A stretch of 64,000 bases of DNA. Origin: Candidatus Hebobacterum abditum. Lineage in GTDB: Bacteria; Armatimonadota; Hebobacteria; Hebobacterales; Hebobacteraceae. This document shows positions 1-64,000 of the stretch, one piece after another. The stretch is taken from NCBI GenBank assembly GCA_029821875.1, contig JALGXW010000011.1, positions 15,060 to 79,059 of the forward strand. The letters run 5' to 3'. The notes below the pieces were generated by a model that ran no database searches, had not been told where the DNA came from, and was given only the letters and a program-made list of their open reading frames with translations. Each line of letters opens with the position of its first letter. Position 1 is the first letter of the stretch. Both the position numbers and the translations under genes were made by a program.

Positions 1-250
1 CGTCGCCCGCGTTGTATCGGCGCGTGCCCTCGGGAGTGCTGATGTCACACCACCCCGTTATCACGACACCCCACTCACCGTAAGGATGGCTGTGCTCGCC
101 GCTCTCATAGGCATCCTTGGAATGCCAGAATACAACCTGCTGCGCCGGCCCCTGCACCATCCATCCCTTTACTGGCAGCGACTTGTCGTAGGGGAACAGC
201 ACCCGTGCCAGGTTTCGAAAGATCTCGGCGAAGTCCAGCTCTTCTTCCAT
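1..250 (-). CDS. cupin domain protein (partial, 3' end runs off the window)
   Basis: Hand translation of the minus strand from ATG at 250 gives MEEELDFAEIFRNLARVLFPYDKSLPVKGWMVQGPAQQVVFWHSKDAYESGEHSHPYGEWGVVITGWCDISTPEGTRRYNAGD with no stop before position 1. It carries the cupin motif G-x-HxH-x3-E-x6-G. Alternative in-frame starts exist at 265 and 364. This ORF is absent from the track because it has no stop in the window. Confidence 0.55.
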   Translation of the reverse strand, partial: MEEELDFAEIFRNLARVLFPYDKSLPVKGWMVQGPAQQVVFWHSKDAYESGEHSHPYGEWGVVITGWCDISTPEGTRRYNAGD

Positions 251-901
251 AGCTGCATCCCCCATCTGGCCGTCGATACAGCGGCCGCACGCGCCAGCCT
301 TCGGCCGCACCGAACATTCGCCCGGTTTCCTGCCTCGTGGCCAATCGCGGCGCATGCGCGCCATCGCGTGCTCGCCGTCCACGGAAGTCTTCCACGAGCT
401 TGTCTGCCTCTCCTGGGGTGTCAGAAGAGCCCCAGCCGCGCGTCATTTGACCTGTCCACCCGAAACCTGGTATAGTTAGGGTGAACGGATTGAACAGCGA
501 GGGAACCCGCCGGCTCTGCTGCCGTGGAGGGGCTCGCCAAGGCAACCGTGTTCTGTTGTCTTCCCCGCTGATTCCCTGAGACATGCGCTACCGGCGTCTC
601 AGCGGCGCGGGGCACTCAGCACTCTTGGCCGGCGCGGCCGGCTCGGGCGAGCCAGGTTGCGGGCCGCCAGTAGTGGTCTCTCCGGAGGGCTTCCTCCTAC
701 ATAACGCGATCGTGGTGGCCGCGCGTGGGCGCGGCACTGCTGTCAGTGGCTGAGGAGAAGCTGGATCACTGCCGCTTACTCAGTGAGCAGTATCGGGCAG
801 ACAAACCGTTGCCGCTGATTGGCCGAAGCAGGAGCGTGTGACAGTCCGCGCGGGAGTCGGCTTGAGCGCCCGCGGGATATGGTGAAGGGAGTTGATGCGC
901 A

Positions 902-2356
902 ATGGCAGGGATGGTCGGGATCATCGGAACACCTGACACTGAATGGGTGCAGAGCAGCCTCAATACCATCGCTTACCGGGGGGGCGCGGGGGAGGCCGTC
1001 TTCCGGCACGACGGCGCCGTCGTAGGTCAGGTGTGGCCGGCAGCCCAGGGAGCATTCGCGACGGGAGCGGATGGCCACTCAGTGGCGTTGGATGGTGAAG
1101 TGCACAACTGGACCGAACTGTCGGTCGGCAGCACCTGCGCGCTTGAGGCGATCGAAACTGCCTACGAAGTCAGAGGGCCTGAGTTCGTGTCGCACCTCGA
1201 CGGCCCCTTTGCCCTAGCGGTGGCCGGACCCGACGGTACCCTACTCGCGCGTGACCGGGTCGGGAAGTCGCCACTCTATCTCCAGAAACCTGGCAACGGA
1301 CATGTTCGCTTCGCCTCCGAGGCGAAGGCCCTGATAGGCGGAGAGGGGGAGATCACGGAGTTCCCTCCGGGCCATTACTACACAGCCGATGGCGGTCTCG
1401 TCAGGTTCGCGCGCATCCAGACGCGCCCTCCCGTCGATCTCCCGGAGGATGAAGTGGCGGAGGAGCTCCGTGGCAGGCTCGTCGCCTCCGTCGAAAAGAG
1501 GCTGAGCACTGGTGAGGTAGGGGCGTGGCTTTCCGGGGGGATCGATTCCGCCAGCCTGACGGCACTGGCCCGTCGACAGGTGCCGGAACTGAAGACGTTC
1601 GCGGCGGGTGTCGAAGGAGCGCCCGACCTCGAGTACGCACAGATGGTGTCGGAGTTTGTCGGGACAGAGCACCACGAGCGCATCTGCGGTCTCAGGGAGA
1701 TGCTCGAGATACTACCTGCCGTCGTCTACTACCTGGAGTCTTTCGACGCGCTGTTGGTTCGCTCGAGCATCACCAACTTCTTGGTGGGACGACTGGCGTC
1801 CGAGCATGTTCCGGCCGTCCTTTCGGGCGAGGGTGGGGATGAGCTTTTCGCCGGCTACGCGTACCTGAAGCGGCTGGAGCCCTCTGAGCTGCCGGGCGAG
1901 CTCGTAGACATCACGCGCCGCCTGCACAACACCGCCCTGCAGCGCGTCGATCGGTGCTCGGCGAGTCACGGTCTGGTGGCGAGGACTGCTTTCCTCGATC
2001 AGGACGTGCTGGATTACGCGCTGCAAATACCGGCCGCGATGAAGATCCGCGACAACGGGTCCATCGTCGAGAAGTGGATTCTCCGCCGCGCTGTTGACGG
2101 TCTTCTGCCCGAGGAGGTCCTCAACCGGACAAAGTCCAAGTTCTGGCAGGGCGCGGGCGTGGGCGAGCAACTGCAGGCGTATGCTGAAGAGATCATCTCC
2201 GACGCTGAGTTCGCGGCGGAGAGAGAACTGCCGGACGGCTTGACCATCAACACGAAGGAAGAGCTCTACTACTACCGGATCTTCCGAGACATCTTCGGAT
2301 CGCAGTTGGGCGCGGGGCTAGTCGGAAGGACAAAGGGCGCTCCGGCAGAGAAGTAA
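902..2356 (+). CDS. asparagine synthetase (AsnB) family protein
   Basis: 484-aa ORF with PP-loop motif AWLSGGIDSASL and SGEGGDELFAGY, typical of the Asn synthase domain. The N-terminus MAGMVGIIG lacks the Cys2 nucleophile of class II amidotransferases. Confidence 0.85.
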   Translation: MAGMVGIIGTPDTEWVQSSLNTIAYRGGAGEAVFRHDGAVVGQVWPAAQGAFATGADGHSVALDGEVHNWTELSVGSTCALEAIETAYEVRGPEFVSHLDGPFALAVAGPDGTLLARDRVGKSPLYLQKPGNGHVRFASEAKALIGGEGEITEFPPGHYYTADGGLVRFARIQTRPPVDLPEDEVAEELRGRLVASVEKRLSTGEVGAWLSGGIDSASLTALARRQVPELKTFAAGVEGAPDLEYAQMVSEFVGTEHHERICGLREMLEILPAVVYYLESFDALLVRSSITNFLVGRLASEHVPAVLSGEGGDELFAGYAYLKRLEPSELPGELVDITRRLHNTALQRVDRCSASHGLVARTAFLDQDVLDYALQIPAAMKIRDNGSIVEKWILRRAVDGLLPEEVLNRTKSKFWQGAGVGEQLQAYAEEIISDAEFAAERELPDGLTINTKEELYYYRIFRDIFGSQLGAGLVGRTKGAPAEK

Positions 2357-2414
2357 CGCCAGGCCGGGCTCGCGACGGAGGCGAAGCGCGCCTGGACGAG
2401 AGGCCGAGCATTAG

Positions 2415-4040
2415 ATGCGAGGAGTTGGTTCTCGGGGCGGGCACACGCGGCGGGACTTCCTCAAGCGGAGCGTAGGGGCACTGGCCGTTGTCGGGGCTGG
2501 CCCAAGCCTGCTGACTGGCCTCCTCGCGGGGTGCGGGCGGCGGCAGGCGGGGCAGCGCGCCCTGCGAGCAGATCTGGTCAGAGGAGCGCTCTCCGTTGCA
2601 CTCGATGCTGATGTCCAGACGCTCGACCCCGCCATGCACCGCTCCCGCACCGTCGAGGCCGTGGTCAGGAACGTCTGCGATGGGCTCGTCGCTCGCGATG
2701 CGGAGATGCGCTACGTCCCCCAGCTTGCGGAGTCGTGGGAGCTGGAGGGCGATACGCGCTGGGTCTTCAGGTTGAGGAAGGGCGTAACGTTCCACGACGG
2801 ATCTGCCTTCACCGCTGACGACGTCAAGTTCACCATCGACCGGATCATCGGCGCGATCCCCGGACTGCCGCCATCCCCGAGGAAGGATCTCCTCGGCCCG
2901 GTGACCGGGACAGAGGTCCTGGACGCGCACACGGTTGCCATCATCACCGACGGGCCGTACCCGATCCTCCACAAGAAGCTCGTCTTCCAGGAGATCTGCC
3001 CGCGGGCCTACTTCGAGGAGGTCGGCCCCGATGAATTCGCGCGGAAGCCCATCGGTACGGGGCCGTTCCGCTTGGTGGAATGGATCGCCGGCGAGCGCAT
3101 TGTCGTCGAGCGATTCGACGAGTACTACGGCGGCTCACCGGAGGTCCCTCCGGTCGAGCCTGCCAAGCTGGCCGGCGTCATCTTCCGTCCCCTCGAAGAG
3201 GCGGCCACGCGGCTGGTATCGCTCGAGGCGCAGGAGGTCGACGTGGCGGTCAACGTCCCTTCGGATCAGGCCGACAGAGTCGACACATTCCCGACTGCCC
3301 ATCTCTCCGTGGCGCAGGGAACGCGGACTCACTTCGTTGGGCTCAACTGCGCGCGGAAGCCGTTCTCCGACCGGCGCGTGCGAGAGGCAATGAGGCATGC
3401 TGTGGATCCCAAGCCGATCGTCGAACAGTTCCTTCTGGGCCGTGCACGCGCCCTCCCAGGTATGCTCGTGCCGATGGCCTTCAGCTACGACGAGTCGCTG
3501 CCCGAGCCCAGACAGGATCCGGGAAGGGCACGGGCCCTGCTCCGGCAGGCTGGCTATGCAGACGGGTTGGAGGTAACGTTGGACTGCGAGGCAACGGACA
3601 AGCGGATGGCGGAGGCCATCGCGGGGGTCATGGCGGGAGCCGGCGTCCGCGCGGAGGTCAGGGTCTGGAAGAAAGACAACTTGTTGAATCAACTGCGGCG
3701 TCAGGAGCGAGACATGTTCCTCACCTCCTGGGGCAACTCGAGTCTGGATCCCTCCGGCATTCTTCCCGTTCTGTTCAGGTCGGACGGCTATTCGAATTTC
3801 TTCGGGTACCGGAACGGAACGGTAGACAGGCTTCTGGAGGAGGCGGACCGGGCGATGGATCCCGAGGTGCGCGCCCGGAAGTATGTCGAGGTGCAGCGCA
3901 TTCTTCATGCGGACATTCCGACATGCTTCCACTTCGCTCAGGAAGAGCTGTACGGCGTCTCGGACCGAGTGAGCAACTTCCGCGCCCGGCCCGATGGCAT
4001 GCTCCCGATGCATGACGTGTCCCTTGCCGACGAAGCCTAG
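2415..4040 (+). CDS. ABC transporter substrate-binding protein, family 5 (peptide/nickel type)
   Basis: Tat-like signal RRDFLKRSVGALAVVGAG. Length of 541 aa and overall pattern fit DppA/OppA-like binding proteins. It is the first gene of a permease/ATPase operon. Confidence 0.9.
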   Translation: MRGVGSRGGHTRRDFLKRSVGALAVVGAGPSLLTGLLAGCGRRQAGQRALRADLVRGALSVALDADVQTLDPAMHRSRTVEAVVRNVCDGLVARDAEMRYVPQLAESWELEGDTRWVFRLRKGVTFHDGSAFTADDVKFTIDRIIGAIPGLPPSPRKDLLGPVTGTEVLDAHTVAIITDGPYPILHKKLVFQEICPRAYFEEVGPDEFARKPIGTGPFRLVEWIAGERIVVERFDEYYGGSPEVPPVEPAKLAGVIFRPLEEAATRLVSLEAQEVDVAVNVPSDQADRVDTFPTAHLSVAQGTRTHFVGLNCARKPFSDRRVREAMRHAVDPKPIVEQFLLGRARALPGMLVPMAFSYDESLPEPRQDPGRARALLRQAGYADGLEVTLDCEATDKRMAEAIAGVMAGAGVRAEVRVWKKDNLLNQLRRQERDMFLTSWGNSSLDPSGILPVLFRSDGYSNFFGYRNGTVDRLLEEADRAMDPEVRARKYVEVQRILHADIPTCFHFAQEELYGVSDRVSNFRARPDGMLPMHDVSLADEA

Positions 4041-4052
4041 GCCTGCGAGAAC

Positions 4053-5069
4053 ATGTGGGGCCGGTTTGTAGGACATCGGCTGCTGCAGCTCATCCCGGTT
4101 CTGATCGGGGTGAGCTTCATCGTGTTCCTCACGATGCATCTGACGCCGGGGGATCCGATAGAGCACATGCTGGGCCAGGCGGGCCGGATCACCCAGGCAC
4201 AGATCGACGAACTCCGCTCCCACTACGGGCTCGACCGCCCGCTGTTGGTTCAGTACGGGCTCTTCCTGGGGAATGCGGCCGTCGGCGACTTCGGCCCGTC
4301 ATACAGCCATCAGGGGAGATCGGTCTCCCAGGTGGTGGCGGAGAGATTCCCTGCCACCCTCGAGCTAACACTGTTCGCCTTCGCGCTCGGGATCATGCTC
4401 GCAATCCCCGCCGGCGTCGTCGCCTCGCTGCGGCCCCATGGTCGGTTCGACCGCACTGCGACCGTGACCGCGCTGCTCGGCATTTCGATGCCGGGCTTCT
4501 GGCTCGGGATCATGCTTATGATCGTCTTCGGACTTCGGCTGCAGTGGCTCCCGATTTCCGGCCGCATCGACCTGGCATTAGTGCCCCAGTATGTCACCGG
4601 GCTCCATACGGTGGACTCTCTACTTGCCGGCGACGGAGCCGCGTTCTGGAGCGCGCTCAAGCACCTGGCATTGCCCGGTCTGGCGATGGCCGCTCCGATG
4701 GCCGCTATGGTCATGCGGATGGTCCGATCGTCGATGATCGGTGTACTCGGCCAGGACTACGTGCAGTTCGCGCGCGCGAAAGGCCTGCCCGAGAGAGACG
4801 TCATCGGGAAGCATGCGCTGAGGAACGCACTCATTCCAACCGTGAATATCGTTGCGCTCCAGACCGGTTTACTCCTGAGCGGGAACATGATCATCGAGAC
4901 AGTCTTCCAGTACCCGGGCCTCGGGAAGCTGGCCGTCGACGCCATCGCTGCGGCGGACTATCCGCTGGTACAAGCGGTCGTGCTGATCTATGCCGTCTCG
5001 TACGTGCTCCTGAACCTGGCCGCGGACGTGCTGCATGCCGCGCTGGACCCTCGTGTGCGGCTTGCATGA
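4053..5069 (+). CDS. ABC transporter permease (DppB/OppB-like)
   Basis: 338 aa. N-terminus RLLQLIPVLIGVSFIVFLTMHLTPGDP is typical of DppB/OppB, and the protein has multiple TM segments. Confidence 0.9.
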   Translation: MWGRFVGHRLLQLIPVLIGVSFIVFLTMHLTPGDPIEHMLGQAGRITQAQIDELRSHYGLDRPLLVQYGLFLGNAAVGDFGPSYSHQGRSVSQVVAERFPATLELTLFAFALGIMLAIPAGVVASLRPHGRFDRTATVTALLGISMPGFWLGIMLMIVFGLRLQWLPISGRIDLALVPQYVTGLHTVDSLLAGDGAAFWSALKHLALPGLAMAAPMAAMVMRMVRSSMIGVLGQDYVQFARAKGLPERDVIGKHALRNALIPTVNIVALQTGLLLSGNMIIETVFQYPGLGKLAVDAIAAADYPLVQAVVLIYAVSYVLLNLAADVLHAALDPRVRLA

Positions 5070-5084
5070 AGGCTGAGCGCGCGA

Positions 5085-5984
5085 ATGTCACAGTCAGTTA
5101 CTGAAGACGAGATTCTCGCACCCGTCGCGGGAACGGCGCCGGGGATGCTCCGGCTGCTCGTGGGTAACCGCGTCGCGGTCGCCGCAGGCATTGTCGTATT
5201 GCTGTTCGTGGCGGCAGGGCTCCTGGCGCCTGCGATTGCGCCGCACGATCCGAATCTGCAGGATCCAAGCGCGATCCGCGTGCCGCCGTTCTGGCAGTCG
5301 GGCGGAAGCAGCACCTACCTGCTTGGGACGGACAGCTTGGGTCGCGACCTGTTGAGCCGCATGCTCTACGGTGCCAGGATCTCCATCCTGCTCGGCGTCG
5401 CCGTCGTGCTCATCACATTGCTCGTCGGCACTGCCCTCGGGATGGCCGCTGGCTACTTCCGCGGCTGGTTCGACGCAGTCATGTCACGCGTCGTCGACAC
5501 GCTGCTCGCCTTCCCGTTCCTCATCTTCGCGCTCGCCATCATGGCGGCGACTGGGCCGAATCTGGTCGCTCTCGTGCTCGCGCTGGCCTTCAAGGGCTGG
5601 GTGGACTTCTACCGCGTTGCCCGGGGAGACGTCTTGGCCGCGCGGGAGGCCGACTACGTCGCAGCGGCGCGCGGCCTCGGTGCCAGCACACCGTACATTC
5701 TCCTCGGCGAGATTCTGCCGAACATTATCCCACCTCTGATAGTGCTGGCGACGCTGCGGATGGCCACCATCATCATCGCGGAGGCGTCGCTCAGCTTCCT
5801 GGGGATCGGAGTTCCCCCGAGCATACCGGCCTGGGGCACGATGGTGTCCGACGGGCGCGCAGATGTGGTCAGCGCCTGGTGGATCGCCACGTTCCCCGGA
5901 CTGGCTATTCTGCTGCTCGTGCTGTCGGTTAACCTGTTCGGAGAGGGACTGCGGGACGTGCTCGACCCGCGTATGAGAAGATGA
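5085..5984 (+). CDS. ABC transporter permease (DppC/OppC-like)
   Basis: 299 aa with the LGTDSLGRDLLSRMLYGARISILLG motif typical of DppC/OppC. Confidence 0.9.
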   Translation: MSQSVTEDEILAPVAGTAPGMLRLLVGNRVAVAAGIVVLLFVAAGLLAPAIAPHDPNLQDPSAIRVPPFWQSGGSSTYLLGTDSLGRDLLSRMLYGARISILLGVAVVLITLLVGTALGMAAGYFRGWFDAVMSRVVDTLLAFPFLIFALAIMAATGPNLVALVLALAFKGWVDFYRVARGDVLAAREADYVAAARGLGASTPYILLGEILPNIIPPLIVLATLRMATIIIAEASLSFLGIGVPPSIPAWGTMVSDGRADVVSAWWIATFPGLAILLLVLSVNLFGEGLRDVLDPRMRR

Positions 5985-6985
5985 TGAGGCAGCCTCTGCT
6001 AGAGGTCCAACATCTCCGCACCCGCTTCGAGACCTACCGTGGCACGCTTCGCGCGGTGGACGGCGTCAGCCTCACGGTCAGCCGGGGTGAGACAGTTGCG
6101 CTCGTCGGCGAAAGTGGCTGCGGCAAGAGCGTTGCCGCCCTGTCGATCATGCGTCTGATCCGGCCGCCAGGACGGATCGCAGGCGGCCGGGTCATCCTTG
6201 ACGGCCGGGACCTGCTTGAGGCGTCGGAAGTCGAGATGCGCGGCATTCGCGGCGGCCGCATCGCCATGGTGTTCCAAGACCCGCTGTCCACTCTCAACCC
6301 AACGTTCACCGTCGAGAGTCAGGTCACGGAGACGCTCCGCGTCCACCGCGTGGCGGCCGGCGCGCAGGCGCGAGACCGAGCGATCGAGCTTCTCGACGCG
6401 ATGGGCATTCCGGCACCAAGGGAGCGTCTGCGGAGCTACCCGCACGAGTTGAGCGGCGGAATGCGGCAGCGGGTCATGATAGCCATCGCCGTCTCCTGTC
6501 AGCCTGAGGTCCTCATCGCCGACGAGCCGACCACGGCCCTAGACGTCACCCTGCAAGCCCAGATCATGGACCTCCTCGCCACGATCAAGGAGGAGCGCGG
6601 CCTCGCCACCGTACTCATCACTCACGACCTGGGTATTGTGGCCCAGTTCGCGGAGAAGGCGGCCGTAATGTACGCGGGGCAGATCGTCGAAGAATGCCCC
6701 GTATCGCGTCTCATGGAGGAGCCGCTCCATCCCTATACCAGCGGCCTCCTGCGTTGCGTCCCCAGGCTGGGCCGGCCCGACGTTCCGATAACTCCGATAG
6801 AGGGGACGGTGCCCGATCTCGTCAGCCTTCCGGCCGGGTGCCGCTTCGCGCCTCGGTGCCCCAAGGTCATGGCGCGCTGTCGGCAGGCCATGCCGCCTCC
6901 GTACGAGGTCGACGCGCAGCGCCTCGTTCGCTGCTTCCTCTATGCTGGTGCCGACACCGCCTCCGCTGCCGAAGAGGAAGATTAA
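5981..6985 (+). CDS. ABC transporter ATP-binding protein (DppD/OppD-like)
   Basis: Walker A GESGCGKS, signature LSGGMRQR, Walker B LIADEPTTALD, and the C-terminal oligopeptide-type extension. 4-nt overlap with the upstream permease. Confidence 0.9.
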   Translation: MMRQPLLEVQHLRTRFETYRGTLRAVDGVSLTVSRGETVALVGESGCGKSVAALSIMRLIRPPGRIAGGRVILDGRDLLEASEVEMRGIRGGRIAMVFQDPLSTLNPTFTVESQVTETLRVHRVAAGAQARDRAIELLDAMGIPAPRERLRSYPHELSGGMRQRVMIAIAVSCQPEVLIADEPTTALDVTLQAQIMDLLATIKEERGLATVLITHDLGIVAQFAEKAAVMYAGQIVEECPVSRLMEEPLHPYTSGLLRCVPRLGRPDVPITPIEGTVPDLVSLPAGCRFAPRCPKVMARCRQAMPPPYEVDAQRLVRCFLYAGADTASAAEEED

Positions 6986-9027
6986 TGTCGAGGCACGTCG
7001 GCGTTGACATCGGCGGGACATTCACGGACGTCGCTGCCGTCGATCTCGACTCGGGAGAGAGCCACTTCCGCAAGCTGCCGTCAACGCCCGCGAATCCTGC
7101 GGACGGCGCTGCTGCGGGGCTGGCCGCCTTGTCGGCAGAGGTCCCGCTGGCGGACGTCAGCTTCTTCGCGCACGGCACCACCGCCGGGACGAATGCCCTG
7201 ATCGAAGGGAAGGGCGCGCGGACCGCTCTGATCACGACCGAGGGATTCCGAGATCTGTTGGAGATCGCCCGCCAGCGGCGGCCCGCGCTGTACGATCTGC
7301 TCGCACGCAAGCCGCGCCCGCTTGTGCCCCGTCGATGGCGTCGAGAAGCCGCGGAGCGCCTCCGGTCTGACGGCTCGGCCGTGCGCGCGCTGGATGCCGA
7401 ATCACTCGAGAGGGAGTTGAACTTCCTCAAGCAGGAGGGGATCGAATCACTCGCCATCTGTTTGCTTCACTCCTACGCGAACTCCTCGCATGAGCGCGAG
7501 ATCCGTGCCCTTGCCGAAGACCTCCTGCCGGGCATCTACGTCACAGCGTCTTCTGATCTTCTCCCCCGGTTTCGCGAGTACGAGCGTTTGAGCACAACGG
7601 TCGTCAACGCTTATCTGGGCCCCTTAATGAGCCGCTATCTCATCGCTCTCGGTGAGAGGACGGCGGCGGCGGGAGTGCGCGTGCCACCCCATGTTATACA
7701 GTCCAACGGCGGCCTCTACCCGCTGGCGGAGGCCAGTCGCGTGCCGGCCGCGACCATTCTCTCCGGGCCCGCAGCCGGGGCGACCTCGGCGGCGAGCCTG
7801 TGCGCTCGATTGGGCATCGAACGCGCTATCTCGATGGACATGGGCGGCACGAGTACTGACGTCTGCCTGATCGACGGGGGACTGCCGGCCGCCGCCTCGG
7901 GACGAGAAGTGGCCGGATATGCCGTCGAACTCCCGGGCGTGGACGTCCGGTGCATAGGCGCGGGCGGGGGAAGCATCATCGCGGTCGATCCCGGCCGCCT
8001 TCTTCAGGTCGGCCCGCGAAGCGCCGGCGCGGAGCCGGGGCCGGTGTGCTATGGGCGCGGGGGCGCTGAGCCGACGCTCACGGACGCCCTCTTGGTGTTA
8101 GGCAGGCTTGCCCAGGCAGGCTTGCTCGGGGGCGAGATGCCTCTCGACGCGACGAGTGCGCTGAAGGTTGTTGGCGAGCGGGTGGCCGAGCCGCTCGGCC
8201 TGACGACGGAGCAGGCCGCGGGGGGAGCAGTCGAGGTCGCCGTCGCGAACATCTGCCGCGCAGTCGAATCACTGACAGTGGCCCAGGGACACGACCCACG
8301 CGAGTTCCGGCTTATCGCCGCGGGGGGCGCGGGGCCGCTGATCGCCTGCGAGGTCGCGAAGACGCTTGCGATCGAGGAGGTGATAGTGCCGGACCATCCG
8401 GGGAGCTTCTCGGCGAACGGGCTGCTGGTCAGCGACATCCGCCGAGACTGGGTGAGGACGCAGTTCATGCGCGCCGATGGGACGGCTCTGTCCGTCCTGA
8501 CAGAAGGGCTCCGACAGTTGGAGCAGGCGGCCCGTGACTGGCTGGCAGAGAACGCCCTCGCTGACCATCCGTTCGTCACGCTGCGGAGTGTCTCCGCTCG
8601 CTACGAGGGACAGGACTACGAGCTCGATGTGGCGGTGCCGAGCGGGAAGATCGATCGGCGCGCTCTCGCCACGATCACGGCCGCTTTCCATTCGGCCCAC
8701 GAGCAGCGCTATGGCTACCGCCTGTCCGGTCAGAATGTCGAGTTCGTCGATCTGCGCGTGGCCGCCATCGCTGATGTTCCTGCTCCCCGCCGGGCCGCAT
8801 CAGTAGGTGGCAGGCGCGTTCCCGAGCCGACGAACATGAGGACGGTCTACCTCAAACAGAGGGGGGCACAGGTGCAGTGCCCAGTCTACGAACGAGGGGA
8901 GCTTGTCGCTGGGTGCTCGGTGGACGGGCCGGCGATAATCGAGCAATATGATTCGACGACGTACATCCCACCGGGAAGCACAGCGCGGGTCGAGGCCGAT
9001 GGCGACTTGCGCATCACGTCAAGGTGA
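6985..9027 (+). CDS. hydantoinase/oxoprolinase family protein, A subunit type
   Basis: Within the 6694..9027 ORF, ATG at 6985 (TAATG overlap with the preceding stop) gives MSRHVGVDIGGTFTDV, the canonical HyuA N-terminus. The upstream 97 codons overlap the ATPase gene and are rejected. Confidence 0.85.
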   Translation: MSRHVGVDIGGTFTDVAAVDLDSGESHFRKLPSTPANPADGAAAGLAALSAEVPLADVSFFAHGTTAGTNALIEGKGARTALITTEGFRDLLEIARQRRPALYDLLARKPRPLVPRRWRREAAERLRSDGSAVRALDAESLERELNFLKQEGIESLAICLLHSYANSSHEREIRALAEDLLPGIYVTASSDLLPRFREYERLSTTVVNAYLGPLMSRYLIALGERTAAAGVRVPPHVIQSNGGLYPLAEASRVPAATILSGPAAGATSAASLCARLGIERAISMDMGGTSTDVCLIDGGLPAAASGREVAGYAVELPGVDVRCIGAGGGSIIAVDPGRLLQVGPRSAGAEPGPVCYGRGGAEPTLTDALLVLGRLAQAGLLGGEMPLDATSALKVVGERVAEPLGLTTEQAAGGAVEVAVANICRAVESLTVAQGHDPREFRLIAAGGAGPLIACEVAKTLAIEEVIVPDHPGSFSANGLLVSDIRRDWVRTQFMRADGTALSVLTEGLRQLEQAARDWLAENALADHPFVTLRSVSARYEGQDYELDVAVPSGKIDRRALATITAAFHSAHEQRYGYRLSGQNVEFVDLRVAAIADVPAPRRAASVGGRRVPEPTNMRTVYLKQRGAQVQCPVYERGELVAGCSVDGPAIIEQYDSTTYIPPGSTARVEADGDLRITSR

Positions 9028-9034
9028 CACAGCC

Positions 9035-10735
9035 GTGGGAGCTGACCGACCCAATCAGGTCGACCCGATAACACTCTCGGTGATATCGAATCGCCTTCTC
9101 GCCATCGCCGAGGCGATGGGCGAAGCACTCGTCCGCAGCGCCTTCTCGCCGAATATCAAGGAACGGCGCGACTGCTCGACCGCGGTCTTCGACCGCCACG
9201 GCGCGCTCGTCGCGCAGGCCGAGCATATCCCCCTGCACCTCGGGTCGATGCTCGGGGTGGTCGAGGCCGTGCTCGACCAGTACGGTGAGGAGATCCAGCC
9301 GGGCGATGCGTTCGTCGCCAACGATCCATACCTTGGCGGCGGGACGCACCTGCCGGATGTGACCGTGGTCTCGCCCTTCTTCTGTGACTCCGGGTTGGCA
9401 GGCTTTGCCGCGAACGTAGCTCACCACGCGGACATAGGCGCGCGCGCGCCCGGCGGGATTTCGGGAGACGCCGGCTCCATTGAGGAGGAAGGGCTTCGGA
9501 TTCCGCCGACGAGGCTGGCGACGGCCGCGGGACCATGCGAGGAGGTACTCGAGTTGTTCGCCTCCCACTGCCGAATGCCCGAGCAGCGGCGTCTCGACCT
9601 GCAGGGCCAGGTCGCGGCAAACCGGCTCGGGCTCGCCGATCTGTCACGGCTCTTTGACGACTACGGCTCGCAGACTATGCACGCGGCAATGCAGAGACTC
9701 CTTGCGGCCACGGAGCAGCGAATGCGCTGCGCGATTGGCGAGCTGCCGGACGGTTCATACGCGGCCGCCGATTCAGTGGAGGGCGTGGCAGGCGAGGGCC
9801 CAATCCCCATCGCTGTGCAGGTCGATGTGACCGGCGATCACCTGCACTTCGACTTCGCGAAGAGTGGCGGACCATCGCGCGGCGCGATCAACGTCCCGTT
9901 GAACGCGCTCTTCGCCACGGTGTACTACGCGCTGAAGGCCTGCCTCGACCCTGGCCTGCCGTCCAATGCCGGTCTCCATCGAAGTGTCGAGGTCACCGTG
10001 CCGGAGGTGAGCATATTGAATGCCCGTGCGCCGAGCGCCGTGGGCGCGCGGACCGACACCTGCCAGTGTGTGGCAGGCTGCATCATCGCGGCTTTCTCGC
10101 AGGCGCGGCCGGGCCGTCTGCCTGCGCCGAGCAACGACGCGAGCACGGCCGTGGTGTTCTCGGGCATCGATCCGAGAAGCGGCGCCGACTACGTGTATGT
10201 CGAGGCGGTGGCGGGTGGAGCTGGCGCAGGTCCGGATCGCGACGGCATGGACGCGGTGCAGGTGCACATCACGAATACGTCCAACCTGCCGGTCGAGGCA
10301 CTGGAGCACGCCTTCCCGCTCCTCGTGGAGCGGTACGAGCTTGCTCCGGATTCGGGCGGTCCCGGCGAGTTCCGCGGGGGCCTGGGCGTGGTGCGGGCCG
10401 TTCGCGTGCTGGAAGGCGAGGCGACGTTCTCCGCCCACGGTGACCGACACGAGCGGCCGGCCCGCGGGGCCGCGGGCGGGGCGGCCGGAGGTCTCGGCGC
10501 GTATGTGATCGAGGATAGCTCGGGCCGCCGCCGGAAACTTCCCTCGAAGGTCTCCGGGATCAGGCTGCTCTCCGGCGACCGTGTCGAGATCAGAACGCCG
10601 GGCGGCGGCGGATACGGCCGGCCCGCTGAGCGAGAGCCCGACGTGCTGGGGGAGGACATCCGGAATGGAGTCGTGTCTTCCGAGCAGGCGGGCCAGGCGT
10701 ACGGATTCGATCCCGAGTCTGAGGGGCAGCCGTGA
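9035..10735 (+). CDS. hydantoinase B/oxoprolinase family protein
   Basis: DPITLSVISNRLLAIAEAMGEALVRSAFSPNIKERRDCS is the typical Hydantoinase_B N-terminus. GTG at 9035 is the first start after the hyuA-like stop; ATG at 8999 is an alternative. Confidence 0.8.
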   Translation: MGADRPNQVDPITLSVISNRLLAIAEAMGEALVRSAFSPNIKERRDCSTAVFDRHGALVAQAEHIPLHLGSMLGVVEAVLDQYGEEIQPGDAFVANDPYLGGGTHLPDVTVVSPFFCDSGLAGFAANVAHHADIGARAPGGISGDAGSIEEEGLRIPPTRLATAAGPCEEVLELFASHCRMPEQRRLDLQGQVAANRLGLADLSRLFDDYGSQTMHAAMQRLLAATEQRMRCAIGELPDGSYAAADSVEGVAGEGPIPIAVQVDVTGDHLHFDFAKSGGPSRGAINVPLNALFATVYYALKACLDPGLPSNAGLHRSVEVTVPEVSILNARAPSAVGARTDTCQCVAGCIIAAFSQARPGRLPAPSNDASTAVVFSGIDPRSGADYVYVEAVAGGAGAGPDRDGMDAVQVHITNTSNLPVEALEHAFPLLVERYELAPDSGGPGEFRGGLGVVRAVRVLEGEATFSAHGDRHERPARGAAGGAAGGLGAYVIEDSSGRRRKLPSKVSGIRLLSGDRVEIRTPGGGGYGRPAEREPDVLGEDIRNGVVSSEQAGQAYGFDPESEGQP

Positions 10736-10790
10736 TGGCGGGGGGCCGACCGGAGCGCGGGATTAGTCGAGGCCGGCGCAGGGATAGGCG

Positions 10791-11765
10791 ATGAGCAGCG
10801 ACGGCGTGCTACTCACAGCAGCGCATGTAACGAAGCACTTCCCCGCGGGGAAGCGGCGAGTACTGCGGGCCGTTGACGATGTGAGCCTGGAGATAGCCCG
10901 CGGGGAGACGCTCGGGCTCGTCGGCGAGAGCGGCTGCGGGAAGACGACTCTGGGGAAGTTACTGTGTCTTCTCGAAGAGCCGACGCGCGGGGAGATCTGG
11001 CTCGACGGGACAGACCTCTTGCACATCCCTCCCAATGAGTTGCGGGAGCTCCGCCCCCGCCTGCAGATGATCTTTCAGGACCCGTTCGCTTCGCTGAACC
11101 CGCACAAGACCATCGAGCAGATCGTCGGACTCCCCCTGCGGATCAAGAGTCTTCGCGGCAAAGCGCGGATACGTGAGCGGGTCCACGAGTTGCTGGGAAT
11201 GGTTGGCCTCGATCCCTCGCAATCCGGCCGGTTTCCCCATCAATTCAGCGGCGGGCAGAGGCAGCGCATCGGCATCGCCAGAGCACTGGCTTGTGAGCCG
11301 GAGTTGATCATCGCGGACGAGCCAGTCGCGTCGCTCGACGTCTCCATACAGGCTCAGATTCTCCAAGTGTTGCGCGATCTCCAGGCCCGGTTCCACCTGG
11401 CCGCGATCTTCATCTCGCACGACATCAGCGTCGTGTCGCATGTGTCCCAGCGAATCGCAGTGATGTACCTCGGCAGGGTCGTGGAACTCGGGCCGGCGCA
11501 GGATGTTATCTACGATCCCAAGCATCCCTACACGCGCGCGCTCCTGTCAGCCGTTCCCCGCGTCGGCGAGGCCCAGCCGGAGGCGACGCTGTTGCCCGGA
11601 GACATCCCCAGCCCGATCGCGGTGCCGCGCGGCTGCCGCTTTCACACGCGCTGCTACCTGGAGCAGGTGACCGAGTGCGGGACCGGCGAACCCGGCCTTC
11701 GCGAGGTGGCGAATGGACACTTCGCGGCTTGTCATCTTGCCCGCAGCAAAGCGGCGGAGTCGTAG
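10791..11765 (+). CDS. ABC transporter ATP-binding protein (DppF/OppF-like)
   Basis: Walker A GESGCGKTT, FSGGQRQR, Walker B IIADEPVASLD. Confidence 0.9.
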   Translation: MSSDGVLLTAAHVTKHFPAGKRRVLRAVDDVSLEIARGETLGLVGESGCGKTTLGKLLCLLEEPTRGEIWLDGTDLLHIPPNELRELRPRLQMIFQDPFASLNPHKTIEQIVGLPLRIKSLRGKARIRERVHELLGMVGLDPSQSGRFPHQFSGGQRQRIGIARALACEPELIIADEPVASLDVSIQAQILQVLRDLQARFHLAAIFISHDISVVSHVSQRIAVMYLGRVVELGPAQDVIYDPKHPYTRALLSAVPRVGEAQPEATLLPGDIPSPIAVPRGCRFHTRCYLEQVTECGTGEPGLREVANGHFAACHLARSKAAES

Positions 11766-11802
11766 TGCCCGGCGCGGGCGCCCGGCACTCCTTACTCTCC
11801 CC

Positions 11803-12333
11803 CTAGGCGCGCTGCAGGCGTTCGAGCCTGAACCTCGCCTGGTAGTCGTGGGGGTCCAAAGCGAGGGCCGCCTGATACTCCACCGCTGCTTGTCGTCGCC
11901 TCCCGAGTTTGACATACGAGTCGCCGAGGAACACGTGGGCCGCGACGTTTCCCGGATCACGTTGGAGCGCGGCCTGGTACTGCTTCATGCGCCGTCGGAC
12001 ATCTGCTGCTCGCCCGGACCTGCTGCCTACCTGGCCCAGTATCTGAACGGCTGCCCACACCGCGAGTGGGATGGCCAACAGGATGAGGAAGTTGACGCCC
12101 TCGAAGTGGCGGATGTTCTGCACCGCAGCGATCTCGCCGATGAAGAGTGTCAGCACGAGCACGAAGGCCTGCATGCCGCCGATGTTCCCGGCCTGCCAGG
12201 AGAGCACCAAGTGGGCGCAGGCGCCCATGGCGACCAAGATGACGAGGGCGGTCTTCGACCAGGAGATGAGACCCTCGCGGGTGAGGTTGCTGACCTTAGT
12301 CAGGAAGTGCTGGATCGTGTCGCCGTCGACCAT
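11803..12333 (-). CDS. membrane-anchored TPR repeat protein
   Basis: The C-terminal region ALQRDPGNVAAHVFLGDSYVKLGRRRQAAVEYQAALALDPHDYQA is TPR-like, preceded by about 3 hydrophobic helices. Start chosen at MVDGD (12333), which forms a TGATG overlap with the upstream stop. Confidence 0.6.
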   Translation of the reverse strand: MVDGDTIQHFLTKVSNLTREGLISWSKTALVILVAMGACAHLVLSWQAGNIGGMQAFVLVLTLFIGEIAAVQNIRHFEGVNFLILLAIPLAVWAAVQILGQVGSRSGRAADVRRRMKQYQAALQRDPGNVAAHVFLGDSYVKLGRRRQAAVEYQAALALDPHDYQARFRLERLQRA

Positions 12334-13190
12334 CAGCGGCTCTCGCGCGCGGGCAACGTGAACGTGACTTCCAGTCCTCCCGGGACTGCCTCCTCCCGCA
12401 TGGTTCCGCCGAGGGCCTCCACGAGCATGCGACACCTCTCCCCGCGGTGCGGGCCCTCGGGCAATGGCGCGGGCTCACCGTCAGTGACGGGACTGCTGCA
12501 GCGAATCGAGAGCTGCAGAAGATTCGGCTCGGCCGCCCGCCGGGCAGTCAGCTTGACCACTCCGCCGCTCGGCACCCGTCCAATCCCGGAGCTCAGCAGC
12601 TCGACCAGCAGCTCCACGACCTGGTCGGATCGGGCCTCGGGGGGCGGCAGGTCCGTAGTCAGGTCTACTTGGAGTTCGACTTCCTTCTCCTGCGCGGCGG
12701 CGCGCACGGATCCCACGACCGCCTCGATCACGCTGATGAAAGGCGTGTGAACAGAGGCGGTCTGTCCAACTTCGGCCACTCGCTCGAGAGCGTCAAGCTC
12801 CTCCACGAGGTCGATCACCTCGCCCCCCTCCGCGGCGGCGCGGCACACGAGTTCCCTCTCCTCCTCGGTCAACGCCTCCGGGTGTTGGCATTCCAGCGCT
12901 CGCAAAGCCGCCACGAGCGAGACAAGGCGCGGCCGCAGGTGCTCCATGAGAGCGGCGCTGAGCTCGGCGACGACTTTGTCCTTGTCCGACGGCTCCTGGG
13001 CCCGAGCCATGTGCAGCGCCACCATGACTATGATGACCACGACAGTCATCTCCACGATCAACGCCACCAGATGGATATGGGGGCCGTGCAGTCCCCAGAC
13101 ATGGAGTACGGCCTGCCATAGCGCGAACGTGAGGAACGCCGCGCCAATGATGAGGACCATCGGACGCCGTCTTCGCTCGGCTTGCTTCAC
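12333..13190 (-). CDS. membrane-bound histidine-kinase-like protein (degenerate ATPase domain)
   Basis: Two N-terminal TM helices, an H-box-like MEHLRPRLVSL, and a C-terminal fold-like region ending GLEVTFTLP. I could not find clear N, G1 or G2 boxes. Confidence 0.55.
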   Translation of the reverse strand: MKQAERRRRPMVLIIGAAFLTFALWQAVLHVWGLHGPHIHLVALIVEMTVVVIIVMVALHMARAQEPSDKDKVVAELSAALMEHLRPRLVSLVAALRALECQHPEALTEEERELVCRAAAEGGEVIDLVEELDALERVAEVGQTASVHTPFISVIEAVVGSVRAAAQEKEVELQVDLTTDLPPPEARSDQVVELLVELLSSGIGRVPSGGVVKLTARRAAEPNLLQLSIRCSSPVTDGEPAPLPEGPHRGERCRMLVEALGGTMREEAVPGGLEVTFTLPARESR

Positions 13191-13568
13191 GGCAGAATCC
13201 CTCCTTCACCGTCAGAATTCGAGCCTAGCACCAACATCTGGCCTCCGGCCGTAGTGGGCTACCCTGTCGCGGCGGCCCACGCCCAAACACACAGCACTCG
13301 CTTTGTCTGCTACCGACTGGCGTCCTGCGCAGAAGTCCGCACAACGCTACATAGCGGGAGCGAAGGACGTCGGCCTCACTCACTTGAATGGTGTGCACTC
13401 GTCCTACTAGAAAGGGATAGCTTGTTCATGTTGGGCCGGCATCACAATGTCCGAGGCGACGTGACAGGAGAACGTCGCAGAGCGGCCAACTAGCTTGAGG
13501 ATAGCCGATGTCTTGCTGAAGTGCTGCCTGAAGAGGATCCGACTTTCGCTAAGTCCGCGAGGAGTTTC

Positions 13569-14855
13569 ATGAGCGCTGCACCTCGCGCCTTTCACATCAT
13601 GGCCAAGCCAACCGGCGCGGTCTGCAACCTGGCCTGCGACTACTGCTTCTTCCTCGCCAAGGAGCAGCTCTATCCCGACAGCCAGTTCCGCATGAGTGAG
13701 GAAGTCCTCGAAGCGTACGTTCGCCAAGTGCTCGAAGCGCATCAGGTCCCGCAGGTCACCATCGCCTGGCAGGGGGGAGAGCCCACGCTGATGGGCCTCG
13801 ACTTCTTCCGGCGGGCGCAGGAGTACATCGAGAAGTGCCGCAAGCCCAACACGACCGTCGAGTCCACCATCCAGACGAACGGCGTTCTGCTCGACGACCA
13901 ATGGTGCCAGTTCCTCCACGAGAACAAGTTCCTGGTTGGCATCAGTATCGACGGGCCGCAGGAGATGCACGACGCCTACCGTCACGACAAGGCGGGCAAG
14001 CCGGTCTTCGACCGCGTGATGAGTGGCTTGCGGCTGCTTCAGAAGCACAAGGTCGAGTTCAACATCCTCGCCACAGTCCACGCGGCGAACGGCGACCACG
14101 GTCTGGAGGTCTACCGCTTCTTCCGCGATGAGGTCGGAGCCCAGTACCTCCAGTTCATCCCCATCGTGGAGCGAGACAACGAGACCGGCTTTCAGGAGGG
14201 CAATGCGCTGACCGATCGCTCGGCGAGCCCGGAGCAATACGGACGCTTCCTCATCTCGGTCTTCGACGAGTGGATTAAGCGGGACGTCGGGGAGATGTTC
14301 GTGCAGACCTTCGATGGGGTGCTCGCCTCCTATGTCCGCGGTCGCTCCACGCTGTGCGTCCTGAGCCCGACGTGCGGCGAGGGGGCCGCGCTGGAGCACA
14401 ATGGTGATCTCTACTCCTGCGACCATTTCGTCGAGCCCAGGCACCTGCTGGGCAATATCCTCGAGACTCCCATCGCCGAACTGATGGGCTCGGAGAAGCA
14501 GCGCAAGTTCGGCCGGGACAAACAGGACACGCTCCCGCAGTACTGCCGCGATTGCCGATGGCTGTTCACGTGTAACTGCGAGTGCCCGAAGAACCGGGTC
14601 GGCACGACGCCGGACGGCGAGCCGGGCCTCAACCACCTGTGCGAGGGGCTGAAGGCGTTCTTCGAGCACGCCGAGCAGCCCATGCAGCTCATGGCGCAGC
14701 TGCTCCAGAGCGGTCGCGCCGCGCCCGACATCATGCCGATCATGGCCGAGGCCGAAAGGCAGATGGAGGCCAGGTTCGCCAAGGCCGGCCGCAATGACCC
14801 CTGCCCCTGCGGCAGCGGCCGCAAGTTCAAGCGTTGCCACGGCCAGGCCCGGTAG
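13569..14855 (+). CDS. radical SAM/SPASM anaerobic sulfatase-maturating enzyme-like protein with C-terminal SEC-C motif
   Basis: FHIMAKPTGAVCNLACDYCFF carries the CxxxCxxC radical SAM motif. Cys-rich SPASM region CRDCRWLFTCNCECPKNR. The terminal DPCPCGSGRKFKRCHG is a SEC-C zinc motif. GTG at 13521 is an alternative start. Confidence 0.85.
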   Translation: MSAAPRAFHIMAKPTGAVCNLACDYCFFLAKEQLYPDSQFRMSEEVLEAYVRQVLEAHQVPQVTIAWQGGEPTLMGLDFFRRAQEYIEKCRKPNTTVESTIQTNGVLLDDQWCQFLHENKFLVGISIDGPQEMHDAYRHDKAGKPVFDRVMSGLRLLQKHKVEFNILATVHAANGDHGLEVYRFFRDEVGAQYLQFIPIVERDNETGFQEGNALTDRSASPEQYGRFLISVFDEWIKRDVGEMFVQTFDGVLASYVRGRSTLCVLSPTCGEGAALEHNGDLYSCDHFVEPRHLLGNILETPIAELMGSEKQRKFGRDKQDTLPQYCRDCRWLFTCNCECPKNRVGTTPDGEPGLNHLCEGLKAFFEHAEQPMQLMAQLLQSGRAAPDIMPIMAEAERQMEARFAKAGRNDPCPCGSGRKFKRCHGQAR

Positions 14856-15225
14856 CTTTGCGGGGCGGGCCTGTCTAGCCGCAGAGATCAACGGCACGCT
14901 CGTCCCCTTCTCCGATGACGCGGTCACCACCGACCTCGTCACTGGCGACCTCGTCGGTACGACGGAGTACCAGTCACACGTCGGCAAGTTCACGGTCGTT
15001 GGCGCAGGAGCAGGGCTCGCAGTCTCCGGGTCCAGCAGGAAAGACAGAAGGCGGGGGACGGCGCGGGGTGCCGCCATTGGCACGCTCGTGGGCGCCGCCG
15101 CGGGTCCGAGCGTCAGCACCGACGACGTCGTGGTTCCCATCGCCACAGAAGTCGGCGTCATGCTGCGCGACGGCGTCGCCCTCCCGAGCCCGGCTCCTCC
15201 GGCTCGGCCCGGAGGCGGCCTCTGA
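14794..15225 (+). CDS. small glycine-zipper-like protein (start uncertain)
   Basis: This frame has very high third-position G+C and a Gly-zipper segment RGAAIGTLVGAAAGP. The only canonical start (ATG 14794) overlaps the preceding gene by 62 nt. Confidence 0.35.
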   Translation: MTPAPAAAAASSSVATARPGSFAGRACLAAEINGTLVPFSDDAVTTDLVTGDLVGTTEYQSHVGKFTVVGAGAGLAVSGSSRKDRRRGTARGAAIGTLVGAAAGPSVSTDDVVVPIATEVGVMLRDGVALPSPAPPARPGGGL

Positions 15226-15429
15226 GTTGAGGAACGGAGTGCTGTACGTCCCAAAGGAGCTGGTGCTGGCGAAGAAGCTGGTGTGGGAGGCGAGCGCGCG
15301 GAGGCTCACGCTGCTATGGGGGCCCGCCTGCAAGCGGCCACCTCGGCCGGTTAGCAACCGGCGCGCGGAGCGCGCTCACAGGTCGAGATCGCGCTGGACT
15401 ATGGCGGGGGGTGCCAAGCCCCCCTGCTC

Positions 15430-16272
15430 TCACGCGCTGAGATCCCTGCGGACCGAAACCGTCCGGTCGGCCTCAACTGTCACCGGGACGGCAAGCCTCT
15501 TCTGCTGTCTTGGCTCCCAGAGGACGAGCGAGTGTTCCCCTGCAGACAGTCGGACTGTGATCGGGCACTTGCCCCGCGCCGGGCCGCCATCGACGTACAC
15601 CCAGACCTCCCAGTCGCCGGGCTGTGTTTCGATGGCGACAGATCCGTATCCCGGCCCGCTGCTGGTCTCTGGCTTTGCGGGCGAGCTGGCTGCCGCGGTC
15701 TGCCTTGCCCTGGGCCTTGATCTGACAACCTGGTGCTGCTGCGCTGGTTTCTCGCTCTTGGAGGTGGCGGCCGGGCGCGCCGATGTCGTGGTCGGAGGCC
15801 GCTTTGTGGCGACTGAGGCTTGCCGCAACTTTCGTGCCGGCTCCGGCTCCTTGGCGTCCGGTCCCAGACTGAGGACTAAGGTCACGTCCTTCCTGCTGGT
15901 TGGCGTATCCGGGCGCGGGTACTGGCTGATGACTGCGCCGGTGTCTGTGGTGTCGCTCGGCCTCTCCTCCCCAACCGCACACTCGAATCCCGTCTTTGTG
16001 AGCTTGGCCTCGGCATCTGCGCGACTCATGCCGACAACGTCAGGCACGTAGCGAACAGTGGGCCCGCTGGAGCGACCAAGGGAGAGTGAGACGAGGACCA
16101 CGATGGCCGCCGTCGCGGTGAGAATCCCAGCAGAGATCTTCAACCATGGGTTCGATGCTCTCGGAGGCGTGGCATCCCGGTTTGCTGCTCTGGTGCCGGC
16201 CAACATAGCGCCGCACCGGACGCAGAACACTGCGCCTTCGAAGACCACGTCGCCGCACTTCGGGCAGATCAT
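15430..16272 (-). CDS. zinc-ribbon / TM / PASTA / PEGA domain protein
   Basis: MICPKCGDVVFEGAVFCVRCG zinc ribbon followed by a TM helix. PASTA-like VPDVVGMSRADAEAKLTKTGFECAV...VISQYP. PEGA-like C-terminus GSVAIETQPGDWEVWVYVDGG. SD GGGAGG lies 7 nt upstream of ATG 16272. Confidence 0.7.
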   Translation of the reverse strand: MICPKCGDVVFEGAVFCVRCGAMLAGTRAANRDATPPRASNPWLKISAGILTATAAIVVLVSLSLGRSSGPTVRYVPDVVGMSRADAEAKLTKTGFECAVGEERPSDTTDTGAVISQYPRPDTPTSRKDVTLVLSLGPDAKEPEPARKLRQASVATKRPPTTTSARPAATSKSEKPAQQHQVVRSRPRARQTAAASSPAKPETSSGPGYGSVAIETQPGDWEVWVYVDGGPARGKCPITVRLSAGEHSLVLWEPRQQKRLAVPVTVEADRTVSVRRDLSA

Positions 16273-16734
16273 GTCGATCCCTCCCAGTATTGCTCTGGGA
16301 ACCGACATGCTATCTTTGCTGTGCACAGCACAGCAGAGGTGCTGTCAGTCCGTGGGGTCTGCTGCGCCGAGCTCTCATGCCGCAGTACTCTCGCGGCCTT
16401 CAGCGCAAAACAGTCCCTGCTTGTTTGTTCCACAACCGGGGCGAGGACACAGATATCGTACAGCCAGGGCCCCTGAAAGCGACGTCTAGGCCTGTCTGAG
16501 CCGGAATGGCGATTCGCGCGCGGCTGCCGGCAGAGGCCTGAGAGGACATCGGCCGGGGAGTGCGACCATGCAGGTCCGGCCCTGGCGCTGCAGAAGACAC
16601 CTCCACGTCAGCTTCCCTGAGTTCTGCGAGCTGCCCGCGGCGGCACCCCCGTGCTGATGGCGGCCTGCGTGGGCCCTCGCCGGGAGCACGGGCGAGCCGA
16701 CGGGGACACCACGACACAGAGGGGATTCAGCACG

Positions 16735-19700
16735 ATGCTTGGGCGAGGCAGACATTCCTATCCTCATATTCTGGTAGCCTTCCTGCTTGCGGCGGGCGTG
16801 CTATGCGCGCCGGCGCTGGGCGATTTCGAGTTGCCCGGTGCCGCGGGTCGGGCGGTATGGGAGGCGGAGGAGGCGGAGCAGGTCGACGCGTGGGAAATCA
16901 GCGCGCCCGGCGCGAAGGGCGCGCGGTACGTGCAGCCCAGCACCACGCACGGCGAGGCGACGCTGCTGTTCCCGTTTGAGGCAGAGGGGGCAACGACGCT
17001 GCGAGTGCGGCCGGTGTGGTGGCGCAACGGAGAGCAGAAGCTCGCCCGGCGATTCCCCTATCCATTGGCGAGGAAGCCGGGGCCGGACGTGGTGGACTTC
17101 GTCGGGGGGAAGGTGTTCTGCACCGCGCCGGAGGCGGGGAACGTGCTGATCGTCGGTGCGGCCGAGGAGAAGGTAGTGGGGTCAGTGGCGGTGGGCGGAT
17201 ACCTGACCGACCTCGTAGCGGATCGCGAGGCGGGGAAGGTGTACGTGGCCGATGCGCTTGGCGACCGGGTGGTCGTGATCAACGCCGAGCGGCCAAGCGT
17301 GGTGGGGGGATTCAGCGTGTCGGGGAGCCCGTGGGCGCTTGCGCTGGATGGCGGGACTCTGTACGTCGCGTGTCGTGATGGGAAGCGCGTGGTCGCGCTC
17401 AGCGCGGCGTCGGGCGAGGTGAAAGGGGAGGCGCACTTCGAGGCCGCACCGATCGGTGTGGCGCTGGTGGGGGAGGGGGAGAAGCAGCTAGTCGTCCGCT
17501 TCCAAGAGCAGGCGTTTGATGTCTTCACGCTGGAGGAACTGACTCCGGACGAGGAGCGGTTCGCGGCCCTCGACATGACCGGCAAGCCGCCGGCCGGCTG
17601 CGGCGGGCCGACGTGTGACTGCAAATGGGTGGAGGCGGTGGGGCCGCACCAGATCGCGATCGTGAGTGAGAAGCGACGCGAGATCGTGGATGTGAGCGTC
17701 GTAACGCGTCGGCCGGAGGCGGCCGGTCTCGAGGGGCAGCTGCCTGAGAACCCAGGGCCCTGTGCACTCGCGATGATGTACATAGGGGAGCCGCCGCGCA
17801 AGCAAGTGGGGTTCTTCACCGCGCCGAGCAGGGGACTGGTGGGAGTTGTGGACCTCGACAACGGCGTGCTTGAGGACCCAGTTCTCGTGGGAGGGTATCC
17901 GGCGGGGCTGACGCGCGATGAGGATAACGAGAAGTTGTACGTGTGTGATGCCGCGGGCGACCGGGTGGTGGTGATTGATGCCGCAACTCGGCAGGTGGTG
18001 CGCGAGATCGCCGTCGCCGGGCAGCCCTGGTCGGTCGTGCTCGTGAAGGAAGTGGCCTGGCAGCGCCCCGGTGATTGGCAGCCGCGGCGGGGAGAGGGGC
18101 CGATCATCGAGCCAACGCAGGTGAACCGGCTATACGTGGCCTGTCGCGAGACGGAGGAGCTAGTTGCGATCGATCTGGAGACGGAGGAAGTCGTGGCACG
18201 CGCACGACTACGGGGTGAGCCGAGCCGGGCAGAGTTCGTGTCAATGCCATCTCCCGCCTGGTGGCCGGTGATGGCCGATGATCGGATCCCATTCGCGCTC
18301 CACCCGCGGCTGGCCGTGGCAAGGCGGCCGGTCTGGATCGACCCGGAGACGCTGGCGGCAACAGCTGCGCCGTCGGGCACCCTCGATGCCTTGCCGCGGC
18401 GGACCGAGGCGCAAGTCCCCGTGGGCGGCGCGACGAAGACGTTCGCCGCGGACAATGAGCTCGTCTTGGGCGTTGATGGAGAACGCTGGATCGACCTGAG
18501 CGAGGCGGCGGACGCGCAGCGGATGGCGGCCCGGCCGCTGCACGCGAAGGAGATGCCCGGCACGATCACGGTCTCGCTCGACGAAGGACCCGAGTACGAC
18601 TGGGCGCGTAGCATCTGGACAGCACCGGACAGCGAGCTGTTCCTGGTCAATGACTCGGACGAGTTCTGGCGCTACAACGCGGTGAGCGTGCCTGTGGAGC
18701 CGGGCAGGCACGTCCTCCGGGTGAAGGCGCACAGTCCCTACGCGCGGTTCGATGCGCTTGTGGTCAGGCGGTCGCTGGAGCCCGATCTGCTGATGGAGGT
18801 AGTTCCCGAACCGCGCGCAGTGCACGACCAAGTGCCACTCGCGTCATACCAAGGCGTGTTCTACGACGAGGAACCGGTGCGGTTCACGGTCGCGGTGACC
18901 AACAGAAGCGAGAAGCCGGTCCGCCTGCAGTGGGGAGGTTCCCTGCGCAACTACCTGGGTGAGGTGCTGGAGGAGTTCGGGGACGAAGAGGTGCTGACCG
19001 TCGAGGGGGGAGATACCGTCACGATGCCGCTGGCGTTTGAGCCCGAAGAGACGGGCCGGTTCGCGCTGAGGGTGGGTTGTGTCTCCTGGGGGGCACCGCG
19101 GGGGACGCTGGTCAGGGACGTGCGCTTCGTTCGGCTGCCCAAGCTCGAGCATCCGCGTCTGTTCTGGCGCGCAGACGAAGAGAACGACATCCGGGCGCGC
19201 ATCGCGCAGTACCCGAACCTGTTTCGGCGCTACGGCGAGTGGCTGGAGCGGATGGCGCAGCGGGAGGGCAGGTTCCCGGAGCGGTTCCTGCCCCCGGGGA
19301 TCACGCGGGACGAGCTGATGGCGGCTGCGCCGGAGGACATGCCGCAGTGGGAGAAACGGGAGGGCTGCGGCTGGCGGATGTATGAGCTCGGGTGGCGGGT
19401 GTTGGCCGCTCAGTTCGTGCAGCGCTTCCTGAAGCCGGACAGCGCGACGCTGAGCAGCAAGATCGAGGGACTGCGCGGCGCGGAGAGGGCCCAAAGCTAC
19501 ATCCAGTACCACCACCACGGCCCCTTCTTCCCCGGGACCGCGGCCTCACTGGTGGACTTCGCTCCTGGGGAAGCACGGCAGGAGATGAAGCTCGACGACT
19601 TCTTCGAGCAGCACATGGGGGACACGAACACACTGCCGTGGACCCTGGTGATGATCGAGGAGCCGCTGACACCCGTAAAGCGGGCGCTTGTCTACGAGTT

Positions 19701-21348
19701 GGCGACATGGACGACCAATGCAGAGAGGTACTTCGAGGCCCGTCGGGGGGAGCGAGGCGGTCCGTGGTGGCTCGACCCGTATACAGGATGCCGGTGCCCG
19801 AACAGCGGGTACACCATCAGCTTCGTGCTGATGAGCAACTTCCTCGGGGAGCCGCGGGTGTTCGAGAACCCGATCTTCCGCGGCTACCTCACGTTCCAGC
19901 GATACGCCGACCCGATTCGCGACAACCGCACACTCATGCCCGGGCGGAGAGGGCCGAACGGCGAGCCGTGGCGGTGGCTGCTGAGCGCGCTCTGCCGGCA
20001 TCCTGTCGACAAGTCGGTCTACGGATGGGAGGAGTGGGTCGAGACGATGGAGGGGCCTTTGCCCGATGACGAGGAAGCGGCCGTGGATAGTCTCATGGCG
20101 CTGGAGGGGCGCGAGCTCGCCGGGCCGCTGTACGGGAACACGCACTACTTCGTGTCGGGCGTGGCCGTGCCGGTAGCACTCGCCCTTGGCTGGTACGATC
20201 CTGGCGCGCCGGAGGTGCAACCGGACGAGCTGCCGCCAACGGCCGCCTTCGATGTGGAGGGCTGGGTGGCGATGCGGTCCGGCTGGGATTTCCAGGCGAC
20301 CGAGGTGACGTTCGTCTCGGGCGTGAGGGACCACACGACGCGACACAAGCCAAACCACGTCACGATTGTGAAGAGTGGGGAGTTTCTACTCGGGACGCCG
20401 AGCCTGCTTTGGGATGACGGCAACAACGTGGGCGTCTGGGGGAACAGCGTCGTGGTCGGTGACGACTGGACCGAGCAGTGGCGGATGAACCTCCAACACC
20501 CGCGGGATGGCGAGCACATGGTTATCAACCGGTTCTCCCCGTGGAACTGGACCTACATCGCGCGGGACCGGCACATGGCGGGGTACAGACCTTCGGAGCA
20601 GGCCTGGGGCGGGGGACTGAACCTGCACGGACACACCGAGACGATGTTCATGAACGAGGGTCGATTGCTGGCCTACCAGACGTGGCCCGACCTAGACTAC
20701 GTCGCCGGCGACGCGAGCAACGCTTGGCGGTGCGAGGAGGTGGCACAGCTCGACCGGCAACTCGTGTTCCTCAAGCCCGACGTAGTAGTCGTCTACGACC
20801 GGGTGAAGCTCGGGCCGGAGGCCGATGAATCCCGGTGGCTGGCTGCAACGGGGCTGCATCTGCAGATCGAGGGGAGCACGTTCCGCGTGTTGAGCCGGTC
20901 ACGGTGCTTGGTGGGGGCGGTCGTGCTGCCAGACGAAGCGGTGCTCGCGACCCCAGAGCTCCCGGAGGACGCGTGGTATTGGCGCGGACAGCAAGCGCTC
21001 GAAGTGAGGCCGCCCGGACCGCGCGACGAAGTGGAATACCTCGTGGTGATGCGAGTCGGCGAGCCATGGCCGGCCTACCCGCGGCCGGAGCTGATCGAGC
21101 GTGAGGGCCGGGTGGGCGTGAGGCTGACGCTGGAGGATCGGGAGATCGCGGTGGCCTTCAACCGCGGCGGTGCGGTCGGCGGTAGAGCCACCATCGAAGC
21201 GGACGGCACGGTGAGCCGCTACGATCTTCGCGAGGAGATCGTAGACAGCTACGCGGGGTGGCAAGATGACCCGCGGCACGAGAGGTGGGAGCAGGAGCGG
21301 TTTGGGTTCATGGTGCCCGAGGTAGCGGCCAGCTCGGGGCGACACTGA
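16735..21348 (+). CDS. secreted YVTN-type beta-propeller repeat protein fused to a heparinase II/III-like (polysaccharide lyase-like) region
   Basis: Signal peptide MLGRGRHSYPHILVAFLLAAGVLCAPALG. Repeated motifs GKVYVADALGDRVVVI / EKLYVCDAAGDRVVVIDA. The later region, with HPRLFWRADEENDIRARIAQYPNLF and HKPNHVTIVKSGEFLLGTPS, resembles DUF4962 plus heparinase II/III. Confidence 0.8.
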   Translation: MLGRGRHSYPHILVAFLLAAGVLCAPALGDFELPGAAGRAVWEAEEAEQVDAWEISAPGAKGARYVQPSTTHGEATLLFPFEAEGATTLRVRPVWWRNGEQKLARRFPYPLARKPGPDVVDFVGGKVFCTAPEAGNVLIVGAAEEKVVGSVAVGGYLTDLVADREAGKVYVADALGDRVVVINAERPSVVGGFSVSGSPWALALDGGTLYVACRDGKRVVALSAASGEVKGEAHFEAAPIGVALVGEGEKQLVVRFQEQAFDVFTLEELTPDEERFAALDMTGKPPAGCGGPTCDCKWVEAVGPHQIAIVSEKRREIVDVSVVTRRPEAAGLEGQLPENPGPCALAMMYIGEPPRKQVGFFTAPSRGLVGVVDLDNGVLEDPVLVGGYPAGLTRDEDNEKLYVCDAAGDRVVVIDAATRQVVREIAVAGQPWSVVLVKEVAWQRPGDWQPRRGEGPIIEPTQVNRLYVACRETEELVAIDLETEEVVARARLRGEPSRAEFVSMPSPAWWPVMADDRIPFALHPRLAVARRPVWIDPETLAATAAPSGTLDALPRRTEAQVPVGGATKTFAADNELVLGVDGERWIDLSEAADAQRMAARPLHAKEMPGTITVSLDEGPEYDWARSIWTAPDSELFLVNDSDEFWRYNAVSVPVEPGRHVLRVKAHSPYARFDALVVRRSLEPDLLMEVVPEPRAVHDQVPLASYQGVFYDEEPVRFTVAVTNRSEKPVRLQWGGSLRNYLGEVLEEFGDEEVLTVEGGDTVTMPLAFEPEETGRFALRVGCVSWGAPRGTLVRDVRFVRLPKLEHPRLFWRADEENDIRARIAQYPNLFRRYGEWLERMAQREGRFPERFLPPGITRDELMAAAPEDMPQWEKREGCGWRMYELGWRVLAAQFVQRFLKPDSATLSSKIEGLRGAERAQSYIQYHHHGPFFPGTAASLVDFAPGEARQEMKLDDFFEQHMGDTNTLPWTLVMIEEPLTPVKRALVYELATWTTNAERYFEARRGERGGPWWLDPYTGCRCPNSGYTISFVLMSNFLGEPRVFENPIFRGYLTFQRYADPIRDNRTLMPGRRGPNGEPWRWLLSALCRHPVDKSVYGWEEWVETMEGPLPDDEEAAVDSLMALEGRELAGPLYGNTHYFVSGVAVPVALALGWYDPGAPEVQPDELPPTAAFDVEGWVAMRSGWDFQATEVTFVSGVRDHTTRHKPNHVTIVKSGEFLLGTPSLLWDDGNNVGVWGNSVVVGDDWTEQWRMNLQHPRDGEHMVINRFSPWNWTYIARDRHMAGYRPSEQAWGGGLNLHGHTETMFMNEGRLLAYQTWPDLDYVAGDASNAWRCEEVAQLDRQLVFLKPDVVVVYDRVKLGPEADESRWLAATGLHLQIEGSTFRVLSRSRCLVGAVVLPDEAVLATPELPEDAWYWRGQQALEVRPPGPRDEVEYLVVMRVGEPWPAYPRPELIEREGRVGVRLTLEDREIAVAFNRGGAVGGRATIEADGTVSRYDLREEIVDSYAGWQDDPRHERWEQERFGFMVPEVAASSGRH

Positions 21349-21696
21349 AGAACGATGTCGTTGGGCGCGGAAGCCGGCGCCGGAACGCGTGTTGGTGGCG
21401 AGCGACGCGTGTGTAACGGGTATATCCGCCGAACGCGTGCCCATCCGCCAGTGCCTCGTCGGGCAGCGGGCATCGCGACAGAAGCCGAGGGGATGGTAAC
21501 GATGTAACGGCCGGCCCGATAGGTGACGCAACTTGCAGGACTGTCACATGAGCCAATGAGCCACTGGGCCGGTCTTCTTCTTTGTCAGGGGGGTGATCGC
21601 CAAGCTTGTCCCACATCCCCCGCGCAGGAATCCTAGGCCGTCTCGCCGGCTCCCCCACGCTTGGGGGACGCGGCGGGGTCCTACCGGAGATCGGGC

Positions 21697-23433
21697 ATGA
21701 CTGTGTCCGCGGAGACGAACAGCAGCGATAGCGAGAAGCGGCCTGCAAAGGCGCTCCTTGTCCTTCGAGTCCTGCTCGGGATGGCGCTTGCTCCGGGAAT
21801 CCTCATTGCCGTGGTTGCGGCCGCGTCCGGCCTCGTCGAGAGCGCCGACGCGCTCGATCTCTGGATGTCGGGCGTGGCCGACATGCTCGCCCTGCGGGCC
21901 GAGACGCTGGCTCTGCTTGTCGCGCTCGTAGTCGCCATCCCGGGTCTGATGCTCGCGGGTCTGCTAGCGCGCCCGCGCTGGTGGTTGCCGGCCGTGCTGC
22001 CCTTCCTCCTTGGCTGCCTCCTTTGGCACGTGATGATGCGCGACATCAGCGCAGGATACGCCTACCCTTACTACATACAGCTGCTGTCCGTCTTGCACGT
22101 GGCGGGGACGGGTGCCGCCTTGTTCTTCGGCTGGCTGGGCTCGCGCCTCGCGCGCGGTGCCGGGGCCAGACAGACGTTGATTGCCCTGGTGACCCTATGG
22201 ACTGGCGGAGTCTGTCTCCTCGCGCTGGGCCGCGCGGAGATGGGGGATGACTCGGCCCTCGCGTTCTGGTTGTTCGCCGCGGGCTTTGAGTTGGGCCTGG
22301 GCGTGGTCGCGCTCGTCGGTTACTGGACGAGAGAAAACAGAGACCTTCTCCAGGTGAGCTGGGTGCTCTGGTGTCTCGTGGCCCTGGCCGCGGTTGCCGT
22401 TGGGCGTGGACTGGCGGCGGCCGGAGCGCTGGCCTGGTACTCTCCGCTGCCAGCGCTTGTGGTCGGGGGCGCGGTGTTCTCTGCGCTTGGCCTCGTGGCG
22501 GCCGCGCTGAGGCGCTCGAAGGTGGCCAAACGCCTCACGCGGGCCAGGGCCGTCCTCGGTCTCGCGTGTGTTGCGTCAGCAGCGGTAACCATGGCGCTGG
22601 CCAGGCTCTTCCCTCACCCCGCGCTTGCCAGCGCCGGTGGCTCGGGCTACGTCCTTCTGTCTGTTTCCCCAGGACTGGCTTCCTCCGTCGAGTTTCGCGC
22701 CGACCGCGTGCGGATAGCAGGCAGCCCAGACGGCCTCGACGACGCGCCATGGGTGGCGAGCGATTCCGTCGCCCCACCATACACGACCTTCTTGCCAGTC
22801 GGGGTGCCAGTGCCGCGAGAACAGCTGCCACCTGGGTGTGCCGGAGTGCAGGCGCGCTTCCAACTGATAGACTTCGATTATCTCTCGTTCGGCGCGAGAC
22901 GATGGGGCAAGCGCGCGGCGCTCCACGACATGATGGGTATAGTTGATGTCGGCTATCTCTTCAGGGATGCAGGGGGAGGCGACTGGACATACTGGGTGGG
23001 CGCGGGCTGGTTTGACATATCGGCGTCGGCGGATGGATCAAAGTTGGTGGAGATTCCTGCCTCTCCCCCCGACCGACCTGAGCTGACACTCTCGGTAGAC
23101 CTCGAGCGCGAGGAGAGGCACCACGTCGGGTTCGGCCTACGGCTCACGAGCGCAGACCGCATCATCGAAGACGTCGAGCGGGACGGCGAGAGCGTGTTGG
23201 CCAGTCTCGTCGTCTCTGATGCATCCGGCAATAGAGTGGTCTCCACGCGGGGCACGCTTGACGATCTGGGCTTCACCTGAGGGGGCCCCTGCTACTCCGT
23301 GCGAGTAGCCGACCCGGGCAGCTACGTGTGCAAGGCTGCGATCGACGTTGGCCCGTTGGGCGGCATGCTTGAGGCCGAGTCGGCCTTCACGGTCCCCCAG
23401 CGGCCGCAGACACGTCGCCGGCTGAGCTACTGA
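21697..23433 (+). CDS. polytopic membrane protein with C-terminal extracytoplasmic domain; putative selenoprotein (in-frame TGA at 23278..23280)
   Basis: The ORF to 23280 is clear, with about 8 hydrophobic helices followed by a soluble domain. Reading TGA as Sec adds 50 codons (GGPCYSVRVADPGSYVCKAAIDV...) that are homologous to the post-TGA tail of the 24543 gene. A hairpin lies 10 nt after the TGA. Confidence 0.6.
23291..23309 (+). promoter_or_regulatory. putative bacterial SECIS hairpin
   Basis: GCUACUC-CGUGC-GAGUAGC is a perfect 7-bp stem with a 5-nt loop containing GU. It starts 10 nt after the TGA at 23278..23280. Confidence 0.55.
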
Positions 23434-23601
23434 CAGCGTCGTGTGGCGGCCTGCGGCGCACTGGCGCCGAGGGGGAGTTTGTGCTAACCTACGTGGAAGC
23501 CGACTGCGGCTCTCTAAGGGACACGACGCGCCTCGATCCCTCACGGACAGAGGGAGGGCTCGCTTTCGATAGAATGTGTCGCGACGAAAGGAGCTGCTGA
23601 G

Positions 23602-24480
23602 ATGAGATGGCTGCCTGTGCTGTTGCTGGTCGCGCTACTGCTTCCTGCTCCGGCCGAGGGTTCCTCGGAAGAGCCAGTGGCGGTCACTGCCCTTCTCTCG
23701 GGCGAGGTTGCACCTCTGGTCATCACGCTCGGCAGCCTCGACAGCGGGTGGTGCCGGTTCACCACTGGTGGGGGCGGAGGCACGGACATCTACTCCGCGA
23801 TGTATGGCATACAGCCCTCCCCCTACTACACAAAGGGAGAGACCGTCTGCGCTGGCGACCAAGTGTATCTGCTCGCCTACAAGACCGAGACCCGTCAGGC
23901 AGGCTACTTGGCACTCATGACTGGCCAGCGAGACATGGAGGATGTCCCCGCGGTCACGGCGGAGACGGAGCTCGGCCTGTGTCTTCTCAATCTCGCCACC
24001 ATCGGCAGCTTCCTTGACATCAGCGCCTTCGACCTGGAGTCGGAGATCCAACGCTACGCGGAGGCCGCCGAGCGGCTGGAGACCACTCTCGCGGGGATGC
24101 GGGGCGGCTATGATTACGAAGAGGGGGCCGCCGAGGACAACCTCGACGAGATCGCTCTGGCACTCGAGATGTACACCATCGACCACGGGGACGTTCTGCC
24201 TCCTATGTCTACGCAGGAGGAGTGGCAGGAGGCGCTAAGCTGGTACGTGGCTGACTTATCGGTCTTTGTCGATTCGGCGACGGCCGAGCCATATCCCATC
24301 AATGCATCTCTGTCAGGTGTGGAGCTGGCCTCGATGGAGGAGCCTGGGGAGATCGTCGCCGTCTACGAAGCTCAGCTTCGTGACGACGAGACACGAAAGG
24401 TCGTCTTTGCCGACGGCTCCACTGGATACATCGCCGAGGACGCCTGGGCCCAGATGAAGGCTGCATCGGGCATCCAATAA
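23602..24480 (+). CDS. secreted hypothetical protein
   Basis: Signal peptide MRWLPVLLLVALLLPAPAEG and SD GAAAGGAG upstream. The C-terminal half (NLDEIALALEMYTIDHGDVLPP...VFADGSTGYI) loosely resembles the conserved C-terminal module of DUF1559/pseudopilin-like proteins. Confidence 0.75.
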   Translation: MRWLPVLLLVALLLPAPAEGSSEEPVAVTALLSGEVAPLVITLGSLDSGWCRFTTGGGGGTDIYSAMYGIQPSPYYTKGETVCAGDQVYLLAYKTETRQAGYLALMTGQRDMEDVPAVTAETELGLCLLNLATIGSFLDISAFDLESEIQRYAEAAERLETTLAGMRGGYDYEEGAAEDNLDEIALALEMYTIDHGDVLPPMSTQEEWQEALSWYVADLSVFVDSATAEPYPINASLSGVELASMEEPGEIVAVYEAQLRDDETRKVVFADGSTGYIAEDAWAQMKAASGIQ

Positions 24481-24542
24481 GTTGATGGCCGGCAGGCAAG
24501 GGCCATGAGGGGCCGCCTTTTGGAGGCGAGTTAGGACCTGGA

Positions 24543-25373
24543 ATGCGACACGCGCTGAAGCTCAGTCTGGCATGTATGCTGCTGGCAGGGGCGCTGTTAG
24601 CCCCTGCCCACGCCGCGCCGAAGGCGGTCTACGTCAAGCTGACGTCAGGCACTGACGGCGGGCCGGTGGCGTACGCGGAGCTTCGAGGCAACGAGATCCG
24701 CGTGGCTCCCACCGTCGAGCGGCTCGTCGACGCAGAGGCCATAAAGGCAAGTGATGCCGGCCTCGAGCGCCATGGCAACATGGCCTATCAGCACGGCACG
24801 TTCCCTTCCGTCGACCTCCCGGCGCAGGACCCCGAGGTCGCGAAGGTGTCCGCCACATTCTCGGTGTGGCGCGCGGTGAGTCGGAGCCGGAGCCGACGTT
24901 GGGAAACAGAGAACTTCAGGGTCAGCGCCGAGATATCGTTCGCTAAGCGCGGCCCCGGCGGCGCGGTCTGGACCTATGTGTTCAGCTCCCACGCCGAGGC
25001 GAGCGCGGCGACGCAGCCGTCGAAGGCCGCCAGCCTCGCCATCCCGCCCCTTGAGAAACTCCAACTGAGTATGGAGACCCAGGTGAAGGGGAGAGAGGCG
25101 GGCATTGGCCTGCGGCTGAAGTCGGGCGAAGTCGTTCTCACCCACGTGCGCCGCAACGGCGATGCCGCCGTGTGCACGCTGGAGATCTATGACCGGCAGG
25201 GACAGAAGGTGAGCACCCACAAGGGCGATCTCCAGAAGTTCGGGTTTACCTGATCGGGACCATGCTACTCCGTGAGAGTGGCCAATCGAGGATCGTATGT
25301 AGTCAAGGCGACGGCGGATGTGAGCGCGGATGGCCAGCCGCTGACCGCGGAGGCGAAGCTCTTCGTTCGCTGA
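24543..25373 (+). CDS. secreted protein, paralog of the C-terminal domain of the 21697 gene; putative selenoprotein (in-frame TGA at 25251..25253)
   Basis: Signal peptide MRHALKLSLACMLLAGALLAPAHA. Reading through the TGA adds SGPCYSVRVANRGSYVVKATADVSADGQPLTAEAKLFVR. A hairpin lies 10 nt after the TGA. A rho-independent terminator follows the extended stop, not the TGA. Confidence 0.6.
25264..25282 (+). promoter_or_regulatory. putative bacterial SECIS hairpin
   Basis: GCUACUC-CGUGA-GAGUGGC is a 7-bp stem with one U-G wobble replacing the U-A pair seen in the paralog, and a 5-nt loop with GU. It starts 10 nt after the TGA. Confidence 0.55.
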
Positions 25374-25397
25374 ACTGCTGGCGCGGATACTGCAATG

Positions 25398-25432
25398 GCG
25401 CCACGGCCCGGATTGGGTCGTGGCGCTTTCTT
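25398..25432 (+). terminator. rho-independent terminator candidate
   Basis: 8-bp stem GCGCCACG ... CGTGGCGC followed by TTTCTTCGTG, located 25 nt after the extended stop at 25373. Confidence 0.55.
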
Positions 25433-25564
25433 CGTGTCCTCGCGGGGACGGCGAGCAAGCGGGCCAGGCGAGCAGCCGGCGTGGCCGGACGTGAGGAGCA
25501 CAGCTCGGGAGGCTGCTGAGAGACTGCCGGCGCTGACGCCGGCCGGGATATGTGAGAGGACGGC

Positions 25565-26794
25565 ATGGAGCGCGAGCGGACAACAGCCTTCAGCGAAGCC
25601 TGCAACGCCGGAGAGCCGGCCGTCGCGCCGGACGGTAAGGGAGACCCGTTCGCCTGGTTCGCTTCGATGCTGCCTAACTGCCTGGAGTACGCGAAGGCGG
25701 CCAAAGCGGAGGGGCGGCCGATCGTCGGCATAACGTGCGAATACACGCCGAGAGAACTGATAGTCGCCGCCGGGGCGGTCCCGGTGTGCCTGTGCGGCGG
25801 CTCCGCGGACACCATTCCTACGGCCGAGCGAGACCTTCCCGCCAACCTGTGTCCGCTGGTCAAGTCCACCTATGGCTACCACGCAGAGAAGGGCAACCCA
25901 CTCCTTGAGATGGCCGATCTGCTTGTGGTCGAGACGACCTGCGACGGCAAGAAGAAGATGTACGAGCTGATGGCCGAGAGCCGGCCCGTGCATCTGCTCG
26001 AGCTGCCGCAGAAGGCGGAAGACGATGCTGCCTTCGAGCACTGGGCGGGCGAGCTTCGCGCCCTTGTCGCCGTGCTTGCGGAGAAGCTCGGCGGCTCGCC
26101 GTCCCAGGATGGCATCGAGAGCGCAATTCGAGCCATGAATCGCGAGCGATCGCTGCGGCGCGACCTGGCCGCCCTGATGCAGTCGGACGCCCCCCCGCTA
26201 ACCGGACGGCAACTGCTCGACTGCCGAAGCATCATCGCCGGCGTTCCTGTGGCTCTGGAACAGTATGAGCGGACGCTGGACATGCTTCGGGCCGGGGAAG
26301 CGCGTGGCGAGATGAATTCGGGGGTGCGCGTGCTGATGACAGGCGTGCCGATCGTCCGGGGAGCGGAGCGCGTTGTGGACATAGTCGAAGGAGCCGGCGG
26401 CCTCGTCGTCTGCATGGAGAACTGCACAGGTGTCAAGCCGATTCTCGACGACGTCGCAGAGGGTACGCCCGATCCGATGCACGCGATAGCCGAGAAGTAC
26501 TTCGCGCTGCCCTGCTCGGTGATGACGCCGAATGAGCGACGGCAGACGACGCTCCGTCAGCTGGCGGAGGAGTACCGACCACAGTGCGTGATCGAGCTCA
26601 TCTGGCAGGCCTGCCTGACCTATGACGTTGAGTCGTTCTTCATCCGGCGTCTGGCGGAGGAAGAACTCGGGATACCGTATCTTCGAATCGAGACGGACTA
26701 CTCGCCATCCGACTCCGCGCGCATTGAGACACGGGTGCAGGCTCTCTTCGAGACGGTGCGCGGGCGGTCTGTTGCCGAGACGAGAAGAGGATGA
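25565..26794 (+). CDS. 2-hydroxyacyl-CoA dehydratase family / double-cubane-cluster (YjiM-like) protein
   Basis: 409 aa with conserved Cys positions (ITCEYTPRELI, VCLCGG, NLCPLVKS, ETTCDGKKKMYE). It is a single subunit immediately followed by an activase gene. Confidence 0.75.
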   Translation: MERERTTAFSEACNAGEPAVAPDGKGDPFAWFASMLPNCLEYAKAAKAEGRPIVGITCEYTPRELIVAAGAVPVCLCGGSADTIPTAERDLPANLCPLVKSTYGYHAEKGNPLLEMADLLVVETTCDGKKKMYELMAESRPVHLLELPQKAEDDAAFEHWAGELRALVAVLAEKLGGSPSQDGIESAIRAMNRERSLRRDLAALMQSDAPPLTGRQLLDCRSIIAGVPVALEQYERTLDMLRAGEARGEMNSGVRVLMTGVPIVRGAERVVDIVEGAGGLVVCMENCTGVKPILDDVAEGTPDPMHAIAEKYFALPCSVMTPNERRQTTLRQLAEEYRPQCVIELIWQACLTYDVESFFIRRLAEEELGIPYLRIETDYSPSDSARIETRVQALFETVRGRSVAETRRG

Positions 26795-26797
26795 GCC

Positions 26798-27571
26798 TTG
26801 ATCTGTGCTGGCATTGACGCGGGCTCCAGGACGACCAAGATCGCCCTCATGGGAGACGGCGACGAGGTGCTGCTCGCGTCGGCGGTGGGCGAGCCGGGTG
26901 CGTGCACCGCGACTCAGGCGGAGGAGCTGTTCGAGAAGACCGTCGCGCAGCACCAAGTGGACCGGGACCGCATCGGGCGCGTCGTCGCAACGGGATACGG
27001 CCGCGCGGCACTACAGATGGCCGATACGACCGTCACCGAGATAACATGCCATGCCCGCGGGGTGCAGTTTCTCGAGCCAAGAGCGGCCACCGTGGTGGAG
27101 ATCGGCGGACAGGATAGCAAGATCATCCTGCTGGACGGGAACGGCGGGGTCCGCGATTTCGTCATGAACGACCGTTGTGCGGCTGGCACAGGTCGATTCC
27201 TGGAGATGGTCGCGGAGCGCCTCGACGTCGGGGCCGTGGGGCTTGGCGAGTTGGCGGCCGGGAGTCAGAAGCCAGCGACCATCAATCCCACTTGCGCCGT
27301 CTTTGCGGAGACTGAGATCATCGGACTGCTATCGGCCGGCGCGAAGCCCCAGGACGTCGCGGCCGGCGTGCAGGAAACCGTCGCCACCCGCATGGCGACT
27401 CTGGCCGTAGGCAGGGCCGAGCGGCCCGTGGTCTTCGCCGGTGGCGTGGCGCTGATACCGGGGATGGCCAGCGCGCTGAGTCGCGCCCTTGCGTGTCAAG
27501 TAGAGGTGGCGAGCGCGCCGCAGCTCACCGGAGCCATCGGAGCGGCGCTCATAGCCTGCCGGGAGGCATGA
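26798..27571 (+). CDS. CoA-substrate-specific enzyme activase (BcrAD/BadFG/HgdC/YjiL-type ATPase)
   Basis: ICAGIDAGSRTTKIAL, VVEIGGQDSKII, NDRCAAGTGRFLE (cluster-ligating Cys), CAVFAETE. TTG start. Confidence 0.85.
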   Translation: MICAGIDAGSRTTKIALMGDGDEVLLASAVGEPGACTATQAEELFEKTVAQHQVDRDRIGRVVATGYGRAALQMADTTVTEITCHARGVQFLEPRAATVVEIGGQDSKIILLDGNGGVRDFVMNDRCAAGTGRFLEMVAERLDVGAVGLGELAAGSQKPATINPTCAVFAETEIIGLLSAGAKPQDVAAGVQETVATRMATLAVGRAERPVVFAGGVALIPGMASALSRALACQVEVASAPQLTGAIGAALIACREA

Positions 27572-27688
27572 TGCGTTGAGCAGGCCGCGCGAGCAGCATG
27601 TTGAGAACGGGACAGATGGGTGCTATGATGATCTGTCTGCTGGCAACATCACGAGTCGCCTTGAGGGACTGTCAGAAAGGACCCTTCC

Positions 27689-27967
27689 ATGACAGCAGGC
27701 AGGGCAGGCTTCCTGGTCTCGCTGGTGCCACTGGCGGTCTATCTCTCCGCGATATGTTCCCAGCCTGGCTGAGGGACGTCTGTCGGAAGCCTGTTAGGCT
27801 TCCTCGCGGTGGGATCGATCCCGGTGGCCCTTGGGCTTGGCATCAAGGGCCGGCGGCAAGGCGTTGACCGTGCGTACGCGACAGCAGGATTGCTGATCAG
27901 CAGCGTGACAGCGGCGTTTGTCTTGTTGCTGCTTGGTGTCGGGCTCGCCATGTCGGTGTATAGGTGA
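27689..27967 (+). CDS. small two/three-helix membrane protein; putative selenoprotein (in-frame TGA at 27770..27772)
   Basis: Hand translation: MTAGRAGFLVSLVPLAVYLSAICSQPG-TGA-GTSVGSLLGFLAVGSIPVALGLGIKGRRQGVDRAYATAGLLISSVTAAFVLLLLGVGLAMSVYR. Both halves are hydrophobic. A hairpin lies 12 nt after the TGA. The stop is 31 nt upstream of selD. The post-TGA half has no convincing start codon of its own. Confidence 0.45.
27785..27803 (+). promoter_or_regulatory. putative bacterial SECIS hairpin
   Basis: GGAAGCC-UGUUA-GGCUUCC is a perfect 7-bp stem with a 5-nt loop containing GU, 12 nt after the TGA at 27770..27772. Confidence 0.5.
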
Positions 27968-27997
27968 GTTCGAGTCGATCGTGCAACTAAGGAGTGG

Positions 27998-29629
27998 ATG
28001 GTGGCAGGTACGTCAAAGCGGGCGCGAGTGATGGGTCGGTCTGCCCGCGTTGGGCACTGCATCTGCGATCCGAGGAAGCCGTGCCCCTGCGACGTCTTCC
28101 TGGAGCAAGACGTGTGTCTCTGTGCGGGCGAACGCCTGCCGGACGCCGACAGCCCCACGGAGTCGATCGCCTTGACCAAGCTAGTGAAGAACGCTGGCTG
28201 CGCCTCGAAGATCCCTCCCGCCTACCTGGCATCGATTCTCTCCCGCCTACCGAGGATAGAGGACCCGCGGCTGCTCGTCGGGAGCCACACAGCGGACGAC
28301 GCCGGGGTCTTCGAGATCGCCCCTGATCTGCTCCTGGTGCAGACGGTCGACGTCTTCGCTCCCTGTGTCGATGATCCGTACGAGTTCGGACAGATCGCGG
28401 CCTGCAACTCGCTGAGCGATTGCTACGCAATGGGTGGGACCCCGCTCACTGCGATGTCTGTCATCGGCTACCCCGCGCATACCTTGAGCGATGAGTGGAT
28501 GTGCCAGATCCTACGGGGGGGCATGGACAAGCTGGCGGAGGCCGATGTGGTCCTCGTCGGCGGCCACAGCGCCAACGACGACGATATCAGGTTCGGCTTC
28601 GCAGTGACTGGCATCGCGAGCCAGGCCGACCTGATCACCAACGCAGGCGCGCAGCCGGGTGACCTGCTCATCCTGACGAAGCCCCTGGGAACGGGGATAG
28701 TCGCCTTCGCCTCCCAGGTCGGACGCGCCTCGGAGGAGGACAAGCGAGCGTCCGCGGCCTCCATGATGATGCTCAACCGGGCCGCGTCGCAGGTCATGCG
28801 CGAGGTTGGCGCTCATGCCTGCACGGACGTCACGGGATTCGGCCTCCTCGGCCACCTTCGCCACATGGTGTGCGCAAGCCGCGTCACAGCAGAGGTCTGG
28901 TGGGAGAGACTGCCGCTGTTCGAGGGGATCGGGGGATATGCTCTGGACGGCCTGGTCTCCGGGGCCGCCGAACGCAACCGGGAGTTCGCCGGGGAACTGA
29001 CCGAGGTGGGGGAGGCGACCCCGGAATGGGTGTTGGATGTCCTCTATGACCCGCAGACATCGGGGGGACTGCTGATTTCCGTTGCGGCCACATCGGCCGA
29101 GCCCACTGTCTCGCGGCTCAAATCGCTGGGGTGCACCGAGTCCGCCGTAGTCGGCCAAGTGACCGAGGAATCGGAGGGGAGGATACTGGTGAAGAAGGCA
29201 GATGAGAGTGCCGCGAGTGACGCCGTGTCGGGCTCACCCGCGCGTGACAGGGCGGCGCAAGACGACATCGCGTCGGCAGCCTCGCGGAGTGTGCCTGTGG
29301 CAGAGGCGAACACCGAGGAATGCTGCGCGCCTGGCAGCGCTCCCGCCGACGCGAGCGAGACGCAGAGGCGGTTCAGCCAGTTCATGGGCGCCGCCTTCGG
29401 GCCCGGCGCCCTGGACGTGGTTCAGAAAGAGCTCGTCACGATCGCGCTGTCGGTTGCGACGCGCTGTGAGCCATGCCTCAAGGTTCACCTGGACAAGGCC
29501 GAGAAGATGGGAATCTCGGCTGATGAGGTGAAGGAGGCCGCCTGGATGGGCGTGGCCTTTGGCGGCGCCAGCGCGATGATGTTCTGGACGGAAGCATCGA
29601 AGCTGCTGCTTGATGACGAAGGCGCGTAG
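27998..29629 (+). CDS. selD: selenide, water dikinase (selenophosphate synthetase) with N-terminal Cys-rich extension and C-terminal AhpD/carboxymuconolactone-decarboxylase-like domain
   Basis: SelD core: LTKLVKNAGCASKIPP (Cys form of the catalytic loop), DDAGVFE, QTVDVF, GGHSANDDDIRFG, TDVTGFGLLGHL. N-terminal HCICDPRKPCPCDVFLEQDVCLCAGE. The C-terminal roughly 90 aa contain the RCEPC (CxxC) motif typical of AhpD-like domains. Confidence 0.9.
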   Translation: MVAGTSKRARVMGRSARVGHCICDPRKPCPCDVFLEQDVCLCAGERLPDADSPTESIALTKLVKNAGCASKIPPAYLASILSRLPRIEDPRLLVGSHTADDAGVFEIAPDLLLVQTVDVFAPCVDDPYEFGQIAACNSLSDCYAMGGTPLTAMSVIGYPAHTLSDEWMCQILRGGMDKLAEADVVLVGGHSANDDDIRFGFAVTGIASQADLITNAGAQPGDLLILTKPLGTGIVAFASQVGRASEEDKRASAASMMMLNRAASQVMREVGAHACTDVTGFGLLGHLRHMVCASRVTAEVWWERLPLFEGIGGYALDGLVSGAAERNREFAGELTEVGEATPEWVLDVLYDPQTSGGLLISVAATSAEPTVSRLKSLGCTESAVVGQVTEESEGRILVKKADESAASDAVSGSPARDRAAQDDIASAASRSVPVAEANTEECCAPGSAPADASETQRRFSQFMGAAFGPGALDVVQKELVTIALSVATRCEPCLKVHLDKAEKMGISADEVKEAAWMGVAFGGASAMMFWTEASKLLLDDEGA

Positions 29630-29702
29630 GGACAACTGTGCCCTCTTCTATGGAATGCGCGGAGGACCTCGGGTCGAAGTCAGGCAGCGTTGACGTCGAG
29701 GC

Positions 29703-29801
29703 GGGAGCGGATTGGTTCTGGTGGACCTCCCCGGGCTTCAAACCCGGCGGTGGGGCCCTGATAAGGTCCTGGGTGGGTTCGATTCCCACACGCTCCCGCC
29801 A
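29703..29801 (+). tRNA. selC: tRNA-Sec (anticodon UCA)
   Basis: Anticodon arm CCGGG-CUUCAAA-CCCGG with UCA at positions 34-36. Long variable arm GGGCC-CUGAUAA-GGUCC. T arm GUGGG-UUCGAUU-CCCAC. Acceptor GGGAGCG/CGCUCCC, then G73 and an encoded CCA. It lies between selD and selA. Confidence 0.85.
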
Positions 29802-29850
29802 ACTCGGTCTGACGACTTGATTCAAGCGGAGAACCGTTCCTAGAGAGCAC

Positions 29851-30756
29851 ATGAGCACGAGCGACCGCCGACAGCGACTGCTGGAGAAACGGCCACGAGT
29901 GCAGCTCTACTCCCTCGTTGTGCTCAACAGCTACATCCTCGCACCTGTCGGCAAGTACATCTGCCTGCCTGTGCTGAACTGCTACGCCTGCCCGATTGGG
30001 ACCGTCGCTTGTCCGGTCGGAAGCATCACCGCCTTCGTTATGGTGCCCTACTTCCCATTCTACGTCATCGGCATGCTGGGCATCGCCGGCCTTGCCGTCG
30101 GCAGAGCCTTCTGCGGATGGGCCTGCCCGTTCGGGTACGTGCAGGATCTGCTCCATCGCATCCCTGGCCGCAAGTTCGGGCTGCCTCGTGCACTCGACGC
30201 GACGAAGTACGTCTTGCTAGTCGTCCTTGTGGTGGGCCTTCCTCTTCTGCTTGGCAACCCGTACGACTTCACGGGAACTGAGCGAGTCGTCTTCGAGGCA
30301 GGCGGCACGTGGGACTACTGTGCACTGGTGTGCCCTGTCGGGACGCTCCAGGCGGGTGTGCCCGGCCTCATAGCCAATGCCGACTTCCGCGAGAAGGCAT
30401 CGTGGCGCACGGCGAGCAAGCTCGCCATCCTCGCTATCGTGTTGGCCCTCGCCGTGCTGTCGCACCGGAGCTTCTGCCGAGTTCTGTGTCCGCTTGGCGC
30501 ACTCATGGCGATCGCCTCGATTGTCAAGCTGCCCCGGCTTCGCACCGATCAGGGCGCGTGCACGCGCTGCCTGCGCTGCCGCCGCACATGCCCGACCAGC
30601 AGTCGCTTAGTACCAGAGAATGCCGGCGAGGGCGAGGCCACCTCCGAGTGCGTTCTCTGTCTCGAATGTGTGCGGGTCTGCCCTGAGGCCGGCGCGCTCT
30701 CTGCTTCCCTGGGAGGGAAGTCCCTGGTGACATCCGGAGGAAAGACGAGTGAGTAG
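29851..30756 (+). CDS. NapH/NosR-type membrane 4Fe-4S polyferredoxin
   Basis: CxxxCP motifs (NCYACPIG, VACPVGS, GWACPFGYVQDLL, LVCPVGT, VLCPLGA) within TM segments, plus two ferredoxin motifs CTRCLRCRRTCP and CVLCLECVRVCP. Confidence 0.8.
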   Translation: MSTSDRRQRLLEKRPRVQLYSLVVLNSYILAPVGKYICLPVLNCYACPIGTVACPVGSITAFVMVPYFPFYVIGMLGIAGLAVGRAFCGWACPFGYVQDLLHRIPGRKFGLPRALDATKYVLLVVLVVGLPLLLGNPYDFTGTERVVFEAGGTWDYCALVCPVGTLQAGVPGLIANADFREKASWRTASKLAILAIVLALAVLSHRSFCRVLCPLGALMAIASIVKLPRLRTDQGACTRCLRCRRTCPTSSRLVPENAGEGEATSECVLCLECVRVCPEAGALSASLGGKSLVTSGGKTSE

Positions 30757-30877
30757 GAAGACCTGGATACTGGTTGCTGTCGTGCTGTCGGTACTGGCCG
30801 CATGCCTCGCGTATGGCATCTACCTCGGCGACCCGGGCTATGTGTTCGCCAATGCCCTGGCCGTCTGCTATACGTGA
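30749..30877 (+). CDS. possible 42-aa single-helix membrane peptide
   Basis: GTG at 30749 overlaps the polyferredoxin stop. The translation is VSRKTWILVAVVLSVLAACLAYGIYLGDPGYVFANALAVCYT. It is below the track cutoff and has no homology support. Confidence 0.3.
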   Translation: MSRKTWILVAVVLSVLAACLAYGIYLGDPGYVFANALAVCYT

Positions 30878-30898
30878 CCGCTAGGAGAATGACCGCGC

Positions 30899-32323
30899 GT
30901 GTCGCGGCCCAAACCCAACAACGGTGATGACGATCGGTCCGCCCTCCGGCGGCTCCCGCGCGTGGACGACCTCCTCGCGCACCACCTGCTGGCCGACCTG
31001 GTTCGGCGCGCGCCCCGCTCTGTCGCGCTCAGTGCTGCCCGGGACGCGGTGGCCGAGGCGCGGGAGCAGATCCGCCGAGGCGAGGACATGTCCGACCACG
31101 ATTTGGTCGCGGCGCGAGCGGCCGAACTCCTGGAGGGACGCCTGCGGCCGAGCCTCCGTAGGTGCATCAACGCAACCGGTGTCATCCTTCACACTGGGCT
31201 CGGCCGAGCGCCCTTCTCGGCGGCCGCGCAGAGCGCGGTGGCGGAGGTGACGAAGGGATACAGCAACGTGCAGGCCGACATCGCAACGGGCCAGCGCGCC
31301 AGCCGGGAGGCACACGTGGAGTGGCTCCTCGAGCAGATCTGCGGTGCTCCCGCGGCGGTGGTCGTGAACAACAACGCCGCGGCGACGGTGCTCGTACTGA
31401 ACACACTGGCGGCCGACCGAGAGGTCATCGTCTCCCGCGGTGAGCTCATCGAGATCGGCGGAGCGTTCCGTCTTCCCGATATCATCCGTCTGGCGCGCTG
31501 CCGATTGGTCGAGGTCGGCTGCACGAACAGAACACACCTGCGCGACTATGAGCAAGCGATTACAGGGGACACCGCGCTGCTGCTCTCGATCCATCAAAGC
31601 AACTACGTGATCCAGGGCTTTGCCTCTCAGGTGGACATCAGCGAGATCGCCCGATTGGCGAAGTCCCGCAATCTGGTGTGCGCGCACGACCTCGGCAGTG
31701 GGGCGCTGGTCGACCTGCGCCGCTTCGGCTTGCCCTATGAACCTGTGGTGCGGGTGAGCCTGGAGGGGGGCGCCGACATTGCCTTCTTCAGCGGGGACAA
31801 GCTGCTCGGCGGGCCGCAGTGCGGGGTAATCGTGGGCGAGGCCGATCTTCTGCAGTCGATGCGTCAGAACCCCTTCTATCGCACCTTCAGGGTCGACAAG
31901 CTCACGCTCGCCGCGCTCGAGAGTACCCTGCGTCTCTTCTTGGATGTTGACGCACTGCCCGACACGCATCGCGTCATCGCCATGCTGACCGTCCCCGTGG
32001 AAGAGCTGAGGGCCCGAGCCCAAACGCTGGCGGAGACCGCGCGCGAGCGTTGTGGCTCCTGGCTTCGCACAGACGTGCGCGACGGGGAGTCGCAAGTCGG
32101 CGGCGGCTCTCTTGCAGGCCACGCGCTTCCCACTGCGCTCGTGGCGCTCGTGTCCGATCGCGTGTCGCCGCTCGAACTTGCGCGTCGGCTCCGCGCAGGC
32201 GATCCACCGGTGTTCGCGCGAGTCGGGGACGACGCCGTGCTCCTCGATGCCCGCACTATGGAGGCGAGCGACGACGCTCCTCTCGTACATGCCCTGGAGC
32301 AGGTGGGTCGCTCCCTTGGGTGA
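30899..32323 (+). CDS. selA: L-seryl-tRNA(Sec) selenium transferase
   Basis: GELIEIGGAFRLPDI and FSGDKLLGGPQCGVIVG (PLP lysine motif). The 474-aa length fits SelA. GTG start with AGGAGA upstream. Confidence 0.9.
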   Translation: MSRPKPNNGDDDRSALRRLPRVDDLLAHHLLADLVRRAPRSVALSAARDAVAEAREQIRRGEDMSDHDLVAARAAELLEGRLRPSLRRCINATGVILHTGLGRAPFSAAAQSAVAEVTKGYSNVQADIATGQRASREAHVEWLLEQICGAPAAVVVNNNAAATVLVLNTLAADREVIVSRGELIEIGGAFRLPDIIRLARCRLVEVGCTNRTHLRDYEQAITGDTALLLSIHQSNYVIQGFASQVDISEIARLAKSRNLVCAHDLGSGALVDLRRFGLPYEPVVRVSLEGGADIAFFSGDKLLGGPQCGVIVGEADLLQSMRQNPFYRTFRVDKLTLAALESTLRLFLDVDALPDTHRVIAMLTVPVEELRARAQTLAETARERCGSWLRTDVRDGESQVGGGSLAGHALPTALVALVSDRVSPLELARRLRAGDPPVFARVGDDAVLLDARTMEASDDAPLVHALEQVGRSLG

Positions 32324-32329
32324 GGCCTC

Positions 32330-34252
32330 GTGACAACGGGCCGCCATATCATCTTCGGCACCGCAGGACATGTCGACCACGGGAAGTCGGCGCTCGTGCT
32401 CGCGCTGACCGGCACTGATCCCGACAGGCTGGCCGAAGAGAAAGCTCGGGAGATGACCATCGACCTGGGCTTCGCTTTCCTCGCCCTCCCGGGCGTCGCC
32501 GATACTGTCGCCATCGTCGATGTCCCGGGCCACGAGATGTTCATTCGGAACATGGTCGCTGGCGCGAGCGGTGTGGACGCCGCCCTCTTCGTGGTGGCCG
32601 CCGACGAGGGCGTGATGCCCCAGACCGTCGAGCATCTCGAGGTGCTCCGGCAGCTGGGGATCGCCGACGGCGTCGTGGCGCTCACCAAGATCGACAGAGT
32701 TGCCGACCCTCGCCTCGACGCGGTGCAGGAAGAAACGGCCAAACTTATCGCCGGCTCCTTCTTGGAGCAGGCAGCCATCGTCCCCGCGTCGGCCACAACG
32801 GGAGAAGGTGTAGAGGAAGTGCGCCGCGCGATGGCAGACGTCGCCGCCAGGACAGAACCTCGCGCCTCGGCCGGCCCCTTTCGCCTGCCGATCGATCGAG
32901 TGTTCGTTCTCAAGGGAGTTGGCACAGTGGTCACTGGCTCAGTCGTATCCGGCTCGGCGACCGTCGGCGACGAAATGGAATGCCTGCCAGGCGGGAGGCG
33001 CGTTCGGATTCGGAACATTCACGTCCACGAGCAGCCAGTCAGGCACGCACTCGCAGGCCAGCGAGCAGCGCTGAACCTCCCTGACGTTGCGAAGGATGAG
33101 CTCCACCGCGGAGACGTCCTCGCGACACCTGGGCCCTTCGCGCCGAGCACCATGATGGATGTCCGTGTGACTCTGGCCCGCACGCTGCGATCCCCATTGG
33201 AGCAGAGGGACCGAGTGCGTCTCCATCACGGAACGGCTGAAGTGATGGGTCGTGTCGTTCTTCTCGAAGGGGACGAGATGCGAGCAGGCGGCTCCGGCCT
33301 CGCACAGCTGCGTCTCGAGTCGCCGCTCGTGGCCGCGCCGGGAGACCGGTTCGTCATGCGCTCTTACTCGCCGATGACCGTCACAGGCGGTGGGACGATC
33401 ATTGACCCACACCCGCCGAAGCGCCGGAAGGCCAGGGGCGCCGCCGCCGTTGCCGAGCGCGAGGAACTCCCGCCCGCCGAGCGGGCGATGGACGCGCTTT
33501 CCTCCGCCGGCCCGCATGGCTTGCCGGTCGCCGAGCTAGCGCTCCGGTGTAGCCTGCCCGCGGACGAGCTCCACTCGATCCTCGACGACCTCTGCAAGCA
33601 GGACCGTGCTCGCCCCGGCCGACAAGCGGCGTGGTTCTCCGAGACGGCTGTCCGCGAGATGGAGTCCCAGATCGTGCAGTGTCTGGAGGCTCTGCATGCC
33701 GACACACCGGTCCACGCGTCTCTGCCGCTGAACGCTGTCATCGAGGTCGTCGCTCCCTCGGCGGCAAAGCGGGAGTGCTTCCGGCTCGCGCTCGACGCGC
33801 TCACTGAGGGCGGCGTTGTCGTTCGGTCAGGTGACCGAGTCCGGCTTGCCTCACACGCGGCGAGCTGGACTGGCGAGGCCGCCGCTGCGCGCGACGAGAT
33901 CCTCCGCAGGCTGCTCGACAACGGCCTTGCCGTGCCGTCGCCGGAGGAACTCGCGCCACATCTGTCGGTGAACCCGAAGGAGTGTCTCAGACTGCTCGAC
34001 GCGCTGGCCGCATCCGGCGATGTGGTGAGGGTCGCGCCAGATATGTTCGTGCACGCGCAGGTGGTGGCTCACGCCACCTCTGCCGTTCAAGATTACCTTC
34101 AGCGGCAGAGGACCATGACCATCGGGGAGTGTCGTGAGCTGCTGGGCGCCTCCCGCAAGTACTTGCTCCCCTTCCTCGAGCATCTGGACAGCGCCGGAAT
34201 CACCACGCGACGGGGAAACCATCGGATACTCGCACGTCGGCCGAATGGATAA
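32330..34252 (+). CDS. selB: selenocysteine-specific translation elongation factor
   Basis: IIFGTAGHVDHGKSALVLALTG (G1), DVPGHEMF (G3), TKID (G4), followed by a long C-terminal winged-helix-type extension. 640 aa. Confidence 0.9.
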   Translation: MTTGRHIIFGTAGHVDHGKSALVLALTGTDPDRLAEEKAREMTIDLGFAFLALPGVADTVAIVDVPGHEMFIRNMVAGASGVDAALFVVAADEGVMPQTVEHLEVLRQLGIADGVVALTKIDRVADPRLDAVQEETAKLIAGSFLEQAAIVPASATTGEGVEEVRRAMADVAARTEPRASAGPFRLPIDRVFVLKGVGTVVTGSVVSGSATVGDEMECLPGGRRVRIRNIHVHEQPVRHALAGQRAALNLPDVAKDELHRGDVLATPGPFAPSTMMDVRVTLARTLRSPLEQRDRVRLHHGTAEVMGRVVLLEGDEMRAGGSGLAQLRLESPLVAAPGDRFVMRSYSPMTVTGGGTIIDPHPPKRRKARGAAAVAEREELPPAERAMDALSSAGPHGLPVAELALRCSLPADELHSILDDLCKQDRARPGRQAAWFSETAVREMESQIVQCLEALHADTPVHASLPLNAVIEVVAPSAAKRECFRLALDALTEGGVVVRSGDRVRLASHAASWTGEAAAARDEILRRLLDNGLAVPSPEELAPHLSVNPKECLRLLDALAASGDVVRVAPDMFVHAQVVAHATSAVQDYLQRQRTMTIGECRELLGASRKYLLPFLEHLDSAGITTRRGNHRILARRPNG

Positions 34253-34316
34253 CGTGGCAACGCCCGCGAGAGGCGTGGTCAGTCGCGGTCTGGCAGGCAT
34301 TCAGGAGGGAACCAGC

Positions 34317-36644
34317 GTGAGGCATCGCTTCTCATCGCGCATCACCATAGCGGCAGTGATGGTCGTGTCGCTTGTCCTCGCCTCTGTCGCACATACCGAC
34401 AGCGACGACGTCCCCCGCGTCGCCATCGTCTTCGGCCACCACTCGTACATGGACTCGCCACGCGGTGAGGGAGCGAGCGCGGTGACGTACATGAACACGG
34501 TGCGACAGGCTCTCGACGCCGTGGGGGTGCGCTATGCGGTGGTCAACGATCTAACGGTCGAAACGGGTGGGCTGGGCTGCTACGACATCGCCATCTTCCC
34601 CTACAACTTCGTCGTCCCCGAGGAAGAGGAAAAAGCGATAGAGAGGTACGTGACTGCGGGCGGCAAGATCGTCGTCTTCTACTCCATTTCCGAACGGGTG
34701 GCCGCGCTGCTCGGCTTTCGGGTTGGGGGGCGGAAGGAAGGTGACTTCTACGCCCTCCTCCTTCGCGCCGAGCGTCTGCGCGGACTCCCGGAACAGATCG
34801 TCCAGGGATCCTGGAACATCCGCCCGATCGAGTCTCCCGCGCCCGACGCCGAGATCATCGGCCAGTGGGCCGGGGCGGAGGGGAAGCCACTCGATGAGCC
34901 CGGACTGCTCATCTCGCCGCGGGGCGCCTATCTCGGGCACGTGCTGACCGAAGGAGACTCCTTCCGCAAGGGCCGCATGCTGCTCGCGGTGCTCGGCGAG
35001 CTGTCCCCACAGGTCTGGTCGGAGGCGGTGGCAAGGGCCCTCAGCAACGCGGCCGGGGCCGTCGAGGGAATGGCGGGCAAGGTAATGGCGCGGCCCACCA
35101 GTGACTCCCAGTGGCGGGCGCGGTCGACCCTGGCCGAGGTGCGGGCCGAACTCGCACAAGCCAGGGGCCTGGCGGCCCAGGGGAAAGCGGAGGAGGCAAT
35201 CGCGGCCGCCCTGGAGGCGCGGGAGAGGGCCGCCCTGGCCTACATCGAGTCCGCCCCCGAACGCGAGCACGAATTGCGCGGCGTCTGGGTGCACGACGGG
35301 TACGGAGTTCCTGGGTGGGGCTGGGAGCGCTCCATCCGCGTACTGCACGAGGGCGGCTTCAACGCGGTGTTCGCCAATCTGCTGTGGGCGGGCGTCGCCC
35401 ACTATCCCAGCGACCACCTGCCGGTCGACGAGCGTGTGGCAACGCAGGGCGACCAGATCGCGGAATGCCTGCGGTGGTGCAAGGAGTACGGCGTCGAACT
35501 CCACGTGTGGAAGGTCAACTACAACCTGCAGAATGCGCCGCCGCGGTTCGTGGACGCTCTCCGTGACGAGGACCGCCTTCAACGACATGCCGACGGGTCC
35601 GAGGTGCTCTGGCTCTGTCCCTCTGACCCGCGCAACTTCGAGCTCGAGCGCGGCTCGATGCTCGAGGTCGTGCGCAAGTACGACGTGGCCGGCATCCACT
35701 TCGACTACATCCGCTATCCCCACGGAGAGGCGTGGTACTGCGATGGCTGTCGGGAGCGCTTCTCCCGCGACACCGGCGCGGCCCCGGAGAACTGGCCCGG
35801 CGACGTGCTCGCGGGCCCGCTGCTGGACCAGTACACCCAGTGGCGGCGCGACCAGATCACGCGCCTGGTCCGCGCTGTCGCCGAGGGAGCACGCCGCATC
35901 CGCCCGGGGATCATGGTCTCGGCCGCCGTCTTCAGCTGGCCGGGCGCGATCAACTGGGTGAACCAGGACTGGCCGCACTGGATCGACGAGGGGCTGCTCG
36001 ACTTCGTGTGCCCCATGAACTACACGAGCGATCGGGAGCACCTGGAGCGCATGGTGGTCGGCGAGGTCAACATCGTCGCCGGCCGGATTCCGCTTTACAT
36101 AGGCGTCGGCGAGTTCATCATAGCCGAAACGCACGATCTGATCGACCAGTTGGAGTCTGCTCGCCGTCTCGGCGCGGATGGGTTCGTGTGCTTCTCCTAC
36201 GAGCACCTCGGCCGCACGGAGGGCCGTCTGGCCCAGCTCCATTCTTCGCTGACCGCGACAGAGACTGTTCCCCCTCATCCGGCCCCGCGGGTGGAGTTCA
36301 GGTTCGGAGAGGGAGCCGAAGGAAGGCTGGGGCCGGCCTACCCCGAGGGCGCGTCTGTGGGCCTGGAAGTCGTCTTGTCCTCCGCATCCAACTACGCGCA
36401 GCAAGTGACTGCCGCTCTCGGTGCCGTTTGGCTGGAGACGGCGGACGGCGAGTCCATGCGTCGTCTGGGGGCCGTCCGCTCGGACAAGCCAGTTGCCATT
36501 GCTGCGACACTCGGCGTTCCGCCCGGCGTCTACCGTTTGGCTGTGCGCGGGACGGCCCTGCTCAGCTCGGGCGAGGGCCGCGACTTCGTCATCCGGAGCC
36601 GGCCATTCGAGGTCGTGCCTGGGGCCATGGGCCCCTCCTCATAG
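34317..36644 (+). CDS. glycoside-hydrolase-like family 10 (GHL10/YddW-type) protein with N-terminal accessory domain
   Basis: GTG 34317 with GGAGGGA 8 nt upstream, then signal-like RHRFSSRITIAAVMVVSLVLASVAHT. Core region RGVWVHDGYG...GFNAVFANLLWAGVAHYPS...GIHFDYIRYP. Confidence 0.75.
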   Translation: MRHRFSSRITIAAVMVVSLVLASVAHTDSDDVPRVAIVFGHHSYMDSPRGEGASAVTYMNTVRQALDAVGVRYAVVNDLTVETGGLGCYDIAIFPYNFVVPEEEEKAIERYVTAGGKIVVFYSISERVAALLGFRVGGRKEGDFYALLLRAERLRGLPEQIVQGSWNIRPIESPAPDAEIIGQWAGAEGKPLDEPGLLISPRGAYLGHVLTEGDSFRKGRMLLAVLGELSPQVWSEAVARALSNAAGAVEGMAGKVMARPTSDSQWRARSTLAEVRAELAQARGLAAQGKAEEAIAAALEARERAALAYIESAPEREHELRGVWVHDGYGVPGWGWERSIRVLHEGGFNAVFANLLWAGVAHYPSDHLPVDERVATQGDQIAECLRWCKEYGVELHVWKVNYNLQNAPPRFVDALRDEDRLQRHADGSEVLWLCPSDPRNFELERGSMLEVVRKYDVAGIHFDYIRYPHGEAWYCDGCRERFSRDTGAAPENWPGDVLAGPLLDQYTQWRRDQITRLVRAVAEGARRIRPGIMVSAAVFSWPGAINWVNQDWPHWIDEGLLDFVCPMNYTSDREHLERMVVGEVNIVAGRIPLYIGVGEFIIAETHDLIDQLESARRLGADGFVCFSYEHLGRTEGRLAQLHSSLTATETVPPHPAPRVEFRFGEGAEGRLGPAYPEGASVGLEVVLSSASNYAQQVTAALGAVWLETADGESMRRLGAVRSDKPVAIAATLGVPPGVYRLAVRGTALLSSGEGRDFVIRSRPFEVVPGAMGPSS

Positions 36645-36664
36645 GCCGCTCACGCACCTTTGCC

Positions 36665-37888
36665 CTACGGCCGAGGGAGCGTTACCGAGAAGACAGTGCC
36701 GTCGGGCTCCATGCTCGTGAAGTCGACCTCTCCGCCAAGATAGCGCTCGGTGAATAGCTTCACGCTGTGTGTGCCAATGCCGCGCCCCTCTCCGCCCTTG
36801 GTGGTGAATGAGCGCTGGAAGATCTGGCGCTGGACGGACTCCGGCATCACCGCAGGGTTCGCCACGCGGAAGATGATCTCGCCGGGATGCTCCTCCGCCC
36901 AGACGCGGGCGGCCTCTCCCTCCGGCGTCGCTTCGAGTGCGTTCTTCACGAGGTTCCCGATGACGCGCTGCAGAACAGTTGCGTCGGTCTCGATGCTCAC
37001 TGTCGGCGCGGGGCCAAGCTGCAGCTCGCGCCCCCGCGCCACGTTATGGCGGCGATAGGCGGCAATGACCTTGTCCAAGACCTCAGAGACCGACACGTCT
37101 GCGACCTTCAGCTTCAGTTCTCCTCTCTCGGCCGCCAGCAGCTGACGCTGTGCGGCGATCTCGTCTGAGATCTGCTGGGAGAGGTGAAGGAGGTCTTGCT
37201 TGGCTTCGGCCTCCTGCTCGGCGTCCTGCTCCGTGTCGTTCAGCAGCCACGCGAGCGAGTAGATCCCCGTCGCGGTGTTGAGGACGTCGTGGAAAAACAC
37301 CCTCTCCAGCACTTGCCTGCGCTTCTCCCCACTTATGTCCCGGAGGGCCACGACGACGAAGTCGCGATCCCGGATGGTGACGATACTAGCGCGGACCACC
37401 ACGTCAAGCGCCCCGCCGTCGGCCTCCGCGGTCGTCTGGAGGCGGCACTCGCGCGTTACGGGTCGGCCTGACTCCAGGCACGCGACAACCGCGTTGACGG
37501 CACCGCACTCGACACAGCGCTGGCCAGTGCCGCAGCCGCCGGGACCGTCGCCGCGGTAGAGGCAGTAGGCCGCCTCCCCGGGCCGCGCGCCGAGCAGCTC
37601 CTCAGCATCAGCCTTCCCGGCAATCCCCAGGAAGGATGAGTTGCAGGCCACGATCTGGCGTTCGCGGTTGAGCACGATCACGGGGTCCGGGACGCCTTCC
37701 AGGACGGTCGGCGCGATGCGATCGGACAGGAACTGGTCGCGGGCCGTGCGGAGATCCTCCTCGGTGGCCCGTTCGGCCGGTGCAAAGTAGGTGGTGGCGG
37801 CCGAATCGCCAGCGTTCGGTGGCACTGATAGTCTCCTCCAGATGCGCGCAGAGCGGGCCCTCCGGCCGAGGTCGCGCCACGCTGCCAA
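36665..37888 (-). CDS. PAS-domain sensor histidine kinase with Cys-rich sensory pocket
   Basis: PAS-like PVIVLNRERQIVACN with CLYRGDGPGGCGTGQRCVECGAVNAVVAC. H-box FFHDVLNTATG. HATPase motifs NLVKNALEA and TTKGGEGRGIGTHS. Confidence 0.8.
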   Translation of the reverse strand: MAAWRDLGRRARSARIWRRLSVPPNAGDSAATTYFAPAERATEEDLRTARDQFLSDRIAPTVLEGVPDPVIVLNRERQIVACNSSFLGIAGKADAEELLGARPGEAAYCLYRGDGPGGCGTGQRCVECGAVNAVVACLESGRPVTRECRLQTTAEADGGALDVVVRASIVTIRDRDFVVVALRDISGEKRRQVLERVFFHDVLNTATGIYSLAWLLNDTEQDAEQEAEAKQDLLHLSQQISDEIAAQRQLLAAERGELKLKVADVSVSEVLDKVIAAYRRHNVARGRELQLGPAPTVSIETDATVLQRVIGNLVKNALEATPEGEAARVWAEEHPGEIIFRVANPAVMPESVQRQIFQRSFTTKGGEGRGIGTHSVKLFTERYLGGEVDFTSMEPDGTVFSVTLPRP

Positions 37889-38007
37889 AGAGCGCCCTCC
37901 CTCTCTCAGAGGGGCGCCGCGCGAAGGTCCTGGCAGGTATCAGACGCGTCTCATGGCTGTCCACGACCCGCGGGACATCGCACTTGCGCTGGGGCGCCGA
38001 GCGAGTC

Positions 38008-38439
38008 CTAGGAATCAAGGGGCGCGAGGTCGGAATCTCCCCCCGGCGCCGAAAGCGGCCTGACATCCCCGCCGGCGAGGACCTGCTCCAGCAGCTTGCC
38101 GAGATCCTCGGCTGGGGCCGGCTTCGTGACAACCGCGGCCGCACCAGCGCTCAACAGGCGCGCGTGGAGATCTGGATCCTCATCCGCGGTGATCACGACC
38201 ACCGGGATGCCAGCCGACTTCGGATTGCCCTTCATCTCCTCCAGCGCCTCCACGCCGTCCATGAGGGGCATGTTGATGTCCAAGCTGATGAGATCGTACT
38301 CGCCCTGGGCCGCCTTTATCTTTCCCTGGGCCCCATCGCTGCAGTAGTCCATCGTGTGCTCGATGCCCGTCGACTTGAGCACGGTTGTTATCAGCCGGGC
38401 TATGGGCGCCTCGTCATCGATAACCAAGATCTTCCTCAT
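38008..38439 (-). CDS. single-domain response regulator (receiver)
   Basis: MRKILVIDDE...DLISLDINMPLMDG...VVVITA...VTKP. Confidence 0.9.
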   Translation of the reverse strand: MRKILVIDDEAPIARLITTVLKSTGIEHTMDYCSDGAQGKIKAAQGEYDLISLDINMPLMDGVEALEEMKGNPKSAGIPVVVITADEDPDLHARLLSAGAAAVVTKPAPAEDLGKLLEQVLAGGDVRPLSAPGGDSDLAPLDS

Positions 38440-38683
38440 GTCGCGTCCCTCCCTCCCTTTCGTCTCACGGATGGTTCTTCACCAGCGGTCCAAGAGAACC
38501 TGTCTCTGTCACGTGACAGCGACCTCCCCAGGGCCTCCGCGTCCCCGCGCGCATCCGAACCCAAGGCGACTGCTTGGCGCCGGTGCGGGGAACAGTCTCT
38601 CAGACGAGAGTGGCGCCAAGCCAAGCGACAGGCCGCGAGAGCTTCCCGTCCTGTGCTCACCAGTGGCCGGCGGCCAGAAGAGC

Positions 38684-40189
38684 TCAGCCCGCGCGGGGCA
38701 GGTAGATCGTAAACGTCGATCCCCTTCCGACTTCCGAGTCGACTTCGAGCCGGCCGCCGTGGCGGTCCACAATGTCGACCACGGTGGGTAGGCCGAGGCC
38801 CGAGCCTCGCGCCTTGTTCCCTGTCCTGAACGTCTCCAGCACTTGCTCCTTCGACTCGGCATCCATGCCCTCGCCGTTATCTGACACTCGGATGATGGCC
38901 TGTCCGTCGCGGTAGTCTGTGGCAACCATGACGTGCCCGCCGCTGGGAAGGCAGGCGTCCATGGAGTTCACGACCAAGTTCACCACGCAGCGGTAGATCC
39001 CGCGCTTGCTGTGCGGCCAGCGGTTGAGGCCGCGCCGGAGTTCCGTGGCCAGGTCGATGGCTCTTGTCCGCGCTTCAGCCTGCAGGAGGCTGACCGCATC
39101 GGCGACGGTAGCGTTCAGGTTTCCCGGGCAGATCTCATCTGGACGCTCTGGGTCGTAGGTGAGCACATCCTTGCAGAGATCGGCAAGCCGCTTGACGTGT
39201 CGGTCGAGGATCTCCCAGGCCGTCTTGATGTCATCCATGCGGCCGCGATCGATAGCTCGTCGGATGATGAACGAGGTTCCAGTCAGCGCATGGGCGACGT
39301 CCTTGAGAAAGTGAGACAGTCCGGCCAGCGACTCGCTGATCGATGCCATGCGTCCCGCGGCCGTTGCCTCCTGGAGCAGCCGCGCCTTCTCGACAGCCAG
39401 TCCGACTTCGACGGCATAGCGTTCCATGAACCATTGATCATCCTGGGAGAAAGCCCCCTTGGTGCTGTTTGCCGCCGTGATCACGCCGAGCACGCGGCCG
39501 TCCGAGTCGTGCACCGGTACCGCCAGCAGGGAATCAGTCCGGCAATGGCAGGCCTCATCGAAGGCCTGGTTGAACGGCACATCGTCTTGCTGAAGTGGCG
39601 CCTGGTACGGGTCCCTGACATTCACCGTCTGGTCGTTCACGGCTGCGTACCCGACCGCGCTGCTGTCGTCAAACGGAATCTCTACCTGCACGGCCCTGCC
39701 ACGCATCCTGAACTCGCCGTGGAGGCGCGGGGGCCGGCCCCGCAGCAGAAGGACGAGGCTCCGCTGCGCCTGTGTCAGAATGCGCGCCTGCCTTGTGGTC
39801 TCCGCGATGACGGCATCGAGGTTGAACCTGGCCCGAAGCCGGTCGCGGATGCCCATCAGAGACTCCACCTGGGTGATCCGCGCGTGCAGGATATCCGTGT
39901 CCCGAATGCCCTGTGCCAGCTTCACGAAGCGGAACTCCTGTCCCTCCTCGTCTCGGACCTGCAGGAAGAAGCGACAGGCGAGGCAACGCTCCTGTTTGTC
40001 TACGAAGTCCCCTTGGGGCTCTCCGAAGCAGAGGGTGCCGGGCACCGTCCAGCAGATACGACCGGCGTTGACCCCGTCGTTGACGCCGGTCGATGTTACG
40101 TCGAGGGCCGCCGGGCACGGCTCTGAGGAACCCGGGCCGTAATCGCAGGCCATCACCTCCCAGCAGTTAGCCTTCTCTGTGCTCGCCAT
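38684..40189 (-). CDS. two-CW domain / GAF sensor histidine kinase
   Basis: N-terminal NCWEVMACDYGPGSSEPCPA...AGRICWTVPGTLCFG...CLACRFF fits the two-CW Cys/Trp pattern. This is followed by a GAF-like middle region, an H-box SLAGLSHFLKDVAHAL, and a HATPase with DNGEGM and GSGLGL. Confidence 0.85.
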   Translation of the reverse strand: MASTEKANCWEVMACDYGPGSSEPCPAALDVTSTGVNDGVNAGRICWTVPGTLCFGEPQGDFVDKQERCLACRFFLQVRDEEGQEFRFVKLAQGIRDTDILHARITQVESLMGIRDRLRARFNLDAVIAETTRQARILTQAQRSLVLLLRGRPPRLHGEFRMRGRAVQVEIPFDDSSAVGYAAVNDQTVNVRDPYQAPLQQDDVPFNQAFDEACHCRTDSLLAVPVHDSDGRVLGVITAANSTKGAFSQDDQWFMERYAVEVGLAVEKARLLQEATAAGRMASISESLAGLSHFLKDVAHALTGTSFIIRRAIDRGRMDDIKTAWEILDRHVKRLADLCKDVLTYDPERPDEICPGNLNATVADAVSLLQAEARTRAIDLATELRRGLNRWPHSKRGIYRCVVNLVVNSMDACLPSGGHVMVATDYRDGQAIIRVSDNGEGMDAESKEQVLETFRTGNKARGSGLGLPTVVDIVDRHGGRLEVDSEVGRGSTFTIYLPRAG

Positions 40190-40260
40190 GGTACCGCTGC
40201 TTGCAGGTCCACCTCACGCTGGTCTTTCCCCGTTCGCGGCTTCTTCCCAGCCGAAAGACG

Positions 40261-40656
40261 TCAGCTCAGGAAACTGGCGACGACCCTCAGCAATTCCTCC
40301 GGATCAACTGGCTTCTCGAGATACTCCTCCGCTTGGGCTCTCAGGACTCCGTCGATTGGATACTTGCTCTTCGTGATCTGTTTCGCCACCCCGGTCAGCA
40401 ACACTACTGGTACACCTTGGCTCTCGGGCGATGACTTCAGCTTGTCGCAGGCTGCGAAGCCGTCGAGCTCGGGCATCATCACATCCAGCAGCACCAAATC
40501 CGGGTCCTCGGATTCCACCTTCTTCAGCGCCTCAACCCCGTTCTCGGCGGTCACTACCTCATACCCCTCGGGCTCAAGGATCATGGAGATCATCTTGAGG
40601 TCGTCCTGGTCATCATCGACCACAAGCACCTTCTTCTTCGCCTCTCCCATCGCCAA
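40261..40656 (-). CDS. single-domain response regulator (receiver)
   Basis: KKVLVVDDDQDD...DLVLLDVMMPELDG...VVLLTG. Confidence 0.9.
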   Translation of the reverse strand: MAMGEAKKKVLVVDDDQDDLKMISMILEPEGYEVVTAENGVEALKKVESEDPDLVLLDVMMPELDGFAACDKLKSSPESQGVPVVLLTGVAKQITKSKYPIDGVLRAQAEEYLEKPVDPEELLRVVASFLS

Positions 40657-40716
40657 CCTCCACTCGATTCGGTGATCCGCCTCTGAGAGCGAGCGCCGCC
40701 GAGGCGCCTTGCCGAC

Positions 40717-41700
40717 CTAGGCCTCCGGGGTAACGGTTGGCCGCGGCAGTAGCCCTGCGCGCTCCACTATCTCGGGGACCTTGCGCTCCCACTCGATCGC
40801 CTGTATGTGCACCCCGCGGACGCCCGCCGTCTCCCGCGCTTGCTCGATCAACTCCACAGCGATCTTGGTGCCCTCCTCCTCCTGGTTCCGCCGCGCCTGG
40901 GCCTTGTCGTCTCCGGCCGACTTCCGCGCGGCGGACATCCTTGCCATCAACTCCTGCGGCACGCTCACGCCGGCCACGGCGGCATCCATGTATCGCAACA
41001 TCCCCAGATTCCTCGGCACAATGATGCCGGCGAGAATGGCCGTCTTCTCATGGAGTCCCATGTCCCGCGCCAGCTTCATCTGCTGCCGGAACAGCTCCAT
41101 GTCATAGATGCCCTGGGTCTGGATGAAGTCCGCGCCCGCCGCCACCTTCTTGGCGAGCCGCCACGGCCGGAAGTCTACTGGGTCGCCCATCGGCGTCCAT
41201 ACCGCGCCGATCCAGAGCGGCGGTGTCTGCTCGATCTCATCGCCGCCCTGCTGCCGGCCCTCGTCCCGCAGTCCCTTCAGGATGGCGACCAGCTGGATCG
41301 AGTCCACGTCATAGACGTTCTTGGCGCCCGGGTGCCCCTTCAGCTTGCCAGCGGCGCCGAACGATTGGTGGTCTCCGGCGATGCAGAGGCAGTTGCGGAC
41401 TCCCAACGCTGCGGCACCCAAGATGTCAGCCTGTATGGCGATCCGGTTCCGGTCCCGGCAGGTCATCTGGGCAATCGGCTCCAGTCCTTCGCGCATCACC
41501 AGCACCGCGGACGCGATGCTGGACATCCTGACCACGGCCGTCTGGCAATCAGTGATGTTGAAGGCATCGGCATAGCCCCGGAGCAGCCGCGCCTTCTCCG
41601 TCACAACTTCGCCGTTGCAGTCCATGGGCGGACCGATCTCCGCGGTCACGGCGAAGTGGCCGGCCGCCAGCACTCGCTCGAGGTTGCTGCCGCTCTTCAT
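40717..41700 (-). CDS. metF: methylenetetrahydrofolate reductase
   Basis: GHFAVTAEIGPP, ADAFNITDCQTAVVRMSS and CLCIAGDH fit the acetogen/anaerobe-type MetF pattern. 4-nt overlap with the upstream metV-like gene. Confidence 0.85.
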   Translation of the reverse strand: MKSGSNLERVLAAGHFAVTAEIGPPMDCNGEVVTEKARLLRGYADAFNITDCQTAVVRMSSIASAVLVMREGLEPIAQMTCRDRNRIAIQADILGAAALGVRNCLCIAGDHQSFGAAGKLKGHPGAKNVYDVDSIQLVAILKGLRDEGRQQGGDEIEQTPPLWIGAVWTPMGDPVDFRPWRLAKKVAAGADFIQTQGIYDMELFRQQMKLARDMGLHEKTAILAGIIVPRNLGMLRYMDAAVAGVSVPQELMARMSAARKSAGDDKAQARRNQEEEGTKIAVELIEQARETAGVRGVHIQAIEWERKVPEIVERAGLLPRPTVTPEA

Positions 41701-42410
41701 GCCGTGGTCGCCTTCTCCTCTTCCGCCTCCGCCGCCAACTGACGCAGGTCCTCGCGCACCACCCGACGCGGCCCGCCGTGAGGCGAGCTGGACCAGTCCC
41801 TCGGGTCAACGATCTCCACCAATCTGTCGAGCGTGCCCAACCTCTCCATGCGGCGGATAATCAGTTCCCATCCGCAGTCCACGTCCGGACTGATCTCACA
41901 CTTGCCGTCGTTGCTGCCTCCGCATGGGCCATTCAGTATGGACTTCGAGCAGCGGGCAACCGGACAGATCCCGCCGGTCAGATGCAGTACGCAGTTCCCG
42001 CAGCCGGCGCACATCTCCACCCACACACCGGGCTCCGCGGTAGCGCCCAGGAACTTCGTGTTCAGTCCAGGGAATACGGGCACGTCGCCCGACCTCTCCG
42101 CGAGGAAGTTCACCCCGACGCCGCAGGCAAGCGAGAGCACAGCGTCTATGTTCTCATCCCTCACGCGTCCCGGCACGGCTTCGACGAACTCCGGCTCGCA
42201 CTGCCGCATCACGCAGTCCTCCAACACATCCTGCTGTCGGCCCGCTTTCCGCGCGGCGATCCGCAGCGCCGATCCTACGATCTTGGTCTCGGTCTCGCCG
42301 CCGGCCAGACACACGGTGGCACAGCCGCCACATCCGATGACGAGCACCCGTCTGAAGCCCTCTATGAACTCGACGATCTCGCCAAGCGGCTTCCTCTCTG
42401 CTACGATCAT
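41697..42410 (-). CDS. metV: methylene-THF reductase C-terminal domain protein (MetV-like, Zn/FeS)
   Basis: VLVIGCGGCATVCLAGGE and CPVARCSKSILNGPCGGSNDGKCEI are characteristic of MetV. It overlaps both neighbours by 4 nt. Confidence 0.75.
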   Translation of the reverse strand: MIVAERKPLGEIVEFIEGFRRVLVIGCGGCATVCLAGGETETKIVGSALRIAARKAGRQQDVLEDCVMRQCEPEFVEAVPGRVRDENIDAVLSLACGVGVNFLAERSGDVPVFPGLNTKFLGATAEPGVWVEMCAGCGNCVLHLTGGICPVARCSKSILNGPCGGSNDGKCEISPDVDCGWELIIRRMERLGTLDRLVEIVDPRDWSSSPHGGPRRVVREDLRQLAAEAEEEKATTA

Positions 42411-44482
42411 GTCTCCTCGCCTCGCTCAGCCGAGTTGATGCCCGCAACCTTTCGTCGTGAGATCTCCCAGAACGCCGTCCACGACACCTCCGCAGACTCC
42501 TGCGTGCGCCACAGCTCTATCCGCTCTCCACTCAGCCCTATCTCCTCCAGTATGCGCTTGGCTTCCTCCACTCGCGCGCCGAGCCTATCCTCCGCGGTTG
42601 GGTACAGGCATTCGCCCTCGGCGCAGGCGATGATCGAGACGCAATCGGCCCCTTGCTCGAAGGGGGCCAGCATGTCCGGCACGCTCAACCGGCCGACACA
42701 TGGCACGAGCACCCTGGCGACTCCGGTCGTCTGGACGTCCTCCGGATTCTCTTCGAGAAACTTGCGGCTGGTGGTCTCGAACAGACAGCAGTAGGACACG
42801 ATCAACGCGGGTGGGGCGGCCTTCTGTCTCTCGGCCAGCAGGCGACTCAGATCCTGTTCGATGCGCTCGGCTCCGAAGCGTTTGAGGGCGACCGCGGCCG
42901 CCGGGCAGACAGCGGCACAGAGACCGCAGGCCTGGCACTCCTCCTCGGGCATCGACGCGGTCTTGGCTACAGCTGCGACGCCGAAGGGGCAGATCCGGAC
43001 ACATGTCAGACAGGCGGCACAGCGTTCTTCGTCTACGAAGGCCCCTGTCGTACACGCGAGGCAGCGTTGCGCCTCCGCGCGCGCCTCCGCCTCGGTGAAG
43101 CCCCGCTCGACCTCGGAGAAACCCTGCACTCGCTCCTCGCCGGGCGGGCGGTCTACCTCCACGCGTGCTCGCTGCTTGATGTGCTCTATGGTGTCATCTG
43201 GCAGATCACCGATCGTGGGGAGCTCTTCTCTCGGCGTCTGCTTCAGGAGCCCTCCGGTGTCGAGAAAGTGCTGGATTGCCCGGGCCGCGCGATGACCGTC
43301 GGCCACAGCCTCCACCGCCGCGCCAGGCCCGGTGCTGACCTCCCCGCACGCGAACACGCCGCGCTCCGACGTCACCATCGTTTCGGGGTCATACTCAAGT
43401 TGGCCCCGACTGCCGATCCTGATGCTGGAGTCCCTCAGGCAGGTCAGGTCCGCTGCCTGCCCGATGGCCAGCACGACCGTGTCGGCGCTCAAGCTGGAGC
43501 CTTGGTCCTCATCGAAGGCCGGGCTGAAGTTCCCCTCGTCGTCGAAAACGCGGACGCAGCGCTTCAGCTCGACGCCCGTGACTCTCCCGTCGTCGCTCAG
43601 CACCGCCCGCGGTCCCCAGGAGGTCGCCAGGTTCACGCCCTCCTCCAGCGCCTCCTCGATCTCCCACTCCCAGGCCGGCATCTCATCCCGCGCTTCGAGG
43701 CAGGTCATCGTCACGTCGGCGGCCCCCAGCCGCCGCGCGCACCGCGCGACATCCACCGCAACATTGCCTCCCCCGATGACGACCACGCGGTCACCGAGAG
43801 GTGGTGGCTCACCCAAAGACACAGCTCGCAGCACAGGGAGCGCCAGCAAGACGCCGTGGCTATCGATGCCAGGGACTCCGAGGCTCCGACTTTCGCTTAG
43901 GCCCGTGGCAAGAAGAGTCGCGCGGAAATCGCGCTGTAACTCTGTGAGAGGGATGTCCCCACCGACGGCACACCGTGTCCGCAGTTCTATGCCCAGTGCG
44001 AGGATGTCATCGATGTCTTCCCGGAGCACCTCATAGGGGAGGCGATACCGGGGAATGGTCGTGCCCAACATCCCGCCTGGCTCGTCGGCGCTCTCGAAGA
44101 CGACGACACCGAACCCCACCCGCGCCAGATCGTGAGCAGCGGTCAGGCCTGCAGGCCCGGCACCGACGATGGCGACTCTCTCCTTGCGTGTGCGCTTGGC
44201 GGGCCCGCGTCGGCGCAGGCGGTACTCGCCGGTGGCCTCGACGATGAAGCGCTTGAGTTGCCGCAGACCCACCGGAGCATCGACCTTGTGGCGTCGGCAA
44301 CTCTCCTCGCACGGATGATGGCAGATCCGGCCACAGACAGAGGTGAACGGATTCGCCTCCAGCAGCAGGTCGAGCGCCTCCTCGTAGTGTCCCTCCAGGA
44401 CGCGCTCCACCATGAGGCGAGTATCTGTGTGCACCGGGCAAGCAACTAAGCAAGGGGCCTCGCGCGCGGCCCGCGTATCCAT
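42407..44482 (-). CDS. GltD/NfnB-like NAD(P)H flavin oxidoreductase fused to 2x[4Fe-4S] ferredoxin and MvhD (FlpD)-like domain
   Basis: N-terminal region CLVACPVHTD...NPFTSVCGRICHHPCEESC. Dinucleotide folds VAIVGAGPAGLTAA and VVVIGGGNVAVD. Ferredoxin motifs CAACLTCVRICP and CQACGLCAAVCP. MvhD-like C-terminus VSYCC...LVPCVGRLS...IIACAEGEC. Confidence 0.8.
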   Translation of the reverse strand: MDTRAAREAPCLVACPVHTDTRLMVERVLEGHYEEALDLLLEANPFTSVCGRICHHPCEESCRRHKVDAPVGLRQLKRFIVEATGEYRLRRRGPAKRTRKERVAIVGAGPAGLTAAHDLARVGFGVVVFESADEPGGMLGTTIPRYRLPYEVLREDIDDILALGIELRTRCAVGGDIPLTELQRDFRATLLATGLSESRSLGVPGIDSHGVLLALPVLRAVSLGEPPPLGDRVVVIGGGNVAVDVARCARRLGAADVTMTCLEARDEMPAWEWEIEEALEEGVNLATSWGPRAVLSDDGRVTGVELKRCVRVFDDEGNFSPAFDEDQGSSLSADTVVLAIGQAADLTCLRDSSIRIGSRGQLEYDPETMVTSERGVFACGEVSTGPGAAVEAVADGHRAARAIQHFLDTGGLLKQTPREELPTIGDLPDDTIEHIKQRARVEVDRPPGEERVQGFSEVERGFTEAEARAEAQRCLACTTGAFVDEERCAACLTCVRICPFGVAAVAKTASMPEEECQACGLCAAVCPAAAVALKRFGAERIEQDLSRLLAERQKAAPPALIVSYCCLFETTSRKFLEENPEDVQTTGVARVLVPCVGRLSVPDMLAPFEQGADCVSIIACAEGECLYPTAEDRLGARVEEAKRILEEIGLSGERIELWRTQESAEVSWTAFWEISRRKVAGINSAERGEET

Positions 44483-44730
44483 CGATGCCTCTTGAGCGCC
44501 AATCTGAATCCTACTCTATCACATTCTCTCATCGCACCCGCCGTCTGTCAACCGAGCATCGATGAGCCGACCAGGCGCTCCTCTGCACCGTCGCCTCTTC
44601 TGTTCGACAGTGAGTCTGAGATCGGGGCGCCGCGCGGCCTCGACGAGCGCCATCGGAGATCGAAGGCAGGGAGGACGGGCGTCGCGCCTGGGAATCGCTA
44701 CAGCATTTGGACTGCGCGGCTGGCTTCCCA

Positions 44731-45690
44731 TCAGAAACGGTCTGATGCATGGCGCGACGCGGTCTCTCGCGCACGCTCGATCACGTCGCGCGTCCACGCC
44801 ACTCCCATGGGCCTCACCGCCAGCAGCGCGGCCCCTACGGCCGGAGCCACTGGCGGGATGACCGGGCGAACGCCGGGCGCGACCGTCGTGAGGTGGTGGC
44901 AGACGCGGTCCCACCATAGGCGGCAGTGGCGCGCCACACCACCAATGCGGATCGCGGGGAACGACATGTCGGCAAGGCTCAGCTCGTTGATGATGTCGAT
45001 GGCCAGCTCTGCCAGTTCGTCCGCCGCGCAATGTAAGCAGTCGATGCTGATTCGGTCACCGGCGCTGGCCTCAGCGTCGACCGTTTTCGCGAGAGCCGCG
45101 ATCTCCCTTCTCGTGATGCCCTTGACGTAGACTCGGTCGAAGACGCCGTCCAGTGCGGCCACGTCGAGCGCGCGCGGCATCGCCTCTGCCAGGCTCGTTC
45201 GGCGGGCCTCCGTCCAGTGAGAGGCGAAGGCTGCGCGAAGTCCTAGCAGGCCGATCGCGTACGCGCTCCCGTAGTCGTTCAGTATCGGGCCCCGCCCGCC
45301 GAAGTGGAGGTCACGGCCATCGGGCGCCCGGCCGTGAACGAAGGACCCGGTGCCGGCGAGGACGATGATCCCCCACTCCTCTTGGGCCGAAGCGAAGGCT
45401 GTGTCTACCTCGCTTGCCTCCATGTAGCACACCAGGTTGTTGTGAACCCTGACCGCATCGCGCGCGGCGCCTTCGGGTAGGTGGCCAGCGACCCAGACAT
45501 CGGCGCCCTGCACCGCGGAGAGCGCTCCGGTGACGGCCTCGACATACGAGCTGGAGACCACCTCTGGGGGATCGTAGTAGACGTGAGTCGGGCCGCCGCG
45601 TGCCCAGGCGACGACGGCGCCGCTCTCCTCCATGAGCACCGCGTCACACTTGGAGCCACCCCCGTCAATTCCCAGTGCATACCGAGGCAT
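44731..45690 (-). CDS. BadF/BadG/BcrA/BcrD-type ATPase (N-acetylglucosamine kinase-like)
   Basis: MPRYALGIDGGGSKCDAVL and IIVLAGTGSFVHG. Start chosen at 45690; the longer 404-aa ORF has an Arg-rich N-terminal extension that does not look like real protein. Confidence 0.8.
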   Translation of the reverse strand: MPRYALGIDGGGSKCDAVLMEESGAVVAWARGGPTHVYYDPPEVVSSSYVEAVTGALSAVQGADVWVAGHLPEGAARDAVRVHNNLVCYMEASEVDTAFASAQEEWGIIVLAGTGSFVHGRAPDGRDLHFGGRGPILNDYGSAYAIGLLGLRAAFASHWTEARRTSLAEAMPRALDVAALDGVFDRVYVKGITRREIAALAKTVDAEASAGDRISIDCLHCAADELAELAIDIINELSLADMSFPAIRIGGVARHCRLWWDRVCHHLTTVAPGVRPVIPPVAPAVGAALLAVRPMGVAWTRDVIERARETASRHASDRF

Positions 45691-45839
45691 CGGATCCCTG
45701 CCGACACTCCAGCTACCCGGATCAAGTGCGACGCCGTGGACGAAAGCCCTGCTCCAGGCGCCAATGCCACAGGCATCACGTGCGGGAGCGCCGAACCCAA
45801 GCCAGGTTGGCATCCGTGCTGTCGGAAAGGAGCCCATTG

Positions 45840-47558
45840 ATGAGCCAGGGCAAGGGTAGTTGCAGCGTGAAGATCGGCGGCACGCGAGTCGCCGCCTCCA
45901 CTCACGCCATCGTCGTTCCCGACTCGGCCACACCGCAGGAGACACATGCCGCCGGTGATCTGCAGGCCCACCTCGAGCAGATCACGGGCGAGAGCTTGCC
46001 CATTCTGACAGACAGCAAGGCCGGTGACAGAACGCCGATCGTCGTCGGCAAGAGCGCTCTCCTCCCGAAACTCGGCCTCGCCACCGACTTCGACTCACTG
46101 GGGCAGGAGGGGATCGCCATCAGGACCGCGGGTCCCGCCATGGCACTGCTCGGGAACGCCCGCGGTGCGCTCTACGCCTGCTACACCTTCCTCGAGGACT
46201 ACCTGAGCTGCCGCTGGTTCACGCCGGACTGCACGGCACTGCCGCAGGCGGGTACGTTCGACATCCCTGAGATCGACCGGCGGTACGTGCCGCCCTTGGA
46301 GTATCGTGCAACCGACTACCCCAACTCAAGAGACGCCGATTGGGCCGTCCGCAACAAGATGAACGGCCAGTTCACCGAGATCGATGAGCCGCGCGGCGGC
46401 AAGATCGCCTACCGGGGGTTCGTTCACACCTTCAACTCGCTCGTGCCACCGGAGAAGTACTTCGCCGACCATCCCGAGTACTACTCCGAGATCGACGGCA
46501 CACGGGTCGGCCCCGACCGGAGCCAGCTCTGTCTCACCAATCCCGACGTGCTCCGCATCGCAACCGAGACCGTCCGCCAGTGGATCCAGGAATCCCCGGA
46601 GGCGTCCATATTCTCCGTCTCTCAGAACGACTGGGAGAACTACTGCCAGTGCGCCCGCTGCACCGCGCTGTCGGCGGAAGAGGGCAGCCAGATCGGCCCC
46701 ATTCTCCACTTCGTGAACGCCATCGCAGACGATGTGGCGGGGGACCATCCCGACAAGATCATAGACACCCTGGCCTACTGGTACAGCCGCAAGCCGCCGA
46801 AGAGCGTCCGGCCCCGGCCCAATGTCGTCATCCGTCTCTGTTCCATCGAGTGCTGCTTCATCCATCCCCTGGAGAGCGATCCCTACAACGCCTCCTTCGT
46901 GGACGACATCGAGGAGTGGTCGCGCGTCTCCAACCGCCTTTGGATTTGGGACTACGTCATCAACTACGCCCACAACATTCAGCCCTTCCCGAATCTGTAC
47001 GTGCTCAAGCCCAACATCAACTTCTTCCTCCGCAACGGCGTGACCGGCATCTACGAGGAGGCCAACTACTTCTCACGCGGCGGAGAGCTGGCCGAGCTGC
47101 GCACCTACATCATCGCCAAGACCCTGTGGGATCCGTCCTATGACACCGACAGGGCGATAGACGAGTTCCTGTCGGGCTACTATGGGCAGGCCGCCGCACC
47201 CATCCGCGACTACCTGAACCTGCTGCACCGGGAAGTGCCAGCAACGCCCGACCTCCACGTGCGGATCTACGCGCCGCCTGAATCCTATCTCACGCCCGAC
47301 CTCGTGCGCCGGTCGGCCGCGCTCCTCGACAACGCGGAGGAGGCCGTGGCGGACGACGTCGAGCTTCTCCGCCGCGTGCGCGTCGCTCGCCTGCCTATCA
47401 TCTATACACAGCTTGCGCTAGGCATCGAGACAGGGGAGGCGAAGGCCGCGTTGGTGGCCCGGTTCGAGGAGATCGCGCGCGCCGAGGGAGTGACCAAGGT
47501 GGCCGAGTGGGGCGAGCTTGCTCCGTTGGACGCGTGGCTGGCCGCGCAGCGCGCGTGA
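45840..47558 (+). CDS. DUF4838-like putative glycoside hydrolase
   Basis: ATG 45840 with GGAAAGGAG upstream. Motifs GFVHTFNSLVPPEKYFADHPEYYSE, QLCLTNPDV, SVSQNDWENYCQCARC and DTLAYWYSRKPP are as I recall for DUF4838 proteins. Confidence 0.7.
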   Translation: MSQGKGSCSVKIGGTRVAASTHAIVVPDSATPQETHAAGDLQAHLEQITGESLPILTDSKAGDRTPIVVGKSALLPKLGLATDFDSLGQEGIAIRTAGPAMALLGNARGALYACYTFLEDYLSCRWFTPDCTALPQAGTFDIPEIDRRYVPPLEYRATDYPNSRDADWAVRNKMNGQFTEIDEPRGGKIAYRGFVHTFNSLVPPEKYFADHPEYYSEIDGTRVGPDRSQLCLTNPDVLRIATETVRQWIQESPEASIFSVSQNDWENYCQCARCTALSAEEGSQIGPILHFVNAIADDVAGDHPDKIIDTLAYWYSRKPPKSVRPRPNVVIRLCSIECCFIHPLESDPYNASFVDDIEEWSRVSNRLWIWDYVINYAHNIQPFPNLYVLKPNINFFLRNGVTGIYEEANYFSRGGELAELRTYIIAKTLWDPSYDTDRAIDEFLSGYYGQAAAPIRDYLNLLHREVPATPDLHVRIYAPPESYLTPDLVRRSAALLDNAEEAVADDVELLRRVRVARLPIIYTQLALGIETGEAKAALVARFEEIARAEGVTKVAEWGELAPLDAWLAAQRA

Positions 47559-47607
47559 GGGCCCGCGGCCACTGAGGGGCCGCCAACTGAGTGCTCGCCC
47601 GTTCGCT

Positions 47608-49725
47608 TCAGCCGCTGATGGCTGTCTCTCGGAATCCAACCAGGCCGCACTCGACGATGTAGCCGGCCCCGCCGCGGCCGAGCCGCTCGTCGGTCCCGCG
47701 AAGGATCTCCTGCCCGTCGAGGCTGGCGACGACATCGCTTCCCTTGACGGTGAGCGCCATGTCGTGTAGCTCTCCGACCTCCCAGGTGCAGGGCGCCTCC
47801 GCCAGGACCGTCTCGCCGTAAAGGTTGAGGACGAGCTTCAGGGCATCTCGGGTCTTGATGAGAGCGAGGTAGCGCTGTAGGCCCTGGTACCGTGCCACGA
47901 GGCCGCCAGCATCGGCCAGCGCGACAGTGAATCGGGCAGAGATCGTGTAGTCGGTCCAGTCATCAGTCCCGGTGATGACGACCCCGCGACCCTTGTCCTT
48001 CCCGAAGTGCGTCATTGGCTGCGCGTCCTGGGGGAACTTCCCGATCACGCGGTCGGCGTCCACGACCCAGCCCAGCACCGTCCCATCCTTGTCTCGCGGA
48101 AGGTCGTCCGGGATGTGGACGTCCGGCGCTCCGCTGAAGCGCACCGTGTCTACGGACACTGATCCCGTGGCGCCCGGGCCGCCTCCGATCTCCAGGCCGA
48201 TGTCCTTTACGGGGAAGCCGCGCTCGCCGGGCGCTGGCAGCGTGAGGGCGAAGGGCGCACCGGCCTTGAGGTCGGCCGTGTCGCCGTAGACTACTGTCGT
48301 GCCCGTGCTCACGTTGCTGCCCTCCTCGCCGGAGAAGCATCGCGCAAACGGGCGGATCGTCGTGCCTGCATCGCACCTTCCGGCCATCCCCTCCACCGTC
48401 GCCGTCTGTCCGCGGTAGAGTTTCGGAGTGCCCACGATTGCATACCCAGGCCCGCCTGGCTCTGCGAACACGGGTGTGGACACCCGGACCGGGTGACTCG
48501 GGGCCACGTGGCGGAACCGGATCTCGAGCATTCGCTGCCCCCCGGCCGCCGCAACGTTCTCCACCGCGGCCGTTCCGGGCAGACCCTGGTCCGTCTGCTC
48601 GACCATGTACCCATGCTGGCTGCCGGGGAGGCTGAAGTGGTGCCACGCTCCGCCCTTCGGTGCCTCAACCTGCGGCCAGCCCATGACAGCGCGGCCCATG
48701 TGCGCGATGCGCAACGCTTCGATGAGGCAGTCGGTGGTGAGTCGAGCCCCCTCCGCAGTAGGGAGCAGCATCCGATCGGCGAACGGCGATTGGAAGTCGT
48801 AGTCCCGGCTGATGCCATCCAGGCCGACCTGGATGCCCATCACGCTGCCCACGTTCGCGGCGTTGCAGTCGGTGTCCCACCCGGCGGTGTTTATGATGGC
48901 CTGGCCGAGGCGGAAGTCGTCGCCCGCGTAGCTCCACGCCATGACCATGATGGCGTGGTTTGGCACCATGTGGCAGTAGCCGCCGTAGGCTTCGTAGCTG
49001 TACTTCTCGGCGATGCGATCGTAGGTCTTGTGCCAGTCTCGGTCTTTCGCCGTCCATGCTCGGACGTCGCGGTGAACCTGGGCGATGCAGCTGTCTTCGG
49101 GGATGACACTGACGCCGATGTCCAGGAGCTTCTCCATGTCCTTCTCGACGAAGGCGGCCGACACCATGGCCGCCACGACCTTAGCGCCGTTCGCCGCCTC
49201 TCCATCGTGAGAGACGCGCGCGGCCGGCTCAGCGAGTCGGGCCGCCAGCTCCGGCTCGCCCGCCGCAACCATGCCGAAGGCATCGATGAAGATCTGCGCG
49301 CCGATCTGCTGCGCGACGACTGGCCCGTTGAGTTCGAGGCTGCCGCTCTTTGGTGACGGGAATCCCTGAGCGAGACGGAGATAGGCCGTGTGCTCGGTGG
49401 ACACGCCCATCCCGCCCCACCAGAGGATGGTCTTCCCTTCGATCAGGTAGTTGAGCCACGTCTTCCCGAAGAAGTCCTCCGGCGTGTCTGCATAGAGGCC
49501 GCTGTCCTCCAGCGCTCGGATGAAAGTGAAGGTGCCGGTGATATCGTCGTCCGTGACGATCAGCGGGTATCCACGGTCCGCCGCGACATAGCGATCCACC
49601 AGGCCCCAATGGGCGACGAGATCCTTCTTCCGCCACCCCTCGAACGGCCGTCCCATGTAGACTCCGATGACCTTCCCCAGCACCCCAGCGTAGACTTGCT
49701 CTTCGTAGTTCGCGATCTCACGCAC
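47608..49725 (-). CDS. ADP-ribosylglycohydrolase family domain fused to a C-terminal DUF1080/LamG-like domain
   Basis: The N-terminus YAGVLGKVIGVYMGRPFEGW...VTDDDITGT...GWDTDCNAANVGS is ARH-like. The C-terminal roughly 200 aa (DWTDYTISARFTV...GGAGYIVECG) resemble a concanavalin-like domain. Confidence 0.75.
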   Translation of the reverse strand: MREIANYEEQVYAGVLGKVIGVYMGRPFEGWRKKDLVAHWGLVDRYVAADRGYPLIVTDDDITGTFTFIRALEDSGLYADTPEDFFGKTWLNYLIEGKTILWWGGMGVSTEHTAYLRLAQGFPSPKSGSLELNGPVVAQQIGAQIFIDAFGMVAAGEPELAARLAEPAARVSHDGEAANGAKVVAAMVSAAFVEKDMEKLLDIGVSVIPEDSCIAQVHRDVRAWTAKDRDWHKTYDRIAEKYSYEAYGGYCHMVPNHAIMVMAWSYAGDDFRLGQAIINTAGWDTDCNAANVGSVMGIQVGLDGISRDYDFQSPFADRMLLPTAEGARLTTDCLIEALRIAHMGRAVMGWPQVEAPKGGAWHHFSLPGSQHGYMVEQTDQGLPGTAAVENVAAAGGQRMLEIRFRHVAPSHPVRVSTPVFAEPGGPGYAIVGTPKLYRGQTATVEGMAGRCDAGTTIRPFARCFSGEEGSNVSTGTTVVYGDTADLKAGAPFALTLPAPGERGFPVKDIGLEIGGGPGATGSVSVDTVRFSGAPDVHIPDDLPRDKDGTVLGWVVDADRVIGKFPQDAQPMTHFGKDKGRGVVITGTDDWTDYTISARFTVALADAGGLVARYQGLQRYLALIKTRDALKLVLNLYGETVLAEAPCTWEVGELHDMALTVKGSDVVASLDGQEILRGTDERLGRGGAGYIVECGLVGFRETAISG

Positions 49726-49727
49726 AG

Positions 49728-49991
49728 TTAGTTCTCCTCACAGGCGATAGGCCCCCAACCGGTGCCGCAGGGCCCGGCGATGACCGTCTGGCAGTGAAGG
49801 CCCGCCTTCTCAGGCAGGCAGCTTCCCTCGCGGCGAGGCGGGTCGATGAGGTCCGCCTCGCCGAAGTCGAGGGGCCGCTTCCCATTGTTCACCAGAGGTG
49901 TACCGGCCGCCTTCATCACTAGGTCAGTTCGACCCCGGCCCCCCGTCTCCTCACGTGCCATGACGTAGTCGGGCTGCACACGGCGCTTCAT
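49728..49991 (-). CDS. small Cys-containing hypothetical protein
   Basis: 87-aa ORF with high third-position G+C that ends 2 nt before the next gene start. Contains CLPEKAGLHCQTVIAGPCGTGWGPIAC. No family recognised. Confidence 0.4.
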   Translation of the reverse strand: MKRRVQPDYVMAREETGGRGRTDLVMKAAGTPLVNNGKRPLDFGEADLIDPPRREGSCLPEKAGLHCQTVIAGPCGTGWGPIACEEN

Positions 49992-50277
49992 GGTGCATCC
50001 GGGGCGGAATGCCGTGCGCGGCCTCCACGGGCGAGGTGTACCGAGAGATGGCGATGGGATCGTGATCGTAGAACCGCGTGTCGTAGCACTCGTATACGAC
50101 CGCGAGGTTCGAACGAAAGATACGCGGGGGCCCGCTCACACGCCCGTGGTCGGCGAGCTGGCGCGCTTGCTTGATCTCCTGCAGCCCCGCCAGGTCGCGC
50201 TCCTGCTCTCGTCGCTCGGATCAGCAGGGCCCACATCCGCCCATAAGCCAGTGTCCCAGGCCCACGACCCACAGCAT
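49951..50277 (-). CDS. hypothetical protein; possible selenoprotein with CGPC-TGA motif (in-frame TGA at 50221..50223)
   Basis: Hand translation: MLWVVGLGHWLMGGCGPC-TGA-SERREQERDLAGLQEIKQARQLADHGRVSGPPRIFRSNLAVVYECYDTRFYDHDPIAISRYTSPVEAAHGIPP... High GC3 persists on both sides of the TGA. The first canonical start after the TGA is GTG 50139, 27 codons downstream. I found no strong SECIS hairpin. Confidence 0.3.
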
Positions 50278-50322
50278 GCCCAGTGGTCACTGCTGCGTCT
50301 GACATCGGCAGGAGCGCTCCAC

Positions 50323-52683
50323 CTACCGTAGGTACCCCAGTGACCGGAGGTTCTCGACCATGTCAGGATGCAGTTCCCCGGCGGTCAAGATACGGGTGCC
50401 TCGGGGCGCCACAGCCCGAGGCTGCCACGCCCATATGCCCCAGGATTCTGGCTCCGCCGGAACCGGGGGCGTCGCCGACAACAGCCGCGATGTGGCTCCC
50501 GCCCCAATGCGCACGGGAAGCGCCTCGGGGGAGATCCCCGTCACCCCGAGATGGAAGCGGCCGACCCCCACGGCTCGGCCGCCGACGCTGGCTGACAACG
50601 AGACGGTCCCGGCCGGGCCCTGGGGCGCGACCAGGACGACGTGCGGCTGATCACCTGCTGGAAGTTCGACAATCGCCCGCACACCTTCCGGGCTTCTAGA
50701 CGCCGACGGGTCGCCGGCCGGCCGGCGTCCTCCCACACGCTCGAGCTTGGCTTCATCGGCCAGGGTCGGCACGTCCAGGTAGCCCAGCGCATCGTCACAC
50801 TGTAGCTCCAGGACGGTTCGGTCCGGCCTCTCTCCGGCAACTACCACGCGAGTCCCAGATGCTGCAACCATCGCCAGCTCGGCGAGCACTCGCCGCATAC
50901 GGCTCAACTGATCGCGTCGCGTCGCTGCCAGGTCCTCGACCTGACTTGGATCGGTGTCGAGATCGTAGAGTTCCTCTCTGCCAGCATGGCGCAGAACCAT
51001 GTAGCACCAGTTGCCATCGCGGGCCATGAGACCGAACTTGGGGCTCTCCGAGAGAATCGGCTGCGCCTGCTCCTCCGCCCTTCCCTCGATCAGAGGCAGC
51101 AGCGAGCGGCCAACGAACCCCGATGGTACCCCGACGCCTGCGAGGTCAAGCAAAGTCGGCGCCAGGTCCACCAGGCCAACCGACTGACGAACCCGCCTCC
51201 CCCCGCCGCGACCATCCGGGAGGCGGATGATCAATGGCACGTGTACGATCTCCTGATAGGGCGCCCAGCCGTGCATCAGTTTTCCGCGTTCGCCAAATGC
51301 TTCCCCGTGATCGGCAGTCACGACGACGATTGTGTCCTCTCCCATGGCACTGGTCAGCACCCAGTCAATGAAGCTCGCCAAACACTGATCTGCATGCAGT
51401 ATCTCGCCGTCGTACAGATCCACGATGTACTGCAGTTCGGCCGCGGTCAACGTGCTGTCCGACCTATTCTCGAATATCGCCTCCCTGAGTCTGATCGGGT
51501 CGCGCAACGGCCCCTGATAGCCTCGGTCGAAGTGCTCCAAGCAGTCACCGCGCCCATGGAAGTAATCATGGATGTCGTAGGTGTGAAGCAACAGGAAGAA
51601 GGGGTGTCCGTCACTCATGGGAAGCCGGCGCTCGAGGGCGGAAATCTGATCGGCCAGCCGGGGGGTGTGCTGTGGGAGGAGATACCAATCGAAACCAGCG
51701 TCGAAGCCCAGCGCCGGGATGAGGTAGCCGCCGCCCACAGAGGCAATTGTCGTGTAGCCCGAGGTTCCGAGTTGCTGCTGAAGACTCACCGGCATGGAGA
51801 CCGGGGACAGCAGGAGGTCGTCCTCTTCGTCGCCCTGATCGCCGGAGGCGCCGACGCTCGACCCGCGGACCAGCGGATAGCTGGAGGTGAGCATGCTCAG
51901 TACGGAGGGGAGCGTCCCGGTCGCCTGGGAGTTGGCCGCCTCGAACAGAACGCCCTCTCTGCTCAGCGCATCCAGGAAGGGGCTCGTCTCACGTAGGTAC
52001 CCGTAGCAGCCGACATGGTCCGCACGAAGAGCATCGAGGACGACGAGCACGATGTTGGGCCGCGGGCTGTCAGCAGGCCCGAGCACCACTGGGTTCACCC
52101 ACACGGCATAGGCGGCCGAGTGCTCCTCCTCCCGTCCCGGCGGGGGCCCACCAAGCGGCTCCGTTGCCAGCTCGATCTCCACCTCCTCCGCCGCGGACCC
52201 CGGAAGATCGAGGGTCATGGGCACCCAGTTCGGCGTGTCCGGCCCGCGCCAGTGATCCAGCACCTGGTCGAGCAGTTCTGCCTCTCTCTCCGGTGTGGAG
52301 ACCCGTATCGAGAACCGAACTTGGCCTCGCCTATCCCTGCTAGTTGGCAGAAGCCCGAACGCTAGGCGCAGCCGAGTGCCTTGTGGGAAGCGGCCCGACA
52401 TCTTCAGGCGATACGGCGCGGGCGCGCACACGATCGGAGTGTGTAGGTCCCCCAGGGCAAGCCTGGCACGGCCGTCGCTGCCCCTTGCGATGTCCACATC
52501 GGCATCCCTGCCCCGGAAGTGATCGGCGAGGCGAACCGCTTGCCCTGGCCGGATGCCTCCTATCTCGAAGGACTCAGCGCGCGCCTCAGCGGCCACCTGA
52601 GGACGAACTCGATCCCCGCATCCTGCTGCAGCCAGTATGATAAGCAGCGTTGGCAGCAGCAAACATCTGGCAAGCGTTGTCAT
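50323..52683 (-). CDS. sulfatase-like (alkaline phosphatase superfamily) lipoprotein with long N- and C-terminal extensions
   Basis: Lipoprotein signal MTTLARCLLLPTLLIILAAAGC. Core motifs NIVLVVLDALRADHVGCYGY and VVTADHGEAFGE. The nucleophile region reads ATGTLPSVLSMLTSSYP, with Thr in place of the Cys/Ser of CxPxR. Confidence 0.8.
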   Translation of the reverse strand: MTTLARCLLLPTLLIILAAAGCGDRVRPQVAAEARAESFEIGGIRPGQAVRLADHFRGRDADVDIARGSDGRARLALGDLHTPIVCAPAPYRLKMSGRFPQGTRLRLAFGLLPTSRDRRGQVRFSIRVSTPEREAELLDQVLDHWRGPDTPNWVPMTLDLPGSAAEEVEIELATEPLGGPPPGREEEHSAAYAVWVNPVVLGPADSPRPNIVLVVLDALRADHVGCYGYLRETSPFLDALSREGVLFEAANSQATGTLPSVLSMLTSSYPLVRGSSVGASGDQGDEEDDLLLSPVSMPVSLQQQLGTSGYTTIASVGGGYLIPALGFDAGFDWYLLPQHTPRLADQISALERRLPMSDGHPFFLLLHTYDIHDYFHGRGDCLEHFDRGYQGPLRDPIRLREAIFENRSDSTLTAAELQYIVDLYDGEILHADQCLASFIDWVLTSAMGEDTIVVVTADHGEAFGERGKLMHGWAPYQEIVHVPLIIRLPDGRGGGRRVRQSVGLVDLAPTLLDLAGVGVPSGFVGRSLLPLIEGRAEEQAQPILSESPKFGLMARDGNWCYMVLRHAGREELYDLDTDPSQVEDLAATRRDQLSRMRRVLAELAMVAASGTRVVVAGERPDRTVLELQCDDALGYLDVPTLADEAKLERVGGRRPAGDPSASRSPEGVRAIVELPAGDQPHVVLVAPQGPAGTVSLSASVGGRAVGVGRFHLGVTGISPEALPVRIGAGATSRLLSATPPVPAEPESWGIWAWQPRAVAPRGTRILTAGELHPDMVENLRSLGYLR

Positions 52684-53036
52684 TGGGGCGTGCTCCGCGG
52701 GACGGCGCGGCTCCCGGCAGACGCTGTCCTGTCGGCGGGCCGCGGCCATTGGCTCCCGCCATTCGGTCTCTGCGCTCCGGTGTGATTCACCAGAGCGCGC
52801 TTCACAGTTGTGCTCCCCAACAATCCTGTCCGGGCGCCTCCGGGACATGTTGTTCCCTTGTGCGCAGGCAGTATCCTGCCCCTCATGAGCACCGTTCCGA
52901 GCTTCCTGCTAAGTGCCGGATGTGTGTTGGGAGGCGTCTGGGGCTGGTCCGGGATGCGCTCTGCTTCGGCTGGGTGATGCTGCTGCCTAAGGCCCGGCTG
53001 GTCGCGCGGCCGGGAGTTCGCCTATGGCTCACTGTC

Positions 53037-54605
53037 CTACTTCAGGTATCCCAGATTCTGTAGGGCTCTCTTCACCTCGGGCGCGAGACGTATCTCTCGG
53101 GTCGGAGGCAAGCGCGCCTGCTCGAGTTCCGGATCAAGGAAGTGCATTGGCGGCACCGCTTGCGCGAGCGCGAACTCACGGAACGCGTCTGCCATGTCTT
53201 CACCAACATCTGGCCTATCGCTGAGCACGTCTTCCCTCTGCTCAGGATCGCTCGCGAGATCATACAGGGTCCGCCAATTGCCGTGTCCCCACAGAAGAAG
53301 GGAGTAGCGCTCACCTCGGACCATGTACTTGCCTCCATGCCGCGCGGCGCGGACGAACGCGTAGTCGCGCACCCGATCCGCTGTTCCCGCAATCAGCCCG
53401 AGCAGCGAGTGCCCCTGGACCCTATCCTCAGGGTACGACAAGCCGAAGAGATCGAATAGCGTCGGGAGTATGTCGATGGTCTCTGTCAGCGCGTCGATGC
53501 GGCCTCGCGGGCTGCTGCCCGGGAACCTCATTAGCAGCGGGATGCGCGTCCCTTCGTCGTGGATGGGCTCACCGTGCCACACGAACCCGTGCTCGCCGAA
53601 GGCCTCCCCGTGATCTGACGTGACGATGAACAGGGCGTCCTCCCACACGCCCGCGTCCCGGAGCAATCGTTCGGCCTCGCCAACCGCCCAGTCGCCGTAG
53701 CGCAGGTTGGCATCGTATAGGTTGATCCACTCGGGGAGGGGATGGATCTCATCGGGCAATTCTGACTGCAGTGGGAAGTCGTACTCGCCAGGGCGGAACC
53801 TCTCCGGGTCATAGCCTGGGGGATCGCTTCCACTGAACAGCACCGCGATCTCCTCAGGCGACTCGTATGGACGGTGCGGCGGCATCAGGTGGATGTAGAC
53901 GAAGAACCGCTCCCGGGAATGCTCCTCTAGCCACCTGCCGAACAACCTGAGGCAGGGCTCTGGAGAGCACCATGTCTCACCTGCCTGCATGACCGCACGT
54001 ATCTCGGGATCGTAGTAGGCCTCTTCGAAATAGCGTCCCAGCTCCAGGGCGGGAGAGGCATTGAAGTTGGAGCTGAAGAGCGCGGTCTTGAATCCAGCCT
54101 GGGTCAACCCCTGAGCCATTGTGAACGTCCCACTCGGCAACGGGCGGCACCCGTATGCCAGGTGAGTAGCCGGGTACTGCGAAGTGAACAAGGAGGCTGT
54201 GGATTCCTTCGTCCGGGTGAACTGGCAGAAGTGCTGCTCGAAGACGACTGCCTCTCCTGCAAGCCGGTCGATATTGGGTGTGGTCGCCCGCGGGTAGCCA
54301 TAGCACCCAACATGATCTGCTCGAGCGGCGTCCAGCACGAGCAGGACGACGCTGGCGCTCCGTGCTGCCTCTCTGAGAGCAGTCACCTCCGGTGGATCGG
54401 ACGTGGAACGAGATACGCGCCGCGTGCCCCAAGTGCAGTAGGCCGCGTATCCGGCCGCCGCCAACAGCACCAGGGCTGGTGCGAGCCGAGTGAGTCGAAG
54501 CCAGGGGCTCACCCCTGTAGAACCTCCCGTGCTCCCGAGGCGTGCGGTCCGAGTTCCCTGAGAAGCTCCGCTCGAGTGCTCGGCCAGTCGCGCCGCGGGC
54601 GGCAT
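53037..54605 (-). CDS. sulfatase-like (alkaline phosphatase superfamily) protein
   Basis: VVLLVLDAARADHVGCYGYPRATTPNIDRL and IVTSDHGEAFGEHG. The nucleophile region reads FTRTKESTASLFTSQYP, again without CxPxR. Confidence 0.8.
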   Translation of the reverse strand: MPPAARLAEHSSGASQGTRTARLGSTGGSTGVSPWLRLTRLAPALVLLAAAGYAAYCTWGTRRVSRSTSDPPEVTALREAARSASVVLLVLDAARADHVGCYGYPRATTPNIDRLAGEAVVFEQHFCQFTRTKESTASLFTSQYPATHLAYGCRPLPSGTFTMAQGLTQAGFKTALFSSNFNASPALELGRYFEEAYYDPEIRAVMQAGETWCSPEPCLRLFGRWLEEHSRERFFVYIHLMPPHRPYESPEEIAVLFSGSDPPGYDPERFRPGEYDFPLQSELPDEIHPLPEWINLYDANLRYGDWAVGEAERLLRDAGVWEDALFIVTSDHGEAFGEHGFVWHGEPIHDEGTRIPLLMRFPGSSPRGRIDALTETIDILPTLFDLFGLSYPEDRVQGHSLLGLIAGTADRVRDYAFVRAARHGGKYMVRGERYSLLLWGHGNWRTLYDLASDPEQREDVLSDRPDVGEDMADAFREFALAQAVPPMHFLDPELEQARLPPTREIRLAPEVKRALQNLGYLK

Positions 54606-55021
54606 GAGCTATCGCTCGGCCTTTCTACACGATGCCCGGTGCTTCCTGTCTACGCCCACAAGTCGCCGCGCCAGCGGCAGCGCGGGCTAGCTGGAGGGCG
54701 CAGGAGCCGTGAAGACCTGCGCATCTCCGGTCTCAAGCCATCGAGCCAACACGCCTCGCCCAGGAATGACGGTGTCGAGGTAGGTGTGACCGGCCTCCCC
54801 GAAGTTGGCCACCACTTCCACTCGGTCTCCGAACACAGTGCGCTGAACCAGTCGATCTGGAGTCAGCCACGCGAACTCGGTCAGTGGGAGCAGCCCTAGC
54901 TCGCGGTGCAGTGGCGAGAAGAACGCCTAGTGGGTCTCCATCCTCCCCCTGTGCTTCTCTGCGCGTTGCATACGTCTGTCGATCACGGAGTCCCCGGCTC
55001 TCCTCAGGCTACTGGCCCCTC

Positions 55022-56143
55022 TCAGGGGGCAGTAGCCGCACCTTCTGCGGTGCCGGTCTGCGTGTCTCTCACGGCCTGCACTGCTCCACTCACCGCGTTG
55101 AGCCAGTCCGGGGACACCTCACCTGGGGCGGTCCACTCGCTCTCGACGTAGAGCCAGACATAGTTGTCAGTGGCCCGCAGGGCGTTCTCCAACGTCGCCC
55201 GCATGATCTGCGGATCCATCGGGTAGCTCTTCTTCCACTGGCGGTTGTATACGCCGAACCCGATGCTCACTCTGCTGACCCATTTGCCGCGAAGGTCGCG
55301 GGGGATGAAGGCGCAGTCCGTCTCGTCAGAGGCGATCTCCCACTTGCGCCATTCGTATGATCGGGCGAAGTCCTCAGGCGTCCGGTACTGGTAGACCTCG
55401 CCGCCGTCAACTACCGTCGCGCTGTCCGGCGCGCCCTCGACGAGCCCCGCGAAAAAGGGCCCCCTGAGGTCGCGCTCGCTCGCCACAGCCTGCAGAAGAG
55501 TCACGTGCTGAGGGGTCTTGGGCTCTGAGATGTAGGGGCCGTGGAAGACGAGGAACACGACTTCCGGGAACTCGCCGGCGACAACCTCCATCACTTCCCG
55601 CCCGCGCCGCCTCATCTGGGCCTGGTACTGCTGGAGGGAGTACGCCGGGTAGCGGACGTCATCCGGGTGGCGCCAGACCTTCTCTCTGTAGGTCTCATTG
55701 TCGAACATGATCCCGATGAGTCCGGCGTCCTCCGCCGCACGTGCGAGGTTGCGCCAGTTCGAGAGCACCATCGACCAGTCGTCGAACACATCCGGAAACC
55801 CGCGCGTATGGATGACCACCATATTGCGCGTGCAGCGGTGGAATGCTCCCTTCACTGGCGCCAGGCTCGCCGCGATCTCCTCGTAGGTGCACACCTCTCC
55901 CGACAGCAGTACCTTGCCCGACGCGGGGATCTGCATGCTCGTCCCGTCCAAGGGCAGACTATCCAGGTGCGCCGCGTTGGCCACGACTTTCGCCACCGGC
56001 TGCCCGCCCCGTTGATGCAGGATCACGTGTCGCTCCTCATCCCCCGGCGCTAAGCGCACCGGTCCGGCCGCCCCCAGCAGCAAAGCGACCACACTGATGC
56101 CCGAGAGAGCGGCCTTCAGCAAGAAGCTATTGGCTACTGACAT
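55022..56143 (-). CDS. secreted hypothetical protein
   Basis: Start at MSVANSFLLKAALSGISVVALLLGAAG (signal-like). No family recognised. High GC3. Confidence 0.6.
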   Translation of the reverse strand: MSVANSFLLKAALSGISVVALLLGAAGPVRLAPGDEERHVILHQRGGQPVAKVVANAAHLDSLPLDGTSMQIPASGKVLLSGEVCTYEEIAASLAPVKGAFHRCTRNMVVIHTRGFPDVFDDWSMVLSNWRNLARAAEDAGLIGIMFDNETYREKVWRHPDDVRYPAYSLQQYQAQMRRRGREVMEVVAGEFPEVVFLVFHGPYISEPKTPQHVTLLQAVASERDLRGPFFAGLVEGAPDSATVVDGGEVYQYRTPEDFARSYEWRKWEIASDETDCAFIPRDLRGKWVSRVSIGFGVYNRQWKKSYPMDPQIMRATLENALRATDNYVWLYVESEWTAPGEVSPDWLNAVSGAVQAVRDTQTGTAEGAATAP

Positions 56144-56213
56144 ATGTCTCGCTCTGCTCCGGTGGCTGTGGCCGCTCGCACCCGAGTGAGGGCCGGCTTG
56201 CCGCGCGCCCGAG

Positions 56214-57146
56214 CTAGTGCATCTCCGGCTCACACGTTCCGATGCCGCCGCGGTAGAAGCTGAAGCGCACGTTGGGGTGCAGCGCGAGCAATGACATTGG
56301 CACCGCGGCGTCGGCGAGCTTCTTCGATATCATGAGGGTGGTCAGGCGCATGCCGAAGGGGTTGTCGTGCTTGCCGGCGTGCCAGATTGACACGCGCTCT
56401 GCCTTCCAGGTCTCCTGGGGTCCCACCGTCAGTGCTTGCGTCGGGACTTCGGACACCTTGCCGCCGCCGGAGGTGCGGGCGTTCTGGATGATCGTCATCG
56501 GATGCAGGTCCACCACGCGGGCTCCCAACTTCAGATACTCCTCAGGAGGAGGCGGGCCGTCCGCATAAGGGGCCTCTCGCCTCGGCGGATCGTTGAAAGC
56601 CCAGTGCTTCACCTCTCCCTGGCCGCCCTGCATGACGACGCAGCACACACTGTCGAAGGCGGCACTGTACTGCTCCAGGTTGCCGGCCTTTGGGAAGTGC
56701 AGGTTCTCCTCCGGCATCCTCAGATCGGGCTTGATGCGGTCGAAGCACAGCTCCCTGTCGGCCCGCTCGAAGGACAGGTCATGCGTCGCGGGGACTTCCC
56801 TGCCATCCATGTACCACTCGTCCATGCCCCAGAAGTGGGCGTGCCGCAGGTCGAGTTCCATCGCGTTGACGAGCTGCGCCACCAACGGGAGCTGCTCCGT
56901 GGGGCCGATGGGGCCGCAGATGCCGGCCGGCTCATCTTCGGTCGCCTGCTGCCAGGCCTCGATGTACTCCAGCGCCTCCGCCAGGTACAAACTCTCCAGC
57001 GTGTCGTAGAAGACCACCTCGAAGCCGGGCCGGGAGAGCGCGAGCATGTCGTCCGGGGCCAGTCTCGCGGCGTCCGCGACCACATCCTTGTCCAGCGTGG
57101 TGTAGTCCCACCACTGCGGTGCAACGACACTCAGCGGTCTGCTCAT
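56214..57146 (-). CDS. glucosamine-6-phosphate deaminase/isomerase (NagB) family protein
   Basis: Motifs [10 protein letters not shown] and HFWGMDEW fit the NagB/6-phosphogluconolactonase superfamily. Confidence 0.75.
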
Positions 57147-57179
57147 CGATTCCTCCCAGAGGTCGTCTCGCCCCGATGC

Positions 57180-58343
57180 CTACTTCGGGGCCGCGCGCGC
57201 GGCCAGGTAACGCTCAAGGCGATCCATGCCTTCGGCAATCCTGTCGCGGTCAGTGGTGTAGCTGAGTCGGATGTACGTGTTGCTGGCAGGACCGAAGTCC
57301 ATGCCGGGAGTCACAGATACTCTCGTCTCGTTCAACAACTCCTTGGCGAATGCGACCGAGTCCTGTGAGAACGGAGTGACATTGGCGAACACATAAAACC
57401 CGCCGGCCGGGTATCCGGGTACGCCGAAGCCGATCTCCCTCAACCGACGCACGATGAGGTCGCGCCGCCCGCGGTACTCCTCCCGCATGCGCTGCACATG
57501 CTCCTCGCCCTTGCGGAGGGCTTCGAGCCCGGCGACCTGCGACACCGTCCCGGCGGCCAGGAGGAAGTTCTGGTTCATGTTGCGCACAACGGATAGACAC
57601 GAATCGGGAACGACTACCCAGCCGAGTCGCCATCCAGGCATGGCATAGCGTTTCGAGAATCCATTCACGACGAAGCAGCGGTCCGTGTACTCGAGCGCGC
57701 TGTGACAGCGGTCCGGCTCGTAGCAGATCTCGTGGTAGATCTCGTCCGAGATCACCCACGGGCCGAGCGAGCAGATCCGCTCCAGATCCGACGGACTCAC
57801 GCGAGCCCCAGTCGGGTTGGCCGGAGAGTTCACCATGACGGCCTTCGTGCGGTCGCCTGTAAGTTCTGCGATGCGATCGGCAGAATAGGCGAACTCCTCG
57901 GACTCAAGGACTGGGAACCGCACGCACTTGGCACCGAGGAATCGAGCCGCGTTGGCATACCCCGGATAGCCGGGATCGGCCATCAGCACCTCGTCCCCCA
58001 GATCGACCACCGCTGCCATGGCCAGCAGCAGGGCTGGCGAGGAGCCGGACGTCAGGAATACGCGATCCGGGTGGATCTCCGCGCGGTAGCGCTCGCGATA
58101 CCAGTCCGATATCGCCTCCCGCAGCGCCGGCACCCCGGCGCTCGGCGCATAGCCTGTTTGGCCGTCGTCGAGGGCCCTCTTGCCGGCCTCGATCACGGGG
58201 GCCGGTGAGGTCCAGTCCGGCTCCCCCGCCTCCAGGCGTATGATGTCCTCGCCCCTGGCCGTCATGAGCTTCGCTTGGTCAAGCAACTTCATGACCAGGA
58301 ATGGGGTCACACTGCTCGCGCGTTTGGACGGTCCTTCTCTCAT
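57180..58343 (-). CDS. class I/II pyridoxal-phosphate aminotransferase
   Basis: IIRLEAGEPDW, NSPANPTG and NGFSKRYAMPGWRLGW (PLP lysine). Confidence 0.85.
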   Translation of the reverse strand: MREGPSKRASSVTPFLVMKLLDQAKLMTARGEDIIRLEAGEPDWTSPAPVIEAGKRALDDGQTGYAPSAGVPALREAISDWYRERYRAEIHPDRVFLTSGSSPALLLAMAAVVDLGDEVLMADPGYPGYANAARFLGAKCVRFPVLESEEFAYSADRIAELTGDRTKAVMVNSPANPTGARVSPSDLERICSLGPWVISDEIYHEICYEPDRCHSALEYTDRCFVVNGFSKRYAMPGWRLGWVVVPDSCLSVVRNMNQNFLLAAGTVSQVAGLEALRKGEEHVQRMREEYRGRRDLIVRRLREIGFGVPGYPAGGFYVFANVTPFSQDSVAFAKELLNETRVSVTPGMDFGPASNTYIRLSYTTDRDRIAEGMDRLERYLAARAAPK

Positions 58344-58633
58344 GCCTGCTCTCGACCGCGGGCGTACTTCTGTCGCGAGCGGTAGTGTACCTCCCCGCGC
58401 GGGTGCGCATGCCCCGAGGCCCGCGGGTCTGGCGGGGAGGCGCTGTGGTTGCTGTCTTGTCAGCCTGGCTCACGTCCTGGCGATCGTCCGCGGGGCGCCG
58501 ACTTCCCTGCTCCTGTGTGGCCGGCCTGGGGCGACCAAGGCAAGACGTCGACGCTCGGCCGACGCCGGGCCCACTTTCGCACACGCCTCATCGGCAGAAC
58601 CGCCTTCAAGGGCGTCGACACGAGTGAGTGAGT

Positions 58634-59053
58634 CTAGGAGGGAGGTGGTTCACCGGGGGAGGTGTCCTCTGCGCTGTCCGTCCCGAGGACGTCCAGGGAG
58701 CGTCGGACCGCGACGAGCAGATCATCCAGCGCCAATGGCTTCATCAGATAGAGATCCACTCCCGTTGTCCAGGCCTGGGATACATCGGCATCATCTCCCC
58801 GTGCCGTGAGGATGATGACCGGGAGATGCTTCGTCGCGGCATTCTCCCGGAGCACACGGAGGGTCTGAAAGCCGTCCATCACTGGCATGTTGACGTCGAG
58901 AAGGATCAGGTCTGGCGGCTCTGCCTCCACGGCTTGCAGGCACTCTGCGCCATTGCCCGCAGTGCGGACCTCGAGGCCCTCGTGCCGAAGCGCGTGCTCG
59001 ATCACCTTCCGGACTGACGGCTCATCGTCGACGACGAGGACCTTCTTCGCCAT
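58634..59053 (-). CDS. single-domain response regulator (receiver)
   Basis: KKVLVVDDEPSVRK...DLILLDVNMPVMDG...VIILTA...LMKP. Confidence 0.9.
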   Translation of the reverse strand: MAKKVLVVDDEPSVRKVIEHALRHEGLEVRTAGNGAECLQAVEAEPPDLILLDVNMPVMDGFQTLRVLRENAATKHLPVIILTARGDDADVSQAWTTGVDLYLMKPLALDDLLVAVRRSLDVLGTDSAEDTSPGEPPPS

Positions 59054-59484
59054 GGTCTCGCTCCCCGGCTGATTCTGCGGTCGCCTCGGCAGTCATGCCC
59101 GATCGCCCGGCAGGACTGCCTGCGGTCCGCTGCGGGGTCACGATGCCAGGGCACGGGGCTGCCTACTTGCCTTCCGAGCGGTTCGGCGAGATCTGCTTCG
59201 ATCCCTCCCTCGAGCAGACCCCAAATGGCTTCGATGGCAGCACACGATGTTGATGTGAGATGGGGGTGGCACACACCTTGGAGCCGCGGCAGCTCCCCCA
59301 CGGAGTCCTTGAGAGCTGCTGTAGGGCCTCCACCGGGGGAGCCAATCGACAAGCAGCACTCTGTGGGCCACCCCCGAACGTGCACCGAGGGCGCTCAGGC
59401 GGCCATCTCATGCCGGTGCGGCGCCGCCGGCCGCTCTCCTCCGGGAGCCAGCTTGGGTGGCGCGAGAAAACTTCACAGAACCCC

Positions 59485-59535
59485 TTGACACGGGGCCGGA
59501 AGTGTGGTAAGTAATATTACGTTACGTAATATTAC
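59485..59535 (+). promoter_or_regulatory. sigma-70-like promoter with tandem palindromic operator upstream of padR
   Basis: TTGACA (59485..59490), 17-nt spacer, then TG-G-TAAGTA. Two copies of the 10-bp palindrome GTAATATTAC (59511..59520 and 59526..59535) form an AT-rich island in GC-rich DNA. Confidence 0.45.
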
Positions 59536-59543
59536 CAGTCGAT

Positions 59544-60137
59544 ATGGGTGTGACGATGCCAGAGGAACGCCTCACAACCTTCGAATACGCTCTCCTCGGG
59601 CTGATCGGAATATCCCCGATGGCGGGCTACGACGTCCACAAGGTCTTCGCCACCACGCCCCTCGCCCATTTCAGCTCCAGCCCGGGCGCCATCTACCCGG
59701 CCCTCCGCCGGCTCGCGCGGCGCGGCCTGCTCGACGCCCAGCTCGACAGGACCAAAGAGACGCGCCCACGCCGCGTCTACGCTTCCACCGACGCTGGCGA
59801 GGAAGCTCTTGAGGCATGGCTGCACCAGCCAGTGACGCAAGAGGAGTTGATCCGGGGTGGGGGAGCACCCATCCTTCGCTTCGCCCTCGCCGAAGGCAGG
59901 CTCTCGACCGAGGAGGTGTTGGCGTATCTCGACAGCTATCGAGAGGCGCTCGAGTCCTACGTCGAGGAACTTCACGGGCACGAAGGACGAATGCCGCCCC
60001 ACGCGCCCCTGCACACTCGCCTCGCCCTCCGGCATGGCATTCGCGGCTATCAGGGCGAGGTGGAGTGGACCAAGTGGGCCGCCGGTAGGATCAAACGCGC
60101 AGCTTGCGGCTCCCGCAAGGGACGGGCGCCGCGCTGA
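59544..60137 (+). CDS. PadR family transcriptional regulator
   Basis: FEYALLGLIGISPMAGYDVHKVF...SPGAIYPALRRLARRGLL is a PadR winged-helix signature. Confidence 0.85.
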   Translation: MGVTMPEERLTTFEYALLGLIGISPMAGYDVHKVFATTPLAHFSSSPGAIYPALRRLARRGLLDAQLDRTKETRPRRVYASTDAGEEALEAWLHQPVTQEELIRGGGAPILRFALAEGRLSTEEVLAYLDSYREALESYVEELHGHEGRMPPHAPLHTRLALRHGIRGYQGEVEWTKWAAGRIKRAACGSRKGRAPR

Positions 60138-60170
60138 AGACTCGGATACATGATACATAGGGAGGTCACA

Positions 60171-61229
60171 ATGGGAGACGGAATGTCGCGAGTCACACTG
60201 AACATCTGCGTCGTGCTGCTGTTGCTCGTCGCCACGGGAGCGGCGGCCGCGGGTGAAGGCGAGTCGGCCGCGCCGCAACCGCCCGCCGACCAGTCGGAGA
60301 TCTGGGGCTGGTGGCCCGTGGTGCCGTGGGATAAGCAGCCAGTCGAAGCGGCCGCCTGGACGGAGATCCTCAACCAGCCGCTCGACCTCACCCGCAAGGG
60401 CAAGGCCGGCGAGCAGCATCGCTACCAGATCAAGCGGGTCAACCTGACGGTGGACCGAGAGGGCAAGGTCATCAGCCGCATGACCGCTGAGGCCGAGTTG
60501 GCGCGGACGCTTGTGCGCGAGGCCGAACCCGGCCTCTGGGTCGAGCAGTGCGAGTGGCAGAGCTTCGCCACCGCGATGGGCATGGGCCCGGACGAGTACC
60601 CGAGCCTCCAGGAGTTTCCGAACGCGCGAGGCATCTCCTATGAGTTCTCACCTCGCGAGTTCGACTACGTCAACCCCCCCGCCGACTTCGGCCGAGTCGG
60701 CGACGATGCCGTCGGGTACCTGCTGAAGGTTCTCACCATGGACGCCATGGGCTGGGACACGGTCCTTCTTACCCTCCGCGACGAGGCTGGGAGCAAGGTG
60801 CACATCGGGGACACGTGGCGCCACGCGGCCTTCGAGCCCTGGGACATCACGTCTGCCACAGGGGAGGAGTCGGTAGGCCAGTACCACGCGGGTGAGATGC
60901 AGACCAGCATCGCTGGCTTGACTCGCTTTCGCGGAGAGCCGTGCGTGCTCATCTGGTTCTCGATGGAGGGCAACGAGGTGACCCAGAAGATGGACACGCC
61001 GCAGGTCGCACTGGATATGAAGAGCACCGAGTACTTCCGCGGCGAGATCGCCGCCTCCCTCGTCGACGGCCGCGTCGTTGCGATGGAGATCTGGGGCCCT
61101 CTGCCCTGCGTTATGAAGATGGGCTTCGGCGGAGAGCCGCCCACAGAGCAGCCCATAGGGGCCTTTATCCAGCAGGTCAGCATGTGGGAGGTCCCAGCCG
61201 TTGCGCAGGAGCAGCCCTCCGGCCTGTGA
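60171..61229 (+). CDS. secreted hypothetical protein
   Basis: ATG 60171 preceded by GGGAGG-5 nt. Signal-like MGDGMSRVTLNICVVLLLLVATGAAAAG. No family recognised. Confidence 0.65.
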   Translation: MGDGMSRVTLNICVVLLLLVATGAAAAGEGESAAPQPPADQSEIWGWWPVVPWDKQPVEAAAWTEILNQPLDLTRKGKAGEQHRYQIKRVNLTVDREGKVISRMTAEAELARTLVREAEPGLWVEQCEWQSFATAMGMGPDEYPSLQEFPNARGISYEFSPREFDYVNPPADFGRVGDDAVGYLLKVLTMDAMGWDTVLLTLRDEAGSKVHIGDTWRHAAFEPWDITSATGEESVGQYHAGEMQTSIAGLTRFRGEPCVLIWFSMEGNEVTQKMDTPQVALDMKSTEYFRGEIAASLVDGRVVAMEIWGPLPCVMKMGFGGEPPTEQPIGAFIQQVSMWEVPAVAQEQPSGL

Positions 61230-61305
61230 CATCACTGGGACCCGAAGTGGGCGCGCCGGGTAACGTCTAGCTCGGGGAACTGGGCAGGATTCGGCGCAGA
61301 GGTAC

Positions 61306-61339
61306 GGCAGCCACCGCAGCTAAGATCGCGGTGGCTGCC
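61306..61339. terminator. hairpin between convergent genes (possible bidirectional terminator)
   Basis: 12-bp perfect stem GGCAGCCACCGC ... GCGGTGGCTGCC with a 10-nt loop. There is no clear U-tract. Confidence 0.4.
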
Positions 61340-61414
61340 GATGCGTAACAGAGATGCTAGCAGCGTGCGAGTCGATGGGCTTGGCGCCGATGCCTGCCGG
61401 GAGCCGTGGGTGTG

Positions 61415-62179
61415 CTAGACCACCGACTTCACTCGGTCTATGTACGCCTCCCATACCCGCTTCATCTGGGCCTGCGCTTCGTCCGGTGGCAGAAGGTTGT
61501 GGGAGATGTTCACGATGGGGGGCTGGCCGCGCTCGCTGAGCAAGCGTGCCACCTCGCAGTTGATCGCGTTGACCGCGGTGACGAAGCCGAACGTCGAGCC
61601 GGGCCCCACCTTCTCTCGCAGGCCGGGTATCTCGATCATCGCGTCGCCGGCCGGGACACAGGTGTCGACGACGATGTCGGCTATCTCGCAGAGGCGCTTT
61701 CCGCTGGAGTGGCGAGGAGGCACCGACAGAGTGTGCTCCATGGAGGTGAGCGCGACCAGGGTCAACCCCTGCTTCTTGGTCTCCAGGGCCATATCGATCA
61801 CGACCCCGTTGATGCCGGAGTGTGAGAAGATCATCATCGTATCGCGCGAATCGAGGCGGTAGTTCTCCAGAATGATCTGAGCGAACCCCTCCAGCCTCTC
61901 CAGAAAGAGGAACTGAGGCACGCCGCTGTCACCGACGACGTTCGTGAAGTACGACAGGCAGTGCTCTGTCATCGGGTGATAGCCCACGAAGCCGCCGATG
62001 CGAGGGTAGCATTCCATCACCGGCAGGGAGCCGTGCCCCGCCCCGAACAGGTGGACCATGCGGCCGGCGGAAATCGATTCGGCGATCGTTTCCGCCGCAG
62101 CCGAGATGTTGTCCCCCTGTGTGTCCCGGATTCGGCGGTGAATCTCCTCCGTCTTCTCGAACCAGTTCTGCGCAGACAT
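61415..62179 (-). CDS. SIS (sugar isomerase) domain protein
   Basis: VHLFGAGHGSLP and IFSHSGINGVVIDMALETKKQGLTLVALTS. TGATG overlap with the upstream ROK gene. Confidence 0.8.
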   Translation of the reverse strand: MSAQNWFEKTEEIHRRIRDTQGDNISAAAETIAESISAGRMVHLFGAGHGSLPVMECYPRIGGFVGYHPMTEHCLSYFTNVVGDSGVPQFLFLERLEGFAQIILENYRLDSRDTMMIFSHSGINGVVIDMALETKKQGLTLVALTSMEHTLSVPPRHSSGKRLCEIADIVVDTCVPAGDAMIEIPGLREKVGPGSTFGFVTAVNAINCEVARLLSERGQPPIVNISHNLLPPDEAQAQMKRVWEAYIDRVKSVV

Positions 62180-63114
62180 CAGTCGGCTCCCTCCTTCTGG
62201 TCAGTGTGTTGCCAGGCCAGGCGTGCGGCCCCCAGCCAGGCCGCGTCTTCGCCCAGCTTCGCGACCACGACGCGAACGGCGCGAGCGATCTGCGGCTGAG
62301 CCTCCTGCAGCACAAGGCGCTGCACCCGCGGCAGCAGCAGGTCAGCGCCCCCATTGATGACACCTCCGGCCAGCACGACAATCTCCGGGTCCACCAGGCT
62401 CACCAGGTTCGCCACCGCCAGGCCAAGCGCCTGTGACGCTTCGTCAACCGCCTGCCGCGCCTCGGGGTCGCCCTTGCGGGCCGCCTCGAAGGCTTCCTCG
62501 GCTGTCTCCTTGCTGGCAGCGGCGGCGATCGCTGGCCCTGAGGCGATGGTCTCGAGGTCCCTCCCTGCTGGACTCCCCGTGGCCTCGCCCTGCCGCCAGT
62601 CGAAGGCCCACCACCCGAGCGCGCCGGCCACTCCGACGTGTCCGGTATGGAGGCGTCCCCCGAGGATCAGCCCCCCGCCGATCCCCGTCCCGATGGCAAC
62701 GAGGGCGACATCCTTGGCTCCCCGCGCAGCCCCGCACCACCATTCCCCCATCGCCCATGCATGGCCATCGTAGTGAAGGGAGACAGGGAGCCCCAGGGCG
62801 TGCGAGACGGGGCGGGCGACCTCAACCTCTTGCTGCCACCCCGCTATGTTCGGAGCCCAGAGGACGCGATCGGCTTGCCGATCGATCACCGCCGGGACGG
62901 CAATGCCGACCCCGGCCAGCCGGCCTTGCGCGGGCGCCTCCTCCCGGATCAGATCGTGGAGCAGGGCGGTGATCTGATCCACGACATGCTGTCCCCCCTC
63001 TGCTGCCGTAGGTACGCGGTGGGAGGCGACCACGCGGCCCCGCTCATCCGCGATGCCGGCCGCGATCTTAGTCGCTCCGACATCTACACCCGCGAGAAGC
63101 CGGTCCCCCGCCAT
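62179..63114 (-). CDS. ROK family sugar kinase
   Basis: MAGDRLLAGVDVGATKIAAG and LVAIGTGIGGGLILGGRLHTG. Start set at 63114; the 253-codon upstream extension of the track ORF is rejected. Confidence 0.85.
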   Translation of the reverse strand: MAGDRLLAGVDVGATKIAAGIADERGRVVASHRVPTAAEGGQHVVDQITALLHDLIREEAPAQGRLAGVGIAVPAVIDRQADRVLWAPNIAGWQQEVEVARPVSHALGLPVSLHYDGHAWAMGEWWCGAARGAKDVALVAIGTGIGGGLILGGRLHTGHVGVAGALGWWAFDWRQGEATGSPAGRDLETIASGPAIAAAASKETAEEAFEAARKGDPEARQAVDEASQALGLAVANLVSLVDPEIVVLAGGVINGGADLLLPRVQRLVLQEAQPQIARAVRVVVAKLGEDAAWLGAARLAWQHTDQKEGAD

Positions 63115-63318
63115 CTGGTCTCCTGCCGGGCTTGGCACTGAGTCCACGAGAGTCTCCCCCTGTGTGTTGGCTGCGTCTTGGCCAGCTACACTGGGCGCTG
63201 TGCTGATTCTCCGACGGGAAGAGGCGCACCTCTGCAGGTGATGGCGGCCGGCGCGGTCTGGCCTAAAGGACCCGGTCAGTACCGCAGCGAACGCGCAGTG
63301 AGTTCCAGCACAGAGAAG

Positions 63319-64000
63319 ATGGGATGGATGGACGTGATGCGAAGCCCGGTGGTCAATCTCTGCGGCGACGACGAATCGCTCTGGCAGGCCGAGGACGCCG
63401 GCGCTGGCGGGGGCGCCTTCCACAAGCCGGGCCTTGCTGCCGGCTCCTCGTTCACGTTGACGCTCACCCGCGCTGGTCGTTGGCGGAGTGCTCCTCGGCA
63501 TGTGGAGCCGGACCGCCCCTATGTGCTCGAATGTGACGTGAAGGGGCGCGGCCGGATCGGGCTGGTGTGGGTACGCGAGGGCAGGCCGCTGGGGCAGCTC
63601 CCCGATGGGGCCGCTCACACTGGGCAGGTGTGGACCTCGCCCGATGGCACGCCTCGATTCGCTCAGTTGGCGGAAGTGGGATCGGTCTGGTCTGAAGAGA
63701 TCGCAGCCGACGAGTGGCAGCGTGTGAACGTGAGTGGCGTCAGCCCGGTTGCGGCAAACCGCGTGCAGGTGGTGCTGGAGTCCCTCGGGGAGGGGGAGGC
63801 GGCCTTCGATTCCCCCTACCTGGATGGGCTGGGAGCCGTGCCGGTGGAGATCGCCCTGCCTCCCGCATATCACCCAAGCAGCAGCAAGGTGGCGACCGTT
63901 GTCGTCCGGGAGCGGGCCGCCGGTGGGAGCTTGGAGATTCTGTCAGGGGGGGAGGTCGTCTTCTCGGGGACGCTCCGGCGCTGGGGCGAGTACATCTGGG
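63319..64000 (+). CDS. putative carbohydrate-active protein, N-terminal beta-sandwich then Ig-like module (partial, runs off the window)
   Basis: Hand translation from ATG 63319 is open to 64000: MGWMDVMRSPVVNLCGDDESLWQAEDAG...VQVVLESLGEGEAAFDSPYLDGLGAVPVEIALPPAYHPSSSKVATVVVRE... High GC3. The tail resembles the Ig-like N-domain of GH9-type enzymes (weak). Confidence 0.5.
   Translation, partial: MGWMDVMRSPVVNLCGDDESLWQAEDAGAGGGAFHKPGLAAGSSFTLTLTRAGRWRSAPRHVEPDRPYVLECDVKGRGRIGLVWVREGRPLGQLPDGAAHTGQVWTSPDGTPRFAQLAEVGSVWSEEIAADEWQRVNVSGVSPVAANRVQVVLESLGEGEAAFDSPYLDGLGAVPVEIALPPAYHPSSSKVATVVVRERAAGGSLEILSGGEVVFSGTLRRWGEYIW

Follow-up and report, generated by a model that had tools for sequence, protein, structure and literature searches.

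The 64,000-nucleotide stretch analysed here (the window) contains a gene, gene B, whose ending raises a question. Its open reading frame (24543..25253) is closed by a TGA, and the same frame then stays open for 39 further codons to a second TGA, reading ...HKGDLQKFGFT TGA(25251-25253) SGPCYSVRVANRGSYVVKATADVSADGQPLTAEAKLFVR TGA(25371-25373); the paralogous gene A is built in the same way (...LGFT TGA(23278-23280) GGPCYSVRVADPGSYVCKAAIDV..., with its end at 23431-23433). Is the first TGA of gene B the end of the gene, or a codon within it? Comparison of the locus with its relatives suggests that it is a selenocysteine (Sec) codon served by a bacterial SECIS element (bSECIS) and not the gene end, a reading to which we assign a probability of about 0.93. 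The features involved are collected in Table 1.

Table 1 Coordinates of gene A, gene B and associated features in the window
Feature	Position	Strand	Description or basis
Gene A, putative paralogous selenoprotein	21697..23433	+	9-helix membrane domain and C-terminal Sec domain facing outward
Gene A, candidate Sec codon (TGA)	23278..23280	+	G-F-T-U-G-G-P-C
Gene A, candidate SECIS hairpin	23291..23309	+	GCUACUC-CGUGC-GAGUAGC
Secreted 292-aa protein between genes A and B	23602..24480	+	recurrent family neighbour
Gene B, putative selenoprotein CDS read through the Sec codon	24543..25373	+	276 codons; ORF and read-through translation
Gene B, predicted N-terminal signal peptide	24543..24614	+	MRHALKLSLACMLLAGALLAPAHA, followed by AP; hydrophobic residues 4-22, then A-H-A
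Gene B, candidate Sec codon (U237)	25251..25253	+	in-frame TGA; motif G-F-T-U-S-G-P-C
Gene B, C-terminal tail	25254..25370	+	39 codons, SGPCYSV...KLFVR; predicted last three Ig-like beta-strands; omega; conserved length
Gene B, candidate SECIS hairpin	25264..25282	+	GCUACUC-CGUGA-GAGUGGC; 7-bp stem, 5-nt loop, 10-nt spacer after UGA
Gene B, probable true stop (TGA)	25371..25373	+	relatives stop at same alignment position
Intrinsic-terminator-like hairpin and T-rich tail	25397..25437	+	consensus scan; predicted
selD (selenophosphate synthetase) fused to AhpD/CMD domain	27998..29629	+	TIGR00476, E 8e-106; PF02627
tRNA-Sec, anticodon UCA	29703..29801	+	ARAGORN; Rfam RF01852, 67.3 bits vs gathering score 47
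selA (selenocysteine synthase)	30899..32323	+	TIGR00474, E 4e-159
selB, Sec-specific elongation factor with C-terminal winged-helix SECIS-binding domains	32330..34252	+	TIGR00475, E 3e-113; PF09107, PF09106

Conservation across the in-frame TGA

Genes A and B share 31% identity at the protein level (BLASTP, E 6e-31). Over the first 23 codons of the tail, gene B and the gene A sequence starting at 23281 agree in 6 codons, differ synonymously in 11 and non-synonymously in 6, and the codon pairs listed in the initial annotation are exact. After the TGA, 17 of these 23 residues are identical between the two genes, compared with 8 of 23 in the codons immediately before it, and the tail's two remaining frames are either interrupted by stops or not conserved. 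Syntenic orthologues of gene B, found in five loci (L001-L005), keep both TGA and tail; an orthologue of gene A is present in L001/L006, and its start matches the ATG at 21697, the gene A ORF itself opening at a TTG at 21661.

The initial annotation had read the tail as a translated sequence under purifying selection downstream of a stop codon, and the wider comparison bears this out: frame and tail are kept, omega is low, and relatives without Sec translate the tail. Nei-Gojobori estimates of omega for three pairs of gene B orthologues, which draw on a small number of substitutions (5-18 in each class), were 0.20-0.35 for the tail and 0.37-0.48 for the body, and thus not near 1. No homologue lacking the tail was found, and the TGA carriers seen as DNA keep the frame with a tail of 37-40 or 50 codons. 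The stop aligned with 25371..25373 is TGA, TAG or TAA in relatives, no conserved hairpin motif follows this position, and a terminator-like hairpin of 14 pairs (25397..25427) starts 24 nt past the second TGA of gene B.

A HMMER profile of the family retrieved 261 representatives of clusters at 50% identity. Among the family proteins fetched, 152 of 162 end exactly at the TGA site, at the FGF[TGS] position, and every one checked at the DNA level shows TGA, hairpin and tail. These three elements, the hairpin at the nucleotide level and the tail at about 39 codons, persist at 34 distinct sites seen as DNA in independent metagenomes, with proteins 26-40% identical, and are also present in three further representatives on short contigs; by inference, about 150 of the clusters would have the same TGA. 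The block GFT-U-GGPCYSVRVA is the best conserved of the whole protein.

Family members in which another residue occupies the Sec position have body and tail in a single ORF, translated by ordinary decoding. Cysteine stands there in a single protein among about 160 (P0151/L034, GFK-C(TGC)-DGPC), known from one 1.1-kb contig, and the other Sec-less forms have S, R, W, E or L. The spacing to the following cysteine is U-x-x-x-C or U-x-x-x-x-C across the family; in L026 and L029, two members that do contain Sec, serine takes the place of this partner cysteine.

The hairpin downstream of the TGA

In both genes the RNA can form a hairpin of shared sequence, GCUACUC-CGUGN-GAGURGC, with 7 bp, beginning 10 nt past each TGA; in gene B, G and U occupy loop positions 2-3. 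The apical loop lies 17 nt from the UGA, or 20 nt where one codon is inserted. By the published criteria, a bSECIS has a G within the first two positions of a small apical loop, followed by G or U, and this loop is located 16-37 nt from the UGA (PMC13188914); the hairpin agrees with this description. Single-sequence folding found it in both paralogues, and the RNAalifold consensus structure of 30 sequences is the same hairpin, with 99% of cells paired. The stem changes among these sequences comprise 12 U-A to U.G replacements and 1 compensatory C-G to U-A replacement; the observed covariation score was reached by 16 of 500 shuffles, and true covariation is limited to one event because the stem hardly varies.

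Folded singly, the sequences had energies no better than shuffled controls (z-scores of +0.5 to +1.6), so stability was not used as evidence, and the case for the hairpin is its conservation. The 19-nt motif following both TGAs occurs 2 times in the window against 0.01 expected, and the whole arrangement recurs at every TGA-carrying DNA locus examined; together these results indicate that the arrangement is not due to chance. No Rfam model matched at the hairpin in gathering-threshold or permissive searches, the sole real match in the window being the tRNA-Sec.

Across the 34 distinct sites, the third positions of the hairpin codons TGC TAC TCC GTG CGA have an entropy of 0-0.19 bit, compared with 1.1-1.7 bit for invariant Gly and Ala codons that are not part of the stem. 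Synonymous sites in tail codons 4-9 are frozen family-wide because these codons form the hairpin, and part of the tail conservation is therefore at the RNA level and not the protein level. The description of the tail as diverged at synonymous sites, given in the initial annotation, consequently applies outside codons 4-9 and fails within them. In the Cys form (L034, TGC) the stem has two mismatches and the loop G is gone, and the Trp form (L035, TGG) and a Sec-less paralogue in L022 are without the hairpin.

Compared with other bacterial SECIS elements, this one is unusually uniform, being nucleotide-identical across proteins that share only 26-40% identity. Since the hairpin is fixed at the nucleotide level, members of the family can be sought at the DNA level by a simple pattern, TGA-N(10,13)-GCTACTCCGTGNGAGTRGC. 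A scan of a genome collection with two patterns, one of them restricted to a Cys codon in place of Sec, gave a match in one MAG only, Candidatus Hebobacteria (Armatimonadota).

Selenocysteine machinery and decoding of the TGA

The window holds a complete Sec set (selD, tRNA-Sec, selA and selB, at 27998..34252), 2.7-9 kb from the gene B TGA, and its sel genes are intact under translation table 11, with no internal TGA. Sel machinery also lies beside family genes in L001, L007, L017, L021, L022, L028, L030 and L032; in the last seven of these distinct loci a selD orthologue is directly upstream of the family gene, and in L028 and L030 the family gene is located between selD and selA or selB. Among the family loci whose flanking sequence was long enough to tell, roughly half, and not all, showed the selD linkage.

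The archetype of a bacterial selenoprotein gene with a SECIS inside its ORF, decoded by SelB, is E. coli fdhF. Gene B resembles SelB-decoded selenoprotein genes in its in-frame UGA, in the coding-region hairpin directly downstream with its G-U loop, in the presence of selA, selB, selD and tRNA-Sec in the genome, and in the existence of a Sec/Cys homologue pair; unlike in fdhF-type systems, the protein family is an unrelated one. Because tRNA-Sec, selA, selB and selD are all encoded in the same window, we take the mechanism of read-through to be Sec insertion, and Sec is probably inserted at the gene B TGA. The mRNA just past the UGA would fold into the 7-bp hairpin with the loop CGUGA and act as the SECIS; SelB, encoded 7 kb downstream, would bind it and bring Sec-tRNA(Sec), made by SelA on the tRNA of the window with selenophosphate from SelD; and the ribosome would insert Sec and continue for 39 codons to the second TGA, with the terminator after it. 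Gene A would be a membrane-anchored paralogue of the same build. In the rest of the window, no further Sec candidate combined an in-frame TGA, a loop-G hairpin and coding-like flanks convincingly.

A clearly translated tail would equally be obtained if the TGA were read through without Sec, either because TGA encodes Trp or Gly in this organism or gene, as under genetic codes 4 and 25, or by a near-cognate or suppressor tRNA inserting Trp or Cys, and the TGG and TGC found in one relative each indicate that other residues fit the position. However, selA, the double-cubane reductase, its activase and other ORFs in the window all end normally at TGA, and no other conserved gene of the window has an internal TGA, which argues against reassignment. 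Leaky read-through needs no hairpin, whereas the SECIS-like one here is present wherever the TGA is and degenerates in forms with another codon; with the complete Sec machinery so close by, we regard decoding as another residue as very unlikely.

Still less likely is that the TGA is a genuine stop and that the conservation beyond it belongs to a separate small ORF, such as that at GTG 25272..25373, or to an RNA element (attenuator, terminator or sRNA). Gene callers do close the gene at the TGA, the in-frame GTG-initiated ORF of 33 codons exists, and conservation of the hairpin codons is really at the RNA level. Yet conservation runs unbroken across the TGA, through the best-conserved block of the protein; the three codons that separate the TGA from the hairpin keep their amino acids while their synonymous sites vary freely; past the hairpin, variability at codon positions 1, 2 and 3 (0.87, 0.79 and 1.51 bits) has the periodicity of coding sequence; and body and tail are a single ORF in the Sec-less relatives. 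Without the tail, moreover, the modelled beta-sandwich would be three strands short. The separate ORF starting at GTG 25272 was rejected on this same evidence. The least probable account is a pseudogene, or an assembly or sequencing error placing a TGA in a normally uninterrupted gene: single-nucleotide changes do interconvert TGA with TCA, TGG and TGC in the family, but the same TGA stands in two paralogues of the window and in the 34 distinct sites from independent metagenomes, probably also in those about 150 clusters, with purifying selection on both sides of it.

Fold, relatives and possible role of the family

Read through as a Sec codon, the TGA yields a gene B product predicted to be an exported protein of 276 residues with two beta-sandwich domains. 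Gene B has a single hydrophobic segment (residues 4-22, with A-H-A after it), and cleavage of the putative signal peptide would fall between MRHALKLSLACMLLAGALLAPAHA and AP. An internal ATG at 24576 is a possible start in the window's own gene call for gene B. All relatives start with a signal peptide or membrane anchor, and gene A has nine membrane helices, with its C-terminal domain outside according to the positive-inside rule. The gene B protein probably works outside the cytoplasm.

AlphaFold models of a Sec-less relative (P0010) and of its C-terminal domain had pLDDT values of 88.7 and 90, and the tail forms strands 235-238, 243-252 and 258-267 of an Ig-like sandwich. By these models, the gene B tail supplies the last three strands of the Ig-like domain, and Sec is placed in the glycine-rich loop G-F-T-U-S-G-P-C of this second domain. 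Sec and the cysteine four residues later may act as a redox-active selenenylsulfide couple.

Most bacterial selenoprotein families are redox proteins of the thioredoxin fold that carry UxxC or CxxU motifs (Prx-like, DsbA-like, AhpD-like and others). The present family resembles them in having Sec near a conserved Cys, suggestive of a selenenylsulfide couple, and some of them are exported too; it differs in its Ig-like beta-sandwich, in the spacing of the two residues and in the rarity of Cys-for-Sec homologues (1 in about 160). Reviews describe abundant Cys homologues for nearly all selenoproteins, and their near absence here is probably why searches for Sec/Cys pairs have not reported the family.

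Structural matches to the Sec domain were generic Ig-like folds, with TM-scores of 0.45-0.55. Foldseek comparison with 2oxh, 2oxg, 2ox5 and 5icu gave TM-scores of 0.43-0.52, and the family shares the periplasmic Ig-like sandwich of SoxY/SoxZ and CopC. SoxY, whose partner is SoxZ, carries its reactive chalcogen residue in a glycine-rich peptide, a Cys on a C-terminal GGCGG swinging arm, whereas Sec is located here in an internal loop followed by 39 residues that include three strands. No sox genes were seen near gene B, and no sequence similarity to SoxY, SoxZ or CopC was found. Homology to SoxY or CopC was rejected, the fold being generic (SoxY TM-score about 0.45) and many unrelated Ig-like domains scoring equally; the likeness of the model to SoxY serves as a lead for function, not as evidence of membership. 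DUF1573 (PF07610), whose selenoproteins carry a UGC motif (PMC13188914), likewise falls outside the thioredoxin type. PF07610 was matched by 0 of the 28 members scanned even at E <= 1, and the motif differs.

Neither gene A nor gene B matched Pfam-A or NCBIfam release 20 at E <= 0.01. At E <= 1 the 28 members scanned gave weak Ig-like matches only (MG2 in 5 and FlgD_ig in 3), as did a sequence-profile search of the PDB, which identified no family. The family is absent from the family table of a 2026 review and from the text of the BSepDB paper. It looks like a new selenoprotein family using a known mechanism, unusual in its Ig-like instead of thioredoxin fold, its predicted extracytoplasmic location and its almost complete lack of Cys counterparts. 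Genes A and B, like some 150 related clusters of the public databases, are at present called as truncated "hypothetical proteins" ending at the TGA; recognition of the Sec codon gives back about 40 residues together with the probable active site, and the family, at 261 clusters, would be a sizeable addition to the bacterial selenoproteome.

The repeated position beside selD, selA and selB makes the family a candidate for some step in how bacteria handle selenium, one that still seems poorly understood. A role in handling selenium, another chalcogen or a metal in the cell envelope, together with the neighbouring sel genes, is a tentative suggestion. More speculative, and rather doubtful, is that the family forms the extracytoplasmic front end of a dedicated pathway of selenium acquisition or trafficking, in which the Sec-(x)3-Cys loop would capture selenium or selenium-sulfur species. 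By analogy, the exported or membrane-anchored Ig-like protein would carry selenium much as SoxY carries sulfur, and hand it to SelD via the NapH-like ferredoxin, the double-cubane reductase plus activase and the AhpD domain encoded in the same cluster. If true, this would explain why sel operons of many lineages contain family genes and why Cys hardly ever takes the place of Sec.

The secreted protein encoded between genes A and B, which has no Pfam or NCBIfam match, has homologues of 31-34% identity that adjoin family genes in three other loci (L015, L016 and L029).

Evidence for translation past the in-frame TGA

The gene B reading frame (24543..25253) ends ...HKGDLQKFGFT-TGA, after which it continues as SGPCYSVRVANRGSYVVKATADVSADGQPLTAEAKLFVR to a second TGA at 25371-25373. 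In the paralogue, gene A, the reading frame 21661..23280 ends ...LGFT-TGA and continues as GGPCYSVRVADPGSYVCKAAIDV..., closing at 23431-23433. The initial annotation had reported this in-frame TGA with an open tail in gene B, and the sequence is as it described; its codon comparison of the two tails was likewise reproduced exactly (first 23 codons: 6 identical, 11 synonymous, 6 non-synonymous). Identity between the paralogues was 17/23 residues 3' of the TGA versus 8/23 residues 5' of it. A terminator-like hairpin lies 3' of gene B (see the table).

From these substitutions the annotation had concluded that the tail is translated past the stop codon under purifying selection, for which it proposed dN/dS analysis on orthologues. 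Comparing the window with its orthologues at two related loci, L004 and L001 (Nei-Gojobori; small counts), we obtained omega values of 0.20-0.35 for the gene B tail, 0.31-0.49 for the gene A tail and 0.31-0.53 for the body, and variability beyond the hairpin described below was 0.87, 0.79 and 1.51 bits at the three codon positions. These results support translation past the stop, which is accounted for by a well-known mechanism: standard SelB/SECIS-dependent insertion of selenocysteine (Sec), to which we assign a probability of about 0.93.

Initial protein searches returned only four homologues, all stopping at the TGA. Using the homologues' DNA together with metagenome and genome scans, we collected 34 distinct DNA sites. 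In all 34 the in-frame TGA aligns to one column and is followed by the hairpin and by a tail, 37-40 or 50 codons long, whose stop (TGA, TAG or TAA) falls at a conserved position. When 1.84 billion cluster representatives were searched with a profile, 261 family members emerged at E <= 0.001 (208 at E <= 1e-10). Among 162 fetched proteins, 152 terminate exactly at FGF[T/G/S], the TGA position, and the DNA of three such proteins, when inspected, contained the TGA, hairpin and tail in every case. Protein P0030 (479 aa) joins two family units in tandem: Sec is missing from the N-terminal unit (…DFALS-S-MGIPRYSAPV…), whereas the C-terminal unit stops at …DFGFT, presumably at a Sec-TGA.

The predicted SECIS hairpin and forms without selenocysteine

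In both paralogues a 7-bp hairpin (GCUACUC-CGUG[A/C]-GAGU[G/A]GC) starts 10 nt 3' of the UGA, and the window contains two copies of the 19-nt motif versus 0.01 expected. The bacterial SECIS model calls for a small apical loop, 16-37 nt from the UGA, with G as its first or second nucleotide and often G or U next (PMC13188914). In agreement with both published features, the loop here is C-G-U-G-N and the distance 17 nt, or 20 nt in relatives with a one-codon insertion. Single-sequence folding energies of the hairpin regions did not improve on shuffled sequences, so the case for the hairpin rests on comparative evidence. Family proteins share only 26-40% identity with gene B, yet the hairpin DNA is essentially invariant. 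Third-position entropy of the hairpin codons (TGC TAC TCC GTG CGA) was 0-0.19 bit over 34 sites, with the Ser codon TCC and the Val codon GTG each at 34/34; for invariant Gly and Ala codons outside the stem it was 1.1-1.7 bit. Stem changes preserve pairing: 12 are U-A to U.G, and one, in L026 copy 2, is a compensatory C-G to U-A that also alters the protein (Val to Ile). RNAalifold independently recovered the same hairpin. The observed covariation score was attained by 16/500 shuffles, true covariation being thin because the stem barely varies. In two Sec-containing members (L026 2124, L029 3592), Ser (TCC) replaces the conserved Cys (TGC) after Sec; this also abolishes the first base pair, so both the Cys and the pair are dispensable.

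Forms without Sec served as natural controls. At the Sec position, seven uninterrupted proteins (P0010, P0011, P0014, P0039, P0069, P0076 and P0096) have Ser, Arg, Trp, Glu or Leu, with the downstream Cys lost as well in every one; a single protein, P0151, has Cys there (GFK-C-DGPC). In this Cys form the hairpin has decayed (GCUACAC-CCUGC-GAGUUGC, with two mismatches and the loop G gone), and it is absent from the Trp form (L035) and from the Sec-less paralogue in L022. A recent TGA-to-TCA derivative (L030 copy 2) retains the stem with loop U changed to C. Judged from these sequences, the hairpin is kept solely where the TGA is present. Such a pattern is expected of a SECIS element but not of selection acting purely on the protein sequence 'CYSVRVA'. 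An intact Sec copy usually adjoins the Sec-less paralogues, which look like redox-dead duplicates retained for another role.

The sel gene cluster

The complete bacterial Sec machinery is present in the window, just downstream of gene B. TGA is the ordinary stop of selA, the double-cubane reductase, its activase and several other window ORFs, and the sel genes contain no internal TGA; TGA has thus not been reassigned throughout the genome.

Features of the window and of related loci (L numbers) discussed in the text
Feature	Position	Evidence or remark
Gene A	21697..23433	Sec-TGA 23278..23280; SECIS hairpin 23291..23309
292-aa secreted protein	23602..24480	no Pfam or NCBIfam match
Its homologues	L015 782..1852; L016 2073..2957; L029 3724..4578	31-34% identity
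Gene B	24543..25373	Sec-TGA 25251-25253; SECIS hairpin 25264..25282
Terminator-like hairpin	25397..25427	14 pairs, T-rich tail
Double-cubane-cluster anaerobic reductase	25565..26794	NF040772, E 8e-117; between gene B and selD
ATP-dependent activase of double-cubane reductase, acyl-CoA-dehydratase-type	26798..27571	between gene B and selD
selD fused to AhpD/CMD domain	27998..29629	TIGR00476, E 8e-106
tRNA-Sec, anticodon UCA	29703..29801	ARAGORN; Rfam RF01852, 67.3 bits
NapH-like ferredoxin	29851..30756	NF007013, E 3e-19 (below cut-off); PF12801
NapH-like ferredoxin elsewhere	L001 13285..14190; L028 1946..2962; L038 1225..1866	beside family genes in L028 and L038
selA	30899..32323	TIGR00474, E 4e-159
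selB with winged-helix SECIS-binding domains	32330..34252	TIGR00475, E 3e-113
Sec-less paralogue loci	L030 1362..2168; L022 1672..2586; L035 3..887 and 1015..1818	

Family genes lie directly 3' of selD-AhpD at seven distinct loci. In L028, a family gene and then a napH-like gene stand between selD and selA; in L030, two family genes separate selD from selB; and in L038, a napH-like gene comes after the family gene. Tandem family genes are frequent (L021, L026, L027, L030, L031/32). The C-terminal AhpD/carboxymuconolactone-decarboxylase domain of SelD has a CxxC motif (...ATRCEPCLKVH...), and the fusion is kept, at 55-65% identity, in L007, L017, L021, L022 and L032, loci that carry the new family. 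The NapH-like membrane ferredoxin (Fer4_5), between tRNA-Sec and selA in the window, appears to belong to the conserved sel cluster, since it adjoins family genes in other loci. A syntenic MAG labelled Candidatus Hebobacteria, Armatimonadota (L001) has a gene B orthologue of ~60% identity, and the same order of reductase and activase between selenoprotein genes and selD (9092..10996); an activase also lies 5' of selD in L007 (1..570). A link of this pair to selenium reduction is conceivable. Two tiny called ORFs (30 and 47 aa) follow the activase gene before selD in the MAG (11105..11401), where the window has a 430-nt gap (about 27571..27998).

Fold, location and standing of the family

Two beta-sandwich domains are seen in AlphaFold models of P0010, a Sec-less relative (pLDDT 88.7, pTM 0.80; C-terminal domain alone, pLDDT 90). 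The Sec-equivalent residue sits in a loop, and the tail contributes the three final strands of the second domain; on these models, a protein ending at the TGA would lack part of this domain. Foldseek found only generic Ig-like sandwiches (TM-scores 0.45-0.55), including beta-glucuronidase Ig domains, CopC, SoxYZ and superoxide reductase, and weak Pfam matches to MG2 and FlgD_ig are consistent with an Ig-like fold. The gene B product has a predicted signal peptide; that of gene A has nine predicted membrane helices, its C-terminal domain facing outward by the positive-inside rule, and elsewhere in the family a signal peptide or a single membrane anchor is present.

A nearly invariant Cys follows Sec at a distance of four or five residues, within a loop rich in Gly and Pro. 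From this arrangement we infer that the protein may carry an extracytoplasmic centre, either a selenenylsulfide redox centre or a ligand-binding one. Because Sec-less paralogues lose the Cys too, the sequences suggest that the two residues act together, the Cys not being indispensable given the two Ser-containing members. Since family genes recur within sel clusters, the most attractive specific hypothesis is that they may take part in handling selenium or another chalcogen in the cell envelope; selenoprotein genes can also simply lie beside sel genes.

On every count that can be tested, gene B ranks as a bacterial selenoprotein gene; what appears to be new is the family, the recoding itself being ordinary. 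The family has no match in Pfam or in NCBIfam, which holds many selenoprotein-specific models. In a limited literature check, it was absent from the family table of a 2026 review, the text of the BSepDB paper (111 families) and the deep-Sep paper, and was not found in literature on selenoproteins in Armatimonadota or groundwater MAGs. Reviews describe abundant Cys homologues for nearly all selenoproteins and thioredoxin folds for most. This family fits neither description, a possible reason why methods built on Sec/Cys pairs have not reported it. Features that merit follow-up are how large the family is, its fold and location, the near-obligate Sec, the invariant SECIS and its linkage to sel clusters.

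The 292-aa secreted protein encoded immediately beside the selenoprotein genes recurs in three other loci and may be a functional partner. A 1565-aa ORF with a GTG start (16651..21348) immediately precedes gene A; upstream of its gene A the Hebobacteria MAG has MoxR, DUF58, SpoIIM and RDD genes instead, so synteny begins at gene A.

Follow-up and report, generated by a model that had tools for sequence, protein, structure and literature searches.

A probable small membrane selenoprotein gene ahead of selD in the sel operon of Candidatus Hebobacterum abditum

The small gene and its operon

The window, i.e., the whole 64,000-nucleotide stretch of Candidatus Hebobacterum abditum DNA analyzed here, carries a small ORF on its plus strand at 27689–27967. 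The frame runs from the ATG at 27689 to the TGA stop at 27965–27967 and is interrupted solely at the TGA at 27770–27772. If this TGA is decoded, the ORF comprises 92 sense codons and reads MTAGRAGFLVSLVPLAVYLSAICSQPG-U-GTSVGSLLGFLAVGSIPVALGLGIKGRRQGVDRAYATAGLLISSVTAAFVLLLLGVGLAMSVYR, a 92-residue product with selenocysteine (Sec) at position 28 in the motif PG-U-G. The ORF had been proposed in a sequence-only reading of the region; its coordinates were re-derived, and the translation was identical to the one quoted. A Shine-Dalgarno-like (SD-like) AAAGGA is located at 27676–27681 on the plus strand, as had also been noted, but it ends 7 nt before the ATG instead of 8 nt, and purine-rich SD-like stretches also precede the start in the related loci L006, L007, L010, L015, and L017. 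TGA otherwise serves as a stop codon in the window (e.g., the activase gene and the small ORF both end in TGA), and thus, the genetic code is the standard one.

Between the activase gene and the small ORF, we found a sigma-70-like promoter (27601–27629, plus strand) consisting of TTGAGA, a 17-nt spacer, and (TG)TATGAT. It has 10 of 12 matches and an extended −10 element, where 0.3 such sites would be expected by chance in the region, and the alignment showed that it was kept in L001, L002, and L006. With this putative promoter, the transcript would begin with the small ORF as its first cistron. Two ORFs overlapping the small gene, one antisense (27739–28179) and one in the +1 frame (27598–27867), were rejected as spurious; their GC content by codon position was atypical, and dN/dS in the other frames was approximately 1 or higher. 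One of them overlaps the promoter and the other the start of selD.

The small ORF is followed on the same strand by selD, the tRNA-Sec gene, a gene for a NapH-like 4Fe-4S membrane protein, selA, and selB, and therefore SelA, SelB, SelD, and tRNA-Sec are all encoded. The selD gene (27998–29629, plus strand) specifies a Cys form of the enzyme that is extended by a Cys-rich segment at the N-terminus and by a CMD/AhpD-like domain at the C-terminus. Its ATG at 27998 lies close to the small ORF and on the same strand, as previously read, although the gap is 30 nt and not 31 nt. Neither a terminator or anti-terminator nor a significant SD-masking structure was detected in this gap, and selD has its own SD sequence. 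The tRNA-Sec gene (selC; 29703–29801, plus strand) was also found by Rfam. The selA (30899–32323) and selB (32330–34252) genes were assigned from plus-strand ORFs, and their orthologs in L001 matched the Pfam models Se-cys_synth_N and SelA, and GTP_EFTU, Beta-barrel_SelB, and WHD_3rd_SelB, respectively. The selB product is the expected binder of the hairpin described below.

Relatives of the small protein (loci denoted by L and proteins by P) were collected by two word-indexed protein searches, an exhaustive HMMER search of 1.84 billion representatives using only the part of the protein after the TGA as the query, and a metagenome scan. About ten distinct relatives were recovered, all from metagenomes or metagenome-assembled genomes (MAGs), and the exhaustive profile search returned 6 proteins. 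The closest named genome was a Candidatus Hebobacteria MAG (phylum Armatimonadota), whose SelD is approximately 90% identical to that of the window. The small gene is located directly 5′ of selD in the window and in L001, L002, L006, L007, L010, and L015/L016; the neighboring selD always encodes the Cys-rich N-terminal extension, and the C-terminal CMD/AhpD-like domain is present wherever the 3′ end is visible. The relatives L008/L009, L017, and P0009 are not adjacent to selD, and the planctomycete loci L004 and L005 have the same SelD architecture with the small gene absent. As L008/L009 and L017 lie apart from selD and L004 and L005 are without the small gene, the link to SelD is not obligatory.

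Several features of the neighborhood were recorded in their own right. The N-terminal Cys-rich extension of SelD comprises approximately 55 residues (HCICDPRKPCPCDVF...CLCAGE) with no family match, and the C-terminal CMD/AhpD-like domain carries a CxxC motif; both were observed in the window (27998–29629), L004, L005, L007, and L016. A survey of SelD fusions in 2015 contained N-terminal fusions only (PMC4561486), and the C-terminal AhpD-like fusion may not have been described before. Directly 5′ of the sel cluster are genes for a double-cubane-cluster reductase (NF040772) and an ATP-dependent activase (25565–27571). The same linkage was found in L001 (306–2300), L004 (1508–3849), and L016 (396–2421), spanning Armatimonadota relatives, an unassigned metagenome contig (L016), and a Planctomycetaceae MAG, and this conserved arrangement may point to a low-potential reduction step connected with selenium metabolism. 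The order of tRNA-Sec followed by the NapH-like 4Fe-4S membrane protein (Fer4_5) at 29703–30756 was also found in L001, L003, and L004 (8142–9126) and is thus kept across two phyla.

A possible second mini-selenoprotein follows the NapH-like gene. This 42-codon membrane ORF (30749–30889; 5403–5543 in L001 and 2566–2706 in L003) ends in ...AVCYT-TGA-PLGE-TGA, and read-through of the first TGA would give C-x-x-U. Only the read-through form hit NF040920 (CD1871A family CXXC small protein), and weakly so (E = 0.063; 13 bits with a cutoff of 32). Two close relatives keep both this TGA and the tail. Behind the TGA lies a weak hairpin of 5 bp, which shares bases with the selA start codon at 30899, and no Cys homolog of this mini-ORF was found. 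A second known selenoprotein gene in the window was also sought for SECIS comparison, but the best candidate (TGA at 63139) was not a continuous gene and was discarded.

The UGA codon and the hairpin behind it

A hairpin with an 8-bp stem starts 12 nt after the TGA, at 27785–27803 of the plus strand. Its arms, GGAAGCCU (27785–27792) and AGGCUUCC (27796–27803), pair perfectly around the loop GUU (27793–27795; UGUUA including the closing U-A pair), which starts 20 nt after the UGA, and the free energy of the hairpin is −11.6 kcal/mol. The perfect hairpin that had been reported 12 nt past the TGA is therefore present. A comparable hairpin (stem of at least 8 bp with G-U allowed, G early in the loop, and correct placement after the TGA) follows 18 of all 1519 TGA trinucleotides in the window, and because of this chance level of 1.2%, a hairpin in a single sequence is just suggestive. 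The same figure counts in favor of reading the TGA as an ordinary stop, which would leave a 27-codon leader peptide followed by a separate small gene (e.g., from the GTG at 27809), with the hairpin being incidental or regulatory. Gene callers point in the same direction, as they annotate only C-terminal fragments of the family (P0001, P0003, P0005, and P0006).

The decisive evidence is comparative: in six lineages, both the TGA and a covarying hairpin are conserved. The TGA occupies the same alignment column in these lineages, whose proteins are between 37% and 87% identical to that of the window. The Sec motif reads QPG-U-GT in the window, L002, L006, and L015/L016, NPG-U-GT in L010, GAG-U-KG in L017, and FC-U-GH in L008/L009. 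For the covariation test, six sequences were placed in an ungapped alignment starting at the TGA, and a four-sequence version was also run. Across the six sequences, 95.8% of the cells of the 8-bp helix pair, and five of the eight pairs have changes on both sides; none of 500 shuffles reached the observed values, and pairing was only 38–69% when the 3′ partners were slid by 1–3 columns. The stem sequence differs by lineage, while its geometry and its distance from the UGA are constant; the equivalent hairpin in L008 has an unrelated sequence and a spacer shifted by one base. The amino acids encoded by the stem vary between lineages while pairing is maintained, which points to selection on the RNA.

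According to the bacterial SECIS (bSECIS) model attributed to Zhang and Gladyshev, as summarized in a 2026 review (PMC13188914), the apical loop is 3–9 nt with a G within the first two loop positions (mostly N1-G-[G/U]-N-N2), the distance from the UGA to the loop is 16–37 nt, and the free energy is at or below −7.5 kcal/mol. The hairpins of the family agree with the model in all four of these respects. The loops, including the closing pair, are UGUUA, UGGCA, UGGGA, UGUCA, and GGUCC, which all fit N1-G-[G/U]-N-N2 and begin 20–22 nt from the UGA. Folded in isolation, the hairpins of the window, L006, L010, and L008 had free energies from −9.3 to −11.6 kcal/mol. The uninterrupted, non-Sec homologs lack the hairpin. 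An Rfam scan of 27400–30000 returned tRNA-Sec only, with no known RNA family over the small ORF. The whole-region fold z-scores were not significant in this GC-rich sequence and thus were not counted as evidence. Pairing between the 5′ arm of the hairpin and a GGCTTCC copy located further 5′ (27707) was regarded as incidental, as this pairing is not conserved in L002 or L006. As a separate observation, 17 nt around the Sec codon, CAGCCTGGCTGAGGGAC (27761–27777 in the window and 2564–2580 in L015), are identical in the window group and L015. The proteins of these two are only 44% identical, yet synonymous positions around the Sec codon are conserved too, a pattern that suggests either a lower SECIS helix or a constraint acting at the RNA level on the surroundings of the UGA.

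Two homologs are uninterrupted at the Sec column, with GGA (Gly) in P0007 (from L007) and Pro in P0009. The gene for P0007 is located directly 5′ of a selD-CMD gene. BLASTP aligned residues 5–74 of the window protein with P0007 straight across the Sec site (E = 8e-13), and tblastn alignments among the loci also span the TGA. It follows that the 27 codons ahead of the TGA encode the authentic N-terminus of this protein. The sequence-only reading had named two observations that would speak against the ORF, and neither was made: the N-terminal 27 codons are conserved, being homologous to the N-terminus of the uninterrupted homologs, and a start after the TGA is not conserved, as GCG in L002 and CTG in L006 stand in place of the GTG of AVGSIP. 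The starts that gene callers gave to the C-terminal fragments differ in each relative and cut helix 2, and no conserved SD sequence precedes any of them. A separate downstream gene was rejected because no start codon is conserved; with both parts also in one frame in six lineages, uninterrupted homologs spanning the two, and a hairpin that covaries and obeys the bSECIS rules, an ordinary stop at 27770 is very improbable.

The homologs 5′ of selD had also been suggested as a place to look for Cys or Sec at this position, and there the column is TGA in most and Gly in L007. No homolog with Cys in place of Sec was found in the protein searches, the exhaustive search, or the metagenome scan. Nearly all known selenoprotein families have such Cys homologs. 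Since the position is Gly or Pro in the non-Sec members, the Sec may not be catalytic. The GGA in L007 (257–259) is one base change from TGA, and Sec may have been gained or lost in this family via Gly rather than Cys.

The region behaves as coding sequence on both sides of the TGA. Against L002, L006, L015, and L010, dN/dS was 0.34–0.53 in the proposed frame and 0.8–1.0 and 1.6–3.3 in the two alternative frames; restricted to the codons preceding the TGA (only about 27), it was 0.25–0.64. These selection statistics are weak, as the part before the TGA has only 27 codons and the family is very small (approximately ten distinct sequences). The GC content by codon position matches the pattern of the neighboring genes on both sides of the TGA, whereas that of the intergenic leader does not. 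The in-frame UGA is thus conserved among homologs, with coding conservation before and after it.

A natural deletion variant was found in L001 (GCA_975903045.1). In the window, a 9-nt direct repeat, AGGCTTCCT, occurs at 27706–27714 (plus strand) and again at 27796–27804, within the 3′ arm of the hairpin. L001 has lost the 90-nt interval between the two copies in frame. What remains is an open frame of 62 residues that begins at the same ATG; the 5′ arm of the hairpin, the Sec codon, and helix 1 are gone. The in-frame deletion keeping the ATG confirmed that this start is used, and it showed that the Sec segment can be lost. A truncated tandem paralog (...PMALAAFLSVTGLVRDPRKGYAVAGLILS...) without helix 1 and the Sec loop was observed in L010 (1380–1560), just 5′ of the Sec copy. 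The deletion, the truncated copy, and the rarity of the family are what a decaying pseudogene of a small membrane protein with a nonsense mutation might leave. This explanation was rejected because the TGA and the helix are conserved together, the RNA helix having co-evolved with the TGA. The TGA also keeps its column in six lineages, even at 37% identity, dN/dS stays below 1 before and after it, and the start codon, SD sequence, and promoter are conserved, so that decay is hardly credible here.

A single ORF read through a Sec-UGA by the canonical SelB-SECIS mechanism is strongly supported by these sequence comparisons. We consider it probable that a true selenoprotein gene opens the sel operon at this locus and that it belongs to a family absent from every library and paper searched.

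The predicted protein and its likeness to known systems

The 92-codon gene very probably encodes a tiny three-helix membrane protein with selenocysteine. The sequence-only reading had described a small membrane protein with two transmembrane helices; the membrane character held, but hydropathy analysis gave three hydrophobic segments. Helix 1 is predicted at approximately residues 8–22 (27710–27754, plus strand), helix 2 at approximately residues 32–52 (27782–27844), and helix 3 at 27878–27955, with a positively charged loop, KGRRQGVDRAY (27845–27877), between the latter two; the first codons of helix 2 double as the SECIS hairpin. The most conserved stretch of the family, GRRxG.D..YA.AGLLIS, extends from this loop into helix 3. 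All full-length members have the three hydrophobic segments, with positive charges at the N-terminus and in loop 2 and a mostly uncharged Sec loop. By the positive-inside rule, the N-terminus and loop 2 would be cytoplasmic and the Sec loop and the C-terminus outside. An AF2 model of P0007, although of low confidence (pLDDT of 66), has helices at 3–26, 34–61, and 66–96, and the Sec-equivalent position is inside the sole long loop (27–33). We infer a three-helix membrane protein with its N-terminus inside and its Sec in an outer loop after helix 1.

Cys23 (TGT at 27755–27757, plus strand) precedes the Sec by five residues and forms the motif C-x4-U. This motif, which had been proposed for the protein, occurs in the window, L002, and L008 and is missing from L006, L010, L015, and L017. 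L008 has a further Cys directly before the Sec (U-1), the Cys of L006, L010, and L015 is the last or next-to-last residue of the C-terminal tail, and L017 has none. A Cys is thus on the predicted outer face in five of the six Sec lineages. Of the non-Sec forms, P0007 and L001 are devoid of Cys, and the single Cys of P0009 is placed by prediction at the cytoplasmic end of helix 2. The pattern hints at a selenylsulfide couple, which is not a rule.

The small protein matched no model in Pfam or NCBIfam; a scan of NCBIfam release 20 (E up to 1; NF041xxx, NF049xxx, TIGR04081, and others) gave only two irrelevant sub-threshold hits, and a sequence profile search of the PDB gave nothing meaningful. 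A resemblance to DUF4190 (PF13828) had been suggested, and by eye we take the C-terminal two-helix hairpin, with its basic loop followed by a G..A.AGL motif, to be a look-alike of that family. The HMM test failed, as the window protein had no hit up to E = 10 and one of seven members was hit at E = 2.8, below the gathering threshold; moreover, the search of 1.84 billion proteins gave 6 proteins and not the large DUF4190 family.

A comparable system is MerT (PF02411), for which a Sec form (C/SxxU) was reported. Both are small three-helix inner-membrane proteins with a chalcogen-ligand pair near the outer end of helix 1, and both are encoded beside a cytoplasmic enzyme that takes the substrate, as is proposed here for SelD. 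They differ in that none of seven members shows sequence similarity to MerT at E values up to 10, the cytoplasmic loop of the small protein is without Cys and thus without the second Cys pair, and its motif is PG-U-G, not CC or CxxU. YedE/YeeE (PF04143), a candidate selenium/thiosulfate transporter with a Sec form (GUxSG), is likewise a membrane protein linked to selenium metabolism with Sec or Cys in a Gly-rich loop; however, it is a much larger polytopic protein, and none of the seven members matched its HMM. Canonical bSECIS selenoprotein genes share with the small gene the in-frame UGA, the stem-loop, the G-[G/U] loop 20–22 nt on, and the presence of selA, selB, selC, and selD. In contrast to them, the small protein matches none of the selenoprotein models in Pfam and NCBIfam and is a 92-residue integral membrane protein without Cys homologs. 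No description of the family was found in the 2026 review and its prokaryotic family table (PMC13188914), the deep-Sep paper, or the BSepDB paper, and term searches of the review text, table included, gave no comparable small membrane protein. The decoding mechanism is canonical, and the family itself is new relative to the literature and libraries searched.

Possible function and significance

In the proposed mechanism, transcription would start from the conserved TTGAGA-17-TATGAT promoter, and ribosomes would initiate at the ATG at 27689. At the UGA at 27770, SelB carrying Sec-tRNASec and bound to the hairpin at 27785–27803 would insert selenocysteine, and translation would then run to the TGA at 27965. 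The product would be a three-helix inner-membrane protein with its N-terminus and the KGRRQGVDR loop in the cytoplasm and the PG-U-G loop at the outer face. The Sec, or a Sec-Cys couple, may capture or reduce selenium species at the membrane surface and hand selenium towards SelD, whose Cys-rich N-terminal extension and AhpD-like CxxC domain could be the acceptors, in analogy to the mercury relay of MerT. As the full-length protein needs Sec-tRNASec, its production would rise with the selenium supply. A role in selenium uptake or delivery is read only from the gene neighborhood, where adjacency to selD suggests selenium handling. Capture or reduction of selenium at the membrane and its hand-over to SelD is the likeliest function, and it is put forward tentatively, at clearly less than even confidence.

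The UGA and the SECIS hairpin could instead act mainly as a selenium-status sensor for the operon, with the Sec residue having no chemical role. When Sec-tRNASec is plentiful, ribosomes would read through; without it, a stop at codon 28 would leave an untranslated leader of approximately 225 nt before selD, and the expression of selD, selC, selA, and selB would be altered by polarity or by SelB held on the hairpin. Such a circuit would fit the location of the small gene 30 nt ahead of selD, where it is the first cistron after a conserved promoter, the alignment of the Sec column with Gly or Pro and never Cys, and the dispensability of the Sec segment in L001. There is also a precedent in E. 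coli, where SelB represses selAB when bound to a SECIS-like element of its leader (PMC13449736). Both cases have a SelB-binding hairpin (predicted here) in the 5′ part of a sel transcript, but the hairpin of the small ORF lies within a translated ORF behind a real UGA and precedes selD, not selA. Other observations weigh against a mere sensor: the Sec members L008/L009 and L017 are not beside selD, purifying selection acts on the protein after the UGA, where conservation within the family is highest, a search for terminators and anti-terminators gave none and the SD sequence of selD is not significantly masked, and PG-U-G with a same-face Cys is conserved in most lineages. We therefore regard a predominantly regulatory role as unlikely, though less so than a stop codon or a pseudogene.

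Returning to selenium capture, a more specific form of this reading can be outlined. The small protein might be a dedicated selenium-acquisition element of a kind new to prokaryotes, acting as a MerT-like relay in which the outward Sec and Cys would capture selenium as a Se-Se or Se-S adduct and pass it to SelD at its fused Cys-rich and AhpD-like domains. The system would itself sense the selenium supply via the UGA and SECIS at the head of the selD-selC-selA-selB operon, and the NapH-like protein and the possible CxxU mini-protein (30749–30889) could be redox partners. We consider the scheme as a whole rather doubtful.

New selenoprotein families are reported regularly, and the known list exceeds 100 families. 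The usual way to detect bacterial families is to look for homologs in which Cys is matched with TGA, a type of search that would miss the present family because it has no Cys homologs. The absence of Cys homologs, together with members that are called only as fragments, points to a class of selenoproteins overlooked by standard searches. The combination of a very small integral membrane selenoprotein, Sec at the predicted outer face, and a position as the first gene of the operon that makes selenocysteine is unusual, and being tiny, membrane-bound, without Cys homologs, and at the head of the sel operon makes the family more interesting than an average new one. If its function proves unrelated, it would be a modest addition to the list of more than 100 families. 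The 2026 review notes that a specific high-affinity system for selenium transport has yet to be identified in prokaryotes (PMC13188914), and for this reason, a membrane selenoprotein tied to selD is a concrete candidate for selenium capture or delivery, with a selenium-sensing circuit as the alternative.
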